Source of the DNA: a virus
Length of the DNA: 64,000 nt
Virus record (IMG/VR): IMGVR_UViG_3300037205_000062
Coordinates: 98,912-162,911 of that record
Strand: one strand, 5' to 3'
This document shows, in pieces, positions 1 to 64,000 of this stretch; within the stretch, counting starts at the first letter, position 1, and each line of letters opens with the position of its first letter. The position numbers were made by a program, and so were the translations under genes. The notes below the pieces were generated by a model that had not been told where the DNA came from, did not search any database, and was given only the letters and a program-made list of their open reading frames with translations.

Positions 1-125
1 GGCCAAATTTCACCTTTTTTATGTTTCTTAAAGCAAACTTCAAAATCATTAGAATGAAATGCGGTTTTTTTAAAAGAACCACAAAACCAACCACCCTTCC
101 ATTTTTTTTGTCTAAAAATTTTCAT
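1..125 (-). CDS. Partial cupin-like protein associated with sugar nucleotidyltransferases (runs off window)
   Basis: Manual translation MKIFRQKKWKGGWFCGSFKKTAFHSNDFEVCFKKHKKGEIWP; ATG overlaps upstream stop. Confidence 0.6.
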   Translation of the reverse strand, partial: MKIFRQKKWKGGWFCGSFKKTAFHSNDFEVCFKKHKKGEIW

Positions 126-877
126 TATAGATTTCTAAGTTTTTTGTAATATTCATAATCAATTGGTGTTCCAATAGGATAATGCATGTTAAATGAAAAT
201 GGCAATACTTTCATACCCCTTTGGATCATATAATTATAAGATGGCGCTACATAATATTCTCCATTTACTGTATCTTCGTTTCTTTTCATTTGATTAAATG
301 ATTCAATAAAATATAACCCTTTTTTCCACCAATGAAAACCATTTGTAGCAATATTACTGATAACTCGTTTTTCTTTAATATCTATTATTTCATTATTATC
401 GCTTAATTTAATATAACTATTTTTTGGGCTACAAGAATGAAAAGTGCCTAATACTCCATCAGCATTATTAGTTTCGCAAAAATGTTCAAAAATATCATAA
501 TTCCAATCTTCTATAATTTGATCACAATTTGTTATTATAAGGGGAGATTCAATATCTGTTTTTATAGCACCAATTAATGCTGAATCTGCTGGTCCTTGAG
601 GAAGGTAATCTATAGGTATTATTTGAAAAAAATCTCTTGGTAATTGTTTATTAATTACTTTGAAAATGTCATTTTCATTTAATTGTTTAATATTAACGAT
701 AAAGGTAAAATAGAACGACTTATTAAACCCCATTTGCTTGTCAAATAAATTTTTTATAACGCATTCAATCATTGAATATTTTCCTAATGAAAGAAGGGGT
801 TTGGGTAATGTATAACCACAATCGGAAAATCTTTTCCCAATTCCAGCCATAGGTATTACTATATTAATTTTATTCAT
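125..877 (-). CDS. Sugar-phosphate nucleotidyltransferase (NTP_transferase family)
   Basis: IVIPMAGIGKRF...PKPL motif, NCDQ, EK..IS..AT.G, GEYYVAP; start moved to MNKINIV. Confidence 0.85.
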   Translation of the reverse strand: MNKINIVIPMAGIGKRFSDCGYTLPKPLLSLGKYSMIECVIKNLFDKQMGFNKSFYFTFIVNIKQLNENDIFKVINKQLPRDFFQIIPIDYLPQGPADSALIGAIKTDIESPLIITNCDQIIEDWNYDIFEHFCETNNADGVLGTFHSCSPKNSYIKLSDNNEIIDIKEKRVISNIATNGFHWWKKGLYFIESFNQMKRNEDTVNGEYYVAPSYNYMIQRGMKVLPFSFNMHYPIGTPIDYEYYKKLRNL

Positions 878-1496
878 AAATTTTTGGTCGAACATCTGAA
901 CCAGCTCCATTTTTATAAAAATTAGATAATTGTAAATTCTTTTTAATCCAATATATATCAAATTCTTTAGTTAAATGATTAAAGAAATTAAAATTTTCAA
1001 AAGTTTCTTTGGATTTTTCTATATAATTATTAGTCAGTCTAGTTTCTGGTGGAGGATAATGATTATCTTTTGATTTATAATTCCAAAATATTTTTGAATT
1101 TTCTAAATTTCCAAAAGAAAACCAATCGCATACTTGACGGTAATTCATATACATACCATAATGTATAAAAGATAAAGTTTTGTTATTTTTACTAATTATT
1201 TCTAATAATTTATCAATATTATCAAATACCATATCACTTCGTGTTTTAAAAATAAATTGCGTATTAGATTGTTTAATCCCATTAAAAGAAGAGGTACATT
1301 GTAAATTTATATTAGAAGTCCCAACGTTATTAGGTTTAGACGTAATAATTAATGGTATTTCTTTACTAATCTGATTTAAATTTTCATCTGGTTCGTTATC
1401 CCATGTTGACCAAACATATTGTTGATTACTAGAGAGATTTTTTAAAACTTCTTTATAATAATTTGTTGGTCCTTGAATAACTATTGTTGTATCCAT
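870..1496 (-). CDS. WavE-like polysaccharide synthesis protein
   Basis: TIVIQGP, VWSTW, NINLQ..S..G, K.RSD motifs. Confidence 0.65.
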   Translation of the reverse strand: MDTTIVIQGPTNYYKEVLKNLSSNQQYVWSTWDNEPDENLNQISKEIPLIITSKPNNVGTSNINLQCTSSFNGIKQSNTQFIFKTRSDMVFDNIDKLLEIISKNNKTLSFIHYGMYMNYRQVCDWFSFGNLENSKIFWNYKSKDNHYPPPETRLTNNYIEKSKETFENFNFFNHLTKEFDIYWIKKNLQLSNFYKNGAGSDVRPKIYE

Positions 1497-1497
1497 T

Positions 1498-2106
1498 TTA
1501 TTTACCTAATAATAACTGACAACATGTTGGATGATAATAAATAGGTTTATATCCGCAAGCTAATAAAAAGGGTATACTATATTCGCTTTTACCTCCTTTA
1601 AATTCTGAATTTTTAATATCATCTAATAAAATTAATGAATTTTCATGTAAATTAAAAATGATATTTTGAATTTCTTTTAATTGATGTCTACATGCTTCTT
1701 CTATTATATTTTTATTATAATCAGAAGTATCCATACTATCCAAATATAAAAAATCTACAGGTTTTTCAAAATTACGAAGATACGCTACGGAATCTTGCTC
1801 TATGTATTCTATATGATTAGAAAATTGTTTTGTAGAGTTTTTACAATCATTTATACTTTCAGAGTTAATATCAACTGTAATTAATTTTGAATTAGTTAAT
1901 TCGCACCATTTTCCAAAAACTATTGTACTACCCCCTCCACCATTAATATCATTAATATTTTTACCCCTAGTTGTACCAGTTTCTAACATTATAATAGGTT
2001 TATCTCCAAATCTTTTATAAATATTATCGAATAATTTAAGAAAGGATTCTGCTCTGCTTTGATATGGTAAATTTCTTATATAATTTTTAATTTCATCTAA
2101 TTTCAT
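1498..2106 (-). CDS. Class I SAM-dependent methyltransferase
   Basis: MLETGT, ITVDI, DSV..L, DFLYLDS, ILLDD. Confidence 0.75.
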   Translation of the reverse strand: MKLDEIKNYIRNLPYQSRAESFLKLFDNIYKRFGDKPIIMLETGTTRGKNINDINGGGGSTIVFGKWCELTNSKLITVDINSESINDCKNSTKQFSNHIEYIEQDSVAYLRNFEKPVDFLYLDSMDTSDYNKNIIEEACRHQLKEIQNIIFNLHENSLILLDDIKNSEFKGGKSEYSIPFLLACGYKPIYYHPTCCQLLLGK

Positions 2107-2107
2107 A

Positions 2108-2770
2108 TTAAAGTTTAATTTTTGATGCTAAATAGTTACTATGGTGAAAATGTTCTACTGGATATTCAGCATATCTTAATACATCTTTTTCAACATTATA
2201 TATATATCTCCCCTGTAACAAATCATACATATTTCCTAAAGTTTTACCAGCTAAAGGATACCTTTCTCCATATTCAAATTGTATAAATTCTATTTTATCT
2301 AAATAATCTTCTGAACTTTTAATTACTTCATATTCAAGACCTTCTACATCAATTTTAATAAAATCAATATTAGATATATTTCTTGAATCCATATACTTCT
2401 TAAGAGTAGTTAAAAATATAACGTCTTTTTGGTCTTTTCCATCGTGATTATAAATGGATTCTCCATTATAATAATAAGTAAAATATCCTTCTTTATCATT
2501 AATCCCAAAGAAATTTAAATGGATATTTGGATTATTAATTAAGTCATCGTTATTAATAAGTTCCTTAAAAGCAAATTTATTAGGTTCAAATAGATGAACA
2601 TCTTGGTCTTTGAAAATTTTACAAAAGTCAAAATCTTTTTGTGCTCCTACTGAAAAAATAGTTTTAACTCCAAATTTTTCTTGCATTAATCTAGCTAGTT
2701 TATCTTCACCCTCTGACAATTCTTGAGCTACATGTAATCTAGGTCTTTGGTCGTAATAAATGATGTTCAT
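2108..2770 (-). CDS. FkbM-family methyltransferase
   Basis: HLFEP, IDFIKIDVEGLEYEVI, IQFEY. Confidence 0.85.
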   Translation of the reverse strand: MNIIYYDQRPRLHVAQELSEGEDKLARLMQEKFGVKTIFSVGAQKDFDFCKIFKDQDVHLFEPNKFAFKELINNDDLINNPNIHLNFFGINDKEGYFTYYYNGESIYNHDGKDQKDVIFLTTLKKYMDSRNISNIDFIKIDVEGLEYEVIKSSEDYLDKIEFIQFEYGERYPLAGKTLGNMYDLLQGRYIYNVEKDVLRYAEYPVEHFHHSNYLASKIKL

Positions 2771-2803
2771 AATTAATATATTATACTTTATTGTATATGT
2801 TTA

Positions 2804-3508
2804 CTATAAATAGTCTATTTTAATTAATGTATCTTGCGGTTCATTAGGAAAATCTAATCCATTTATAGGATACTTAATTTTCAACGGAGAATGTCCTACT
2901 GTGTAGGTTCTATTTAAAAAAGTTATTTCTGGAGTATCAGGGAATTCAAAGCCATTATAATCTAAAGAAAATCTTGAAGTATTACCATGGACATGAATAA
3001 TATCAAATATTTTTCTTAATTCTTTCAAAATGCTTAAAAATTCATTTAATCGAGTATTAATATTATGAAATTCTACAATCATACATCTTAATTCTAAAAG
3101 TTGAATTTGTTTACTATGATAAAAAAAATCATACTCCGCTCCCTCTGCATCAATTTTAAGAATAGTGTTTGATAAAAGTTTATTATCTTTGTTCTGTTTT
3201 ATATGATTAAAAAAAGTATTTGTACAACGCCCTTGCTGACCAGATAATCCTTCTTGATGAAATTGAAAAGTATTTATTTGATTAGATAATTGAATAGTAT
3301 GGTCATAACCATGTATTTTAACATGTGGATTTAATCTCTTTAAATGTCGTTCAAAAGAAATTTCATTATCTATTCCATAACTATAACATCTTTTACATTG
3401 ATTAATAGTTTCTAGGTTAATGATATAACCACCATCACGCTTATGTCCTACGCGTATTAATTTATCTTTAGTTTTTACGGGTTGTGTTAGATTTTGTAAG
3501 ATATTCAT
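2804..3508 (-). CDS. FkbM-like (Methyltransf_22) methyltransferase
   Basis: RVG..RDGGY, YSYGI...ISFE, LKIDAEGAEY, VEFH, HVHGN. Confidence 0.8.
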   Translation of the reverse strand: MNILQNLTQPVKTKDKLIRVGHKRDGGYIINLETINQCKRCYSYGIDNEISFERHLKRLNPHVKIHGYDHTIQLSNQINTFQFHQEGLSGQQGRCTNTFFNHIKQNKDNKLLSNTILKIDAEGAEYDFFYHSKQIQLLELRCMIVEFHNINTRLNEFLSILKELRKIFDIIHVHGNTSRFSLDYNGFEFPDTPEITFLNRTYTVGHSPLKIKYPINGLDFPNEPQDTLIKIDYL

Positions 3509-3511
3509 AAT

Positions 3512-4321
3512 TTAAATATTATCCAAACTATTAATAAAAAACTGAGGATATTTTTCTTTAGTAATACTGGTAGGTAAATATGGGTTAGTGATAAAAGTTA
3601 CAGGATGGTCGGTATTATGGCGTATATTAAATTGCCCTTCTTTTAGACGTTTTTTTAATACTTCCCTTAAAACTTCTTCATTAGGAATTTCGGATTTATT
3701 TAACGTTTCTCCTGCATTTAAAAACTTATGTCTAATAGATTCTACACCACCCATGTAACTTAAATGCCAACCACCCATAGTTAATCTAGGTAATTGGTCT
3801 TTCCTAGTTCTAAAAAATTGTGGATTAAATTGATTTAATGTACTTTTTTTTACAGCTATTGTACCAGGAAAAGTATGAAATAATGAAACTATATTCATCC
3901 AATAAACATGGTGAACGTGTGAAAAAGCTAAAGCATTTCCATGTTTAAAATGATTACTTAATAAGTACTCAAACCATTGATGGTGAGGAATTTCATCCAA
4001 ATCAGAAATTAATACAATATCATTTTCATATACATTATTTAATCCCTTAACTATAGAATTGCGTAAGTAATTATCAATAGTAAAAACGTCACCATTTAAA
4101 GGGGGACAATCCGTTACAACTACATGAATTATTTTATCAAGATAAGTAGAAAAACGATTTTTATTATCACTAAAATATAGTGGTTTTGGAACTGAACAAT
4201 GATTGATTGTAGATTCTACAATAACGAACTTGTCGATATACGGAGAAAGGTATTCTAATCTAGCTTCTAATAAATCTAATTCATTAAAAAATTGAATACA
4301 ATCGTAAATTTTAGGTTTCAT
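3512..4321 (-). CDS. Glycosyltransferase family 17 (beta-1,4-GlcNAc transferase-like)
   Basis: IYDC..FFNELDLLEARL, FVIVES, ISDLDEIP, GGWHLSY. Confidence 0.85.
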   Translation of the reverse strand: MKPKIYDCIQFFNELDLLEARLEYLSPYIDKFVIVESTINHCSVPKPLYFSDNKNRFSTYLDKIIHVVVTDCPPLNGDVFTIDNYLRNSIVKGLNNVYENDIVLISDLDEIPHHQWFEYLLSNHFKHGNALAFSHVHHVYWMNIVSLFHTFPGTIAVKKSTLNQFNPQFFRTRKDQLPRLTMGGWHLSYMGGVESIRHKFLNAGETLNKSEIPNEEVLREVLKKRLKEGQFNIRHNTDHPVTFITNPYLPTSITKEKYPQFFINSLDNI

Positions 4322-4739
4322 AAATATTTTTCCTTATAATATCGTTATATATATAATCTATCGCTTCTTGAAAAGAAAAACATATATAATAACAATGGTT
4401 ATACAGCCATATATCAATATCCAAACTTCGAGGTACAACCATAATAACCTTCTTATTATTAAATGAACCATAAGCGGCTACCATAGCTGACCTACAAGAC
4501 CATTTAGAAAAATTAATTAAAATATAATCAGATGCTAAAATATCTTGTTTATCTTTATTAACGACTTCATTATATTTAGAATTTGATTTAATAATTGAAT
4601 ATTGTGAAGGTAATGAATCAAGTATGCTGGTTTTTAGATGTTTCTTTACCCATTCTCTCCAATCAATAGGATATGTATTTACACAACTTTTCTTAGGACC
4701 GAAAAGATAGGTTTTTATGGTAATTTTATTTTTTTTCAC
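4311..4739 (-). CDS. Nucleoside 2-deoxyribosyltransferase-like protein
   Basis: YLFGP...DWRE, DK.DI..SDYILIN pattern; catalytic Glu not evident. Confidence 0.5.
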   Translation of the reverse strand: MKKNKITIKTYLFGPKKSCVNTYPIDWREWVKKHLKTSILDSLPSQYSIIKSNSKYNEVVNKDKQDILASDYILINFSKWSCRSAMVAAYGSFNNKKVIMVVPRSLDIDIWLYNHCYYICFSFQEAIDYIYNDIIRKNIYET

Positions 4740-4744
4740 TATAT

Positions 4745-5695
4745 TTATAATAGTATAGATTTAGGTAAAACTGTATAATTTCTTCTAATAGCCTGATTAT
4801 CAAAATGGGTTAATTGTGGTACTAAAATATAAGCTTTATTAGATAATACCTTTTTAACAAAATTAGCCATATATATACAATCATAATTTAAAGGAAAGCA
4901 TGTTTCAGGAAATGGCATCCATCTTAATTGATGACTTGGAAAAGGTTGGAATGGCGCTGATACTTGGCGACTTAAACAAAGGGTAGGGATTCCATAGGAA
5001 TATCCAATCACACGTAACCCACTATCTATTGAAAACATTAATTTTGCGGCTGAAATAGCCAAACAAGCCTCTTTTAATCCAACTGCTAAAATTTCAACGT
5101 TTGGATAATTTTCAAATTTAGAATAAATATTTCTTATATCATTTGTACAAATAAGTTTACATTTTATAAATTTGCTAACTTCTTCTACTATACGTTCTAT
5201 ATACCAACGTTCTAAACCGTGGTCATTTTTTGTATTAGACATAAGATGAAATGCCACATATTCCTCTTTTGTATCTAATTTTTGTAAATCTGGCTTGGGA
5301 AAAAATCTATAATATCTTAACCAATCAAAATCATAATCTACCCATTTTAAAGAGTCTATATGACCATCATACCAAATATCATGAGATTCAATTTTTGCGC
5401 GCCATTCATCTGGAACATTTTCATAAACACCCATACTCTTTTCTTCTCCAAATTGAGAAGAAATATAACATTCTTTATATTTTTTATGAGGTATAACAAT
5501 AACTTCTTTATAAAAAGAAGGATATAAAATTTCAATTAATTCTTTTTGAAAAGTTTTCCCTTCGCTATCGACATAAAGATAAATGTCATAATCTGGATAT
5601 TTTTCTTTAATAGCTGGTATAAAACGATTAAATAATAAAATATCACCCGCCCCACCTTCAGCTCTAATTCCTATAGTTTTATTTATACTTTCCAT
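4745..5695 (-). CDS. GT9 (heptosyltransferase-like) glycosyltransferase
   Basis: GGAGDILL...IPAIKEKYP, IDSGL..IG...GIPT. Confidence 0.7.
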   Translation of the reverse strand: MESINKTIGIRAEGGAGDILLFNRFIPAIKEKYPDYDIYLYVDSEGKTFQKELIEILYPSFYKEVIVIPHKKYKECYISSQFGEEKSMGVYENVPDEWRAKIESHDIWYDGHIDSLKWVDYDFDWLRYYRFFPKPDLQKLDTKEEYVAFHLMSNTKNDHGLERWYIERIVEEVSKFIKCKLICTNDIRNIYSKFENYPNVEILAVGLKEACLAISAAKLMFSIDSGLRVIGYSYGIPTLCLSRQVSAPFQPFPSHQLRWMPFPETCFPLNYDCIYMANFVKKVLSNKAYILVPQLTHFDNQAIRRNYTVLPKSILL

Positions 5696-5698
5696 TTT

Positions 5699-6940
5699 TT
5701 ATATAATTTCTACAATAGGTAATGGGAAAATAAACTTAGTTCCATTTTTTATTGTTTCCTTTTCTCTTTCTAATATTTCTTTTTTAAAATGATATGGACC
5801 AACTAAATAATAGTCTGGTTTCATTTTTCTGCTTTCTTCTTCTGAGATTAGTTTAATACCACTAATAGTTTTAGCACCAAATTTTTCTGGACTTCTTTCT
5901 GCTGCATATTCAATTAGTTCTGGTCCTATTTTACAATAACCTAAAATAGTATTAAGTTTAGTAGACGAACCATAAATATGAATTGTTTTTCCTGATTTTT
6001 TAATGTTATTTATTAATGATACTAGAGTAAATTTTTGCTCTAATACTGACATTCTAAATTTCTTATAGGTATCTTCATCATCTAGCGACGCACAAAATTC
6101 TTCCATTCTTATATTTGATAAGTTTTTCTCAAATTCATTATTGTTATAATCAAAACACGATTTATGAGATACAAATACCATTAAACTACCACCATTTGTA
6201 TCAGTCTTTTGGGCATTAAAAATTTTTAACCCAATAGAATTTAACATTATCTCTAATGGGGCTAAATGATAATGAATAATATGTTCATTTACTATACTAT
6301 CATACGCCAAATTATTTAACATAGAAGGCCAATATGCCACTTCAAATATCCATATTCCTTTATCTGTTAATATCTTTTTTATTTCTTCCGCAAATTTTGT
6401 TGGATTTTCAACATCATAATAGCACGCAATAGATGTAATAATATCAAACTGTTTTCCACATAATTTATTAGTTGGAAACAAATCATTTATTACAATTATA
6501 TCTTCATCTGTTTGTTTTGCTGATATGTCAGACGGATCAACTCCATATTTAATAAAGTTTTTTGGATAATTTCTTAATAATGTATTGTCGTTAGAAGCTA
6601 TATCTAATACTGATCCAAGTTCTAATTGAGTTAACTTTAACGCATTATTTACAATAGATTTAAGATGTTCTCTCATTGTAAAACTTATACCAGATTGATA
6701 CCAATAATTTGTATAAAGAATTCTTGGCGGAATAGTATGTTTCGTTTGGATTAATCCACACGCATCTTCATATTTAGATGTATCGCATCTAACTACTAAA
6801 TTTGGAGTTTTTCTGAGTGGTGGATTTGGAATTCCATCCTTTATAAAGGAACCTTGAAAATACTGTTCTCCTAAATCAATTACATCAGTTAAATTAGGAT
6901 TTCCACAAATTCTACATGTTTGTTTATATTTTATATTCAC
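5699..6940 (-). CDS. NDP-hexose C-methyltransferase
   Basis: N-terminal CRICG...DLG zinc motif, LDIASND..LL, EH..HY, IYG...K.NT. Confidence 0.9.
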   Translation of the reverse strand: MNIKYKQTCRICGNPNLTDVIDLGEQYFQGSFIKDGIPNPPLRKTPNLVVRCDTSKYEDACGLIQTKHTIPPRILYTNYWYQSGISFTMREHLKSIVNNALKLTQLELGSVLDIASNDNTLLRNYPKNFIKYGVDPSDISAKQTDEDIIVINDLFPTNKLCGKQFDIITSIACYYDVENPTKFAEEIKKILTDKGIWIFEVAYWPSMLNNLAYDSIVNEHIIHYHLAPLEIMLNSIGLKIFNAQKTDTNGGSLMVFVSHKSCFDYNNNEFEKNLSNIRMEEFCASLDDEDTYKKFRMSVLEQKFTLVSLINNIKKSGKTIHIYGSSTKLNTILGYCKIGPELIEYAAERSPEKFGAKTISGIKLISEEESRKMKPDYYLVGPYHFKKEILEREKETIKNGTKFIFPLPIVEII

Positions 6941-7275
6941 GTCTTAAATTCGGAAATTGAATTATGAAAGAATTTTTTTTGTAAAACTTGTTTAGCCCTA
7001 TATCTTAATATATTATAATTATCTAATTCCTTCGCTGTAATTAAATTAAATTTAGCTTTATCCACTCCATTAAAAATTAATAAATTAGTTTCTTTTAAAG
7101 AAAGATATTCTTGAGATTTTAAAATAGAAGAAAATTTTACGTGCCCAATTTGTTTAGACAAGAACAGGTAACATTCTTTATAATGTTTTTCCTGTTCCTG
7201 AAACTTATCTTTTTTAATTTCTAATATAGATAAATAATCAAAAGCATATGATTCACTAACTAATAGATTAATCAT
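6937..7275 (-). CDS. Hypothetical phage protein
   Basis: Coupled ORF; DYLSILEIK motif. Confidence 0.5.
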   Translation of the reverse strand: MINLLVSESYAFDYLSILEIKKDKFQEQEKHYKECYLFLSKQIGHVKFSSILKSQEYLSLKETNLLIFNGVDKAKFNLITAKELDNYNILRYRAKQVLQKKFFHNSISEFKT

Positions 7276-7507
7276 ATATTTTAATAATTACTTATTAAAT
7301 ATAAATTTTACCTGTTCGGACTTGAAATCAATAAACTTTTGAGTTTTCTCGGACCAAACAATCACCTTAATATCTTCTGTTTTTGCGGCGATTCCTTGTT
7401 TTTGAAACAGTTCTGCAACAGTTCCCAAAACTTCAGAAGCATCCAATTCAGCATTTATTTGTATTTTCATAATAGTATTATATATTAGTTTTATTTATAT
7501 GTCAATA

Positions 7508-7864
7508 TTAAATTTCTATTACTTCACCACTAGTTTTAGATGGATGAAGTTTCTTTGTCTTTTTCTCGTAGTCGTCAATTACTTTTTGTTTTACTGGGTC
7601 TTGGCCAGATACTTTTGCCCTTTTATCGCTTAATTCAGAACTTATATCCCACATGTCGCCTATAGAATAGTTTTTATTTTTAGTGTGATTGACAAAATCA
7701 TTAGCGGAATTAGGATTAATTTTAGTATCTATAGAAGCTGTAGGTTTAGTAAAAATACGAAGCCATTTTGTTCCATTTTCGGAATATTCATGAAGATCAT
7801 TCATACCTTGAAATATTTCTTTAATTTCTTCTGTTTTTGGATGCTGGAAAAGATAAAGTGGCAT
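7508..7864 (-). CDS. FmdB-like (MPLY-start) protein lacking zinc cysteines
   Basis: MPLYLFQHPKTEE start resembles FmdB family. Confidence 0.4.
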   Translation of the reverse strand: MPLYLFQHPKTEEIKEIFQGMNDLHEYSENGTKWLRIFTKPTASIDTKINPNSANDFVNHTKNKNYSIGDMWDISSELSDKRAKVSGQDPVKQKVIDDYEKKTKKLHPSKTSGEVIEI

Positions 7865-8101
7865 AATGTTATTTCGGATAAGAATTAGTGAGTTTATATT
7901 TTTCTTTTTGTCTTTCTAATTCTTTAGTAAAATCATCATGATTATCTGGGTGTTTTTGTTTGGCGAAAACTGCCGCTAATTGTCTTTGTAATTTCCACAT
8001 AATTTGCTCTTCTGTTCCATCAATAAGAAAATGACCAATATCAACTGGATTTTTTCTAATATCAAAATCATCTTCGCATAAAAAAAGACAAGTAGTTAAT
8101 T

Positions 8102-8788
8102 TCATATATTATAATATTTTTCTATTTCACTTTTACTAAAAATAAAGAAAATTTTATTATCTTCTTCTTGAACTGATATAATATGAGAATTAATGAATCC
8201 TTTATTTAACATTTCAGATTTGAAAGTGGGGATATGTTCTGGTTCAAGAACCGTTTCGCCGCAAATGCTTTGTACTTTACTTAGGTTAGCTTCTTTTAGG
8301 ATGTCTCTTTCTTGGTATCCTATATTAATTTTTAATATATCAATACTAGTTTCTTTACCGCAATATACGTCTAAAATTTTTGAAAGAGTATCACTTGGGC
8401 AAAAATATCCAAGTGTTTCGTTGGATGGGGCAACTGGTTGAAGATTTGAATAATTAATAAATGATTTTTCTGATTTTGGATGTCCTATTTTTAATCCAGA
8501 ATTATCTTTAGAAATAGATATAAGGTGAGGAATAGCAAATGGATTTTCAGATAAATTTTTTATTAACATCTTAAAATTATCTAAATATGGTTCAAAAGAA
8601 TAAACTCTTTTTGCGCCCAAAGCTAATGAAGTAATAGTAAAATAACCACAATGCGCCCCAATATCTACGACTATAGGACGTTCTTCTTCCTTTTTAAATC
8701 CTCTAACACGATACGAATTAGTATTAAATATCTTATCTAACCAATATTGATCGTCTGAAAAACTACGAATATGTATTACGGGAGTCAT
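8102..8788 (-). CDS. FkbM-family methyltransferase
   Basis: VVDIGAHCGYF, VYSFEP, IDILKINI. Confidence 0.8.
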   Translation of the reverse strand: MTPVIHIRSFSDDQYWLDKIFNTNSYRVRGFKKEEERPIVVDIGAHCGYFTITSLALGAKRVYSFEPYLDNFKMLIKNLSENPFAIPHLISISKDNSGLKIGHPKSEKSFINYSNLQPVAPSNETLGYFCPSDTLSKILDVYCGKETSIDILKINIGYQERDILKEANLSKVQSICGETVLEPEHIPTFKSEMLNKGFINSHIISVQEEDNKIFFIFSKSEIEKYYNI

Positions 8789-8799
8789 AAATAAATATA

Positions 8800-9900
8800 T
8801 TATCTAATAGAGGTTTCGATTATTCTATTAACAAAATCTTCTTTATTAAATTTAGTTTGAAGTTCTAATCCAAATTTATTAACTCGATCTTTTTCTACTC
8901 TAGTAATTGCTTTACGGCAAGCAAATATAAACTCTTCTTCATTCCAGTCAAAAATATTACCTTGATTAAACATATCACCTTTACGGAAAAATATGTTATC
9001 AACAGAATCTATTTTCCCACTAGGATTAATTAGAACAGAGTTATTACTATTAGCCCAACCTTTATAAGCATGAGCATCTAAAATAACAGCATGTTTTCCA
9101 ATAGCTACTGATTGGAATTCTGGAAGTCCCCACCCCTCACCTCCAGAAACTCCCAAAACAATATCTCCACTATTAAGAAAATCATTATAAATATAATTTT
9201 CTTTAAAATTAGGAAAGAAGTTTACATTAAATGGTTTATCCCCTCCTAAAATTTGTTTAATAAATTCGTGATTTTGTTCGGGAGACAAAAAATGATTAAA
9301 AATAGCGCATTGTAAATGATAACGTCTATCGTTGCCAAAGGCTTTAATCCAAGATTGAATTACTTTTGCGTGATGCTTTCTTTTTTCTAATTTTCCGCAA
9401 AGATTAAATACAATTCTACCATCTTGATGATATTGTTTATTTAATTTTGTAAAATTATAAGAGTCAAAAGCAAGAGGAACATAACTACAATTAACTCCAA
9501 ATAATTTAAAGACAGTACAAGCGTATTCACTACTAAGAATTAAATTATTATTTTTAGCTATATTAAGTTCAATTTTAGTTGGACTATCTAGTTCATAAAA
9601 ACTTAATAATGATTGTTTATAACCATAAGATTCAAGACTTTGATTAAGATGCCATAATTTGAACACTGGAATATCTTTAGTATAGTTTTCTAATGTTTTA
9701 ACTAATTTTGATTGAAGCCAAGCTTTAAAATCTTCTTCTATTTTTTGAGAAGAAAGGTCTATATTAGCAATAGCAAAAAGATATAAATCAATGTCACTTG
9801 TTCCATTCTTTTCTCTTTCAAAGAGAGTTTTTAAAATAAGAGTGGATACTTGGCCTAGTGAAACGCTATTAATTGGAAGATGTAAGGCTAATTTATTCAT
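8800..9900 (-). CDS. GT4-like glycosyltransferase
   Basis: GKLEKRK, SGGEGWGLPEFQSVAIGK GT-B motif. Confidence 0.8.
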   Translation of the reverse strand: MNKLALHLPINSVSLGQVSTLILKTLFEREKNGTSDIDLYLFAIANIDLSSQKIEEDFKAWLQSKLVKTLENYTKDIPVFKLWHLNQSLESYGYKQSLLSFYELDSPTKIELNIAKNNNLILSSEYACTVFKLFGVNCSYVPLAFDSYNFTKLNKQYHQDGRIVFNLCGKLEKRKHHAKVIQSWIKAFGNDRRYHLQCAIFNHFLSPEQNHEFIKQILGGDKPFNVNFFPNFKENYIYNDFLNSGDIVLGVSGGEGWGLPEFQSVAIGKHAVILDAHAYKGWANSNNSVLINPSGKIDSVDNIFFRKGDMFNQGNIFDWNEEEFIFACRKAITRVEKDRVNKFGLELQTKFNKEDFVNRIIETSIR

Positions 9901-9960
9901 TATTATGACTGTAAATAAAGAATATTCCATCTTTACTTACAGTTTTGACTATTCTAAATA

Positions 9961-10269
9961 TCAGAATACTTCACTATTATCTGTTTGTTCGGTAGGAACA
10001 ACCTTAGTTTTAGTTTCTACTGATTGAGTAACTACTTGTTTAGTAGCTTCCCTTGATTCAGCGAAATAAACATTAATATCTGGCTGGGAATCAGTTTTCT
10101 TATCCTTATTAGAAAAGGCGATAATGTCAACCTGTTGACCAGCTTTTACATCAAATGGGAATTTTAATCCACCCTTTAAGTAAGCATCACCCTTTTGTGA
10201 CTTGTTTTTCCATAGACCACCGAGACGGTTAGTTTTCCAATCGGTTTTAGTATTTGTATTTGTAGGCAT
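9961..10269 (-). CDS. DUF736-like small protein (possible ssDNA-binding; acidic tail ending in F)
   Basis: LGGLWK...G..YLKG, K.TDSQPD. Confidence 0.5.
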   Translation of the reverse strand: MPTNTNTKTDWKTNRLGGLWKNKSQKGDAYLKGGLKFPFDVKAGQQVDIIAFSNKDKKTDSQPDINVYFAESREATKQVVTQSVETKTKVVPTEQTDNSEVF

Positions 10270-10286
10270 AATTTGTTATATTATAA

Positions 10287-10314
10287 TAGACCTTAAATTT
10301 AAGTATTTATTCAA
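10287..10314 (-). promoter_or_regulatory. TTGAATA-N16-GTCTA promoter (ECF-like class)
   Basis: Bipartite motif recurring upstream of five genes. Confidence 0.6.
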
Positions 10315-10931
10315 ACTATATCTGAAATATTTTTACTATTGATTTTACTTTTCACTAATTTAACGCCCTTGTCATGTAAATTTACTACAGTTTGCGTACT
10401 TAAATTCATTTTTTTAGCTACTTTACTCCAAATCATTTTTTTATCTCCGCAATATCTATATTTAAAAATATTACATATTCTATCATCTTTTAATTGATTT
10501 AGTATATTAAATATATAATGATAATTTTCTATATAATTTTTATTATTATTAGAGTAGTCAGTGGTTGCTTGTTTTTCTTCTATACGAGTTTTAATTTCGT
10601 CGCTATCCATTGGAAGAACTAATTTATCAGAATTCATTGTATTCAGACATAAATATCTAGTACAATTCCCTATCCAAGTTGATAATTTAGCATTCTTTTT
10701 AGACTTAAAAGAAAGAATACAACGGTAAATAACGTAATTTTTTTCATCAAAAATATCTTTAATATTAATACCACTAAGTAAGAGTGCTAAATTATACTTT
10801 TGACATATTTTATAAAAAATATTTTCATATCTTTTACAAATCTCATTAAATGAATCATTGTCACCGTATTTCTTAACTGAATTAATTAATTGTAAATCAG
10901 TTTTTTGTTCTGGTAGTTTATTGTTTTTCAT
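10311..10931 (-). CDS. Phage sigma-70-like RNA polymerase sigma factor
   Basis: Region 2-like KNAKLSTWI, C-terminal HTH W.KVAKKMNLS.QTV. Confidence 0.75.
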   Translation of the reverse strand: MKNNKLPEQKTDLQLINSVKKYGDNDSFNEICKRYENIFYKICQKYNLALLLSGINIKDIFDEKNYVIYRCILSFKSKKNAKLSTWIGNCTRYLCLNTMNSDKLVLPMDSDEIKTRIEEKQATTDYSNNNKNYIENYHYIFNILNQLKDDRICNIFKYRYCGDKKMIWSKVAKKMNLSTQTVVNLHDKGVKLVKSKINSKNISDIV

Positions 10932-11328
10932 TACAAAGTTTTTTAATAACTTCTATAGGTAAATCTTTAGGTAAATCATCTAATTCTTTTGGAAGTAGCC
11001 CTATTTCAATTCTTTTCTTTGTATCAATTAAACAGAGTAAATTCCAAGCCGCCGCAGTTAAATGAGGTTCATCATTTTGACCCCTCAAAGCTTTATTTAG
11101 ATGACGTTTAGCTGAATCCGCATATCTTGAAAGAGGTTGGCCTTTTTCCCAATTTCTTTCGCCGTACTTAATCGCTCCACCTTCAAAATGCTTTGCTATC
11201 TCTTCTTCCGCAAACATTGGTAGTAAATCAAATCTTCCTTTACCATCTCTAGTGTCTCTTCTCGAACCTGTATTAAATTCTTGTCTCTTACCAGAATCTT
11301 TAATTACAGGAGTTATTTTAGTAGTCAT
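10918..11328 (-). CDS. dATP/dGTP diphosphohydrolase-domain protein (DUF5664-like)
   Basis: GKGRFDLLP, GA.KYGERNWEKG, SA.RHL, EPHL.AAAWN. Confidence 0.85.
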   Translation of the reverse strand: MTTKITPVIKDSGKRQEFNTGSRRDTRDGKGRFDLLPMFAEEEIAKHFEGGAIKYGERNWEKGQPLSRYADSAKRHLNKALRGQNDEPHLTAAAWNLLCLIDTKKRIEIGLLPKELDDLPKDLPIEVIKKLCNEKQ

Positions 11329-11334
11329 ATATTA

Positions 11335-11363
11335 TAGACATTAAAAAGTACATGTTTATTCAA
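11335..11363 (-). promoter_or_regulatory. TTGAATA-N17-GTCTA promoter
   Basis: Same motif, just upstream of ATG 11328. Confidence 0.6.
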
Positions 11364-11446
11364 TTTTTATCGGATAAAAATTAATCCTTTCAGGATTTTC
11401 TTAAACCACCTTTCATTATTTAATAATATGTAATATATAACAGTGT

Positions 11447-11806
11447 GTTGACGCAGTTTCTCCCCTGAAAAGGTTTTTATAAAATATGTATTGGTTCAAG
11501 ATGCTGGTTGGCCTATCATCTTATGTATTTTATAACTATCCAACGGTCGTCACTTCCAGTTTAAGGTACTAACGTGACCCCATGTTTTTGACATGAAAAG
11601 ACTAATTTGAATTAACGTTTTATGTTCCATTCAATGCTTTATCAGTTTGTTGTTTATTCAGTTCGGCACGCAAGTAATATGCGTAATATCTGGCTCTCAC
11701 CAACTTGATTCCGTCTAACTGATGTCCGTTTCTAACCAATTTTCGGACTATTACTCAACAAGTGGCCGATTTTATATATCTACGAGCAATTTGTTGAATC
11801 GTCATA
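11447..11806. ncRNA. Candidate ~360-nt structured ncRNA (or origin) at the strand switch
   Basis: No long ORF; terminal TGACG/CGTCA pairing and at least 7 internal stems. Confidence 0.45.
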
Positions 11807-11846
11807 TTTATTAAGACACAAAAATACATCTTTTTATTCAAACTCA

Positions 11847-11874
11847 TTGAATATTTTTTTTCTATAACTGTCTA
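11847..11874 (+). promoter_or_regulatory. TTGAATA-N16-GTCTA promoter
   Basis: Same motif, upstream of ATG 11882. Confidence 0.6.
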
Positions 11875-11881
11875 TTTATAT

Positions 11882-12238
11882 ATGAACGAATTAGAATTTT
11901 TAAGTTTTATTATAGTTATACTTTATGTTTTATTTGACACGGATGCTATACCAGAATATCTTGGATTAATTGATAAAAATTGGTTTAAAATAAATGATTA
12001 TAATAAATTTAAACAAATAGGTTCAATTCCTTTGAGTTATCTTGAATGGTTATCATCTTTGTTTCCTAATAATTTTTTTCTCAAATTGCTATCTTGTTCT
12101 ACTTGTTTAATTCCTTGGTTAGTATTTTTATTTAATTTTTTGTGTAATCTTAATTGGAAAACGATAGGATATGAAATACTCATAGTTTGGGTAACTTATC
12201 CATTATTGAGAAGGATAATTAAGAAGTTATATGAATAG
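11882..12238 (+). CDS. Hypothetical membrane protein with CxxC
   Basis: Hydrophobic segments; LLSCSTCL..W. Confidence 0.55.
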   Translation: MNELEFLSFIIVILYVLFDTDAIPEYLGLIDKNWFKINDYNKFKQIGSIPLSYLEWLSSLFPNNFFLKLLSCSTCLIPWLVFLFNFLCNLNWKTIGYEILIVWVTYPLLRRIIKKLYE

Positions 12239-12689
12239 TATTATATTTAACAGGATACAGGAACAACAAAAACACAATTCAATTTCTAAACCTAAAATTG
12301 TAACAAATAAACCAATTATTGAACCAATTAGTCCTGAAAAATTACAAAACGAATTAGAACATTTATTTCAAGTAGAACAAGTAAATAATTCTATTATTGA
12401 AAAGAAAAATATTCAAGAATTTCCAGACTTATTTCATTTTGTAGAATGGTATTTAGGAAAAGAAAGTCTTTTTTTAGAAAAGCAAAATGAAGCACTAAAA
12501 ACTTTAGTACAAGCAAGAGATTTAATTAATGTTGGTTGCGCTTGTAAGAGAACTCAAAGAATTGAAGCGGCGCATAATTATTTTAAGATTTTTTGGGCTA
12601 ATAACGCTAAAACTAATTTAGTATCATCAGTATTACAAGCATGTAAAACTGAATCTGTTTTATTTGGTAATTTTCTACATTATCCATAA
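12231..12689 (+). CDS. Hypothetical protein
   Basis: Coupled ORF, GCACKR motif. Confidence 0.5.
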   Translation: MNSIIFNRIQEQQKHNSISKPKIVTNKPIIEPISPEKLQNELEHLFQVEQVNNSIIEKKNIQEFPDLFHFVEWYLGKESLFLEKQNEALKTLVQARDLINVGCACKRTQRIEAAHNYFKIFWANNAKTNLVSSVLQACKTESVLFGNFLHYP

Positions 12690-12769
12690 TACACATAAAA
12701 AGTTCATTTATAAATAAATGATTTTTTCCTTGCGTTTTAAGTAAAACTAATGTAATATAATTTTATCAT

Positions 12770-14917
12770 ATGACAATAAATAAAGAGGTTGAAAAGGTTG
12801 GGGTAGATTATTTGGAAGAAATATCAAATTTTATATTTTTAAGTAAATATAGTAGATATAACGAAAAATTAGGAAGACGTGAATCTTGGAATGAGGCAGT
12901 TTCTAGGGTAGAAAACATGCATTTGAAAAAGTATTACTTCTTATCTGATAAGGATAAACAAGAAATTAATCAATCTTTTGATTTAGTTAGAAGTAAGATG
13001 GTAGTTCCATCAATGCGTTCATTACAATTTGGTGGTAAAGCTATTGAAGCTAAAAATGAAAAAATTTATAATTGTTGCGTAAGACATATTGATTCTATTC
13101 GTTCGTTCGCGGAGGTTCTTTATTTACTATTATGTGGTTGTGGTGTTGGATTAGGTATTTCAAAGTATTTTTTAAACAGACTTTCTTTTTTGGCAAATGA
13201 AAAAGATAAAACTGGTTCTATTTTAACTTATACAGTTACAGATAGTATAGAAGGATGGTCTGATTCAGTTGAAGTATTATTAATGTCCTTTTTTAAAAAT
13301 ACTCCATTAACAGGACGAAAAGTAGTATTTGATTATAGTAAAATTCGCGCCGAAGGAGAATCACTTAAAACTAGCGGAGGTAAAGCACCTGGATATAAAG
13401 GTTTGAAACAATGTCATAAAAAAATAAAGGAATTATTAGATCATGTTATTGAATATAAACATCAATCAAGACTTAAAACAATTGATGCTTATGATATTAT
13501 CATGCATTGTGCTGATGCTACATTAAGTGGCGGAGTAAGACGTTCTGCTACTAGTGTTATATTTGATAAAAATGATGAAGATATGATTAATGCTAAGGCT
13601 AAATTTAAGGTCGATAAGGTTTTTCATTTTAGTCATATTGGTGAGGAAACTGTTGGAGGGTTTACTAATAAAATTTACGAGGGCAAAATTAATTTTGAAG
13701 GTTCAAGATATGAAATTCAAATTAAGGAATATGAACTTGAAGATTTAAAAAATAATTTGGTAAGTTGGAATCATTTATTTCCACAAAGAGCAAGATCAAA
13801 TAATAGCGTTTTATTATTAAGGGACAAAACTACGCAAGAGGAATTTGCGAAAATTATTGAAAGGACTAAACAGTTTGGAGAGCCAGGTTTTGTATGGGGA
13901 AATCATCCTTGGCAACTTTTTAATCCATGTTTTGAGATTGGTTTTATTCCAGTTACCAAAGATGGAATTTGTGGTGTGCAATTTTGTAATTTAACCTCAC
14001 AAAATGGTAGAAAAATTACTTCTAAAGAAGAATTTAAGAAATCTGTTATATCTGCCACGATTATTGGAACTTTACAAGCTGGATATACTCATTTTCCATA
14101 TCTTTCTAAGGTTTCGGAAGATTTAACGAAAGAAGAATCCCTTTTAGGAGTTAGCATAACTGGCATGATGGACAATCCTGATATTTTATTAAATCCAGAA
14201 TATCAAAAAGAAATGGCCGAATTATCTATAGAAGTTAATAAAATTTGGAGCCAAAAACTTCAAATAAATCAAGCGGCCAGAATTACTTGTGTTAAACCAG
14301 AAGGAACATCTAGTCTTATTTTGGGTACTGGTTCTGGTATTCACGCGCATCACGCTCGTAAATATTTTAGACGAGTACAAGTAAATAAGCTAGAAACCAT
14401 TTATAAATATTTTAAGAAATTTAATCAACATTTATCTGAACCCTCTGTATGGTCCGCTAATAAAACTGATGATGTAATCTGTTTCCCAATTGAAGTTTCG
14501 CCAAGAGCTATGATTAAAAAGGATTTGAGCGCTATTAAGCATTTAGATTATATTAAGTCTACTCAAGAGAATTGGGTCTTATCTGGCGTAACCAAAGCTA
14601 ATCAAAAACCAATTGAACATAATGTAAGTTGTACTATTATTGTTAAAGATAATGAATGGAATGATGTAATCAAATATATATTTAATAATAAAAATTATTT
14701 TGCCGCCATTTCATTTTTACCAGATGGTAGTGACAAAGTTTACCAACAGGCTCCAATGGAAGCTATTGTAGATGAAAAAGATGAATTAAATTGGAAAAAT
14801 ATTATAAATAATTTCCATAGCGTTGATTACAAGCAACTTAAAGAAACCGATGATAATACTGCTCCAAGCCAAGAAATAGTTTGCGCTGGAGATAAATGTA
14901 GTATTGTAACTATATAA
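12770..14917 (+). CDS. nrdJ: Class II (B12-dependent) ribonucleoside-triphosphate reductase
   Basis: PSMRSLQFGG, YNC, GGVRRSA, NPCFEI, FCNL, TCVKPEGT, C-terminal CAGDKC. Confidence 0.93.
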   Translation: MTINKEVEKVGVDYLEEISNFIFLSKYSRYNEKLGRRESWNEAVSRVENMHLKKYYFLSDKDKQEINQSFDLVRSKMVVPSMRSLQFGGKAIEAKNEKIYNCCVRHIDSIRSFAEVLYLLLCGCGVGLGISKYFLNRLSFLANEKDKTGSILTYTVTDSIEGWSDSVEVLLMSFFKNTPLTGRKVVFDYSKIRAEGESLKTSGGKAPGYKGLKQCHKKIKELLDHVIEYKHQSRLKTIDAYDIIMHCADATLSGGVRRSATSVIFDKNDEDMINAKAKFKVDKVFHFSHIGEETVGGFTNKIYEGKINFEGSRYEIQIKEYELEDLKNNLVSWNHLFPQRARSNNSVLLLRDKTTQEEFAKIIERTKQFGEPGFVWGNHPWQLFNPCFEIGFIPVTKDGICGVQFCNLTSQNGRKITSKEEFKKSVISATIIGTLQAGYTHFPYLSKVSEDLTKEESLLGVSITGMMDNPDILLNPEYQKEMAELSIEVNKIWSQKLQINQAARITCVKPEGTSSLILGTGSGIHAHHARKYFRRVQVNKLETIYKYFKKFNQHLSEPSVWSANKTDDVICFPIEVSPRAMIKKDLSAIKHLDYIKSTQENWVLSGVTKANQKPIEHNVSCTIIVKDNEWNDVIKYIFNNKNYFAAISFLPDGSDKVYQQAPMEAIVDEKDELNWKNIINNFHSVDYKQLKETDDNTAPSQEIVCAGDKCSIVTI

Positions 14918-14957
14918 TTCTTGACAAATAAGTAAATTTGTGTAATACTTAAATATC

Positions 14958-15343
14958 GGGGATGAAAGGTTTCGATTAATAGTATTGAGACTAAGTAGCA
15001 CGCACTGGATTACTGTTGGCCAGTTAAAACATCAGTAAAAACATTAAATGCTAAATCAGCACTTAAATCACTTGTTAGCAAGAGCTTCCTAAAGCTTGCG
15101 CCTCAAGCTGAACTAGCAGTAGCCTAATTAAGACTACTCCATCAACCAAAAGATGCTCGATATTTTGGAAGATGAACTATGCGAGCAAAAAACCTTAGAT
15201 TAATTGGGGTTTAGAATTCAATTAATATAATTGTATTTAATTTTGTTATTTTTAGAATACAATAAGAATTAAAAAATAAACAAGCGTGTAGAGCTAAATT
15301 GATATGTTATTAAGACCCGTCTTCAATGACGGCATCTCCACCA
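14958..15343 (+). ncRNA. ssrA: tmRNA; tag (A)AKSALKSLVSKSFLKLAPQAELAVA at 15050-15127
   Basis: GGGGATG/CATCTCC-ACCA acceptor with G3:U70, GGTTTCGA 5' motif, TTAAAT-GCT resume context, tag ending LAVA. Confidence 0.92.
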
Positions 15344-15365
15344 TTGTAAGGCTAGGGATTATAAT

Positions 15366-15400
15366 AAACCCATTCTTTTTGAATAAGATTGGGTTTTTTT
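15366..15400 (+). terminator. Intrinsic terminator after tmRNA (overlaps a TTGAATA..GTCTA promoter)
   Basis: AAACCCA/TGGGTTT stem plus T-tract. Confidence 0.6.
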
Positions 15401-16496
15401 GTGTCTATATATTATGGGCGAGCAATATAAATTAATAGCAATTAAACGAAAATATATTCCAGAATGGTTATTTTTTGTTATGTCAGTACCAATTGATTTT
15501 ATTAGTCCAAAATGGCTCCCATTTAGGTATTTATTTACTACTCCAATAGAATAAAAGTATGCCCGAATCTGACTTACAAAAGGAAATGTTAAGAGAGGCT
15601 AATTTAATACTTGATAGTATAGATTGGTTAGAAAATCAAATAGATAAAAAAATAATTTTATTTGATAAGGCTATGGAAATTAGTGATTTTGAGGTATTAA
15701 AAAATGTTGAATTAGAAATAGAAACCTTATTATTAAAACTCCATAAAGAGGAAGAAAATATGGATAATTATATGATAAAATATAGAAAGCTAATTAAAGA
15801 TGAAAAAGAAAAAATTCTACACAATCCTAAGTAAAATTACCAGACATATTTATGGAGCTTTTGAAAGAAACAAAGAGGGTTTGCTTCAAGCTAAAAAATA
15901 TAAAGAAAAGCTGAAAAAAGAAACTAAAATAGATTTTATAATAAAATGAGTAAAAATAATATAAATGCTTCATGTATTTGTGGTAGTTCAACTAAGACAC
16001 TTGACATGGATAATATAAATAAAATAAATGAATTATTGAATGTTCTTATCGCTTTTGAATATCATAAAGATCAAGAGGAAAAGAAAAATAACGTTAATTT
16101 AAGTGGTCAATCTTTTACTTTATTTCATTTAATACAACTTAAAGAACTTATTGATAAAGAGTATAATTTGAAATAATACATATGATTACTTTGAGCTTGA
16201 TTAAAGAATTATTTTTTATTTCACTTTACATTAAAAAAATCGTAAGTGTGACGTTTAATATAAAATATAATCTTGATGTTAAAGTAACTCCAGATGGATT
16301 TTTGACTATTTATTATAATGGCAACTATATTTGGCGTGAATTAATAGAGGGGCCAACTTCAATGTTTGGCGTAGAATCATGCGACGCAATTTCTCGTATT
16401 ATTGCTTGTATTGATTCTAATGATTCTTCTTGGCCTAAATATAGGTTCATTCAATAAAATCTTGACATTTATATAAGAGTAATTTATACTTCTTAT

Positions 16497-17036
16497 ATGT
16501 TAGGTACACTAAATAGAACAAGATGTTACTTGGTTGGTTCTATGGAATTCTCAAACGGCCAACCATGGAGAAATTATGTTAAAGAACACTTAAAAGAGAC
16601 TGGAATAATTTTTTTCGATCCTTATCATAAGCCATTTATCTCTTCTATTGAAGAAGATGATGAAGCGAGGAAAGATTTCAAAAACTGGATGCAAGAGGAG
16701 CAATACGATAAAATGGCTAAATTTATGCGTATGATTCGTGCCGATGATCTTAGACTATGCGATTTAAGTGATTTTTTTATAGTTCAAATTAATCCACAGG
16801 TAGCTTCATGGGGTTCAGCAGAAGAATTGACAACGATTAATAGACAAAAAAAACCTGTTTTTATTTTTATAGAAGGTGGCAAAAACAAATGTCCAATATG
16901 GATTATGGGTATGATACCTCACAAATACATTTACAATAATGTTGATGAAATTTTAGAAGTTATAAACAATATTCATTCTGGAGCAAAAGAAATAGATAGT
17001 GATAGATGGCATCTTCTAAAAACAGAATATAGATAA
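16497..17036 (+). CDS. Nucleoside 2-deoxyribosyltransferase-like protein
   Basis: CYLVGSM, WR, FDP, DL..CD.SDF, SWGSAEE. Confidence 0.7.
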   Translation: MLGTLNRTRCYLVGSMEFSNGQPWRNYVKEHLKETGIIFFDPYHKPFISSIEEDDEARKDFKNWMQEEQYDKMAKFMRMIRADDLRLCDLSDFFIVQINPQVASWGSAEELTTINRQKKPVFIFIEGGKNKCPIWIMGMIPHKYIYNNVDEILEVINNIHSGAKEIDSDRWHLLKTEYR

Positions 17037-17037
17037 T

Positions 17038-17685
17038 ATGGAAAATACTAATAATAGTTTATTGATTGACAAAATCAAAAACGGTGATATTCAGGCATTT
17101 CAAGAATTTTTAGAAGAAAACTTTAAAAAATCTAAATGTATTATTCAGAAACAATATAGATTATCTTATCACGACTTAGAAGATATTATACAAATAACTA
17201 GCTTAAAAGCTTGGAAATCTATAAGAAATCTTAAAAAAATTAATGAACCTTATAATTGGTTTTTTTCAATATTTAAAAATGAGACAATTAGATTTCTTGT
17301 TCATAAAAATGAAATAGAAAAAAATGAAATATCTGATTTAACTTTTTCGGAGGAAATTGATTTCTGTAAAAATGATAACATTTACCATCTTACGGTGTTA
17401 GACCAAATATTAAATGATACGGCCAAAACTTTTCTTGAAAAGAAAGAGGATATTGAAGAATATAAAAGGGTTATTCATTATATGATGACTAAACTTAAAA
17501 AAAATCATAAGGAAATTATTGAATTAATTTTAGTTCAAGAAAAATCCTATAAAGAAGCTTCAGATATTTTGAAAATTCCGTTAGGATCAATTATGAGTAG
17601 ATTACATTATGCGAAGTTAGAAGCGCAAAAAATTATCAATGAATATTCAAAGAGTATTAACATCGAACTTGCTATCTTGGGATGA
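17038..17685 (+). CDS. ECF-type (sigma-24-like) sigma factor
   Basis: GD..AF..F, DLEDIIQ...LKAW, SYKEASDILKIPLGSIMSRLHYAK. Confidence 0.85.
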   Translation: MENTNNSLLIDKIKNGDIQAFQEFLEENFKKSKCIIQKQYRLSYHDLEDIIQITSLKAWKSIRNLKKINEPYNWFFSIFKNETIRFLVHKNEIEKNEISDLTFSEEIDFCKNDNIYHLTVLDQILNDTAKTFLEKKEDIEEYKRVIHYMMTKLKKNHKEIIELILVQEKSYKEASDILKIPLGSIMSRLHYAKLEAQKIINEYSKSINIELAILG

Positions 17686-18364
17686 ACCTATTGGGGTTCC
17701 TTTTCCAGAACATCTAAGACTTTTAGTAGAGTCTATAGATTGGAAATCTACTACTTGGCAATCATTTGGTTTGCCAGTTCATTTAGGTAAATATTCTATT
17801 GTGGGAAAACTACTATATTTAGATGAATTAGCTGATGGCACCCAGAAAGTTGTTAGAGAAGAAATAACTGGTACTATTTATGCTAGTGTTCTTTTAATGG
17901 ATAATATAGATTTTGGAACATCACATTATGCTATTACTTTTTCTATTACCTTTGTTAAAGGAGAAATATTAGAAATTAAATTAGCTGAATTACAATCATT
18001 AGATAAGGTTGAATATAATAAAAATATACAAAATTTTCAAAATAGTTTTAAGAAAAAACTAAAGTTTAAAAATTCTTGGTTTTATAAAAACATTTATATT
18101 CCATATTATTTTATACTTAAGGCTATATTTTTTATTCCTTTATGGATTTTAATGTCTTTACAATATTTGGTTGTTGGATTATTTAAGTTACTAACTTGGT
18201 CATGGAATGAATAAAATTTATAAAATAAAAAAGCTACATGAATTACCCGAAGACCCATTGGGTGTCGATAAAAAGAAAAGAGATAAAATTGAGGAAGCTA
18301 TGGGCAAAAAGTTTACTGATGCGGAATGGATAAATTATAAATTAATGATTTTAGGATTAAAAAG

Positions 18365-19333
18365 ATGAAATATTTATCATATCAAGATGTATTATTAGTG
18401 GCTAATTATTCAGAATTAGAGACTAGGGATAACGCTGATGCTTCTGTAGAATTATGTGGATTTAAGTTTAAACTTCCAATAGTTCCATCGAATATGTTAG
18501 ATGTAATAAATCCATTGTTAGCAAAATATTTATCAAATAATGGATATTTTTATATTTATCATAGATTTGGAAAAGGTTTTGATGTTAATCTAACAGATAA
18601 TTTGAATACTGTTTATTTTGTTAAAATTGCCAACAAAGAGAAATGGTCATTAATTAGTATTTCTACTGGTATTAACCAAGATTCTTTGAAAGAGTTAATG
18701 ACTATTAAAGCTTTAAGGTTACGTGTTGATTTTATTACTATTGACGTTGCTCATGCTCATCATATTAAAGTAAAACAGCAAATAAAATGGATTAGAGAGA
18801 ATTTACCAAATACTAAAATCATAGCTGGAAATGTAATGACTTCTCAAGCTTGTATTGATTTAAAAGAATGGGGGGCAGATGTTTTAAAGATTGGCGTTGG
18901 GCAAGGTTCAATTTGTACGACACGTTTTCAAACTGGTTTTTCTATGCCTATGTTTAGTTGTATTCAAGAATGTAATTGTTGTGATTTTAATGTTCTCCCT
19001 ATTATTGCTGATGGCGGAATACAAACTATAGGTGATATATCTAAAGCTTTGGTGGCAGGGGCCAAGATGGTTATGAGTGGAAAACTATTTGCTTCATGTA
19101 TTGACTCTCCAGCCCAAATACTTGATGGGAAGAAACAATATCGTGGTTCCACGTCATTTGCGGTTAAAAAACACAATAAACATATCGAGGGTAAAACTAT
19201 TGATTTAGAAGCTGATATTACTTTTGCCGAACGTCTTCAAGAGATAAAAGAAGCGATTCAGTCATCAATTTCGTATGCGGGTGGGAAAAATTTAGATTCA
19301 TTTAAAAAAGTCAAATGGATTGAAATCACATGA
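18365..19333 (+). CDS. guaC: GMP reductase
   Basis: ITIDVAHAH, IAGNV, KIGVGQGSICTT, IIADGG, SSISYAG. Confidence 0.9.
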   Translation: MKYLSYQDVLLVANYSELETRDNADASVELCGFKFKLPIVPSNMLDVINPLLAKYLSNNGYFYIYHRFGKGFDVNLTDNLNTVYFVKIANKEKWSLISISTGINQDSLKELMTIKALRLRVDFITIDVAHAHHIKVKQQIKWIRENLPNTKIIAGNVMTSQACIDLKEWGADVLKIGVGQGSICTTRFQTGFSMPMFSCIQECNCCDFNVLPIIADGGIQTIGDISKALVAGAKMVMSGKLFASCIDSPAQILDGKKQYRGSTSFAVKKHNKHIEGKTIDLEADITFAERLQEIKEAIQSSISYAGGKNLDSFKKVKWIEIT

Positions 19334-19708
19334 AACATAATATTGAACAATTAGAGGCGAAAATTGACAATCTTATTTTAGAAGCACAAAATAAAATTAA
19401 AGATGTTGTATCTGGTAAATTACATACAGATAATGATATAGAATTAAATTTAATAGTTAATGAAGTAAAAAAAATTATTAAAAAACTTAAGAAATTAAAA
19501 AAGGAATTAATAGAATGGTAAATAAAATACTTTTACAAGAGAAAGAAGTTACTGATCATTTAATGAATGCTTGGGAACTTTTTTGCCAATTAGAACAAAC
19601 GCACCCTTGCCATGGACCAGATTTTTGCGATGGAATACATAAGTGTCAACAAATCATTATGTGGCGCGAATGTCAAAGAAATAATCCAGAAAAATATCCC
19701 ATGAAAAT

Positions 19709-20197
19709 ATGAATCTTTTTGTATTGGATAGAATGCCAGATAAGGCTGCCCAGTATAATTGTGACAGTCATGTTAGAAAAATTATTTTGGAAGCTACCGA
19801 AATGATGGGTTGCGCTTATGATGATGGAGATTTTGCCCCTTGGCCTTGGGTATCTAAATCAAAATTTGTAAATCATCCAATGTCGTATTGGGTAAGAGAA
19901 AATCGTCATAATTTTTCTTGGACACTAGAACATGCTTATGCTCTTTGTAGTGAATTTGAATATCGTTTTGGAAAACCGCATAAATGTTTCCAATATTTAG
20001 ATTGGATTTCTCATAATATTCCAATAAATAATTTATCTGATGATAAACAAAGTGATTGGCCAAGATGTTTTGGTTATTGGAAAGAAGATATTGAAATAAC
20101 TAATGATGCCATACAAGATTATAGAAAATATTATCGCTTGGCAAAACGTCATTTAATGATTTATACGAAAAGAAATTTGCCAGAATGGTATTATTAA
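19709..20197 (+). CDS. Pyrimidine-dimer DNA glycosylase-like protein
   Basis: MNLFVLD..P..AA, HVRK.ILE, NHP...W, EFEYRFGK.H. Confidence 0.7.
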   Translation: MNLFVLDRMPDKAAQYNCDSHVRKIILEATEMMGCAYDDGDFAPWPWVSKSKFVNHPMSYWVRENRHNFSWTLEHAYALCSEFEYRFGKPHKCFQYLDWISHNIPINNLSDDKQSDWPRCFGYWKEDIEITNDAIQDYRKYYRLAKRHLMIYTKRNLPEWYY

Positions 20198-20234
20198 TAC
20201 TTGACAAGAATATAAATAAATCTTATAATTAGAT

Positions 20235-20561
20235 ATGAAGTTACCTTTAATTAATGGTGAAGTTGACACTGATAAACTCAACGATAAAGATGCGGCGATA
20301 TATGAATCCATCATAAACTTCTATGATGTTTGTAAAAAATATAACGTTACTGGTTTCGCGAAACTAATTCTACAAGAAGAAAATGGACTAAGTATGTTAC
20401 ATATTCCAGATGAAAATGATGAAGTGCGAGCTAGAGAATATACCAAACTTATTACCTATCTTTCAGAATGGATTAATAAAACTAGCGGGGGGAGATTAAT
20501 AGTTATTGATACTCAGAAGGATTCTGAATCACAAGAATCAGATGATGAAAAAAATACTTGA
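20235..20561 (+). CDS. Hypothetical protein, paralog of 28852-29151
   Basis: Shared INGE.(V)DT.KL.D start and (T/Q)SGG(R/K) near end. Confidence 0.55.
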   Translation: MKLPLINGEVDTDKLNDKDAAIYESIINFYDVCKKYNVTGFAKLILQEENGLSMLHIPDENDEVRAREYTKLITYLSEWINKTSGGRLIVIDTQKDSESQESDDEKNT

Positions 20562-20596
20562 CAAAAGTATAAATAAAATATATTGTTTTTTTGTAA

Positions 20597-21220
20597 ATGA
20601 ATATACAAACAATAAAAGTAGAGCAATTTCCTTTAATTATTATTACTGATAGTCATTGTAATTTAGAAAATATAAGAAAATTACAAGAATTATATCCAAA
20701 AAATGAGATTATCTCATTGGGAGACATTACTACTTTATGGAAACAGAGAGAAGAATTTAATAAATTTTCAATAGATTTTTTTATTAATAGTAAAATTTGT
20801 ACTCTATTGGGAAACCATGAGGATTTTATTTTAGCGGTGGATAAAAATGATAGGAATATTATTAGTAATGTAACAAATAAAAATTTACAAAAATACAATT
20901 TAGAAAAATATCACATTGATTTTTTGTCGTCTTTACCTATTGGTTTTAAGTTAGATTTTCTTAATGGCAATTATTATTTAGCATTTCATAATTTTCCTAA
21001 TGATTTATGGGGTTTTAGCGATAACATTACTAAGGAAAAATTCTTAGATAGTTATTCTGTGGTATGTAGTAATTGTATCGGGGTTTTAGTTGGTCATAAT
21101 CATAAAAGTTTTATAAAAACATTTGAGGGTATTTTTACTAAACTTATTGGAATTGGCGCGCTAAAGGACAAAGATTACGCCATACTGAATGAAGGAGGGA
21201 TACAATTTAAATCATTATGA
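20597..21220 (+). CDS. Calcineurin-like metallophosphoesterase
   Basis: DSH, GD, GNHE, H, GHNH motifs. Confidence 0.85.
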   Translation: MNIQTIKVEQFPLIIITDSHCNLENIRKLQELYPKNEIISLGDITTLWKQREEFNKFSIDFFINSKICTLLGNHEDFILAVDKNDRNIISNVTNKNLQKYNLEKYHIDFLSSLPIGFKLDFLNGNYYLAFHNFPNDLWGFSDNITKEKFLDSYSVVCSNCIGVLVGHNHKSFIKTFEGIFTKLIGIGALKDKDYAILNEGGIQFKSL

Positions 21221-21483
21221 TTTATTATGATACTATAAATAGTTTATTTGAAATTTCTGCTGGTTTTATTTTTTGGTTTAATATAGTCGAAATAACAATA
21301 GATAAACAAGTAAAAGGAATATCATTTTGTGCCTGTATATATTTTTTGATATGGGCATATTGGAATATTTATTATTATTTTAGCATAGGACAAACTTATT
21401 CATTTTGGGGTGCTGTGTTTTTAGCTATGCCAAATACTATTTGGATATTGTTGGTAATGAAATATAAGAGAAAAAAATTATGA
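21217..21483 (+). CDS. PQ-loop/SemiSWEET-like small membrane protein
   Basis: Three hydrophobic helices, K.VKGIS. Confidence 0.45.
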   Translation: MIYYDTINSLFEISAGFIFWFNIVEITIDKQVKGISFCACIYFLIWAYWNIYYYFSIGQTYSFWGAVFLAMPNTIWILLVMKYKRKKL

Positions 21484-22007
21484 GTAAATGTGTTTTACAA
21501 GATTGGGTGTTAGAATTACCTTTCATGCAACAGTCAGTTTTAATTTCGTCAATTCGTGGGGCAGATGGAGTTATTAAAGACCATCCATCGAAAAATTTAA
21601 TGCGTTGGTTACGTAGGTGTGTTTTATTATCAGCATTTGATAAAAGGGTATTGGATAATCCATATGAAGAAGGAGGGGGTAGTTATACTGGACCAAGTTA
21701 TCTGACTGAAAAAAAATTAACAGATGATCCTTTATACAAATGGGAAGATATGATGGACGTAGTAGTAAAAGATTTTATGAAATCTCAAGACTCCTTACCT
21801 TTACATTTTTATTTACATGTAATTCATGCCTCTTCTATTTTAGGTTATCATCATTCCAATGAACGTATTCGTAATTGGTGGAATAAAACGTACAATAGGT
21901 TGTGCCATGACATGCATTTACATCCAGAAACTCAAGAAGAATTAGATAATAGATTAAATGATAATGAAAAAGCATGGAGAGCAGATGAAAGTAGATTTAA
22001 AAAATAA
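21480..22007 (+). CDS. Hypothetical phage protein
   Basis: VLQDWV..LP.MQQ.VL...IRG.DG; LH.HPET. Confidence 0.55.
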   Translation: MSKCVLQDWVLELPFMQQSVLISSIRGADGVIKDHPSKNLMRWLRRCVLLSAFDKRVLDNPYEEGGGSYTGPSYLTEKKLTDDPLYKWEDMMDVVVKDFMKSQDSLPLHFYLHVIHASSILGYHHSNERIRNWWNKTYNRLCHDMHLHPETQEELDNRLNDNEKAWRADESRFKK

Positions 22008-22008
22008 T

Positions 22009-22443
22009 ATGCCAAAAGCAATCAATATTAATGCCTATCAAGCGGGCGACATCATACAGCTTGCGCCAGATACAGTTATGGTTTCTATTAATAATGAACA
22101 CGAACAATTATTTCCATTACTTTTAGATAGAAAATCCCCAAAGGTGCTAACTTTGCAATTTGCCGATATTCAAGATGATAAATATATGAATGGAACGACT
22201 TATCATCCAATTCCAGAAGAACAAGCGTATTGGCTTTTGAAATTTATTGAAGAACATAAGGGTAAAAATTTCATTGTACATTGCGCTGCTGGTATTTCGA
22301 GGAGTGCGGCGGTTTGTCTATTTTTACATTTAATGCATGGTTACGATTTAAAAGAGAACTTCTGGAAAGTCTCGCACCCAAACAAATATGTAGTTGGGGC
22401 ATTAATGGTGTATTATGCCAAAAATAAAAATAACCTAATTTAA
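22009..22443 (+). CDS. Dual-specificity/tyrosine phosphatase
   Basis: VHCAAGISRSAA (CX5R), F.DI, HPN; start moved to MPKAIN. Confidence 0.85.
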   Translation: MPKAININAYQAGDIIQLAPDTVMVSINNEHEQLFPLLLDRKSPKVLTLQFADIQDDKYMNGTTYHPIPEEQAYWLLKFIEEHKGKNFIVHCAAGISRSAAVCLFLHLMHGYDLKENFWKVSHPNKYVVGALMVYYAKNKNNLI

Positions 22444-22445
22444 GT

Positions 22446-22523
22446 ATGAAGTCAAGGCAAGTTATTTTAAGAGATAAGAAAGTTTCTCCACAAAAACTAT
22501 TGTGTAGCAGATTTTATTTTTAA
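22446..22523 (+). CDS. 25-aa ORF with MKxR tag (MKSRQVILRDKKVSPQKLLCSRFYF)
   Basis: Manual translation; shares N-terminal tag. Confidence 0.4.
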   Translation: MKSRQVILRDKKVSPQKLLCSRFYF

Positions 22524-22719
22524 AAAATTAATATGAAATTACTAGGAATAATAGATGGTGTACCAATTTATGATTACAGTGATGGAGAAGATGAAGATGA
22601 TGATTTTGATTATGGCGAAATGCCAGATATTCCTAAATGGCTGGTTATTTTAATGATTACTATAGGGATTGGAATAGTTGGTTATTGTTTATATGGCTTA
22701 ATTTGTTTTATAAAATTAC

Positions 22720-23022
22720 ATGAAAGCTTATAAATTATTCAGATTAAAGAAAAATGAGGCAATTACTTCGCTTTTTATCAATAAAAGCATAGAATTACCA
22801 ATTGGACAATGGATGTTGGCCCATAATCATCCAACTAAAGGGTTTCAAGTTCGCAAGGGCTGGCATTCAATGAAAAAGAAATCTGCCCCTCATTTAAGTA
22901 AAAATGGTAGAGTATGGTGTGAAGTGGAAATTCTTGATTTTAAAGAGTTTAAGAGACCAAAAAGTCAAGGCGGTCAGTGGTATTTGTCAAATCGCCTAAA
23001 GATAAATTCAATTTTATCTTGA
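22720..23022 (+). CDS. Hypothetical phage protein
   Basis: AYKLFR, HPTKGF..R.GWH, APHL, RVWCEVE. Confidence 0.55.
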   Translation: MKAYKLFRLKKNEAITSLFINKSIELPIGQWMLAHNHPTKGFQVRKGWHSMKKKSAPHLSKNGRVWCEVEILDFKEFKRPKSQGGQWYLSNRLKINSILS

Positions 23023-23346
23023 CAAACAAATAAATAAATGGCATACTTTAAATATGAATAAAACAAATAGTAATAAACGAGTGGTTTACGGTGTTTCATA
23101 CAAGAATCATGGTCGATGGACGACTCCATCAAATATGAGTATCTTTACGAAGACACAGGTAAAGCAATTGAGTGGACAGCCCAAGAATTCTCCTATGGAG
23201 AGGCATTTGGCGGCTTTTACTGAAATTGCCGCGTGGGATAGAAAGCAACCAGCGCGCATTGTCAAGTTTGCTGCTTAATTGGGGAAAACCAGAAGAGCAT
23301 TTCCTGTATTAATTTATTGGTAATGCTTCATTGCATATTTAATAAA

Positions 23347-23547
23347 ATGAAATCAAGAAAAATTATTCCAAGAAATCGTACTGATATGGTGCCTTTATAT
23401 TATGTATGCGATATTAATAAGACGGATCGTGTGGTATATCAGGGGACTAACGAGGAATGTCGAGATTATGCTATAACAGCTAATAAAAGTTGTGGGTATA
23501 CGCTATATTGGTATAAAAATTCATATAAGGTTTTTAAAAAAAATTAA
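23347..23547 (+). CDS. Small protein with MKxR tag (MKSRKIIPR)
   Basis: Internal ATG at 23347. Confidence 0.55.
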   Translation: MKSRKIIPRNRTDMVPLYYVCDINKTDRVVYQGTNEECRDYAITANKSCGYTLYWYKNSYKVFKKN

Positions 23548-23765
23548 TGATTTATGGATGAATATGATAAACAATTTATATATGGCATTGAACAGATTTT
23601 TAATACCTTTCTTGAATTAAATAAACAATCTGATATTAAAATAGGCAGCAAAGCCAGCGTTGATTTTACTAATAAAAAAAATAAATTAACAATTGAATTA
23701 GAATTTGTTGAAAATAATTTAGAAAATAATTTCACAACGTCTATAATTAGATGTAAGTAAAGAAA

Positions 23766-23933
23766 ATGAAAGTAAATTATATAGTTTCGCAATTGATTTC
23801 CCAAAAATGGGAATGCGCTACTATGCGCCCTAGTCTCTTTACAAAAGGTAATAGAGTTGCAATTTTAGATAGTATATAAGGTGGGAAAAGTTAAAGTTTC
23901 ATAAGTAACCCACCAAAAAATGGTGGGTTTTTT
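23766..23933 (+). promoter_or_regulatory. Putative leader-peptide attenuator (37-aa ORF, antiterminator, terminator)
   Basis: ORF 23766-23879; GGTGGG 23880-23885 complementary to CCCACC of terminator 23907-23933. Confidence 0.5.
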
Positions 23934-23964
23934 GTTTTAGACTTGGTTTTAAGTAAAAAAGTAG

Positions 23965-23993
23965 TTGACAAAGAAAAAAGTAGATGTTAGATT
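23965..23993 (+). promoter_or_regulatory. Sigma-70-type promoter for tRNA array
   Basis: TTGACA-N17-TAGATT. Confidence 0.6.
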
Positions 23994-24023
23994 AGTGTTG
24001 TTGAAAGAATTTTAATGTTAGAT

Positions 24024-24154
24024 TGGTTTAGACCCGTAGATGTACCATTAAACATCATGCTGAGTACAGCGTGCAAGACATCATTGTGCGAGTCTGTGCG
24101 ACGTGTAACGTAAGTTACAAAAGTTTCAGTGGCCTTGAAGTCTATTAAAAACCA
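24024..24154 (+). ncRNA. Unknown multi-branch structured RNA
   Basis: TGGTTT/AAACCA and TAGAC/GTCTA closing stems; four hairpins including TGTAAC-GTAA-GTTACA. Confidence 0.5.
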
Positions 24155-24161
24155 CTTTTTT

Positions 24162-24235
24162 GCGGTATTAGCACAAAAGTAGTGCATTTGCTTGCCAAGC
24201 AAGATAAGTCGGAGCATTACCGACATACCGCTCCA
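24162..24235 (+). tRNA. tRNA-Gly(GCC)
   Basis: Cloverleaf, U73, CCA; T-loop AGCATTA. Confidence 0.9.
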
Positions 24236-24240
24236 TTTTC

Positions 24241-24578
24241 GTGACTGAATTAAAACGATACTGTTATCGTTAAAGTTTTAAGCAGGTGAAGAATCTGTTT
24301 AAGTTGCCATGAAATCTTAGTAAATAAGGTAGTCAGAAACTTAGATTGGCCAATCGAAGTCTATGATGTAAGCTATTACTTATAGAACATAACGGATAGC
24401 TTTTTGCTGCGACGGCGGCGAGTGACTGAAATAAAATTGAAAAGATGTAATGCTTGGGCGTAGAAAGGAATCGCCCCGATTTAATTTATCTTTAGACGAG
24501 ATAGGCAAATGTCCTATTTACGAAAAGTGCAGGGAAAGCTACCTAGAAAGCTTGACATGATGGAGAGACATCTTTTCA
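24241..24578 (+). ncRNA. One or two unknown structured RNAs
   Basis: Dense hairpins; TGAAAAGATGT/ACATCTTTTCA closes 24438-24578. Confidence 0.5.
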
Positions 24579-24579
24579 T

Positions 24580-24654
24580 TGTAAGGTATCATAACAGTAA
24601 TGAATTTGCCTGTTAAGCAAAATTATGCAGGGGCGGAACCTGCCCTTACAGCCA
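24580..24654 (+). tRNA. tRNA-Asn(GTT)
   Basis: U1-A72, G73, CCA; T-loop GGCGGAA. Confidence 0.9.
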
Positions 24655-24773
24655 AATCATAAAGATAGTTATCCCTCTTATTTATAAGATTACTCGAAAA
24701 CGAGAAACAAAATAGGTGATGCTTGAGTGGGATTAAAATGGATAATATAGATTAATTTCTGTATTGTTCACTA

Positions 24774-24863
24774 TGCTGCGTGAAGGAAAATAGCCTTGTC
24801 GCCCTCATAAGGCGAATACTGAAAATGCGTATAAGTGGATAAAGACCCGCCGTTCAGCAACCA
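24774..24863 (+). tRNA. Atypical tRNA(CAT) with long variable region and bulged acceptor
   Basis: TGCTG/CAGCA-ACCA; TCGCC-CTCATAA-GGCGA. Confidence 0.65.
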
Positions 24864-24926
24864 TTTAGATAATCCTTGTGCCTTAATAACTTATAGAAAA
24901 ATCGGCAACGGCAAGAATTAAAAAAC

Positions 24927-24998
24927 ACACCCATGTTTAAGTAAACAATTTCGTCTCCAAAACGAAAAATCAAGGAGCGTTACCCTGTGGGTGTGCCA
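24927..24998 (+). tRNA. tRNA-Trp(CCA), small D-loop
   Basis: ACACCCA/TGGGTGT-G-CCA; CTCCAAA loop. Confidence 0.85.
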
Positions 24999-25005
24999 TT
25001 AATTT

Positions 25006-25083
25006 ATATGCGCTAAGTTCGTTTGAACCTTTTAACTTAAATGTTAAATTAGCCTAGACGTTAAACTCGTCTTGCGTATTCCA
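25006..25083 (+). ncRNA. tRNA-like element, anticodon undefined (loop CTTAAATG)
   Basis: ATATGCG/TGCGTAT-T-CCA, T-arm AGACG/CGTCT, two small hairpins. Confidence 0.55.
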
Positions 25084-25087
25084 TTTT

Positions 25088-25161
25088 ACCAAACTCCGAA
25101 AAGCAGTTCTAAGAGAACCACTTAGAGGTTCATCCGATGGTTCGGGATGCGGCTGTTTGGT
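25088..25161 (+). ncRNA. Three-way junction RNA with potential kissing loops
   Basis: ACCAAAC/GTTTGGT; complementary loops GAACCA and TGGTTC. Confidence 0.55.
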
Positions 25162-25177
25162 GATTAATTTAGAAAAT

Positions 25178-25268
25178 GGTCGGTGTCCTCATTGCGAATC
25201 TGTAAAATTCGTCCTTACAACAAAAATGAGAAGTTAGGTCAATGGAGCGTTACCATCACTGACTACCA
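25178..25268 (+). tRNA. Rewired tRNA-Tyr(GTA): D-loop-like segment 3' of anticodon arm
   Basis: Acceptor, A73-CCA, T-arm and CTGTAAA loop intact; CTCATT/AATGAG encloses anticodon arm. Confidence 0.7.
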
Positions 25269-25322
25269 TGTAATTAAAAATATTATAACAATCAGTAAAA
25301 TCTTTTGCCTAATTTATCTAAT

Positions 25323-25410
25323 GGAAGTCGTAAGTATCAGAGTTGATACGACGCACTTGAAATGCGTATGTGCCTACGGGCATGGGGGGCAGAACCTCAC
25401 ACTTCCGCCA
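25323..25410 (+). tRNA. tRNA-Ser(TGA)
   Basis: GGAAG acceptor (one bulge), long variable arm, G73-CCA. Confidence 0.85.
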
Positions 25411-25413
25411 TTT

Positions 25414-25614
25414 ATGACATTAAAAGAAGAAAATCAATGGTTTACTAATCATAAAAACCTTTGTAAATATAGTAGAAAACCAGAAAAAATTGACGAATCT
25501 GTTGCATGTGATTATTGTGGCACAGAAAATACTTATCCTTGGTTAGTTTGTGAAAATCCAAATTGCTATGAAGTTGTAGCATTAGAAAAACAAAGAAGAA
25601 AAAATAATTTCTGA
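25414..25614 (+). CDS. Small zinc-finger protein
   Basis: MTLKEE...CDYC...CENPNC; the upstream part of the tracked ORF is tRNA. Confidence 0.5.
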   Translation: MTLKEENQWFTNHKNLCKYSRKPEKIDESVACDYCGTENTYPWLVCENPNCYEVVALEKQRRKNNF

Positions 25615-25720
25615 CAGGCGGTAAATAAAGGGGTAAAAACATCATAGGTTTAGGCTATTTAGATAGTCAGAATCCTTCCAATTATTTAGGAAGTCCTTGA
25701 AAAATAGCCATTAATTTATT

Positions 25721-25796
25721 GGGGGTGTGGCTCGACAAGCAAGGCACCACGTTTGCAACGTGTTTTATGCAGGAGCGATACCTGTCACCTCCACCA
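25721..25796 (+). tRNA. tRNA-Ala(TGC)
   Basis: G3:U70, ACCA. Confidence 0.9.
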
Positions 25797-25798
25797 TT

Positions 25799-25910
25799 TT
25801 TGATAAGATTTGACGCGTGGACTACTTCGTAAGATGATAAAGTCCGAAGCTGGAAACGGCGAGAAGCCTGTTAAAACCAAAAGAGAGATACTTTTGTGTC
25901 CCTTATCAAA
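25799..25910 (+). ncRNA. Unknown structured RNA
   Basis: TTTGATAAG/CTTATCAAA closing stem; GGACT/AGTCC; GCTG-GAAA-CGGC; CAAAAG/CTTTTG. Confidence 0.5.
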
Positions 25911-25918
25911 TTTTTAAT

Positions 25919-25992
25919 TCCCGTTTCGTATAGAAGCATTACCTGCGCCTTTGGAGCGTAAGAAGGTGGAGCGTTACCATCAACGGGAGCCA
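25919..25992 (+). tRNA. tRNA-Gln(TTG)
   Basis: U1-A72, CTTTGGA loop, CCA. Confidence 0.88.
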
Positions 25993-26031
25993 AAAGATTT
26001 ATTTAGCATTAAAAATTTGTCAACATAAGTT

Positions 26032-26110
26032 GGGATATAGTCCGAAGTAGTCGAGGTACTTTCCTGTCACGAAAGAAATCTAACGGATGCGAGTTCCGTA
26101 TATCCCGCCA
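26032..26110 (+). tRNA. tRNA-Asp(GTC)
   Basis: CTGTCAC loop, G73-CCA. Confidence 0.88.
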
Positions 26111-26122
26111 ATTTAAATATAT

Positions 26123-26199
26123 GGACGTATAACTCAATTAGATAGAGTATCAGCTTGCGAAGCTGAAAGTTGAAAGTGCAAATCTTTCTACGTCCACCA
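26123..26199 (+). tRNA. tRNA-Arg(GCG)
   Basis: TCAGC-TTGCGAA-GCTGA. Confidence 0.88.
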
Positions 26200-26219
26200 A
26201 GGCTTTATTGCCTTTGTTT

Positions 26220-26270
26220 TTCAATTCATAAACAAAATTGAATGGTGGAGGCGGCGGGAAACCGTCGCCC
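26220..26270 (+). ncRNA. Two-hairpin element containing 18 nt antisense to a host-type tmRNA 3' end
   Basis: 26243-26260 is the reverse complement of TTCCCGCCGCCTCCACCA; caged in GGCGGCGG-GAAA-CCGTCGCC. Confidence 0.55.
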
Positions 26271-26286
26271 TTTAAATTTATTTAAT

Positions 26287-26362
26287 GGTATATATCCTCT
26301 ATGTAGTAAGAGCGCGGCCTGTGAAGCCGCCAAAACGAATGCAAGTTTCGTTATATACCCCA
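26287..26362 (+). tRNA. tRNA-His(GTG)
   Basis: G-1:C73, CTGTGAA loop. Confidence 0.9.
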
Positions 26363-26367
26363 ATTTT

Positions 26368-26451
26368 GGCCTCGTGACCTATTTGAGAATAGAACATCAT
26401 ACGGATTTAAACCCCGTGGTTTTGAAGGTGCAAGTCCTTTCGAGGCTACCA
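26368..26451 (+). tRNA. Atypical tRNA-Leu(TAA) without long variable arm
   Basis: TTTAAAC loop on ACGG/CCGT; acceptor identical to Ile(GAT); expanded D region. Confidence 0.6.
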
Positions 26452-26627
26452 TTTTTATTGATTATTTCTAAATAACTTAGAAAATTGGATTGATAAAAAC
26501 AAAATCTATGTTAGAAATTACAAGAAGTTTTGGATTAAAAAGTTCCAATTCAATTCGTAAATGGTGTCAATTATACCAAATAGATTATAAATCTCTTTCT
26601 CCATTTTCTTATAAGAAAAATTTTAAT

Positions 26628-26711
26628 GCGCTTATGTTGTAATAGAAGCCAAGCTGCGTTTAGACCGCAGTGGAGAAATCCGTGGGGGTGCAAGTCCCTC
26701 TAGGCGCACCA
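26628..26711 (+). tRNA. tRNA-Leu(TAG)
   Basis: Class II cloverleaf. Confidence 0.9.
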
Positions 26712-26713
26712 TT

Positions 26714-26827
26714 AGATTAGATCATATTAATGGTATTCGTAACGACAATAGACTAGAAAATCTTAGATTTTTATGTCCCAACTGCCATAGTCAAACACAA
26801 ACCTTCGGTTCTAAAAAAAGAATTTAA
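26714..26827 (+). pseudogene. HNH homing endonuclease remnant
   Basis: RLDHINGIRNDNRLENLRFLCPNCHSQTQTF, no start. Confidence 0.8.
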
Positions 26828-26828
26828 T

Positions 26829-26904
26829 GGCCCGTAGTAACAACAGCATGTTTGCCTCCTTTACACGGAGAATCGAGCAAGGGCAGCACTTGCACGGGCT
26901 ACCA
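26829..26904 (+). tRNA. tRNA-Val(TAC)
   Basis: TTTACAC loop, ACCA. Confidence 0.85.
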
Positions 26905-26949
26905 TTTTAATCTTGACATTACAATAAGAATCCACTAATATAGTTATAT

Positions 26950-27026
26950 CGGAATGTAGCGTAGGCTGGTAACGCGTCTGCTTTGGGAGCAGAAGATCGT
27001 GAGTCCGAATCTCACCATTCCGACCA
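26950..27026 (+). tRNA. tRNA-Pro(TGG)
   Basis: C1-G72, GG D-loop; TTGACA promoter just upstream. Confidence 0.92.
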
Positions 27027-27281
27027 TGTATGTTTGAAAAGTATATTACTCATATTTTTGAGAATAATGAGGAAGCAGAAAATGAATCAGCAAAAATTAT
27101 TCATTCAACAGCTAGTAGTATTAGAGGATGGGAACAGTATCAATCTTTTTTAAAAGATAAAAAAGAAAACGATACATTAGTTTGGTTTGATTATAGTTAT
27201 CCAATGGCTTCCAGAAAAGGATTGGGTATTCTAAGAAACGGTAAAATAATTTCTCATTGTATTTTTATAATGAGTTGATAC

Positions 27282-27370
27282 GGCTTCAAGATGTAAAGTG
27301 CATGGGGGGACTTATAATCCCTATAATCGGCAGATTGCCGTTCTGGACGGTGCAATTCCGTATGAAGCTA
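27282..27370 (+). tRNA. tRNA-Ile(TAT) with long variable arm, CCA not encoded
   Basis: GGGGA-CTTATAA-TCCCT; GGCA-GAT-TGCC arm. Confidence 0.75.
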
Positions 27371-27384
27371 CTAATGGTTTTAAT

Positions 27385-27460
27385 GGCCTCGTAACTCAAT
27401 TAGCAGAGTGTTCACCTGATTAGTGAAATGTTGGGGGTGCAAGTCCCTTCGAGGCTACCA
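27385..27460 (+). tRNA. tRNA-Ile(GAT), U37
   Basis: TTCAC-CTGATTA-GTGAA. Confidence 0.88.
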
Positions 27461-27475
27461 TTAAATATTTTTAAT

Positions 27476-27613
27476 ATGGACGAAACGATTACTATTTCCA
27501 AAGAAGAATATGAGGAACTTTTAGAAGATGCTAAATTCATGCGTGCATTAGAAGCCGCAGGAGTAGATAATTGGGAAGGATACGAATACGCCCAAGATTT
27601 ATTGGGAAAATAA
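27476..27613 (+). CDS. Small phage protein with GVDNWEGY motif
   Basis: MDETITISKEEY...ALEAAGVDNWEGY. Confidence 0.65.
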   Translation: MDETITISKEEYEELLEDAKFMRALEAAGVDNWEGYEYAQDLLGK

Positions 27614-27619
27614 TTTAAT

Positions 27620-27695
27620 GTTGCCGAATACAAAGAGACGAGTAAGTAGTCCTTCAAACTACTCCTAGCAGGTGCGAGTCCTGTCGGCAATACCA
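27620..27695 (+). tRNA. tRNA-Glu(TTC), C33
   Basis: GTAGT-CCTTCAA-ACTAC. Confidence 0.8.
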
Positions 27696-27700
27696 TTTAT

Positions 27701-27775
27701 GCATATGTAACTCAGAGGCAGAGTATTGCACTTCCAATGCAAAGGTCGAGATTTCAAAATTCTCCATATGCTCCA
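27701..27775 (+). tRNA. tRNA-Gly(TCC), canonical elbow
   Basis: GG D-loop, TTC T-loop. Confidence 0.92.
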
Positions 27776-27876
27776 ATTTCCAAGACGGAATCGTTTCTGG
27801 CGTTGCCAGACTAGAAATAGCTAAGTTACAATGTTTCGGTTTTAAAGACAAAATAACTACACCTGTCCTTGGAAAT
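27776..27876 (+). ncRNA. Unknown structured RNA filling the Gly-Thr spacer
   Basis: ATTTCCAAG/CTTGGAAAT; TCTGGC/GCCAGA; AGTTA/TAACT. Confidence 0.5.
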
Positions 27877-27880
27877 ATTT

Positions 27881-27955
27881 GCTTCGTAAGCATAAAAAGT
27901 GATGCACTTGATTTGTATCCAAGATAAGCCAGAGCGTTACTGGCACGAAGCTCCA
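27881..27955 (+). tRNA. tRNA-Thr(TGT)
   Basis: Cloverleaf, CCA. Confidence 0.88.
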
Positions 27956-28032
27956 ATTTTTTTAGTTTTAAAAAAACAATTAATTTTCAAATAATACTTG
28001 ACACAATTTTAAATATTTGTTAATCTTTAAAT

Positions 28033-28470
28033 ATGACTAAAGTATCTATTGAAGCTGTTTTGGAGGGTTTGAAGCGGGCGGGAGTAGCAGCCAAAGAAGT
28101 TGGAGTAACATTGAATTATTTGGAAAAGGTTGCTCAAGAAGAACAAGCTCAAAAGGACGCTGAAAAGCTTCCGACTCAAAAAAATGAATATGGTGTTATT
28201 TTATTTGATGTAGATGGAGTAATATCTGGAAAAGATTTTTCAGCAGTTGTTTACCAAATTCCGCAGGGTGATGACCATGGTTTAGTTTTGGGCAAAATTT
28301 CGGAATCTATACGAGAACAAATGGCAGCAGCAAAACGTAAAAAATTTACAATTGATACACTTGGCGCGGCAATTCAAAGCTTAAAGCGTAAGTTTATTAA
28401 AGATAAAAATGTTAATTTGAAGACTAAAAATCCCGTGAGAGTATTGATAAGTAATAATAAATTAGTTTAA
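28033..28470 (+). CDS. Hypothetical protein
   Basis: ORF behind TTGACA promoter. Confidence 0.55.
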   Translation: MTKVSIEAVLEGLKRAGVAAKEVGVTLNYLEKVAQEEQAQKDAEKLPTQKNEYGVILFDVDGVISGKDFSAVVYQIPQGDDHGLVLGKISESIREQMAAAKRKKFTIDTLGAAIQSLKRKFIKDKNVNLKTKNPVRVLISNNKLV

Positions 28471-28505
28471 TATGCAAACATGAAGATAGAAGAATAATAA
28501 TTTAA

Positions 28506-28582
28506 GCGTTCGTAGCTAAAATAGCCAAAGCATTCGGCTTTTAACCGAAATAGTGTGGGCGCAAGTCCCACCGAGCGCACCA
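28506..28582 (+). tRNA. tRNA-Lys(TTT)
   Basis: CTTTTAA loop. Confidence 0.9.
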
Positions 28583-28604
28583 TTTTGTTAAAAGTTTTTA
28601 ATTT

Positions 28605-28678
28605 GCGCTACAAGCATTAAAATGATGCAAAAGGTTCTTACCCTTTAGAACACGGCGTATTACCGTGGTGGCGCACCA
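28605..28678 (+). tRNA. tRNA-Lys(CTT)
   Basis: TTCTTAC loop; T-loop CGTATTA. Confidence 0.85.
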
Positions 28679-28851
28679 ATCTAATTTAGTAACCTCACCA
28701 GCTATCGCGCTTGGTCAAGAAAAAATAATACTTGTGGTGTCGCAAGGAGGCGAAGTAATTTTATGGAAATAAAAACAATAGACAATTTAATTATTGATAC
28801 TCATAAAGAAAACTATATTAACGCAGAAATGATTGAGTTAATGGAAAAATC

Positions 28852-29151
28852 ATGAAAATTAAAACTATCAATGGAGAGACTGTAGATACTGTTAAATTGG
28901 CAGATTTGAAATCTCAATTTATTGAAACAATGGAATCAAATGCCATAGTAGATTTTTCAAAGAAATTTGGTGCGTCATTTTTTTTATTTGGAAGATGTCA
29001 AGATGAAGGTTGGGTAAAATTTAATATACCTAATGAAAAAGAATTCAATTTTTTATTAATGGCGATAAATGAATACGTTGATACACAATCTGGCGGTAAA
29101 TATCATTTGGAAATGGTTCCGAATAATATTGAGCCAACGGAAGAAATATGA
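28852..29151 (+). CDS. Hypothetical protein, paralog of 20235-20561
   Basis: INGETVDTVKLAD...SGGK. Confidence 0.55.
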   Translation: MKIKTINGETVDTVKLADLKSQFIETMESNAIVDFSKKFGASFFLFGRCQDEGWVKFNIPNEKEFNFLLMAINEYVDTQSGGKYHLEMVPNNIEPTEEI

Positions 29152-29379
29152 AATTTTATGTTAAAGCAATTGGTCCGAATAGATATTCTGGTGGAAGTTG
29201 TAATTGGCTATTAATAAGAGAAATAAAAAGAGAAAATGATAGTTTAGTTATAAAAATTAAAACTAAATGGGGTATTAAATATATTTCTTGTAGTTTAGAT
29301 ATGGTAACTCCAAATTTAATTTTTAAGAATGAACTAAATGGATTTGAAAATTTTAAAAATATTTGCGATAAATTTAAAT

Positions 29380-29455
29380 GACTACTAAACTAATCAAGTG
29401 AAAGTGCAATTCTGAAAAAATTGAAAGTCGTGAGCGTTACACGAAGTAGTCACCA
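29380..29455 (+). tRNA. tRNA-Phe(GAA)
   Basis: CAATT-CTGAAAA-AATTG. Confidence 0.85.
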
Positions 29456-29459
29456 GATT

Positions 29460-29552
29460 GGAAGATACACGAATAGTTAGGTTTTCGTAGAAATTTGCTA
29501 AATTTCCGTTCCCGAAAGGGGACTGTCGGGGCGGCACCGACATCTTCCGCCA
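29460..29552 (+). tRNA. tRNA-Ser(GCT)
   Basis: Long variable arm, G73-CCA. Confidence 0.9.
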
Positions 29553-29639
29553 ATAAACAAAAATGAAATATGATTATCAAAATCAAATTTAATTTAAAAG
29601 ATAAAGTGTTAATCAAAGAACGTAAGTGTAATAATCTAC

Positions 29640-30371
29640 ATGGCTCAATGTCGTCAATGTAAAGCGAAACTTAATGCTCATGTAAATTATTGGCATCAGG
29701 AATTGACTCCTACCGATAATCAAAATAGTAGAGAGGATATTTCTAAAGCTTTACCTAGTTGGGCTAGTGAAATGGCCGCATTTTGTAGCGCCAAATGTCT
29801 TTCAAGTTATCTTCAAGGTCAAGGTCAATCTGTAGCCAAATTAGATGGTACGCCTTCTGGGACTGGTATTGTTGATCTTTTGCGCGAACCTTTTAAATAT
29901 ACTAATATAACAAAACAAGAATTGGATAGAAGAGGTTTTAATGCTCTTCAAAATAAAAAAGTAGTTAATGATATAACGGAAGATAGAAAAATAGTCAATC
30001 AAACCTATGACAAAAAAGGCGCAAAAAATGATGGAAATAAGGGGGATTTAAGAAGTCAAGTAGGTTTAGCTACGCCAGAAGAAGACGCCAGCCAAAAACC
30101 AGTTTTTGATAAATTAAAACAACTTAAGGATAAAGAAAATATGGAAACTCAAGCAAAAACAACAAAAACTTGTGATAATTGTAAATGCGTTCTTGATGCT
30201 AAAGAAGATAAAGGGGAAATGATTAAGGCTACACTAAACGACCATTCAACACAAAAAAATAAGCAATATGATCTTTGCAGCGAGGAGTGTCTTCGTCAAA
30301 TGTTAAACGGAAGAAGTAAAAAGAAAAAATCTAAAGCCAGTATTATTGAATTAGATATGTCTATCGAATAA
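29640..30371 (+). CDS. Protein with two TRASH/MYM-like Cys zinc-binding units
   Basis: CRQC...FCSAKC and CDNC...LCSEEC; GTGTAAT promoter. Confidence 0.6.
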   Translation: MAQCRQCKAKLNAHVNYWHQELTPTDNQNSREDISKALPSWASEMAAFCSAKCLSSYLQGQGQSVAKLDGTPSGTGIVDLLREPFKYTNITKQELDRRGFNALQNKKVVNDITEDRKIVNQTYDKKGAKNDGNKGDLRSQVGLATPEEDASQKPVFDKLKQLKDKENMETQAKTTKTCDNCKCVLDAKEDKGEMIKATLNDHSTQKNKQYDLCSEECLRQMLNGRSKKKKSKASIIELDMSIE

Positions 30372-30419
30372 AATTATAAAAATATCTATTTTTTTGTGTA
30401 ATTACTTTTATAATAATTT

Positions 30420-30994
30420 ATGAATACTTCAAATGCTAAACATTGCGTAGCTTGTGATGAATGCGGGGCTAGTCTTGGTGAACTTTATCCTAATGACCAT
30501 AATAATATCTCTGTACAATTGAGTGATATGGGTAAACATCATGCTGGTGATAGCGAAACTGCTTACCATAACCCAGAAAAATCTCTTAGTTCTAAAAAAA
30601 CATTTCATTTTTGTGATGAAAGTTGTATGGCTTCCAATCTAAATAAGCGCGCCAAAGCTAAAGCTAAGATGTCTAAGATGTCTAAGGCGAATGTTGTTGA
30701 TTATCAAGGTAATATAGAAGTAGATATGACTGATTACCTAAAAAAAAAGAGTTTGAGTTAAGCGAAGCGGCCTATATATCAACTCATGAAAGAAGTAAGT
30801 TGGGTGAGGAACATTTTTTAGACAAAAAGCGTCGTTCTTTTCCCATTAGACCAGGTCATGAATGTACTGATTTGAACGCTGCACTTCATAGAATTGGAAC
30901 ATATAAAGGTGAATTAAGTCACGAAGAACTTCATAGTAAAATTTTAAGTCGTATGAAATCTCATGGCTGCCCTTTACCCAAAAGCGATAAATAA
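30420..30994 (+). CDS. TRASH-like zinc protein probably joined by -1 frameshift (A9G at 30740-30749) to downstream domain
   Basis: Frame 0 ends at 30761; -1 frame open from the A-run to 30994 with no ATG before the domain. Confidence 0.5.
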
Positions 30995-31009
30995 ACATTT
31001 TATAAAATT

Positions 31010-31312
31010 ATGAAAAAAACTCTATTTACTACGGTATCTTTAATGGCGTTAACTGTTTGTGCTTTCGGACAAACAAATAACATCACGCCCGTGATTGTAA
31101 CCGACTTTCCATCTGCTATTAGCGCCGCATTTCATTTTGTTAACATAAACGTTAATCCAACCTTACTAATTTTAGTTCTACACTTGTTAGGTAAATATTA
31201 TACTAATTATCATCTTGCTGATAAATTTTCTCACGAAATTAATTGGTTTGGTAAACTTGCTAGTGTAGTTGCTTTAATTCCTATTAAACAAATATCCCCA
31301 TCATCTAAGTAA
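31010..31312 (+). CDS. Secreted/membrane protein
   Basis: Signal peptide MKKTLF...AFG, hydrophobic segments. Confidence 0.55.
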   Translation: MKKTLFTTVSLMALTVCAFGQTNNITPVIVTDFPSAISAAFHFVNINVNPTLLILVLHLLGKYYTNYHLADKFSHEINWFGKLASVVALIPIKQISPSSK

Positions 31313-31600
31313 TTGTATATATGTCATATACTACTGGTACATTACCATATTTAGAAAGTAGAATGCATCAGCTATCTCAAAATAGTGGAGATTTAAATAG
31401 TTATGCGTTAGAAGCTCAAAATAATTATACATTAACTCCATCGCATGCTGATAAATTAAACAAAGAATTTCATAAAATAATGTTATCAGTTCATAATGTA
31501 GTCGAAACTGGAAAACACTTTTAAAATTTAAGCCATCCGAAAGGGTGGTGACGATTACATAAACGATAATCCTCAAGGGTTGTCGCTTTTTCTCATTGTT

Positions 31601-31669
31601 GCCAGTGACGTTAAGAACGACCAAATCTTCATAAGATTTAGGGAGACGGGGCAGAACCGACCATTGGCA
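31601..31669 (+). tRNA. Degenerate tRNA(CAT) (Met or Ile2), no CCA
   Basis: GCCAGTG/CATTGGC, AAATC-TTCATAA-GATTT, 3-nt D-loop. Confidence 0.6.
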
Positions 31670-31673
31670 GTAT

Positions 31674-31768
31674 TTTACATAGTGACAAACGAAGATGCTA
31701 CCTACCATTATTGTAAGTCGTTTAAGTACGTTGATATTGGTTAGAACGGTGTGCAATTTCTATGTAAA
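31674..31768 (+). ncRNA. Unknown structured RNA
   Basis: TTTACATAG/CTATGTAAA closing stem; AAACGA/TCGTTT. Confidence 0.4.
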
Positions 31769-31772
31769 TAAT

Positions 31773-31845
31773 GGGGTTATAGAATAATAGTTAATTCGCT
31801 AATTTCTCGAATTAGTTATCGTGAGTGCGATTCTCCGTAACCCTT
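31773..31845 (+). tRNA. tRNA-Glu(CTC), copy 1 (bulged T-stem, no CCA)
   Basis: CTAAT-TTCTCGA-ATTAG. Confidence 0.7.
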
Positions 31846-31847
31846 CT

Positions 31848-31932
31848 TGCGCAATGGCGTAATTACAAGCCGCGCCAGTTTCAAACTCTGGTGTTGAAAA
31901 ACGTGTGGGTGGAAGTCCCTCTTGCGCAACCA
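31848..31932 (+). tRNA. tRNA-Leu(CAA), copy 1
   Basis: Class II; C19-G56. Confidence 0.8.
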
Positions 31933-32243
31933 ATTTCTTCTTGACAATATTCTAAAGATAGCATAATATTTGTTATGCCTTACATTAAACCAGAAAATAG
32001 AAACAAATATACAAGTTCAATCAATAATTTAGTTAATTTGTTGACTAATGATGGTTGCGAAGCTGACGTAGGAGAAATTAACTACGTTATCTCTTCTGTT
32101 ATTTGGAAGTTATTTAAAAATAAACGTAGATATAAAACTGGTAATGATTTAATGGGCGTTTTGGAATGCGTTAAACAGGAATTTTATAGACGGCAATTGG
32201 CCGAACTAGAAAATGAAAAAATTAAAGAAAATGGAGATATTTT

Positions 32244-32762
32244 ATGAAGGTAATTAATCTTTTCGCAGAAGCGGGAGCGGGTAAATCTACTACTGCTGCT
32301 GGTCTATTTTTCTTAATGAAGTGTGCGGGCTACCATGTTGAATTAGCAACTGAATATGCTAAAGATTTAGTACATGAAGAACGTACAAAAACTTTTAATG
32401 ATCAGTTGTATATTACTGCAAAACAAAATCACAAACTATTTTTATTAAATAATAAATATGATTATGCCATTACTGATTCTCCATTGTTATTGGGCTTAGT
32501 TTATAGACAAGATGATTGTGTATCATATTTTGATGATTTAGTATTTCAATTATTTAATTCATATGAGAATGTAAATATTCTTTTAACTCGATCAAAACCT
32601 TATAAACAAATTGGCAGAAATCAAACAGAAGAGGAATCTAAAAAAATCAGAGAAAATATACTTCAAATGTTAAATTATTATAATTTGGATTATTATTCAG
32701 TTGTAGCTGACGATAAAGCGCCACATGAAATTTTTTACAGATTAAAACTTGACAAATTTTAA
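32244..32762 (+). CDS. P-loop kinase/ATPase (AAA_28, NadR-like)
   Basis: INLFAEAGAGKST, EYAK, ITDSP, GRNQ. Confidence 0.75.
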   Translation: MKVINLFAEAGAGKSTTAAGLFFLMKCAGYHVELATEYAKDLVHEERTKTFNDQLYITAKQNHKLFLLNNKYDYAITDSPLLLGLVYRQDDCVSYFDDLVFQLFNSYENVNILLTRSKPYKQIGRNQTEEESKKIRENILQMLNYYNLDYYSVVADDKAPHEIFYRLKLDKF

Positions 32763-33048
32763 AACCTATTTTACATTTGATTATTAATAAATAATTTATG
32801 AATTTTGATCAATGGTATTTCAATTTTGATGAAACTAACAGGGTGGCAACGGCGCAAGATGGTTGGAATGCCTGTAAAAAAGAAATTATTAAAATAATAG
32901 CCAAACACGAAAAGGAGACTTATTGGATTACTTTAGATTGGAAAGAACAAGATTGGATTAAAAAAATAAAAGAGTTGTGAAAAAAGATTCTTTTTATTAC
33001 GATGGTAGATAAGTTTACTTAACTGGCGAAAGCCAAGAAAGGAGAATA

Positions 33049-33453
33049 ATGGAAAAATATTATGAATGTATTGGAATAGTAAATTATTCTGATAAAGATG
33101 GTTGGATAACTATGACCCTTCCCCAATCTTTATCTAATTATTATTCTTGGTGGGTTAAGAGATTTATTTGGAAAGGTGTTTCTACTCCGCTATACGGTTG
33201 TCATTGCACCATTTTACCAGCAAAACACAACGGAGATTTTCGCAAACATTCAGCGTGGAAAAAACATCAAGGAGAAAAAGTAAAAGTAATATATGAGTCT
33301 AAAATATATACTGATAATGATTGGTTTTTTATGGGGCGCTATTTTTGGTTGAGAATCCAAACAGATATTGTTGGGCAAATAAGAGGAGAATTTGGTTTGC
33401 CAAAAGAATTATATTGGCCGTTGCACGCTACTATTGGTTATTGTCAACAATGA
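33049..33453 (+). CDS. 2H phosphoesterase-like protein
   Basis: Two HxT motifs (HCTI, HATIG) about 75 aa apart. Confidence 0.6.
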   Translation: MEKYYECIGIVNYSDKDGWITMTLPQSLSNYYSWWVKRFIWKGVSTPLYGCHCTILPAKHNGDFRKHSAWKKHQGEKVKVIYESKIYTDNDWFFMGRYFWLRIQTDIVGQIRGEFGLPKELYWPLHATIGYCQQ

Positions 33454-33744
33454 TAAATTGTATATTTGTATTATGAAAGAAATTAAAATTCCCATGAATG
33501 ATTATATAGAAAGACAAAAAGATATAAATTTTCTGTTAAGCTTTTCGTGTGATATTATAGCAAGTTATTCTTTATTAAAAGATTATGATGTTAGACATGT
33601 GGCTTGGGCGATAGATAGATTATTTGGTTATAATCCATCGCTAGAAGAACAAAAAGAAATTTGTAAACCCAATAAAAATGTAAAAGTCCCCAAATATGAT
33701 TTACTGACAGAGGGTTATGACCCTAATAAATTGCCAAAATAAAT

Positions 33745-33831
33745 GCTTATATGGCGAAATAGAAAACGCATAACGTCGAGAGCGTTACACCCGTAAGGGG
33801 TTTGCAAGTGCAAGTCTTGCTATAAGCACCA
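33745..33831 (+). tRNA. tRNA-Leu(GAG), C33
   Basis: TAACG-TCGAGAG-CGTTA, long variable arm. Confidence 0.85.
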
Positions 33832-33880
33832 TTTGCAAAGAATGTTGGGAAAAAGATTTTAAAGATTTAGAATAAATATT

Positions 33881-33956
33881 GGGGTTATCGTCTAATTAGA
33901 TAGGACTAGAGTTTCTCGAACTTTGAATTTGGTTGCAAATACCAATAACCCCTCCA
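33881..33956 (+). tRNA. tRNA-Glu(CTC), copy 2
   Basis: AGAGT-TTCTCGA-ACTTT, CCA. Confidence 0.85.
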
Positions 33957-33959
33957 AAT

Positions 33960-34044
33960 AGCCAAATGGCGTAATTACAAGCCGCGCTAAACTCAAAATT
34001 TAGTGTCGAAAGACGTGAGAGTGGAAATCTCTCTTTGGCTACCA
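33960..34044 (+). tRNA. tRNA-Leu(CAA), copy 2
   Basis: CTAAA-CTCAAAA-TTTAG. Confidence 0.88.
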
Positions 34045-34049
34045 TTTAT

Positions 34050-34559
34050 ATGTCTTTTCAATCTGCTACCCCTCAAGGCCCAAATAATACTATGACAGAT
34101 GTTTGGATTACTCCTCAATGGATTATAGATAAAATTGGCGTATCTGACCTTGATCCTTGCGGATGGTTGCCAAATGGAACCCCTATAATTCAAACCGCTT
34201 ACAATTATTTTACAGAAAAAGATAATGGATTAATACAAGATTGGTCAAAATATAAAAGTGTTTTTGTTAATTTTCCTTATTCACAAAGTTATGAATGGCT
34301 TGAAAAATGTAAAATAGAATCAAATAAAGGATGCGAAATTATAGTTTTGTGTTTTGTCAGATCAGAGACTCGTGCTTGGCAACAAAATATTAAAAATGCC
34401 ACGGGTATTAATTTAATAAATAAAAGAATTAAATTTTTAACTCACGAAGGGATAGAAAAGGGAAATGGAAATTGCCCAAGTTGTTTGATAGCATGGGGAG
34501 AAAACTCCTTTAATAGAATTAAAAAAGTTGATGGGATTTATTTAAAACTTGACAAATAA
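34050..34559 (+). CDS. Phage DNA N6-adenine methyltransferase
   Basis: W.TP, DLDPC, DNGL..DW, VFVNFPYS, RSET..W. Confidence 0.8.
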   Translation: MSFQSATPQGPNNTMTDVWITPQWIIDKIGVSDLDPCGWLPNGTPIIQTAYNYFTEKDNGLIQDWSKYKSVFVNFPYSQSYEWLEKCKIESNKGCEIIVLCFVRSETRAWQQNIKNATGINLINKRIKFLTHEGIEKGNGNCPSCLIAWGENSFNRIKKVDGIYLKLDK

Positions 34560-34562
34560 TAA

Positions 34563-34832
34563 TTTGCTTCTAAAACAGCTATTAGAGATAGTATTAAATA
34601 TCCTTGGCGCGTAGATTGGAATAAAGAATTATCTATGAAAGTTATGCGTTATGCTTTAGACTATAAATTTAAAAAAGGTACAGATTGGTATAGAAAGTTA
34701 AAATTAACTGAAAATTGGGAAATAATAGAGTGGAATAATTGGCATGATGTTTGGTGGGGTAAAGATATTAAAACGCGTAAAGGCGAAAATCATCTTGGAA
34801 AGATATTAATGGAAATAAGAGATAAGACTTGA
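34563..34832 (+). pseudogene. N-terminally truncated NADAR-family gene
   Basis: R.DW...MKVM...L..KF, E.NNWHDVWWG, GENHLGKILMEIR. Confidence 0.65.
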
Positions 34833-35035
34833 ACGGCTTGATAATAATGAAAAAAATTCCAATTAAAGATTGTAATGGAAAAATGATTTATGAAGGTGAT
34901 TTAGTTGAAATAGACGGTAAAATTCACAAAGCTTTATTTTTTAATGAGAATGATTTTTGGTTCTATAAAGATGGCGCTGGATGGATTTATGACTTGGGAA
35001 AATATAAAATAAAATTATGGGGCAAGTCTTTATAA
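34829..35035 (+). CDS. YopX-like protein
   Basis: KDCNGKMIYEGD. Confidence 0.55.
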   Translation: MNGLIIMKKIPIKDCNGKMIYEGDLVEIDGKIHKALFFNENDFWFYKDGAGWIYDLGKYKIKLWGKSL

Positions 35036-35046
35036 ATTAAAAAATT

Positions 35047-35325
35047 ATGACAACCGTAGTGAATATTAAGAATGGTAATAAATATGATGTTTATTGTGGA
35101 CGAGGCAGTATATTTGGAAATCCATATGAAATAGGGAAAGATGGAACAAGAGAACAAGTCATAGAACGTTATAAAATTTGGTTTAATTTCTTATTAAAAG
35201 ATAAATTTTTTGTAAACGAATTATTAAAACTTAATGGTAGAACTTTGGGCTGTTTTTGCGTGCCACAAAAATGTCATTGTGAAATAATAAAGGAATGGCT
35301 TGACAATCCCAAAAACTTTAAATAG
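35047..35325 (+). CDS. DUF4326-family protein
   Basis: DVYCGRGSIFGNPY, LGCFC.P..CH. Confidence 0.8.
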   Translation: MTTVVNIKNGNKYDVYCGRGSIFGNPYEIGKDGTREQVIERYKIWFNFLLKDKFFVNELLKLNGRTLGCFCVPQKCHCEIIKEWLDNPKNFK

Positions 35326-35988
35326 TATATAAATATGACCTATGCTTTTAGAAAATGGTGATTATTATTGGCAGGGAAACGAGGAAGAATGCAATGATTG
35401 TCATGAAAAATATCCTATGATGTGGATGATAATGTGTGATTTTGGTATAATAAGATGTTTTGATTGTTGGCAAAAAAACGAAGAGTATGAAAGAAAAAAA
35501 ATTTAAAATACTTAAGTATTATAAAACTTTTCGAGAGTGGTCAAACGAAGGATATAGTATAAACAAGGGAAGCAAGGCGACGTGGGTAAATAATATACCA
35601 AAATTCAGTCGCTCGCAGGTTACTAAAAGATTTAGTAATAGTAGACGTTATTCTATTTGGGAAAATTATGATCCGCGAGATGGTGATGCGGATTTTGAAA
35701 ATGGTTATAGTGACGAAGAAATGGGTTTTGATATAAATGATTTTGGAGATAATTAAAATATGAAAAAGAAATTTTATAAAACAGTTCCATGCGATTGTAA
35801 TGAATGTAAATCGTCTCGTTCTATTGGTGGAAATTCTGGTACTAAAAAAATAGAAGTTAAACCACATTCTTGTTTCGAGAATTCGCGAGTTACCAAATGC
35901 GATGGGGGAGCAAAAGATGAACGCACTTGTAATATATGTGGGAAAGTTTGGGAATGTTCTTGTAATTTTGATGATGATTTTGATTAAT

Positions 35989-36064
35989 GGTGTCGTGGTC
36001 GAGTAGCTAAGACAGCGGATTGCAAACCCGTTATTCCTTGGTGCAAATCCAAGCGATACCTCCA
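35989..36064 (+). tRNA. tRNA-Cys(GCA)
   Basis: U73-CCA. Confidence 0.9.
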
Positions 36065-36190
36065 TTTTAAGTACGATTTTATTAAATTGAATAGTGTAAG
36101 TATTATTGATGGATTGGCCCGCAATAATTACTTTCATAATAATAGCAACAATTTTAATTGGTTGGTCTATTTTTATTTTGAAATGATAAT

Positions 36191-36266
36191 GGGCATATAA
36201 CTCAAATAGATAGAGTCCTCCCTTCTAAGGAGCGAGATTCGGGTGCAATTCCTGATATGCCTACCA
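36191..36266 (+). tRNA. tRNA-Arg(TCT)
   Basis: CTTCTAA loop, AGATA D-loop. Confidence 0.88.
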
Positions 36267-36394
36267 TTTGTAACATGACACAAAAAGAAAAAAATGCTTT
36301 ATTAAAGATTGTAAAGGAACTGGAAAAACTTAAATAACGAGACAACTTTAATGTTGGTTTCACGCTATTAGCGTGAATGTGTAATAATTAGTGT

Positions 36395-36733
36395 ATGATT
36401 TCCTTAATCAAACACTATTATCACAAGTTAACTAAAAAAATTAGCGAGCCAAAACGTTCTGACAAATGGCCAACAGTTAGAAAACATCATTTAGAAAAAG
36501 AAGGTTGGTGTAAATTTTGTGGTGGGACAGAAGGTTTACAAGTACATCATTGCGAACCGTTTCATATTGATCCTGCAAAAGAATTAGACCCAACAAATTT
36601 AATTACATTATGTGAATTAATGGACAAAGAATGTCATTTACATATAGGACATTTAGGTAATTGGAAAAACTTTAATCCAAAAGTAAGAGAACAAGCTAAT
36701 TCTCCTAAAGTTGGGACGCCAGCTTCTAAATAA
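36395..36733 (+). CDS. HNH endonuclease
   Basis: CKFCG...VHH...NLITLC...CH; GTGTAAT promoter. Confidence 0.8.
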   Translation: MISLIKHYYHKLTKKISEPKRSDKWPTVRKHHLEKEGWCKFCGGTEGLQVHHCEPFHIDPAKELDPTNLITLCELMDKECHLHIGHLGNWKNFNPKVREQANSPKVGTPASK

Positions 36734-36743
36734 TTTATTATTT

Positions 36744-36820
36744 GTTCGTATATCGGTCTAGCTTCCTAAGCCTGATACCGTAGATAGATAAGGTGGGTGC
36801 AAATCCCTCTGCGAACTCCA
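36744..36820 (+). tRNA. Rewired tRNA-Arg(CCT): D-loop-like segment 3' of anticodon arm
   Basis: GTTCGTA/TGCGAAC-T-CCA; TTCCTAA loop; TAGATAGATA before T-arm. Confidence 0.65.
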
Positions 36821-36894
36821 TGCTCTATGGTGTAGTAGGAACACGTTTGACTCTGAATCAAATATCTTGGGTGCAAATCCTAATAGAGCAACCA
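36821..36894 (+). tRNA. tRNA-Gln(CTG)
   Basis: CTCTGAA loop, U1-A72. Confidence 0.9.
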
Positions 36895-36921
36895 AAATAG
36901 TTAATAGAAGATAGATTGTAT

Positions 36922-36995
36922 GCCTTGTTAGTTTAACAGAAAAACGTATCATCGGTAATGATAAAACGTAAGGGCAGCACTTACACTTGGCTCCA
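36922..36995 (+). tRNA. tRNA-Thr(GGT), C33, two U-U mismatches in acceptor
   Basis: TATCA-TCGGTAA-TGATA. Confidence 0.8.
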
Positions 36996-37260
36996 TTTAT
37001 GGAAAAATGTAAAATTTGTGATGGTCTTGGTTGGTATGGTCAATTGGTTCATTCTAATTTACCTTGGGAAGCTGAACAAGTACAATGTAGAGACTGTTTG
37101 GGAACAGGATACGAAAACAATGCCCAACAAGAACCTCTTAAAGAAATTATTATTGAAAATTTGCCTTGCGTAAGAACCTAGTTCTATTTCGTAAATAGAC
37201 GTGATACCTGCAATGGTATGCTTGGCTCAATTGTTAGAACGGTAATATAATCGGCGGACT

Positions 37261-37295
37261 ACCCCGTATCATCGAAAGATGGTATGGGGTTTTTT
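37261..37295 (+). terminator. Intrinsic terminator ending tRNA region
   Basis: ACCCCGTATCATC-GAAA-GATGGTATGGGGT plus T-tract. Confidence 0.8.
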
Positions 37296-37657
37296 ATTTA
37301 TTGACATTAAAATAAAAGTGTAATAAATTTAATAATAATAAATTCATTTAATATGAAAGAACCATGGGAAGATAGCCCTTGGTATAAAGAATGGTTAGAA
37401 TTGGCCCATAATAAGCCAAAACAACCTGAAATTGGTTATTGGTATTGGGACAGTGTAAATAAATGTTGGAAATTTCAAAACTAGATAAATAATAAATATG
37501 AGTTGTGTAAAAGTAGAATGTAGTAATGCTTTGTTATGGATATGGGCGTTATGCTTGTTTGGTGGAATGATTTTAGTTCTATCTATGGGCATAGAAGACG
37601 GCTGTCATCTTTTAAAAGATTACTTGACAAATAAATAAAACTAACCTATTATTGATT

Positions 37658-38134
37658 ATGGTTGATTTTCTTAATCAAGATTTGTTAGAAGTTAGTGTTG
37701 ATGTTATAATTCAAAGTAATAATTGTTTTTGTACTCAAGGCACGGGAATTGCAAAAGCTATCCGTGAAAAATATCCAGAAGTTTTTACCCAAGATAGTCT
37801 TACTAAAAGAGGCGATGCGAATAAATTAGGGACTATTTTACCAGTTAAATTAGTAACCTCCGTTGCTCCTTATTATTGTTTATTAAACTATAATCAATAT
37901 AAATTTGGAAGAAATAAAAGACAAGTAAATTATGAATCATTTTATCGTTGTCTTGAATTATCTAAAGATTTTTGTATCAAAAATGGTTGTAAAACTTTGG
38001 GATTGCCGTATAAAATGTCTTGTCACAATGCGGGAGGATCGTGGCCAGTTGTTTTGTGTATGATTGAATCAGTTTTTAATGATGAAAATATTAAAGCATA
38101 TATATGTAAATTGCCTGAAATTGACCCTTTTTGA
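37658..38134 (+). CDS. Macro domain (ADP-ribose hydrolase-like)
   Basis: DLL...DVIIQS.NCF...G.GIAK.I..KYP, LPY...AGG.W. Confidence 0.8.
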   Translation: MVDFLNQDLLEVSVDVIIQSNNCFCTQGTGIAKAIREKYPEVFTQDSLTKRGDANKLGTILPVKLVTSVAPYYCLLNYNQYKFGRNKRQVNYESFYRCLELSKDFCIKNGCKTLGLPYKMSCHNAGGSWPVVLCMIESVFNDENIKAYICKLPEIDPF

Positions 38135-38143
38135 TATTATAAT

Positions 38144-38668
38144 ATGAGTGACGTTATGTATAATGATTTTCCAGATTGGAAAGAAAAGATAAAAAGTTAT
38201 CTTGTTCATGATGAAGCTCAAATAAAGGGATTTTTCTTTGATTATCGTTGGTTAAGTAACTTTTCTAAAGGTAAGTGTTGTTATGAAGGCGATATTTATC
38301 TTTATTCTGAAAATGCTTATCAGGCCGCCAAAGTGTCACCAGAACATAGAAAAAGGTTTTTTTTCTGTTCCCCTTCTGAATCAAAAAAGATTTGGAAAGA
38401 TTTACCTCCAATAGATATTAGCAAAGACGACTGGGATAAACGCAAATATGATGTTATGTTTGACATTGTAGTAAGTAAATTTTTGTTTAATAAAGATTTG
38501 CGCCAAAAGTTAATTGATACTGGCAATCGTTATTTGGAAGAAACAAATCATTGGCATGATAATTTTTACGGTTATTGTATATGCGAGCGGTGTAAGGATA
38601 AAATACATCAAAATATGCTTGGGAAAATCCTTATGCTTAATAGGACTTTTTATCAAAATAATAAATAG
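38144..38668 (+). CDS. NADAR-family protein
   Basis: WLSNF, SENAYQAAK, W...KYDVM, L.E.NHWHDNFYG, N.LGKILM. Confidence 0.88.
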   Translation: MSDVMYNDFPDWKEKIKSYLVHDEAQIKGFFFDYRWLSNFSKGKCCYEGDIYLYSENAYQAAKVSPEHRKRFFFCSPSESKKIWKDLPPIDISKDDWDKRKYDVMFDIVVSKFLFNKDLRQKLIDTGNRYLEETNHWHDNFYGYCICERCKDKIHQNMLGKILMLNRTFYQNNK

Positions 38669-38803
38669 AATAAGTTAAATAGACTTGACAATTTGATAAT
38701 TTTATGTCCTAATTGTCATAGTCAAACAAATACAAATAAAGGAAAAAATGCAAGCAGAAAACATTATAGAAAGGGAAAATGTCCGACAACAGAATCAAAG
38801 TAG
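38669..38803 (+). pseudogene. HNH endonuclease remnant
   Basis: NRLDNLIILCPNCHSQTNT. Confidence 0.65.
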
Positions 38804-39442
38804 ATTCTGGTTTACGTCGGATACTTAGCTCATTTTTTTCATAAAAATATTATCAAATATTCTAGTCGTCCATTTTCTAATATCGAAGAAATGAACGAAA
38901 CTATCGTAAATAATTGGAATAAAGTAGTGAATGAAGATGACATCGTTTATTTTCTTGGTGATTTTATTTTTGGAAACAGTGCGCAAACCAAAGACCTTTT
39001 TTTTAAATTAAAAGGAAAAATTAAAATAATTTGGGGCAATCATGATTCTACTTTAAAACAATTTTTAAAAGGTATAAATAATTATCCAGAATTAAAAAAG
39101 AGAATCGAAATTTTAGGTGATTATGCCGAAATAAAGATAAACGAGCAAGATATTACTCTGTGTCATTATGCTATGAAAATTTGGAATCATTCGCATCATG
39201 GAGCATGGAATTTGTTCGGACATAGTCATGGAAATCTTCCAGATGATCCGCATAGTTTGAGTTTTGACGTAGGAGTAGATTGTCATAATTTTTCACCAAT
39301 TTCTTTTGATGAAGTGTCTAAAATAATGTCCAAAAAAGTTTGGAAATCTATTGACCATCATGGAGAAAAATTTAATAAAGAGGATTATTCTAAATTAGAG
39401 CGTCAACGTCAATACGAAATGTTAAAATTAGAATTTAATTGA
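38748..39442 (+). pseudogene. Metallophosphoesterase interrupted by 5 nt (TAGCT) inside DxH motif
   Basis: FWFTSDT-[TAGCT]-HFFHKNII...LGDF...GNHD...CHY...GHSH...DVGVD. Confidence 0.75.
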
Positions 39443-39479
39443 CAAAGTATAAAATTTAATATATGTTTTTTTTAAAATC

Positions 39480-40157
39480 GTGAAACCTAACAAGATTATA
39501 TTAGTCAGACATGGCGAAAGTCAAGGCAATGTTAATAAAGAAATTTATTCCGAAATTCCAGATTACGCTATTTATCTAACTGAAAAGGGTAAGAAACAAG
39601 CTCAAGAAGCTGGACAAAAAATAAAACATATTATAAATAACGAATCTTATTGTGCTTATTTTTCACCTTATTTTAGGGCGCGACAAACAATGGATATAAC
39701 ATTAGATGAATTAAACCCTTTAAAATTAGCATTTTTTCGAGAGGAACCGAGAATTAGAGAGCAAGAATATTCTGGAAAACTACGTGATGGCAAACTTTTA
39801 AATGAAAAGGAAAGAGAATCTTTTGGAAAATTCTTTTATCGTTTACATGGTGGAGAATCAGCGGCTGATGTTTATGATCGTGTAAGTGATTTTATTGGTT
39901 CTCTACATAGAGATTTTGTAAAAGAAAATTATCCAAATAATATTTTACTTTTTGGTCATGGAATGACAAATAGAGTCTTTTTGATGCGTTGGTTACATAT
40001 TTCTATTGAAGAATTTGAAATGTGGAAAAATCCTCATAATGGTGAATTGCATATTTTGGAATTACAAAAGGATGACAAATATAGACTTATTACAGAAATG
40101 AGAAAACACGAAAAGGGTTATGGATATAAATATAATTTTAAAGGACATGAAAATTGA
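39480..40157 (+). CDS. Histidine phosphatase (phosphoglycerate mutase family)
   Basis: LVRHGES, SPY.RARQT, GES..DVYDR, GHG. Confidence 0.9.
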   Translation: MKPNKIILVRHGESQGNVNKEIYSEIPDYAIYLTEKGKKQAQEAGQKIKHIINNESYCAYFSPYFRARQTMDITLDELNPLKLAFFREEPRIREQEYSGKLRDGKLLNEKERESFGKFFYRLHGGESAADVYDRVSDFIGSLHRDFVKENYPNNILLFGHGMTNRVFLMRWLHISIEEFEMWKNPHNGELHILELQKDDKYRLITEMRKHEKGYGYKYNFKGHEN

Positions 40158-40425
40158 TATACAAAATCGAAGTAAAATTACTAAAATAATTAATGGCGCG
40201 ATTATAAGCGCCATTAATGATCATGGACCTATTACTGAAGATAATTATAGTAGTGCTTCTAAACGAGTGTATGGCGAATTGAAATGTTTAGCTAAAAATC
40301 AACGGGATATAGATGAAAATATAGAAAATAATATAAATTCTCAATGTTTAGCAGATACTTTTGGTAGTCACGGGCAGGGATAAAAAAGTCTTGACATTTC
40401 AGAAAATTTGATCTAAAATATACAA

Positions 40426-40663
40426 ATAGAATAATCTAACGCTGTATTAGGTAAAACCCTAATATAGAGGAAGTTCGACGGAGCTAAACAGCCGTGGCAG
40501 GAATAAAATCCGTTATTGACCACAAGGTAGCTCTAATTCTAAACGTCCGAGGGTAATGTTTCCCGTTGACGACAGGTTGAAGCAGCCATTATTAGTACAT
40601 GGCCATTAGAAATAATGAGATAAATGTTAGATTGAAATTAACAAAACGTCGGCTATTTTCTAT
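40426..40663 (+). ncRNA. rnpB: Compact RNase P RNA (~238 nt)
   Basis: P1, P2 AATCTAAC/GTTAGATT, P3, P4 GAGGAAGTTCGACG / AACAAAACGTCGGCT, J18/2 AGATAAAT; TTGACA promoter at 40391. Confidence 0.85.
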
Positions 40664-40746
40664 ATACATTTCGAGTCGCAAATAACGAGCGTATAAACCA
40701 TGCTTAATACTTGACATTCTATAAAATTCCAATATAATAGATTTAT

Positions 40747-41100
40747 ATGTATAATTTGTTTCTCGATGACGAGAGGATGCCAAAAAACGTAACTTGGGTA
40801 AAATTACCATTAGTCGAGTGGGTTATTGTGCGTAGTTATAATCAATTTGTTCAAGTCATCAAACAAAAAGGTCTTCCATCGCTAATATCCTTCGATCATG
40901 ATCTTTCTTACGAGGACGAAAAAAAGACAAAAGATTTTAAAGAAAAAAATGGCTATGATTGCGCGAAGTTTTTATTTGAATATTGTATGTCAAAAAATTT
41001 AGAATTGCCAAAGTATTATATTCACTCACTTAATGTTGTTGGTCGCGAAAATATTTTTAATTTATTAAACTCTTTCAATAAATTTCAAAATATAGATTAA
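40747..41100 (+). CDS. Cyclic-phosphate-processing receiver-like domain protein
   Basis: LFLDDER.P, ISFDHDL, GYDCAKFL, HS.N..G..NI. Confidence 0.75.
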   Translation: MYNLFLDDERMPKNVTWVKLPLVEWVIVRSYNQFVQVIKQKGLPSLISFDHDLSYEDEKKTKDFKEKNGYDCAKFLFEYCMSKNLELPKYYIHSLNVVGRENIFNLLNSFNKFQNID

Positions 41101-41149
41101 TATAAAAACAAGTGCTTGACAATAATTAAAATTGTGATAATTTCAAATT

Positions 41150-42268
41150 ATGAATAGGGAAATGGTTCAAAAAATTCACGAAACACCTTTTAAGTTTTTT
41201 GCGGCTATTAGTGGTGGAGGACAAGGTTTTTTGGGCGATTTTTGCAAAATAGAAGGGGCATCTAATAATTTTATTGGTGCCATTATTCCTTATAATCAAA
41301 ATATTTTTAATAAATTTTTAGGGGGCAGGAGTCCAGACCATTATGTTAGCTCCGAGGCGGCGAGAAAGCTTGCTGTATCATCGTTTATGGAATGTTTAAA
41401 TGCTAATATCCCGCGTCAAAATGCCGTAGGGTTAGCGGCAACCTGCTCCCTTGCGAAATTTAATGAAAGAGAAAATAGAAAACATAAAGTGTATATTGCT
41501 GCCCATTGCTATACGTTTACATTGGTTATTGAGATTATTCTAAATCAACATCGTCGTAACCGTAGTAGCGAAGATGAATTAGTGTCCAATTTGTTGTTTG
41601 AAGTATTAGCGTATGTTACTCTGGCAAAACCCATTAATATTAAACCGTTTTATATTGATGAAGAAAATGGGGAAAGTTTCAAAATTACAGAAGAAAGAGA
41701 TAAAAATTTAGGTTATCTTATTAATGGCGAAACTGATTTAATTAGTACTGTCAATTTAGCTGAAACTAAAGAACTTGTAATATTTAGTGGTTCATTTAAC
41801 CCTATTCATAATGCCCATAAAGAGATTGTCGAGGCGGCACAAAAAATTACTAATCAACCAGTATTTTTAGAATTAACTATAAATAATGCTGATAAAGGTT
41901 TTCTAGACTTTATTGAATTAGAAAATCGTATCAATAATTTAGCTGGATATGAATTTATTTTAACTAATGCTCGCACTATGAAAGATAAAGTAGATACGAT
42001 TAAAAAATATGCCCCAAAAGCTAATTTAATTTTCGTTGTTGGTTCGGACACTTGGGAACGTATTTGGAATCCCAAATATGGATTTGAATTACATTTTCTT
42101 GAACAGTTTTTTACGAATCAAAACGTTAGGTTTATTAAATTCAAAAGAGGTGGATTTGTTGAAAAGGAAATTTCTTGTGGTAAAAATTTGTTAATTCAAC
42201 ATGATAAAATTAATGAGCCAACCAAAACTATTAGTTCGAGTGATATAAGAAAAGGTTTGACAACTTAA
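41150..42268 (+). CDS. CinA/PncC-like domain fused to NMN/NaMN adenylyltransferase
   Basis: GAS..F.G..IPY, VS.EAA..LA; FSGSFNPIHNAH, VGSDT, ISSSDIR. Confidence 0.75.
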   Translation: MNREMVQKIHETPFKFFAAISGGGQGFLGDFCKIEGASNNFIGAIIPYNQNIFNKFLGGRSPDHYVSSEAARKLAVSSFMECLNANIPRQNAVGLAATCSLAKFNERENRKHKVYIAAHCYTFTLVIEIILNQHRRNRSSEDELVSNLLFEVLAYVTLAKPINIKPFYIDEENGESFKITEERDKNLGYLINGETDLISTVNLAETKELVIFSGSFNPIHNAHKEIVEAAQKITNQPVFLELTINNADKGFLDFIELENRINNLAGYEFILTNARTMKDKVDTIKKYAPKANLIFVVGSDTWERIWNPKYGFELHFLEQFFTNQNVRFIKFKRGGFVEKEISCGKNLLIQHDKINEPTKTISSSDIRKGLTT

Positions 42269-42291
42269 CAAGTATAATATAATTTATTTTT

Positions 42292-42726
42292 ATGGATTAT
42301 CCTACTTCATTTCAAACTACGGATGCTTTTATTTTTAATCGTGTTACAAGAGGTATGTTACTTGGACGAAAGAAGGGTGCAGATAAATGGCGATTTATTG
42401 GAGGGTTTGTTGATCCAAAAGACGTTTCTTTAGAAGCCGCCGCACAACGCGAAAGGATTGAAGAGGCTGGAAAAAATTTAGAATGCGCTTTTCCTGAATA
42501 TATTTTTAGTTTTCGTGTTGATGATCCTCGTTATAAAGATAGTCCACATAAAATTCTTACCGCTGTTTTCGCGCACGAATATATTTTTGGCTATGCTCAA
42601 GCGGGCGATGATATTGAACAAGTTGATTGGTTTGACTTTTCTTATATTAGAGGAAGTTATAAAAAGATTGTGGTTAAAACTCATTGGCCAATTGTTGAAA
42701 GTTTAATAAAACATGGTTTAATATGA
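42292..42726 (+). CDS. Nudix hydrolase (ADP-ribose pyrophosphatase-like)
   Basis: GGFVDP.D.SLE.AA.RE..EE, AGDDI. Confidence 0.85.
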   Translation: MDYPTSFQTTDAFIFNRVTRGMLLGRKKGADKWRFIGGFVDPKDVSLEAAAQRERIEEAGKNLECAFPEYIFSFRVDDPRYKDSPHKILTAVFAHEYIFGYAQAGDDIEQVDWFDFSYIRGSYKKIVVKTHWPIVESLIKHGLI

Positions 42727-43151
42727 AAAATGAATATCAATTATGTGGAGTTTGTATAATTTGGTGCGGCGGCAAAATTGTTTTAGCTGAAAGAAAAGCT
42801 ACAAGTTTTAGTGGATATTATGGGGTTGCTGGCGGTAAAATCAATAAAGGAGAAAACATTTTGGATGGAACAGTTAGGGAAGTTTGGGAGGAAACTGGTG
42901 CTTATATTTATAAGGGTGGTTTAGACTTAATAGATTGTTACGTTTTAGATGATAAAAAGCAAAAGGTTTTTATTTTTGAATCTGGCCAAGACATTATTTA
43001 TTTTCATAATATTAAGCATACTGAACCTAAAAAACTTGGTCCTTGGAAACTGTATACAAAAGAGGAAGCGTTAAAACTTAATTTAATGCCATATATTCGT
43101 GAATATTTGGAAAACGTTAATGTTAAAAAATTCAAACCAATTTTTGCTTGA
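42723..43151 (+). CDS. Nudix hydrolase
   Basis: GGKI..GE......REVWEETG. Confidence 0.85.
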   Translation: MKNEYQLCGVCIIWCGGKIVLAERKATSFSGYYGVAGGKINKGENILDGTVREVWEETGAYIYKGGLDLIDCYVLDDKKQKVFIFESGQDIIYFHNIKHTEPKKLGPWKLYTKEEALKLNLMPYIREYLENVNVKKFKPIFA

Positions 43152-43182
43152 CAAACCTTTAAATATACATTAAATTTTAATT

Positions 43183-44595
43183 ATGAGTAATATCATATTC
43201 CAAACGGATAGTTATAAACTTAATCACTGGAATCAATACCCAGAAGATACAGAAGTAGTTTATTCTTATTTTGAATCTCGTCATGGTGCCGCATTTCCCT
43301 ACACCATTTTCTTTGGATTACAGGCTATTCTTAAAAAGTATTTGGTTGGGCAAGTGGTTACTCGCGCAAAAATTGAACGGGCTGCGGCTTTATGCTTGGC
43401 GCATTTTGGTACTAATACCATGTTTAATCGTAGTGGTTGGGAATACATTTTAGAAAAACATAATGGTTTTTTGCCTATTCGTATTAAAGCAATACCAGAA
43501 GGATTAAAAATTCCGACTAATAATGTTTTGATGACGGTTGAAAATACTGACGAACAAAATTGTGGATGGTTAACAAATGCTTTAGAAAGCGTTTTAACTC
43601 ATGTTTGGTATTCGAGTACGGTAGCAACTCTTTCGCGAAGTGTAAAAGAAACTATTCGAGTTTATCTTGAAAAAACTTCTGAAAATATGGGTGGTTTAAA
43701 TTTCATGTTACACGATTTTGGTTATCGCGGTGTAAGTAGCGATGAATCTTCGGAATTTGGCGGTGCTGCTCACCTTGTTAATTTTATGGGAACTGATACC
43801 GTGCCAGCCATGGAATTTATAGTTGATTATTATAACGGTAAAAAGGATTTTTCTGGAATTGCTTATAGTGTTCCCGCGACTGAACATAGTATCATGACAG
43901 CTTTAGGTAAAAATGGCGAAGCTAATGTTGTTGAAAGACTTTTAACTCAATATCCCAAAGGTATTTTGTCGGTTGTCGCTGATAGTTATGACATTTATAA
44001 TTTTGTAAATATTATTGTTGGAAAAATATTTAAAGAAGAAATCTTAAATCGTGATGGCATATTTGTTGTACGCCCTGATAGTTGTGACCCAACTCACCCA
44101 ACTCCAGAAAGTTTAATGGTTTGGATTATGAATGCTCTTTGGGGCAATTTTGGCGGCACTATCAATAAAAAAGGCTATAAGGTTATTAATCCAAAGATAC
44201 GTGTGCTTTGGGGCGATGGAATTGATAACATTGGAATTGAAAAAATTTTGCAAGCCGTTATGGATAATGGGTTTAGCGTAGAAAATATTGCTACGTTTGG
44301 AATGGGCGGCGGCTTGCTTCAAAAAATTAATCGTGATACACAACGTTTTGCTTTCAAGAGTAGCGCACAAAAGCGAAATGGTCTTTGGTATGATATTCAA
44401 AAGGAACCTAGAGATACTACTAAAATTAGTAAAAAGGGGCGTTTGAAGTTAGTTAATGACAATGGTAATTTTTTGACAGTTCCAATTACTGATAATCGTC
44501 CTGATGTTCTTCAAACAGTTTTTGAAAATGGACAATTAATTAAGGAGTATACATTTAATGAAATAAGGGCGAACGCCGAAAAGGATTTAACATGA
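43183..44595 (+). CDS. nadV: Nicotinamide phosphoribosyltransferase
   Basis: TDSYK..H, LHDFGYRG, AHLVNF.GTDT, PATEHS, DSYD, RPDS, GDGI, GMGGGLLQ. Confidence 0.95.
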   Translation: MSNIIFQTDSYKLNHWNQYPEDTEVVYSYFESRHGAAFPYTIFFGLQAILKKYLVGQVVTRAKIERAAALCLAHFGTNTMFNRSGWEYILEKHNGFLPIRIKAIPEGLKIPTNNVLMTVENTDEQNCGWLTNALESVLTHVWYSSTVATLSRSVKETIRVYLEKTSENMGGLNFMLHDFGYRGVSSDESSEFGGAAHLVNFMGTDTVPAMEFIVDYYNGKKDFSGIAYSVPATEHSIMTALGKNGEANVVERLLTQYPKGILSVVADSYDIYNFVNIIVGKIFKEEILNRDGIFVVRPDSCDPTHPTPESLMVWIMNALWGNFGGTINKKGYKVINPKIRVLWGDGIDNIGIEKILQAVMDNGFSVENIATFGMGGGLLQKINRDTQRFAFKSSAQKRNGLWYDIQKEPRDTTKISKKGRLKLVNDNGNFLTVPITDNRPDVLQTVFENGQLIKEYTFNEIRANAEKDLT

Positions 44596-44703
44596 AAAAA
44601 CAAAAAAATAAACAAACTTATTGTCGCTGGTGCGGTAGCTATGGATCACATAAAAGTTCTGAACACGTTTACGAAAACGAAAAACCTATTATTCTATCCG
44701 AAA

Positions 44704-44940
44704 ATGAAAGCAAGAAAAATAATAAAAAGAAGCGTCTTTAAGTATTTTCATAAAGATTCTAATGTTGTATATAGAACAAAGAATAATGTTTCATTATGTG
44801 GATATATGTATTTAGAAGAACATAATCATTGGTATCCAGCAGTATTTGCCAACAGGAAATCGGAAGAAGTACTTATAAGTGATGGATGGAAACTTATTCC
44901 TTTTGACGCAATTGATAAATTAAGACAAAAATATTTATAA
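44704..44940 (+). CDS. Small protein with MKxR tag (MKARKIIKR)
   Basis: Internal ATG 44704. Confidence 0.55.
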   Translation: MKARKIIKRSVFKYFHKDSNVVYRTKNNVSLCGYMYLEEHNHWYPAVFANRKSEEVLISDGWKLIPFDAIDKLRQKYL

Positions 44941-44947
44941 CATAATT

Positions 44948-45469
44948 ATGAAAACTAGAATAATTAAAAAACGAAGTGACTATTTGTATTTTTACCATCC
45001 AAATGATCGTAGAGTCTGTAGAGTTAAGAATAATATTTTTATGTATTCGACTGATATGGAAAAATGGATTATAGACAAGAGTATAATTTCTATTTCTCGG
45101 TTAACAACCATATGTAATTGGAAAGAATGTTCTTATGAATTTGCAAAAGATTTATGCGATAAAAAAAATTCAGGCAATTCAATTGCTATTGATTCAATTC
45201 CTGAAGATTTAATTGTTGTTGATCCAATCAAAGCTTACCCTTTAAACTCGAATTATAATTGGTCGGACGCAGTAAATAAATCACCTTGTAGAGATTTATC
45301 TTCGCGACTAAATGAAATTAAGAAAGGATCACCTCAAATACTGCAAGACTATCTTATGGCCGTAGTTGAACCTAATCCAACAAATATAACATGTGCCGAC
45401 AATCCTTGTAATTCTAAAAATCACCATGACGAAATAGTAAAATGGATAGAACCAGATTATAATACTTAA
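44948..45469 (+). CDS. Protein with MKxR tag (MKTRIIKKR)
   Basis: ORF track; N-terminal half resembles upstream neighbour. Confidence 0.55.
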   Translation: MKTRIIKKRSDYLYFYHPNDRRVCRVKNNIFMYSTDMEKWIIDKSIISISRLTTICNWKECSYEFAKDLCDKKNSGNSIAIDSIPEDLIVVDPIKAYPLNSNYNWSDAVNKSPCRDLSSRLNEIKKGSPQILQDYLMAVVEPNPTNITCADNPCNSKNHHDEIVKWIEPDYNT

Positions 45470-46099
45470 ATGGATTTATTAAATGACAAAAGGGTTTTAA
45501 GACTTAACGCAAATTATCAAAGACTTGGTTTTTGCAGTGGACAAGATGCTTTTATTGCCCTAATGGGAGAAAACGCTGATGGTTCACCACCAGCTTTAGC
45601 GTTAGATATTTATTATAATTATGATGAATTTGGAAAACCTATCATTGAAAAAATAAAATATTTTGATGCTTTAGATTGGGAATTTTGGCTTTTAACAGAA
45701 CCACGCAAGGGTGATTTAGATAAAGTCATTCATACTTCTAAAAGAATCGTTAGAATACCAACGGTTTTGGTATGTCCAAGATTTCGTAAAATGCCAATGA
45801 GACAACAAAAGGCTACTCCATCCGCTATATATGAACGGGATGGAAATAAGTGTGTTTATAGTGGCATTCCCTTGACAAATAAAACTCGTTCACTTGATCA
45901 CGTTATACCTCGCTCAAAAGGTGGGGAAAATACTTGGGAAAATTTAGTGGCATGTCATAGAGATATTAATTCAAAAAAGGGAGATAAATTCAATCATGAA
46001 ATTGGTTTAAAAATTGCGCGGCCAATTCCTTCTCCAAGAATATTGCCCTTATGTTCGACCATTAAAGGTGTTTATCATCCAGATCATGAACATTTTTAG
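45470..46099 (+). CDS. HNH endonuclease (McrA-like)
   Basis: IYERDG.KCVYSG, DHVIPRSKGG...WENLVAC...N..KGD. Confidence 0.85.
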   Translation: MDLLNDKRVLRLNANYQRLGFCSGQDAFIALMGENADGSPPALALDIYYNYDEFGKPIIEKIKYFDALDWEFWLLTEPRKGDLDKVIHTSKRIVRIPTVLVCPRFRKMPMRQQKATPSAIYERDGNKCVYSGIPLTNKTRSLDHVIPRSKGGENTWENLVACHRDINSKKGDKFNHEIGLKIARPIPSPRILPLCSTIKGVYHPDHEHF

Positions 46100-46436
46100 A
46101 ACAATAATTTAAAATAAAATAATTTTCTTTAAAAAAGAACTTGACAATATATTAATATTGGTTTAGTTTTCATTATATGAAATTGTTGCTTGAATTTACC
46201 GAAGGCGAATTAGAAAATTTTCGTACATTTTCTCAATCCGTTGAAAAACAACTTGGCAACGTTTATGTTGGAACAAATTCACTTTGTGTTTATTACGATT
46301 ATCCAAAAGAATTAGCTGGACTTTTGCGACCAACGGCAGGGAATCCTTATGTGAGTGACGCAGAACTTGCTGAATTAAAGCATAAACTTAAATCAGGAAA
46401 ATTAGTTTTTGAAATATTTAGTAGTAAGCCGCAAAA

Positions 46437-46700
46437 ATGAAACATAGACCTTTAATTTTACGTTCTGATGCTTCTTGTGAATATTTATGGAGTGGTACCG
46501 TTTATGAACGGTCGTATTATGAATGGCCGTACGTGAAAATTTTTAAAAAGAATAAGAATGGTGTTTTTGTCAAGCAATTAAGTGGTAATGAATGGATTTC
46601 TATACATGATGTTACTTGGAATTATTACCAATTTGTAAAAGAATGGAAAAAAATTGGAAAAAAAGAACTACAGTTTTATTATCCAGATATAGTTTTATAA
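46437..46700 (+). CDS. Small protein with MKxR-like tag (MKHRPLILR)
   Basis: ORF track. Confidence 0.5.
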   Translation: MKHRPLILRSDASCEYLWSGTVYERSYYEWPYVKIFKKNKNGVFVKQLSGNEWISIHDVTWNYYQFVKEWKKIGKKELQFYYPDIVL

Positions 46701-46991
46701 GACCCTATTGCTTGAAAAATTTCTTGACAAATCATAAAAACCATCATAAATTTATTCTATGAACAAACATATTAAAGATGTAGAATCATTCAATATTGGA
46801 CTTCAATCCGCCTTGGATGTATTGCGGCAACATTTTTTTGCGGGCAATCTCGATGGCGCTAATAACGCCATTCTTCAAATTGAAAGAATGATTGTACCCA
46901 TATCGGATAATGGAGTTTACGACGATATTTATATTCCTGATTCTGTAAAGGAGGAATTCGTCCCCCCCGCTGATTTAATGGAGCAAGTTTA

Positions 46992-47393
46992 ATGTTATTT
47001 CCTAATCCTAATGGTAAAATTATAGCGGTTATTGGTAGTAGAGAGTTTGCAGATAAAAAACTTCTTTATGATTATCTTACACCACGTAGAGATAAAATAA
47101 AATTAATAGTTTCAGGCGGCGCACGAGGCGCTGATACATTAGCGGTAAAATTTGCAACCGATTTCGGTATACCTTATTTAGTATTTCCTGCTTTATGGCA
47201 CGATTTAGAAACTGGAGTATTTAATAAAGGCGCGGGCTTTAAAAGAAATTGGTTTATAATTTCTAATTGTGATGTTGTTATTCCTTTTATAAAAAAGGGC
47301 GGAAGCAAAGGAACACAAAATTCTATTGATATTGCTAAACAATTAGGAAAACCAGTTAAAATTATTGAATTTGAACCAATAGAAACTTTGTAA
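46992..47393 (+). CDS. SLOG-family (YspA/DUF2493-like) protein
   Basis: AVIGSREF, IVSGGARGAD, AGFKRN, SKGT. Confidence 0.8.
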   Translation: MLFPNPNGKIIAVIGSREFADKKLLYDYLTPRRDKIKLIVSGGARGADTLAVKFATDFGIPYLVFPALWHDLETGVFNKGAGFKRNWFIISNCDVVIPFIKKGGSKGTQNSIDIAKQLGKPVKIIEFEPIETL

Positions 47394-48258
47394 TTAAAAT
47401 TCTTGACAAAAAGTAAAAATTAATCTATATTAAACATATGAGTAATAAGTATAATTATCGTGATAAATCAGGCAAATTTGCGAAATCGGTTTCAAATACC
47501 AAAATCGTTGCAGGCAGATTATACTCTTGGAAAGGTATAACTGTTCGCGCCATTTCTGCCGCCAACAAAGAAAACGCCATTGTTAGCGTACATAAAGCCT
47601 TAATAGGAACTGTCCCTAAAAGCGAGCTTCAACTCCTTTCCAAGGACCAAGTTCTAGCTTATTTGGAAAACGTATAAATTACTTGACTGAGTTATAAAAG
47701 TACGTCATAATTTGGGTAATATGAGAAATGTTGAATATTTATTACCTCTTGAAAATAATGGCGAAGCAGTTGAACGACATTTTAAATCTCATATCTCCAA
47801 AGGTTCAATATCGCCCACAAAAAGAGTTGCGAATGTTAATTTAAGTGAAGTGGAAAAGGCTAGAGCAGAGATGATACGCAAGCACCGAAATTGGCGGCGA
47901 CGGAGGAATTCACTTTTAAATTCTTACTATGAATAATAATTTATGATTAACGTTTGCGTCATTTATCCAAATACACAAGAATCCAGAAATAGTATTTTTG
48001 GAAAACTTGTTGAATGGTCTAAAAAAATAGATTTAGAAACCCAAGGAATTTCAGCGAACCATTTTAAGGTAGTTAAAGGCTGGCCACCAAAAGAGGTATT
48101 AGAAAATTTTCCTTTAAATCTTCAAATTGAAGAGATTATTATAGAAAATGATAAGATAACTACTATCCGTAAATTAGTAGTTGATGCTGAAATTATTGAA
48201 AATTCGACCGTAGAAGAAATTCAACAAAAAGAAACTTCACAAATTATTGAGACTACAA

Positions 48259-48741
48259 ATGTTTAAAGGAATTATAGCAATGGATGATGCCCGAACCATA
48301 GGTAAAGATAATGATTTGCCTTGGCCAAAACAGAATGGAGATTTATCTTTTTTTAAGGAAAAGACTTGGGGCGACAATGTTATTTTTGGTCGTAAAACAT
48401 TTCAAGGATTAGGAAGGACGTGTTTACCTAATCGTAAAATTTATGTAATGACTAATTTTAATCCTTATGGATGGAGTTATTCAGAAATTAATTTTTCTGG
48501 CGGCAAAGGCGAAACAAGAATTATTCAACATGAGTCAGATTTACCAGCAGAAGATTTTTGGGTTTGTGGCGGGAAAGCTATTTATAATTTATTTCTACCC
48601 AAAATGACTGAGTGTTTTGTGACCTATATAAAAGGTGTATTTGATGGAAATGTAAAAATGAATTATTTTGAAAATCAATTTCCTTATCAGAAAGAAATAG
48701 CTCAAACAGAAAATTATAGAACTGTATGGTTTTGGAAATAA
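48259..48741 (+). CDS. folA: Dihydrofolate reductase
   Basis: IIA.D..RTIG..NDLPW, GRKTF, LP.R, CGG..IY. Confidence 0.9.
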   Translation: MFKGIIAMDDARTIGKDNDLPWPKQNGDLSFFKEKTWGDNVIFGRKTFQGLGRTCLPNRKIYVMTNFNPYGWSYSEINFSGGKGETRIIQHESDLPAEDFWVCGGKAIYNLFLPKMTECFVTYIKGVFDGNVKMNYFENQFPYQKEIAQTENYRTVWFWK

Positions 48742-48780
48742 GCTATTATTTAAGTTGAAATATACTTAAATGATAGTGAT

Positions 48781-49200
48781 ATGAATGGAAGAAAACGCTT
48801 GTCTTGGGAAGAAACTGCATTAAGATTAGCTTATAACATCGCTGATTATCGTTCGGAAGATTTATATATACAAGTAGGTGCGGTTATTATTAAAAATGAT
48901 AATTCAATTATATTAGGTTATAATGGTGCGCCGATTGGTATTGATATTGATTGGTCTAATCGTGATGAAAGACGTAAGAGAGTTATTCATGCAGAAGAAA
49001 ACGCATTAGATAATATTACATTTGGAGAAGCAAAGATAGTAGCAGTTACCGCAATGCCCTGCGAAAAATGTATGGTTAAATTAGCTCAAAAAGGAGTTAA
49101 AAGAGTTATTTATGGTTGTGAATTAGAAGGATACGATAATAATTTTGCTAAACAACTCGCCAAAGAATTTGGAATAGAATTAATTCAAAAAATTATTTAG
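48781..49200 (+). CDS. dCMP deaminase
   Basis: RSED...QVGA, GYNG.P, HAEENA, PCEKC. Confidence 0.9.
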   Translation: MNGRKRLSWEETALRLAYNIADYRSEDLYIQVGAVIIKNDNSIILGYNGAPIGIDIDWSNRDERRKRVIHAEENALDNITFGEAKIVAVTAMPCEKCMVKLAQKGVKRVIYGCELEGYDNNFAKQLAKEFGIELIQKII

Positions 49201-49236
49201 TATAATTTGTAAAGAAGTTGGAAATTATAAAAAATT

Positions 49237-49752
49237 ATGATATTTTCTCGTACTTGGGCAATGCCGTCGCATGAGACTTTTAAAATGAAGCCTTGTGCCG
49301 AATTTGTTAAAAGGTATTTAGCTAACTCTAAGATAAGTATTGACCCATTTGCTCGAAATTGTGATTGGGCGACTTATACTAATGACATAAATCCTCATAC
49401 TTCTGCCCAACATCATTTAGATGCTATAGAATATTTAAAGTTATTATATAGTCAGGGAGTAAAATCTGATTTAATTATTTTAGATGCACCATATACATGT
49501 CGCCAAATTAGTGAATGTTATAAAGAAATAGGAATTAAAGTAACTCAAAAACATACTCAAATTGGCTCTTTTTACAAGGATATTAAAGACGCTGCCGATT
49601 CTATTATAAGCCCCAATGGTATAGTTTTGACATTTGGTTATAGTTCCGTAGGGATGGGAATTAAAAGAGGATATAAGATAGAGGAAATTAGACTTGTTGC
49701 CCAAGGTGGTCCACATTTTGATGTTATATGTGTGGCCGAAAGGAAAACTTAG
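49237..49752 (+). CDS. DNA amino-methyltransferase
   Basis: IDPFA, TNDINP, LDAPY (DPPY-like), RQISECY. Confidence 0.75.
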   Translation: MIFSRTWAMPSHETFKMKPCAEFVKRYLANSKISIDPFARNCDWATYTNDINPHTSAQHHLDAIEYLKLLYSQGVKSDLIILDAPYTCRQISECYKEIGIKVTQKHTQIGSFYKDIKDAADSIISPNGIVLTFGYSSVGMGIKRGYKIEEIRLVAQGGPHFDVICVAERKT

Positions 49753-49753
49753 A

Positions 49754-50182
49754 TTATATAATTACCATAAAGGCTTTAGCGCCCTTGGCCCTATCATTGT
49801 CAAAAGAACTTTTCCCGCCTAAAGCTACTCCCTCATAGATATTAAAGATAGTTAAATCTCCATCACCAGATAATTCCATAGCTTCTTTTAATAGATTATT
49901 ACTATCTTCAAAAGATAAGTTTGCTGGTGTTTTACCATCGGCTAATAGTAAAGTATTGCGGTAAGCACAATCGTGAAGATAGGCGGCTTTCCAGTAGGTT
50001 CCGAATGGAGCTAATCCAGTTGACCATAGAGCTTGTGGTGTACTCGCGCCATCGGATGTTGCGCCTTTTGGTAAGATGTAAGTCGTACCATTTTTTGATA
50101 TATATATGGCGTTTTCAAGTAAAAAGAAATTATGTCCATCTGCCGTTGCTACTGAAAAGTATGGAGATTGAAAACCATTCAT
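49754..50182 (-). CDS. DUF1353-family protein
   Basis: P.G..SDGAS.P..LW, AAYLHD..Y. Confidence 0.75.
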   Translation of the reverse strand: MNGFQSPYFSVATADGHNFFLLENAIYISKNGTTYILPKGATSDGASTPQALWSTGLAPFGTYWKAAYLHDCAYRNTLLLADGKTPANLSFEDSNNLLKEAMELSGDGDLTIFNIYEGVALGGKSSFDNDRAKGAKAFMVII

Positions 50183-50248
50183 ATAAGTTATTACACAAAA
50201 AAAACTCCTTACTTTCGTAAAGAGTTAGTATGTATTATAAGTAAATTA

Positions 50249-50674
50249 TTATTGGCCTAGACCTTGATTTATACCAGCACTAATCCAACCAGTGATTTCT
50301 TGAACTGTCGCATTAGTTCCATTAGCAGAATATTTATCAGCTAGATTTAATCCATTAATTACAATTGGAGCAATGATAGCATCCTTTACTCCCGCTTGAG
50401 TTAAAGCGGCTGATACTTGGGCTGTTGTTAAAGTATTAGTGCCAGTTGAAATTCCATTTAAAACAGATTCGGCAAGTACAAAATCGGGTTTATATTGCGC
50501 GCCATTTGATTGTGATAGAATCTCAGCAGTTCCAATGCTAACGGCACTGGTTATAGCAAACTGTTCAAGAGCAATGTTATTTTGATTGGTACTGACAGTA
50601 GTACAACCAGTTACAATAGCAACTAAACTTAACGCTACTACGCTTATTGTGGAAAATATTTTAAATTTTGTCAT
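50249..50674 (-). CDS. Lipoprotein
   Basis: Signal with lipobox IVTG-C. Confidence 0.65.
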   Translation of the reverse strand: MTKFKIFSTISVVALSLVAIVTGCTTVSTNQNNIALEQFAITSAVSIGTAEILSQSNGAQYKPDFVLAESVLNGISTGTNTLTTAQVSAALTQAGVKDAIIAPIVINGLNLADKYSANGTNATVQEITGWISAGINQGLGQ

Positions 50675-50711
50675 AACTTATTATATTATATTACACTAAT
50701 TTTTTCTAATA

Positions 50712-51299
50712 TTAGAATGAAAACAATTTAATATCTATTTTTCCAGTAAAACCGTCATCTTTACTTATAGTAGAAAAGCGTTGAACCAAAGAAAAATCTA
50801 AACGATAATGATGACTAAATAGAATTATATCATGGTCAATTCCTAAACCTAATCCAAAATTCTTTGAACCATCGTCTAATCTTGTTTCCGCTAAACTTTT
50901 AAGCATAATATCCCATGTATTCAAATATTTAATTGTTGAAAAAGGGGTAATGCGGTAGTCTGCCGCGACGGAAGCGTGATCTATATAATCAATAGCATTA
51001 CCCGAATAAGAATCTAAATTATAAGAACCTAATTCTACCCCAACTCCTATGTTTTTAGTAGTCCACATTTCAGTTTCAAGTGAATAACCAGTTGTCATTT
51101 TTTTTAGTCCTAAACTTGTTAATGATGGCACACTAAAGGTTGGCGCTATTGATATATCAAATTCTCCTGCATTAAAAAACGAATTGGTATTTATAGTAGG
51201 GGAAATGTAAGGGAAATTAAAATTTTGCGCCGATGCCGTCATCACTCCTAAAACTATAAAAGTAACAAGATAATTTATTAAATTTTTAAAAGACTTCAT
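50712..51299 (-). CDS. Outer-membrane beta-barrel-like protein
   Basis: Signal peptide ending ASA, alternating beta strands, C-terminal Phe. Confidence 0.6.
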   Translation of the reverse strand: MKSFKNLINYLVTFIVLGVMTASAQNFNFPYISPTINTNSFFNAGEFDISIAPTFSVPSLTSLGLKKMTTGYSLETEMWTTKNIGVGVELGSYNLDSYSGNAIDYIDHASVAADYRITPFSTIKYLNTWDIMLKSLAETRLDDGSKNFGLGLGIDHDIILFSHHYRLDFSLVQRFSTISKDDGFTGKIDIKLFSF

Positions 51300-51374
51300 A
51301 TTGAGAATTACACTTAATTTTTTATTTGACTTTAATTAAATTATATGTTAGTATTCTTATATGGATTTATCTTT

Positions 51375-52451
51375 ATGAATAACGCTGACAAACAATATCT
51401 TGAATTAGTTGATTATGTTTTAGCTAATGGCAGGCTTAAAAAAAATAGAACGGGAATTGATACAATTGGGGTATTCGGCCAACAGTTACGATTTAACTTG
51501 TCAGAGGGTTTTCCCTTGCTTACGACAAAAAAAGTTTTTTTTAAAGGCATAGTCCATGAATTATTGTGGTTTTTGTCTGGAAGTACAAACATAAAATATT
51601 TAGTTGATAATGATGTTCACATTTGGGATGAATGGGCATTTAAGCGTAATCAGCAAGAATTTCAAGAATTTCAAAAAAAGTGGCCAAATTCTATTGTTCA
51701 ACCAGTAGAATATAAAACACAATCCGAATTTATTGAAGCGGTTAGAAAATATATGTCTCCTAATGGTTTAGGTGAACTTGGAGAGGGAACTTATGGGGGA
51801 ATGTGGCGTAAATTTCCCTATTCTGAATTAGATAAATTTTATAATTCGGAAACTGGTTTTACAGAGGTTGGAGAAAAAATTGGTTATGTTGACCAAATTC
51901 AAAAAGTCATTGATAAATTAAAAACTAATCCCGATGATAGACGTATGATTGTATCGGCTTGGCATCCTTATTGGGTAGAACATTGCAGTTTACCCCCCTG
52001 CCATTGTCTATTTCAATTTCATACGGAAGAATTAACAATTGAAGAAAGAAATTCTTATGGAATAAATGTTATGGGACAGTCGTTTTTAGATGAAAAAGAA
52101 ATGGATGAAAAGGGTGTTCCAAAACGTCGTTTAAATTGTCAATTGTATCAAAGAAGTTGCGATTTAGCCATCGGAAACCCATATAATATAGCGAGTTACG
52201 CACTATTAACTCACATGATAGCGCAAGTATCTAATATGGTAGTTGGTGATTTTATACATACTTTTGGCGACTTACATATTTACGTTCCGCACATTGAAAA
52301 TTTAAAAATTCAAAGAACAAGAGAACCTTATCCATTACCTACAATTCAGCTTAATCCTGAAATTAAAAATATTTTTGATTTTAAAATTGAGGATATTAAA
52401 CTTCTAAATTATCAGAGTCATGGGAAGTTGGCTTTTGAGGTTGCCGTTTAA
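51375..52451 (+). CDS. thyA: Thymidylate synthase
   Basis: RTG..T, FPLLTTKK, ELLWFL.G, LPPCH, YQRSCD, PYNIASY, GDLHIY. Confidence 0.95.
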   Translation: MNNADKQYLELVDYVLANGRLKKNRTGIDTIGVFGQQLRFNLSEGFPLLTTKKVFFKGIVHELLWFLSGSTNIKYLVDNDVHIWDEWAFKRNQQEFQEFQKKWPNSIVQPVEYKTQSEFIEAVRKYMSPNGLGELGEGTYGGMWRKFPYSELDKFYNSETGFTEVGEKIGYVDQIQKVIDKLKTNPDDRRMIVSAWHPYWVEHCSLPPCHCLFQFHTEELTIEERNSYGINVMGQSFLDEKEMDEKGVPKRRLNCQLYQRSCDLAIGNPYNIASYALLTHMIAQVSNMVVGDFIHTFGDLHIYVPHIENLKIQRTREPYPLPTIQLNPEIKNIFDFKIEDIKLLNYQSHGKLAFEVAV

Positions 52452-52907
52452 GCTTGACAATCAATAAAACTTTGTTTATGGTTGGATATGGATTCGCATT
52501 TAACACAAAATACATTGGATATTATCGCTTTTATGAACGAAGCAATTGAAAACGGGCAACGCTTTAAACTTGGCGACGAACCAAATGAAATTGTTTTGTT
52601 TGATGGAGTAAGGGATGATATTAGGATGACTAATACTCATGGTGGCGGCACTTGGCACATTAATGATTATCAATGATTTATGAGAAGTTCAGACGACCCA
52701 ACTTTAATTGGAGCATTATTTCAAGATGATTTGCCCGATGGTTGCTGCGCTATAAAATGCGAAAAATGCACTTGTATTTTTCCTGACAAAAGCGAAATAG
52801 GCGAACCCTGTATTTGTCCTACTTGTAAAACGGAATTATTTTATCGTAGTTGGTGTAGTTGGTAATTTTCTCTTGACAATTTCTTAAAATTATTCAATAA
52901 TCAAATT

Positions 52908-53300
52908 ATGAGTCATCCAGTTAAATTTAGAGCGTGGTTTAATGGCAAAATGCATTATCCAGTATTTTTTGGTTTTGAAAACGGCATTCTTCTATGGGAG
53001 TGGAAGGATGGAGATTTTAACAAAAATTCTCGCGAATTTCAAATGTTTACAGGTTTGTGCGACGTTAACGATAATGAAATTTATGAGGGGGATATTTTAA
53101 CAGGCATTAAACTTCCTAACGTTGGTAAGGGTACTTTTTTTGCTCAAGTTCAATATGTACCTTGTTATTATAGATTTGTAGCTACACTTCCGAATGGGGA
53201 ACAGTTGACGCCAATTTTGAATGGTGAAGGTGTTTATACGCATCACCTTAAAATTGTTGGAAATGCTTTTGCTAATCCAGAACTTTTAAAATTTTTATGA
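52908..53300 (+). CDS. YopX-family protein
   Basis: KFRAW, FTGL.D.N..EIYEGDI, IVGN...NPELL. Confidence 0.8.
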   Translation: MSHPVKFRAWFNGKMHYPVFFGFENGILLWEWKDGDFNKNSREFQMFTGLCDVNDNEIYEGDILTGIKLPNVGKGTFFAQVQYVPCYYRFVATLPNGEQLTPILNGEGVYTHHLKIVGNAFANPELLKFL

Positions 53301-53604
53301 AAACTTTTACATCGAAAGACGGAAAATATTCAGCAAAATATGATGATTCTTTTAAGGTTGGTGATTTAATTACTGCTTATCAAAAGGGTTATCATGAGTT
53401 TGTAAAATATCAAGAGAGAGGTGAAACTGCTGCTCCCCTTATATATTATAGACGTGTTTTTAAGTTTAATGGACGTTCAGCAAAGTCTAAAAAAGTATTA
53501 TGCTGCGATGCCGTGTATTGTCATAAAGCTTCCGAACATATTAAAAATTTAATTAAAAATTTACACGAACAGATAAAACTTTTGGAACAAATTCCAGCTT
53601 AATC

Positions 53605-53630
53605 ATTAAGCTTGACAATTAAGCTTGACA
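53605..53630 (+). repeat. 13-bp tandem duplication containing TTGACA
   Basis: ATTAAGCTTGACA x2. Confidence 0.85.
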
Positions 53631-53660
53631 ATTATTTAAGGTTAACATATTTTTGATACT

Positions 53661-54629
53661 ATGGACTTTGACCATTTTACATATATTCCCAATGGACGTT
53701 GGCAAATGGGATGCGAAGTTGAATGTTGTATTAAGCGCGCCCAAAACAGAAGCTTTGAGAAACAACTTAAATCTTTACACAAAGGAATTGAATTTGAATA
53801 TGATGGTTCATTAAGGCCAATTGGTTGGTCACACGATAATCATAATAGTGAACTGTATTATAATAGAGGGGACATTAGAAACGACGCTCCATTTGATCAA
53901 GGACACGAATTACTGACGCCTGTTTTACCTGTAAAAGATGCTAGTTTACTTTTAATTGAAATTTTTCGTTTAATTGAAAAAGATGGTTATACAAATAAAA
54001 GTTGTGGGCTACACGTTAATTTTTCTCCAATTAATAAATCTGATTATGGAAAGATCAATCCTTTCTATTTAGTTTCGCAACCTATTTGGAATGAAATTCG
54101 GGAAGTGTTTGGGCGTATGAAAAACAAATATTGTAAAAATATTTTTGTGCGCGAAGATATTTGTAAAAATCCCACTTCTATTTTGGAGCATGTTAAGCAT
54201 GGGAAATTTTGGGATAAGTATGATGGTATTGAAAGGACGACTGATTATAAGCATTTGAATGCGATTTCCCTATGGCGTTACATGGTAAAAATGCAGCAAT
54301 TTAATCGTTTTAATAAACAACGTTTTGTTGATTATAAGTGGCATTATTCAGTTGTTAACTTTGATCATTATACTCCCTTACCCGCGCATGATTCAAGAAT
54401 TGAAGTTAGGGGATTTGGTAATAAAAATTATCATTTAAGATTAGAGGAAATTATTTCATACATAGAAAAAATTATTGAATTGTTTGAAAATTCTATGAAT
54501 TTTACTTTAAAGGATATTGGCAAAGAGGAAATAATAGCACCAAAAAAGGAAATTAAACCAAAAAAAGCGTTACAATCTCCTTATTCATCTATTCTTGATG
54601 AAGAATATGATTATACTGAAGCCTTTTAA
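53661..54629 (+). CDS. Putative amidoligase (COOH-NH2 ligase)
   Basis: GCEVE, DGSL, ELLTPVL, TNKSCGLHVN, RIEVR. Confidence 0.8.
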   Translation: MDFDHFTYIPNGRWQMGCEVECCIKRAQNRSFEKQLKSLHKGIEFEYDGSLRPIGWSHDNHNSELYYNRGDIRNDAPFDQGHELLTPVLPVKDASLLLIEIFRLIEKDGYTNKSCGLHVNFSPINKSDYGKINPFYLVSQPIWNEIREVFGRMKNKYCKNIFVREDICKNPTSILEHVKHGKFWDKYDGIERTTDYKHLNAISLWRYMVKMQQFNRFNKQRFVDYKWHYSVVNFDHYTPLPAHDSRIEVRGFGNKNYHLRLEEIISYIEKIIELFENSMNFTLKDIGKEEIIAPKKEIKPKKALQSPYSSILDEEYDYTEAF

Positions 54630-54631
54630 TT

Positions 54632-55102
54632 ATGACAGCTACACCTGAACAATTAGAACAACATGGCAAAGCGGTTAAGAAGCATGTTTTTTATGTGAGA
54701 AAAAATGGCCGTAAATTAATTAAGGAATTTCAGAAACGCCTTAAGGAACATGATTTATCTAAATTAGAAGAGCCAGAATTGAGTGTTTACGCCGAACATA
54801 ATGATAAACTTAAACTAACAGAGTATGGAACGAAAGAATATGAACAACTTTTGGAATTAGTAAAACCAGCTATTACCGCACATTATAGTCAAAATAGGCA
54901 TCATCCAGAACATTTTCCAGATGGAATAAATGAAATGGATTTAGTTGATTTGTTGGAATTACTGTCGGACTGGACAGCAAGCGTAAAGAAAAATAAGAAC
55001 GGCAATATTCATCGTTCTATTGAATTAAATACTAAAAGATTTAATATTAGTCCACAGTTAGCACAAATTCTAACAAATACTGTTCACAGATATTTAAGTT
55101 AA
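54632..55102 (+). CDS. DUF5662-like HD-type protein
   Basis: HDLSK..EPE, HY..NRHHPEHF..GI..M.LVD..E...DW. Confidence 0.75.
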   Translation: MTATPEQLEQHGKAVKKHVFYVRKNGRKLIKEFQKRLKEHDLSKLEEPELSVYAEHNDKLKLTEYGTKEYEQLLELVKPAITAHYSQNRHHPEHFPDGINEMDLVDLLELLSDWTASVKKNKNGNIHRSIELNTKRFNISPQLAQILTNTVHRYLS

Positions 55103-56551
55103 TATTATGAAAATTACTTTAGAGCATTTGTTAAGCCAGCAATATTTAAGGGAAGATTATAGCTCTTATTATCCAGAAAAAAATACTGATGAAGATTTTC
55201 GGGTAGAAATTACTCGATTGTTTAATGATTGGGACAAACATCCTTGGGACTGTAAGTGTTTAATTTGTGTTTAATGCTTGGCAAACGATAAAAAACTTTT
55301 TATTATTTTAATATGAAATTCAAAGTATCAATTATTGTTGGAGTTGTTGAAGCTAACTCCCAAGAAGAAGCTAACAAAAAGGCTATTCAACATTTAGAAA
55401 ATTTTGCTGGTTCTAATGATGGTAGCGAAATTTTGGCGAATGCTGAACCTATTCTTACAGAAACTACTACTAATGCTTCATGGAGCAAATGGGGAGGATT
55501 TAAAAATTAACATGAAAAACGTCCAACGAGAATATATTTGCGAAAATCCAGAATGCGGGAACGGAATGAGAGTTTGTGTATTTCATTCTAATATGAAATC
55601 TCGCCAGCAACAATGTGCTTGGTGTGGTCAAAAAATAAAAGATACAGGTAGATATTGGCTTGTTTGGCGCAAAAATGTTATTGGATATAATGGAGACGGT
55701 ACAAAATTTGAGATTTTTAAAAGAAAAGATTTAAAATGAAAAAGAAAAAAGATTATCCACGTTTGTCTAATGGCGAAATTGATTATTCAAAAGTTGATGC
55801 GGGTAACTGCTTTCGAGATTTTCCCAAAATCTATTCGACAGTTGAAGATATTGAAGAATTCATTTTACATAAAAATTGTTATTATCCAGTATTAATGAAT
55901 CTTCTTAAACTCCGAAAAGAGAATAAGTTAAACTTAACCCCTACGGAAGACGCATTTTATTTTGAAAATCTTTTTGATTATATTTATGATGTTTATCGCA
56001 TCCCTACCGAAGAAACTTATAAGAAAGTAGCTGAATGGTTGCAACATATTGAGTATTCTTTGGTTTTTAGCGGTTTATCTTATGTAAAGTGTAATTCATA
56101 CGAATCTGTTAGAAGCAATTGGGAAGCAAAAGTAAGGTTAGCTGAATTTGCAAAAGAATCTGGTATTAAAAATACTAAATTCGATTTAAAAGAAATTAAT
56201 TGCTTTATTGATATTGGGGAAAACAATGATTTTTATAATAGAAAAGACCCGAAGTTAATTGAATCTTTTTGGATTAAATGTGATAAATGCGTTATTCAAC
56301 CCATTATTAAGGGCGATGAAGCTTATGCTCGCGTCCACGTTTATCCTGAAAGGGTTTATATTTGCGGTTGCGATGATTCATCCTATACACTGTTTACTAA
56401 AACCAAAAAAGAAGCAAAAGAATTTGCGCTATATTTAAAATGTGCCGCGCCAGTTTGGAATTTTCGTTATACTAATATAATTCATCACAAACTTGAATTT
56501 ACTAATTAAATTACTTCACTTTTCCCTAAACTTGTCTTTTTTTTTATAAAA

Positions 56552-56761
56552 ATGAAATCGCGCCCCATTCATCCTAGACAACACAAAGAGCTTGCCATCG
56601 GTGACATTGTATATTTTAGAACAAGTTGTATGAATTTTAATCAAGGTGATTCGGCTAAAGTGACTAAGTTTTTAATAAAAAATGGTAAACCTGCTTATGT
56701 CACTGTAGAAGGAAATTCAATGTTGATCCCCTTTTACTATTTTTGTAAAAAGGAAATATGA
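56552..56761 (+). CDS. Small SH3/KOW-like protein with MKxR tag (MKSRPIHPR)
   Basis: IGDIVY pattern. Confidence 0.55.
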   Translation: MKSRPIHPRQHKELAIGDIVYFRTSCMNFNQGDSAKVTKFLIKNGKPAYVTVEGNSMLIPFYYFCKKEI

Positions 56762-56970
56762 AAGCTCGGAAAATTATACCAAGAGAAGAAAAAGAGTTTC
56801 GTGTGGGAGATACGGTTTATCTTCTAAATGATCATGTTGCTCACTTCAGAGGAGAAGCTTTTAAAATTAAAAAAATAATTATTTCGTGGGGCGCGAAGTA
56901 TTTTGTTTTTGATGGTCAAAAAGATGACGAATTTTTTATGGAACATAATTTTTCTAAAAAGAAACCTTGA
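56758..56970 (+). CDS. Small SH3/KOW-like protein with MKxR tag (MKARKIIPR)
   Basis: FRVGDTVY pattern. Confidence 0.55.
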   Translation: MKARKIIPREEKEFRVGDTVYLLNDHVAHFRGEAFKIKKIIISWGAKYFVFDGQKDDEFFMEHNFSKKKP

Positions 56971-57002
56971 CTTTTATATAAGGTTATCTTATTATTAGTT
57001 TA

Positions 57003-57533
57003 ATGAAAATATTTATTAAGGATGTAAAAGGTCTTTCTATTCCAAAACAAGCCACTGAAAATGATGCGGCTTATGATATAATTGCTACCACTCCCCCTAT
57101 TATATTTGGAACTAAAATTCAACGTTCTATGGACTATATGGATATGTGGAGCAAAATTACTTTTATTGAATATGGCACAAATGTTTTTATTGCGCCAGAA
57201 GATAAGAATTTTCATACTTTACTTCATCCTCGTTCTAGCATTTCTAAAACGAATTTAATTTTGGCAAATTCCGTGGGATTAGTGGATAACGGCTATCGTG
57301 GACAACTTTATTGCCGTTTTAAATATATTAGTCAACCCGAAGATTTAATAGTTTTAAATGAAGCGGGTGGCACACGAGTTTATACTATTGTTAATTTAGA
57401 TAATATATATAAAGAGGGCGACAAAATTATTCAGATTAAAGCGAGCCAAAATATTCCGATTGATTTTGAGTTAGTATATGATTTAAATAAAACTCAAAGG
57501 GGCGAAGGTGGATTTGGGTCTAGTGGCATTTGA
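57003..57533 (+). CDS. dut: dUTPase
   Basis: AAYDI, PRSS, NSVGLVDNGYRG, RGEGGFGSSG. Confidence 0.92.
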   Translation: MKIFIKDVKGLSIPKQATENDAAYDIIATTPPIIFGTKIQRSMDYMDMWSKITFIEYGTNVFIAPEDKNFHTLLHPRSSISKTNLILANSVGLVDNGYRGQLYCRFKYISQPEDLIVLNEAGGTRVYTIVNLDNIYKEGDKIIQIKASQNIPIDFELVYDLNKTQRGEGGFGSSGI

Positions 57534-58281
57534 TATTTCTTGACAAAGTATAAAAATTGTTTTATAGTTTTTATATGAAAACGAAACTGTATTTAATAGC
57601 ACATCAAACTGATTTGTTTGGTACATGGGAAACTCCCGAAGAAGCGGTTAAACAACATTTTTCTTATGAAATTAAACACAATGGTTTGAATGTTGACGAA
57701 CAAGTTAAAAAGATGCTAAATCCTCGTTCTGATTATCCAATTTTTATTAAATTGGAAGCTGGCAAGAAATTTAGCATGGATAGATAATTTTGTCGTTCTG
57801 GAAAATAACACTTGACATTAACAAAAAATTTTGATATTGTTGAAATATGAAAATTAACATTATTTACCCTAAAGGTTGGTGGAGACTATCAAAAGGTCAA
57901 ATGATGAAAAAGGGAGATAAATTTTGGGATGGGGATTCTGGCGAGGGTTATTGGTTTTTGTATAAGGGCAAGCCTTGTCCAGTTGAGGATACACTTGTTG
58001 TAAGAAAGTATTTAAGCAAGAAGTCTGCTTTAAAACTTAAACAAGAAGAAACCAAAAGGGTTATTAGTGAAAATGTTCCTGTTGTAAATGTGAGTAAAGC
58101 TTTATCGGGAGAATTGAAACCAAATGCTTTTGTTTATCAAGACGAATTTGGAAGAATAGGTATTCTGTTTGGTGTGAGTGGTTGGTTGGGTGCAAAGATT
58201 GAGAAATTTGAGGGTGACCAAGCGCCATTTTGCGGTTAATTTACACCCCACTATAAATCAAAAAAACTAAAACGGGGTGTC

Positions 58282-58306
58282 GGCGGGTCGCAAGACTTGC
58301 CTTTTT
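58282..58306 (+). terminator. Intrinsic terminator
   Basis: GGCGGGTC-GCAA-GACTTGCC plus T5. Confidence 0.75.
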
Positions 58307-58666
58307 ATTTTATTGACAAATCGACAAATTGATGTATATTTGAAGTATGGGCAAAAATCGCAACAAGAACAAAAATCTCAATTTCTCAAGAGGCGAGAAA
58401 ACTATGTTGGCATTGGTCGCTAACTTAAATTCGCCAAATAGAAAATATCCAACAGAATTGGAAACACAGAATGCCCTGATGAATATTCAGGGGCTTCTTA
58501 ATGTTTTGAATGGAAAAGCCTATCGTGTTGCGCGGTGTATTGTAGATAAATCTTATCAAGAAGATAGTGATAAAATTAAAAATTACGCCCAAGGTTTAGT
58601 CGAGTGGGCAGAGACGATATGATAAGATAATTTGAATATAGATCACTTTTTTTAGGTCTATTATAT

Positions 58667-59173
58667 GTGTACATTAATAGATTTGATAAAAATGGTAAAT
58701 GCGCCCAAGACGGTAATAAAGTAGAAGATTTATTTTATAATCTTTTAATAAAAAGGGGACAGGTCAGAAAAGCTACCATTGGAGAACAACGTAAACATAT
58801 TGATTTTATTCTTACTAAAGAAGGGAAAGAAATTACTTACGATGTTAAGGCGCTTAAGCGGATTAATAGAAACGATTCTGATACTGATGATAGTTTAATT
58901 TGGATAGAATGGTTAAGCGTCGGAGGGAATGATGGTTGGATTAGCGGCAAGTGTGACTTCATTGTTTTTGAGCAAAAAAATTCTTTTATTATTATACAAA
59001 GAGAGAAACTAAAGGAACTTTGTATGAAACTTTGTGATTTAACTTCAATTGTAAAATCTTCCAGCAACGCTCTTTATTGTTCGTATCAAAGATATGGGCG
59101 AAAAGATTTACTTTCTCTTATTAAGACTTCTGACATTATACCAGTGGCTGATGAAATTGTTCAGAAAATTTAA
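58667..59173 (+). CDS. PD-(D/E)XK nuclease-like protein
   Basis: E..F, HIDF, YDVK, WIE...V.G..GW; TTGAATA..GTCTA promoter at 58632. Confidence 0.6.
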   Translation: MYINRFDKNGKCAQDGNKVEDLFYNLLIKRGQVRKATIGEQRKHIDFILTKEGKEITYDVKALKRINRNDSDTDDSLIWIEWLSVGGNDGWISGKCDFIVFEQKNSFIIIQREKLKELCMKLCDLTSIVKSSSNALYCSYQRYGRKDLLSLIKTSDIIPVADEIVQKI

Positions 59174-59945
59174 TTTTATATTTTACATAAACGTCTCATT
59201 TTTGGACATTTTTCTTGACATATATAGAAAATTACTGTAAATTAAGATTATGGACACGATAAAAATTATTCTAAATGAAAAAGGTCAATTAGACACAATT
59301 CTTAGCGATGGGGAACCCAATATACAAGTTCTACAGCGCGGGAAAAATGACAGTAAAATTGACGAATTTGAAAGCATACTCGACGTAGTAGATTATTAAT
59401 TCTCATGGATATTGATACACTTCAATTGCCAATATGGGTTGTGCAAGGCGTTAATTTTATTGCTAAAGTTCAAACGGATGAATATAACGCGCAATTCGCG
59501 CCCTTACACCAAGCCGAAGAAGCCGCTACTCGAATCATAGAGCAATTCAAAGGGCATGATAGAAAAATTCCTTGTGAAATTTCAGGTGAACAAAAAATTC
59601 CAGAATTAGGCGGCGTACTTCTTGTGTATTTATTAAATTCAGACCCGCAAGATGGTTTTCTTTTAATGGTACATGAATTACTTGCTAATGCTGGTTTTTA
59701 TAAAGACTCTTTTGCAGTTCAAAAATTAACAGAAGAAACTCTAAAAGAAAATAATCAAACAGAAGATGATATTTTAAAAATTAAAAAAACCAAAAAGGAA
59801 AAAAAGAAACCAGTCAAAAAACCACGTAAACGTGGACCTAACAAGAAAAAGAAAAAATAGCACTTGACATATAATAAAAAGTATTTTAATGTCATATTAT
59901 GACACGTATATAACGCTCTAACAAATTTGGAGCGTTTTTATTTTT

Positions 59946-60293
59946 ATGAAATCACGAAAAATTATACTAAGAAATAGTTGTTTCAGCTATAAATTTTTTA
60001 AATTGGGGCATTTATATGAATTAGTTAAAATTGGCAAAAACCCACTTAAATCTTCTAATTATTGGTTTGGTGCAAAAGTTTGGCTACGTGAAAATGATGA
60101 AAAAATAGAAAAAGTTGGTCTTTTGCGTAAGGGCCAAATCGCATGTATTAAAGATGACGTTTTATTTCCTCATATTGCCTTTGATGATTCTTTTAAATTT
60201 TTAGAAGATAATAAACCTCAAACATTAATTGCAAAAGCATGCAGAGGGAAAGCGGTAAATTATTCTAAAACATTTGGAACTGTTACGACATAA
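59946..60293 (+). CDS. Protein with MKxR tag (MKSRKIILR)
   Basis: ORF track. Confidence 0.55.
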   Translation: MKSRKIILRNSCFSYKFFKLGHLYELVKIGKNPLKSSNYWFGAKVWLRENDEKIEKVGLLRKGQIACIKDDVLFPHIAFDDSFKFLEDNKPQTLIAKACRGKAVNYSKTFGTVTT

Positions 60294-60646
60294 AATAAAA
60301 TTTACAAAACAAACTTGACAAACCAAAAAAGACAATCTAACTTAATAATATTATGGCACAAAAACCAACAAAAAGTATCGGGCAACCTGAAATAATGGTT
60401 GCGGAAACACAAATCGTTCGGGATGCAGTTGTTATCTCGTTCCCCAAGAGTATTCTTAATAAGGTACCAATTGAAAATGGGCGCGCCTTTTTCTGTGTTA
60501 CCAATGGTGTGCTGCAAGTTAGCGGCAAAGTGCCTAGCGCAGTAATGCCGATGGCAGTAATTAGCGATGAGGGCTTTATGCCCCAAGGTGGACAAGGTTA
60601 ATTTTTTCTTGACATAAACGCAAAACTAAACTATACCTAAATTATT

Positions 60647-61552
60647 ATGTTAAATAAAGAATCAGCATATATCAAAACAGGTGAATATAAACCCGTTGTA
60701 GATTTTACTATGGGAGCTGACCCTGAATTTTTGGTTGTTGACAAGAAAGTTGTTGTCAAGGGTAATGAAATCTTGAAGGAGGGGGATGATTTTGGGGTTG
60801 ACGGTAATGGTGTTTTGTTTGAAATTCGTCCTGAACCATCTACTTCCCCATTAGAAGTCACAAACAATGTGAGACAGGCAATGGTACGTCAATGTATCAA
60901 AAATCCCAAGTTTCTTGATTTTGACTGGTATGCTGGAAGCTTTCAGCGCGATTTTGGTATTGGCGGCCATATTCATTTTGGCATTAAAGATAATCTGATT
61001 GATTTTCCCAACGCCTCAAATATTTTGGCGCAATATGTTGGCGCGGCATCAATCCTGTTGGAAGATAGGGAACAAGGTTTGTGTCGGCGCAAGTGGAAGA
61101 ATGGTCAATACGGACATCATATAGATTTTCGTCCCCAACCTTATGGTTTTGAGTATCGTTGTCCTTCAAGTTGGATTACTGACCCCAAGGTTTCGGCTGC
61201 TATTATGTGTTTAGCTAAGGTCGTCATGTTTGAAGCTTTAAATAATAATAAATTTAAGGTTGTTAATCGTATCAAGAAAAATCATGTGCAAGAAATGTTG
61301 ACTGATGAAGTACGAAGTTTTTGGCCTGATATTTGGAATGACATTACAAAAATGTCTTTGTATCCTCATTATAAATCTTATTTGGATTTGATTTATTTTA
61401 TGATTAAGCGCCGTAGGAATTGGTTTCCTAATTGTTCGCTTAAAGAAGCTTGGGGAATCGTTGACCTAACGGCGTTTCAAACTTCACCCTTGAAATTGCA
61501 AGCTATTTGGCAAAAATTTCCGAAAAATGAAATGTCAATTGTACAATCATAA
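60647..61552 (+). CDS. phiEco32-like COOH-NH2 ligase type 2
   Basis: MGADPEF, GVDG, EIRP.P, GGHIHFG, R.QPYGFEYR..SSW. Confidence 0.88.
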   Translation: MLNKESAYIKTGEYKPVVDFTMGADPEFLVVDKKVVVKGNEILKEGDDFGVDGNGVLFEIRPEPSTSPLEVTNNVRQAMVRQCIKNPKFLDFDWYAGSFQRDFGIGGHIHFGIKDNLIDFPNASNILAQYVGAASILLEDREQGLCRRKWKNGQYGHHIDFRPQPYGFEYRCPSSWITDPKVSAAIMCLAKVVMFEALNNNKFKVVNRIKKNHVQEMLTDEVRSFWPDIWNDITKMSLYPHYKSYLDLIYFMIKRRRNWFPNCSLKEAWGIVDLTAFQTSPLKLQAIWQKFPKNEMSIVQS

Positions 61553-61600
61553 ACAATAATTTAACAAAAAAAACAAAACCAACACATAAATAAAACTATT

Positions 61601-61996
61601 ATGGTAAACTTCAATAAAAAAGACGATAACATGGAACAGATTGCAAATGCAACTGGTATGCTTAATCTAAGCACAAAAAATGAATATCGAATCTATGGTT
61701 TAGCTAACGAGCTTAATCCTCCCATTCTTTTTTCGGCGCAAGAAAACATAGTTAATGCCGAACAAGAAAAAACCATAGCTGGTTTCTTGGCTACCAACGG
61801 CATTGATTGCGCCACAGAAGATGTTGAAGCTAATAATAATAAAATATATATCGGTCTTCGGCGCGATGTTCGTAATAACATCTTATTGGCATCCAATTTA
61901 ATTCAAACTTTTGTGTACTTTTTGGAAGGGAGAGTTGAATTACCAATTGACTTCAAGGTGGATGGTATTCCATCTTTTAAGACGAATATTTCTTAA
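61601..61996 (+). CDS. Hypothetical protein inside ligase module
   Basis: ORF between ligase and GATase. Confidence 0.5.
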   Translation: MVNFNKKDDNMEQIANATGMLNLSTKNEYRIYGLANELNPPILFSAQENIVNAEQEKTIAGFLATNGIDCATEDVEANNNKIYIGLRRDVRNNILLASNLIQTFVYFLEGRVELPIDFKVDGIPSFKTNIS

Positions 61997-62087
61997 AAAT
62001 CATTGACAAACATACAAAAATATTTTATATTTTATTATATGAAACATACATACCAAACCACTCAAACGAAAGGAACTAATTAATATT

Positions 62088-62900
62088 ATGTGTAGGCTCG
62101 CTGCTTTTCCTCCTCACTTTCCACAAGATAAAGCATTAGAAATTTTGCTTGAAATGGAAGGGGGCAATACTGACGGTGTTGGTAGTGCCCATCTTAATGC
62201 AGATGGAGAATTCGTTGTTCAAAAATGGCCAACGTCGCTTTCTAAACTAATTGAAAAGCCTACTCCTTTTCTGCAACATATGGCTGGTGACGGTCATAAT
62301 GGATGGACAATTACGCATCTTCGCGCAAAATCTCATGGTGAGGTAGCAATGAAAAACACTCACCCTTTTGTAATTGATAATAAATGGGCGTTTTGTCATA
62401 ATGGGGTTTGGGGTGATTATGACGTGGTAAAACTCGCTCTTTCAAAAACCGTAAAGTTTGAGGGAGAAACGGATACGGAAGTAGCTGGACATCTATTTAA
62501 TATTGCTGGCGCAAAAGCGTTTTGCGATACCATAGACACTGCGGGTGTATTTCTTGCGCTTCGCAAAGATGGCGCTTTATACATTGTTAAAACTAGCGGT
62601 TCGCTAGAATTCACAGAATTGGACAATGGAAAAATTCTTGGCGCTTCCGACTTGAAAAGAGTTGAATGGAATAAGGCAGAATGCGTCCAAGCTGGTTGGT
62701 ACTATTTTAAGAAAGATGGTACTTTACAAAAAAGTGGACGAAAAACTTCTTATTTTTCCACTGGACATTCGTATCCTTATACTGGATATAATAGTTCTAC
62801 TGCTGGTGATAAATGGCTTCCAGCAGCTTTTAAGGATAAAGATAAGGATAAAGATGAAAAGACCATTACGGCAGGATATGAAAGTCTTTACGAAGAATAA
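62088..62900 (+). CDS. Class II (Ntn) glutamine amidotransferase
   Basis: MCRL, DG.G, HLRAKSHG, NTHPF, HNG, GETDTE. Confidence 0.9.
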   Translation: MCRLAAFPPHFPQDKALEILLEMEGGNTDGVGSAHLNADGEFVVQKWPTSLSKLIEKPTPFLQHMAGDGHNGWTITHLRAKSHGEVAMKNTHPFVIDNKWAFCHNGVWGDYDVVKLALSKTVKFEGETDTEVAGHLFNIAGAKAFCDTIDTAGVFLALRKDGALYIVKTSGSLEFTELDNGKILGASDLKRVEWNKAECVQAGWYYFKKDGTLQKSGRKTSYFSTGHSYPYTGYNSSTAGDKWLPAAFKDKDKDKDEKTITAGYESLYEE

Positions 62901-62913
62901 TATTTAAAAAAGT

Positions 62914-63960
62914 ATGTTTAACTTATTTGCCATGTTTAGTCCGTTAAAGTCTAAATCTAAGACGGCTACCAAAACAATAGTGTCTAAATTTACCAAAGCG
63001 GCTCGTAAACCTTTGGTGAAAAAGGCGACTATAATTAAAAGCTGGATTAAACCTGCTTCCATTTATCATATTCCTGCTCCCAAACCAATAGTAGTCAAGA
63101 AACAGGTACCAGCAGTAATTCCGCCCGCTCCTGTTATTAAACCTCTGCCATCTCACATATTAATTCCTGTTATTTATCCTTATGATCGCACCTCCGAAGC
63201 TGCGCGTTTACTCGCAAGGGAATTAAAAACCAAGCGGGTGTTTGAGAATGGTTCTTATGTTTATCAACCAAATAATTTGGTAATTAACTACGGTAATAAG
63301 CGTCAACCAAATTGGGGATACAATAGAAACGTAAAGATTTTGAATCATTGGAATGTTATTCAATTATCAAGTAATAAGTTGACAGCATTAAATCGTCTTA
63401 AGGAACGAAAAGTCTCCACTATTGAATTTACCACAAGCAAAGACAAAGCAGTTGAATGGGTAAGAAGTGGGCAAACTGTTATGTGTCGCACTATTCTTAA
63501 TGGTCATAGTGGACATGGCATTGTGGTTGCTATTGCGCCCGAACAGGTTGTAGATGCACCATTATATTCCGTTTATAAAAAGAATATTGGAGAATTTCGC
63601 CTTATTATCGTGAATGGAGTTGTCGTAGATTTTATGCAGAAAAAGCGTAAAATTGATTGGAAAGGCGAGAATGGGGAAAAGGTAAATCCATTAGTCAAAA
63701 ATCATTGTAATGGTTGGATATTTGCGCGCCAAGATGTTCATCCTCCAAAAATTGTCCTAGATGAAGCCGTTAAAGCAATGGAAGCATTGGAATTAAATTT
63801 TGCGGCAGTAGATGCCATTTACAATCAAAAGGAAAACAAAGCTTATATTTTGGAATGTAATACTGCAATCGGTCTTGAAGCCGATGGAACTACACTTAAG
63901 AATCTTAGTACTGCATTTTTGGCGATTTGTAATAATCAAAAACCAAAATCAGTAATTTAA
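62914..63960 (+). CDS. ATP-grasp (RimK-like) ligase with Lys/Pro-rich N-terminal extension
   Basis: INYG, NKL, GHSG.GI, EFRL, L.FAAVD, ILECNTA.G. Confidence 0.85.
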   Translation: MFNLFAMFSPLKSKSKTATKTIVSKFTKAARKPLVKKATIIKSWIKPASIYHIPAPKPIVVKKQVPAVIPPAPVIKPLPSHILIPVIYPYDRTSEAARLLARELKTKRVFENGSYVYQPNNLVINYGNKRQPNWGYNRNVKILNHWNVIQLSSNKLTALNRLKERKVSTIEFTTSKDKAVEWVRSGQTVMCRTILNGHSGHGIVVAIAPEQVVDAPLYSVYKKNIGEFRLIIVNGVVVDFMQKKRKIDWKGENGEKVNPLVKNHCNGWIFARQDVHPPKIVLDEAVKAMEALELNFAAVDAIYNQKENKAYILECNTAIGLEADGTTLKNLSTAFLAICNNQKPKSVI

Positions 63961-64000
63961 TAATTTAGGGAATGAGTGAGCTAAAAATTGATTAACAAGC

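What the first reader, a model, noticed from the sequence alone, without database searches (positions are those of the whole stretch)
36744..36820. Second rewired tRNA (Arg-CCU) keeps the Arg D-loop in the relocated position
Seen: acceptor GTTCGTA is followed directly by one long irregular hairpin (CGGT...TTCCTAA...ACCG, or TATCGG/CTGATA), then TAGATAGATA, the T-arm (TGCAAAT loop) and T-CCA. The moved segment matches the D-loops of this phage's normal Arg tRNAs (AATTAGATA, AAATAGATA), including the A corresponding to the ArgRS identity base A20 and the AG that partners G55-C56. It abuts tRNA-Gln with no spacer. An independent second case supports a real tRNA class.
Basis: partly seen in the sequence, partly recalled or inferred. 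Interest (0 to 1): 0.85.

Follow-up and report, generated by a model that had tools for sequence, protein, structure and literature searches.

The report
Rewired phage arginine tRNA gene
This 77-base phage gene is very probably an arginine tRNA whose D-arm is split around the anticodon arm instead of forming its own hairpin; it belongs to a widespread, unannotated phage family that departs from the textbook cloverleaf.

Summary
The element at 36744-36820 is real. It has a 7-bp acceptor stem, a T-arm, a UUCCUAA loop and an encoded CCA, but no D hairpin. ARAGORN misses it and Rfam's tRNA model gives 17.7 bits (cut-off 29).

It is not a one-off. Two pattern scans of IMG/VR gave 31 distinct genes with the same order of parts: acceptor, UAU, strand X, anticodon arm, strand X', D-loop motif, T-arm. 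All carry arginine anticodons. X/X' is paired in 96% of cells, with double changes at all three pairs.

A covariance model built from those 31, without the candidate, hits it at 40 bits (E about 1e-7). That is 20 bits above every other sequence in the window. Cultured Streptomyces and crAss-like phages carry confirmed unannotated members.

Related phages have an ordinary tRNA-Arg(CCU) at this spot. Here that gene and the upstream gene were replaced; the upstream gene is now an HNH endonuclease. The relocated loop reads AG, as expected beside this phage's G55 T-loops.

The weak point is an anticodon stem with two internal mismatches. Expression and charging are untested.

Other agents of this scan reported the same family on other DNA. 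I found no paper describing it.

The parts
36744..36750 (+). Acceptor stem, 5' strand (GTTCGTA)
   Evidence: Pairs 7/7 with 36810-36816. Aligned to the acceptor of model R1.
36751..36753 (+). Linker UAU (U8, A9 and one more U)
   Evidence: T8 and A9 are invariant and T10 nearly invariant in the 31-member family alignment. The candidate has the same three bases.
36754..36757 (+). Strand X of the split D-stem (CGG, plus T)
   Evidence: Pairs with CCG 36778-36780; T 36757 can pair with A 36777. The family helix at columns 11-13/40-42 is 96.4% paired, with double changes at all 3 pairs.
36758..36774 (+). Anticodon arm: CTAGC, loop TTCCTAA (anticodon CCT at 36765-36767), GCCTG
   Evidence: The loop is identical to that of the ordinary tRNA-Arg(CCT) in relatives L008, L013 and L014. 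The stem has only 3 of 5 pairs, with U-U and A-C mismatches in the middle. It is the only one of 92 tRNA-like genes of this clade with fewer than 4 pairs.
36775..36777 (+). Short linker ATA, in the place of the family's (U/A)GAAA bulge
   Evidence: R1 alignment. Family member L108 has the same lengths: TAA between the anticodon stem and X'.
36778..36780 (+). Strand X' of the split D-stem (CCG)
   Evidence: Complement of 36754-36756. Covariation in the family.
36781..36792 (+). Relocated D-loop segment TAGATAGATAAG. By alignment to the family: A18 36786, G19 36787, A20 36788, A21 36790.
   Evidence: R1 aligns it to the family's UAAUUGGAUACAU. The 8-mer TAGATAGA is shared with the D-arms of the Arg(GCG) and Arg(TCT) tRNAs of this phage. 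AG instead of GG fits the local rule for G55 T-loops.
36793..36809 (+). T-arm GTGGG TGCAAAT CCCTC
   Evidence: The T-loop is identical to that of four other tRNAs of the array. The stem, with its U-U mismatch, also occurs in Leu tRNAs of the clade.
36810..36820 (+). Acceptor 3' strand TGCGAAC, discriminator T (36817) and encoded CCA (36818-36820)
   Evidence: The next base, 36821, is the first of tRNA-Gln(CTG).
36395..36733 (+). HNH endonuclease gene directly upstream, part of the segment that replaced an acetyltransferase gene plus the ordinary tRNA-Arg(CCT)
   Evidence: Pfam HNH. Relatives have an acetyltransferase gene here. blastn homology to relatives stops at the ends of tRNA-Arg(TCT) and tRNA-Gln.

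Best explanation
Window 36744-36820 encodes a tRNA-Arg(CCU) of a non-cloverleaf design.

Proposed fold:
- The acceptor stem stacks on the T-arm as usual.
- There is no D hairpin. One strand of the D-stem (CGG) lies before the anticodon arm and the other (CCG) after it, so the anticodon arm is nested inside the D-stem and forms one long hairpin with it.
- The D-loop nucleotides follow the second strand and run straight into the T-stem. From there they can still meet the T-loop at the elbow (A18-G19 with G55-C56) and present A20 to arginyl-tRNA synthetase.
- The RNA is therefore a three-way junction that can keep the L shape with a different strand path.

It would be cut out of the polycistronic tRNA array by RNase P. 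Its CCA end is released by the RNase P cut that makes the 5' end of tRNA-Gln, which starts at the next base.

The gene belongs to a large family of phage arginine tRNAs with this layout. In this phage lineage it replaced an ordinary tRNA-Arg(CCU), together with the upstream gene, which is now an HNH endonuclease.

Shown: the anatomy, family membership, covariation in the family, and the replacement at a syntenic site. Inferred: the 3D fold, expression, charging with arginine, and reading of AGG.
For: 1. tRNA hallmarks. It has a 7/7 acceptor stem, a family-typical T-arm, NCCA and a UUCCUAA loop.

2. Same layout in other phages. There are 31 distinct IMG/VR sequences and cultured phages with this layout. 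The helix X/X' was not part of any search pattern. It is 96.4% paired, with AU/CG/GC/UA exchanges at all three pairs. The whole structure is 94.5% paired, against 62.5% in shuffles and 38-44% when partners are slid.

3. Anticodons. All are arginine: TCT 14, ACG 11, CCT 3, TCG 2. The second pattern did not fix the anticodon.

4. Model test. R1, built without the candidate, scores it 40.0 bits (E about 1e-7, full length). The next best in the window is 19.8 bits, and it is the only hit in the 163-kb record. Rfam's cloverleaf model gives 17.7 bits.

5. Geometry. It equals family member L108 segment for segment: TAT-X3-T-5-7-5-3-X'3-T-loop.

6. Elbow rule. The relocated loop has AG, not GG, as do 80 of 99 tRNAs with G55 T-loops in this clade. 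Members from other phages pair GG with U55.

7. Synteny. Relatives L008, L009/L010 and L013 carry an ordinary tRNA-Arg(CCT) at the same place, just 5' of tRNA-Gln(CTG). No other CCT tRNA is present in the record.

8. Arginine identity. A20, C35 and U36 are present, and U73 is listed among bacterial arginine determinants (PMC9976931). Seven of 30 family members also have U73.

9. Energy. The gap between the family fold and the computed minimum is 3.8-4.1 kcal/mol. The family median is 4.7.
Against: - The anticodon stem has only 3 of 5 pairs, with adjacent U-U and A-C mismatches. It is the only one of 92 tRNA-like genes of this clade below 4 pairs. In the family the four loop-proximal pairs are 99% paired.
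- The R1 score of 40 bits is well below the 68-86 bits of the cultured-phage members.
- All available copies are 100% identical, so this sequence itself carries no covariation or polymorphism evidence.
- AGG is rare in this phage (2.65 per 1000 codons), and the neighbouring tRNA-Arg(UCU) could read it. Loss of function would therefore be tolerated.
- There are no data on expression or charging.
Confidence: 0.62

Rival explanations
1. It is a decaying, non-functional member of the rewired tRNA-Arg family. The gene came in with, or was left behind by, the HNH-associated replacement. It keeps the parts that have not yet mutated but no longer works in decoding.
For: - The anticodon stem has two adjacent internal mismatches, unique among 92 tRNA-like genes of the clade.
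- The model score is lower than for other members.
- AGG is rare and tRNA-Arg(UCU) lies 480 bp upstream.
- tRNA remnants do persist in related arrays, such as a 3' half after tRNA-His at L021:5089-5144.
- The rewired form is seen in only one phage population of this clade.
Against: - The acceptor stem is perfect, the X/X' helix is intact, CCA is encoded, and the anticodon loop is intact with U33 and A37.
- The D-loop follows the clade-specific A18/G55 rule. That points to evolution under selection inside this type of phage rather than recent arrival and decay.
- The gene is packed tightly between an ORF and tRNA-Gln.
Confidence: 0.25
2. It is a tRNA-shaped RNA with a role other than decoding. 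Examples are a decoy for a host nuclease that attacks tRNA, or a processing signal that defines the 3' end of the HNH message and the 5' end of tRNA-Gln.
For: - The acceptor/T-arm minihelix and CCA, which RNase P and the CCA enzyme need, are perfect, while the anticodon stem is weak.
- Phage tRNAs are known to counter tRNA-cleaving defences (PMC10264068, PMC11555353, PMC11464382; listed).
Against: - The anticodon loop is exactly that of working orthologues.
- Family anticodons are restricted to arginine and vary among arginine isoacceptors. That fits decoding rather than a generic decoy or signal.
- The other tRNAs of the array already provide processing sites.
Confidence: 0.09
3. The resemblance to the rewired family is accidental. 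The element is an ordinary tRNA-Arg(CCT) gene scrambled by a local rearrangement, unrelated to the family.
For: - Total length (77) equals that of the orthologue.
- Relative to the orthologue, about 13 nt are missing before the anticodon arm and about 13 nt are extra after it.
- The upstream gene was replaced.
Against: - A random rearrangement would not reproduce the family's segment lengths, the UAU linker, the X/X' complement and the loop position well enough to score 40 bits (E about 1e-7) with a model built from other phages.
- The acceptor and T stems differ from the orthologues by compensated changes.
Confidence: 0.04

Closest known systems
Ordinary class I bacterial and phage tRNA-Arg(CCU) (Rfam RF00005), for example the orthologous genes L013:974-1050, L009:7415-7492 and L008:6574-6650 of related phages
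   Same: Acceptor stem, T-arm, CCA, the anticodon loop UUCCUAA, a D-loop motif with A20, total length 77 nt, and position directly 5' of tRNA-Gln(CUG).
   Different: There is no D hairpin between the acceptor and the anticodon arm. The D-stem strands flank the anticodon arm, the D-loop lies after it, and there is no separate variable loop. The junction is three-way instead of four-way. RF00005 scores 17.7 bits against 43-67 for the array's ordinary tRNAs.
Unannotated rewired tRNA-Arg genes of cultured phages: Streptomyces phages Stanimal and Yaboi (OP021680.1 91430-91506) and TomSawyer; also a tRNA-Ile(GAU) form in Kehishuvirus sp. 'tikkala' (OQ198717.1, about 95577-95653)
   Same: Same order of parts and same X/X' helix. 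The Streptomyces genes also carry CCU. All are missed by ARAGORN and left unannotated.
   Different: Those have GG in the loop with a UUC T-loop, perfect anticodon stems and a UGAAA bulge. The candidate has AG with a UGC T-loop, two stem mismatches and a 3-nt AUA linker. It scores 40 bits against their 68-86.
D-arm-lacking mitochondrial tRNAs of animals (such as mt tRNA-Ser(AGY) and nematode mt tRNAs; review PMC4394434)
   Same: No D hairpin at the usual place; a tRNA that departs from the cloverleaf.
   Different: Mitochondrial forms have lost the D-arm and usually the elbow nucleotides, and work with adapted partners. Here both D-stem strands and the D-loop motif are kept but connected in another order, in a virus of bacteria. 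ARAGORN's mitochondrial mode finds nothing sensible.
Circularly permuted tRNA genes of the red alga Cyanidioschyzon merolae (PMC3728597)
   Same: The order of tRNA segments in the gene differs from the standard order.
   Different: There the 3' half precedes the 5' half, and processing through a circular intermediate restores an ordinary cloverleaf. Here the ends are in normal order and only the inner segments are re-threaded, so the mature RNA itself would be non-cloverleaf.
Allo-tRNAs and other bacterial tRNAs with unusual cloverleaves (8/4 or 9/3 acceptor/T geometry; recalled from my own knowledge of Mukai et al. 2017, not checked here)
   Same: Non-standard tRNA structures found by genome mining and missed by standard finders.
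   Different: Those keep the four-arm order acceptor, D, anticodon, T. The candidate has the standard 7/5 acceptor/T geometry but a different arm connectivity.

Membership tests
Rewired (split D-stem) phage tRNA-Arg family, defined here by alignment A3 and model R1 | 7-bp acceptor stem with the T-arm directly 5' of its 3' strand | tested here: met
   7/7 acceptor pairs and 4/5 T-stem pairs; aligned full length by R1.
Rewired (split D-stem) phage tRNA-Arg family, defined here by alignment A3 and model R1 | After a UAU linker, a 3-bp strand X whose partner X' lies 3' of the anticodon arm | tested here: met
   CGG 36754-36756 pairs with CCG 36778-36780. In the family this helix is 96.4% paired with double changes at all 3 pairs.
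Rewired (split D-stem) phage tRNA-Arg family, defined here by alignment A3 and model R1 | A D-loop motif (R18 G19 A20 U A21) between X' and the T-stem | tested here: met
   UAGAUAGAUA is aligned to UAAUUGGAUA by R1. G18 is replaced by A, as in this phage's ordinary tRNAs with G55.
Rewired (split D-stem) phage tRNA-Arg family, defined here by alignment A3 and model R1 | An arginine anticodon in a 7-nt loop with U33 | tested here: met
   UUCCUAA, anticodon CCU. The family has TCT, ACG, CCT and TCG only.
Rewired (split D-stem) phage tRNA-Arg family, defined here by alignment A3 and model R1 | Four paired positions next to the anticodon loop | tested here: inconclusive
   The two pairs next to the loop and the fifth pair form; the two between are U-U and A-C. 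An alternative register with a bulged C gives 4 pairs at similar energy. The family is 99.2% paired here.
Rewired (split D-stem) phage tRNA-Arg family, defined here by alignment A3 and model R1 | A significant score with a model built without the sequence | tested here: met
   40.0 bits, E about 1e-7; next best in the window 19.8 bits; sole hit in the 163-kb record.
Canonical tRNA (Rfam RF00005, cloverleaf) | A D-arm hairpin between the acceptor stem and the anticodon arm | tested here: not met
   No canonical parse. ARAGORN finds nothing even at lowered thresholds. In Rfam's alignment the D-arm is deleted.
Canonical tRNA (Rfam RF00005, cloverleaf) | A score at or above the gathering threshold of 29 bits | tested here: not met
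   17.7 bits; absent from the 18-kb scan at E up to 10.
D-arm-lacking mitochondrial-type tRNA | D-arm replaced by a short connector, with loss of the elbow nucleotides | tested here: not met
   The D-loop motif and both D-stem strands are present but relocated. ARAGORN's mitochondrial mode gives only implausible calls.
Circularly permuted tRNA gene | [quoted passage not shown] | tested here: not met
   The acceptor 5' strand is first and the acceptor 3' strand with CCA is last.
Working tRNA-Arg (function) | Expressed, processed, charged with arginine, and reading AGG | not testable with these tools
This needs tRNA sequencing and charging assays.

The most novel reading that the evidence does not exclude
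Phages have evolved and spread a second, fully working tRNA architecture. It keeps the L shape but threads the core differently, with the anticodon arm nested in the D-stem and the D-loop behind it. In this phage the design displaced the ordinary tRNA-Arg(CCU) through a cassette swap next to a homing endonuclease. Its relocated D-loop has co-evolved with the clade's unusual G55 T-loop, which would be genetic evidence that the elbow contact survives the rewiring. The design may be favoured because it escapes host enzymes, or the neighbouring endonuclease, that recognise the ordinary gene or RNA.
Probability: 0.3. Interest if true: 0.9.

Novelty: new variant of a known kind. Interest (0 to 1): 0.8.

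Why it matters
The cloverleaf with its fixed arm order is taken as universal for bacterial-type tRNAs. A conserved, covarying family that re-threads the core would show that the L shape can be built in another way. It would also reveal a blind spot in tRNA finders and phage annotation, and give a natural scaffold for orthogonal tRNA design.

This particular gene adds three things:
- A CCU member in a phage clade with G55 T-loops, whose relocated loop follows the local elbow rule.
- A clear case where rewired and ordinary genes occupy the same syntenic site in related phages.
- A member with a weakened anticodon stem, useful for asking what the design tolerates.

Members exist in cultivable Streptomyces, Microbacterium and Bacteroides phages, so the question can be tested directly.

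Tried and rejected
- My first working view was a pseudogene made by the HNH insertion. It rested on four points: ordinary orthologues in relatives, no alignable homology, the weak anticodon stem, and a computed minimum-energy fold that hides the anticodon. The energy argument fell when I found that proven family members show the same or larger gaps. The view as a whole was downgraded once the family and model R1 were in hand.
- Exact-motif scans for close homologues found only chance hits. These were TTCCTAA...TAGATAGATAAG in viral contigs, TAGATAGATAAG...TGCAAAT in metagenome contigs, and the T-arm plus acceptor.
- blastn of the region against cultured phages found nothing.
- The Macro-domain neighbour as a single query found nothing in IMG/VR. 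As an alignment it reached only distant phages without tRNA arrays.
- HNH homologues (74% identity) sit in another phage type with no similar tRNA beside them. The HNH next to the TomSawyer member is not homologous to ours. An HNH-plus-tRNA mobile cassette is therefore not supported.
- The identical copies L005-L007 gave no polymorphism.
- ARAGORN in mitochondrial mode gave only junk.
- Moving the segments back in silico makes ARAGORN call a tRNA-Arg(CCT). This is partly true by construction, so I give it little weight.
- The similarity of the acceptor/T-arm to a tRNA-Leu(UAA) of relative L021 (26/32) is not significant once T-arm sharing is allowed for.
- Searching the whole records of relatives: not held.

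Full report
**What is there**

Window 36744-36820 (+) reads GTTCGTA TAT CGGT CTAGC TTCCTAA GCCTG AT ACCG TAGATAGATAAG GTGGG TGCAAAT CCCTC TGCGAAC T CCA.

- The acceptor strands pair 7/7.
- The T-arm has the T-loop TGCAAAT, shared with four other tRNAs of this array.
- The 7-nt loop UUCCUAA carries U33, CCU and A37.
- CCA is encoded, and tRNA-Gln(CTG) starts at the very next base.
- There is no hairpin between the acceptor and the anticodon arm.

ARAGORN misses the element even at lowered thresholds. Rfam's tRNA model gives 17.7 bits against a cut-off of 29 and aligns only the acceptor and T-arm.

**Setting**

The window is part of a 163-kb IMG/VR record (30.8% G+C) of an uncultured phage with no close cultured relative. 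My own scan for an acceptor, T-arm and NCCA finds about 34 tRNA-like genes between 24162 and 36995. All have an encoded CCA and most have G at position 55 of the T-loop. ARAGORN sees only 13 of them and Rfam 15. Of 25 tested with a simple cloverleaf parser, three fail: 25178 (Tyr), 26368 (UAA) and this one.

**Relatives**

I used the Macro-domain protein 0.9 kb downstream to fetch contigs of related phages at 57-68% protein identity.

- In L008, L009/L010 and L013 the place directly 5' of tRNA-Gln(CTG) holds an ordinary 77-78-nt tRNA-Arg(CCT), preceded by an acetyltransferase gene. L014 has one too.
- In our phage the acetyltransferase is replaced by an HNH endonuclease gene (36395-36733) and the tRNA by the odd gene.
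- blastn aligns tRNA-Cys, tRNA-Arg(TCT) and tRNA-Gln to the relatives but nothing in between.

The segment 36270-36820 is therefore a replacement bounded by conserved tRNA genes. Three other assemblies of the same phage are 100% identical, so there is no within-population variation to use.

**First reading, later revised**

From these facts I first leaned towards a rearranged pseudogene. The reasons were:

- The state is derived and lineage-specific.
- The anticodon stem has only 3 of 5 pairs (U-U and A-C in the middle), the only such case among 92 tRNA-like genes of the clade.
- The computed minimum-energy fold (-17.1 kcal/mol) hides the anticodon, while anticodon-presenting folds lie near -12 to -13.
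- AGG is rare at 2.65 per 1000 codons.
- The 8-mer shared with the Arg D-arms has P of only about 0.02-0.05.
- Exact-motif scans for homologues gave only chance hits.

**The family**

Notes of earlier agents of this scan claimed a widespread 'rewired' phage tRNA-Arg family. I treated that as a lead and tested it.

Two patterns that an ordinary tRNA cannot match were run on IMG/VR. One required an Arg(UCU) loop, then GGATA, then a T-loop within 6-9 nt. The other required GGATAYATG..GGTTCRAWT. After filtering for a 7-bp acceptor they gave 31 distinct sequences of 72-80 nt.

All share this order of parts: acceptor, UAU, strand X (3 nt), anticodon arm, a short purine-rich bulge, strand X', U, AAYUGGAUA, about 3 nt, T-arm, acceptor.

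Neither pattern constrained X or X'. Even so, the helix is paired in 96.4% of cells. The pair types are:

| Pair | Types seen |
|---|---|
| First | AU 13, CG 10, GC 5, UA 2 |
| Second | CG 16, UA 5, AU 1 |
| Third | CG 24, GC 3, UA 1 |

The whole structure is 94.5% paired, against 62.5% in shuffles (0 of 500 reach it) and 38-44% when partners are slid by 1-3 columns. The anticodons are TCT 14, ACG 11, CCT 3 and TCG 2, all arginine. This is the signature of a working, evolving tRNA family.

**Membership of the candidate**

- A covariance model (R1) built from the 31 sequences, candidate excluded, hits 36744-36817 full length at 40.0 bits, E about 1e-7. The next best sequence in the 64-kb window scores 19.8 bits.
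- It is the only significant hit in the 163-kb record. No relative of this clade has one.
- The alignment pairs CGG with CCG as X/X' and lays UAGAUAGAUA on the family's UAAUUGGAUA. That gives A18 (36786), G19 (36787), A20 (36788) and A21 (36790).
- The segment lengths equal those of family member L108 (TAT-CGA-T-5-7-5-TAA-TCG-T-loop).

**Cultured phages**

blastn with family members finds the design in at least 40 cultured-phage records, nearly all without annotation at that place.

- R1 scores the Streptomyces phages Stanimal and TomSawyer (both CCU) at 86.5 and 82.3 bits.
- A tRNA-Ile(GAU) form in the crAss-like Kehishuvirus 'tikkala' scores 68.6 bits. It lies in an unannotated gap of a tRNA array.
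- ARAGORN misses all three, and Rfam gives at most 29.9 bits.

**What is special here**

In this clade, tRNAs with G55 have AG rather than GG in the D-loop in 80 of 99 cases. Three of the five tRNAs with a pyrimidine at 55 have GG. The candidate has G55 and its relocated loop reads AG, while the confirmed members from other phages have GG with U55. In the 31 IMG/VR sequences that combination was fixed by the search patterns, so they do not test it.

The relocated loop thus obeys the rule of its own genome. This argues that it still meets the T-loop and that the gene has evolved under selection in this kind of phage.

The discriminator U73 differs from the A73 of the clade's other Arg tRNAs. 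However, U73 occurs in 7 of 30 family members and is listed among bacterial arginine determinants together with A20, C35 and U/G36 (PMC9976931).

The energy argument does not hold either. For the 31 covariation-supported members, the family fold lies a median 4.7 kcal/mol above the computed minimum, and in 17 of them the minimum also closes the anticodon loop. The candidate's gap is 3.8-4.1 kcal/mol.

**How it most likely works**

- The acceptor and T-arm form the usual stacked helix, which is the part that RNase P, the CCA enzyme and EF-Tu bind.
- X/X' plus the anticodon stem form one long hairpin. It stands in for the stacked D and anticodon stems.
- The chain then runs through the D-loop nucleotides into the T-stem.
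- In terms of an ordinary tRNA, the joins 9-10, 21-22 and 48-49 are replaced by 9-22, 44/45-10 and 21-49. All of these lie close together in the core, so the L shape, the elbow and the A20 pocket could be kept.

This three-dimensional reasoning is inference from general knowledge of tRNA structure. Expression, charging and decoding are not shown.

**Rivals**

- A decaying member is the main alternative (about 0.25). It rests on the two anticodon-stem mismatches, the lower model score and the dispensability of a CCU tRNA.
- A non-decoding tRNA-like role is possible (about 0.09).
- Accidental scrambling is unlikely (about 0.04).

**Origin**

The replacement next to an HNH gene recalls homing endonucleases in phage tRNA regions, such as T4 SegB (PMC2330249). 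A rewired member also abuts an HNH gene in TomSawyer. However, the two HNH proteins are unrelated, and the closest homologues of ours have no such tRNA beside them. A joint mobile cassette is therefore not supported, and the link remains a conjecture.

**Novelty**

Four searches of the held literature found no description of a tRNA with this connectivity. The nearest known cases are D-armless mitochondrial tRNAs, permuted tRNA genes of a red alga, and tRNAs with unusual cloverleaves.

The same family has been reported repeatedly by other agents of this scan on other DNA. What I verified myself is the family's existence, the covariation of its helices, its restriction to arginine anticodons in my sample, its presence in cultured phages, and the candidate's membership.

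Noticed in passing
window 25178-25268: A tRNA-Tyr(GTA)-like gene with the same kind of layout. CTCATT and AATGAG (6 bp) enclose the anticodon arm plus 12 nt, followed by AAGTTAGGTCA (like the Ser(GCT) D-loop) and the T-arm. This fold is its computed minimum. Relatives have ordinary class II tRNA-Tyr (L021:3120-3205; L022 about 3672-3757). Model R1 does not hit it.
   Followed up: partly
window 26368-26451 and L014:3512-3595: A non-cloverleaf tRNA with a UAA anticodon and the acceptor stem of tRNA-Ile. GACC after the acceptor can pair with GGTT after the anticodon arm. It is conserved in a distant relative, with compensating changes in the acceptor stem and in all five anticodon-stem pairs, so it is probably functional. 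Other relatives have an ordinary tRNA-Leu(UAA) at this place.
   Followed up: partly
window 27282-27372; L021:6275-6367; L022:5912-6004: A conserved tRNA with anticodon UAU (Ile, AUA) and a long variable arm like a class II tRNA. The copy in the window ends ACTA instead of ACCA. Neither ARAGORN nor Rfam calls it.
   Followed up: no
window 24162-36995: About 34 tRNA-like genes with encoded CCA, of which standard finders see 13-15. Most T-loops read NGC (G55) and their D-loops AG instead of GG (80 of 99 in this clade), which suggests a remodelled elbow across the array.
   Followed up: partly
window 25006-25083: A tRNA-like gene with a 4-nt D-loop (GTTC GTTT GAAC), T-loop TTAAACT and an anticodon region (TTTAAC TTAAAT GTTAAA) that gives a 6- or 8-nt loop. 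Relatives have tRNA-Met genes with a similar small D-loop (L021:2654-2727, L008:3065-3136).
   Followed up: no
L021:5089-5144: A T-arm plus acceptor 3' strand and CCA with no matching 5' half, directly after tRNA-His. It looks like a leftover tRNA 3' half in a related phage.
   Followed up: no
L208 (OQ198717.1, Kehishuvirus sp. 'tikkala') 595-671: A rewired-layout gene with anticodon GAU (Ile) in an unannotated gap between tRNA-Trp and tRNA-Met of a cultured crAss-like phage (68.6 bits with R1). The design is therefore not limited to arginine.
   Followed up: partly
L210 (MN369750.1, Streptomyces phage TomSawyer) 594-670: The annotated HNH endonuclease CDS (locus 171-635) overlaps the first 42 nt of a rewired tRNA-Arg(CCU) gene that is not annotated. 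Related records annotate 'hypothetical protein' or 'endonuclease VII' over the same place.
   Followed up: no
L034:101-176 and L037:403-478: An unrelated lake phage that carries the closest homologue of the window's HNH gene also has a tRNA with anticodon CUA (an amber suppressor, called tRNA-Pyl by ARAGORN) and an IS605-type TnpA/TnpB pair next to the HNH gene.
   Followed up: no
L021:8603-9340: A related phage encodes a 245-aa protein with an alanyl-tRNA synthetase second-domain match (PF01411) inside its tRNA array.
   Followed up: no
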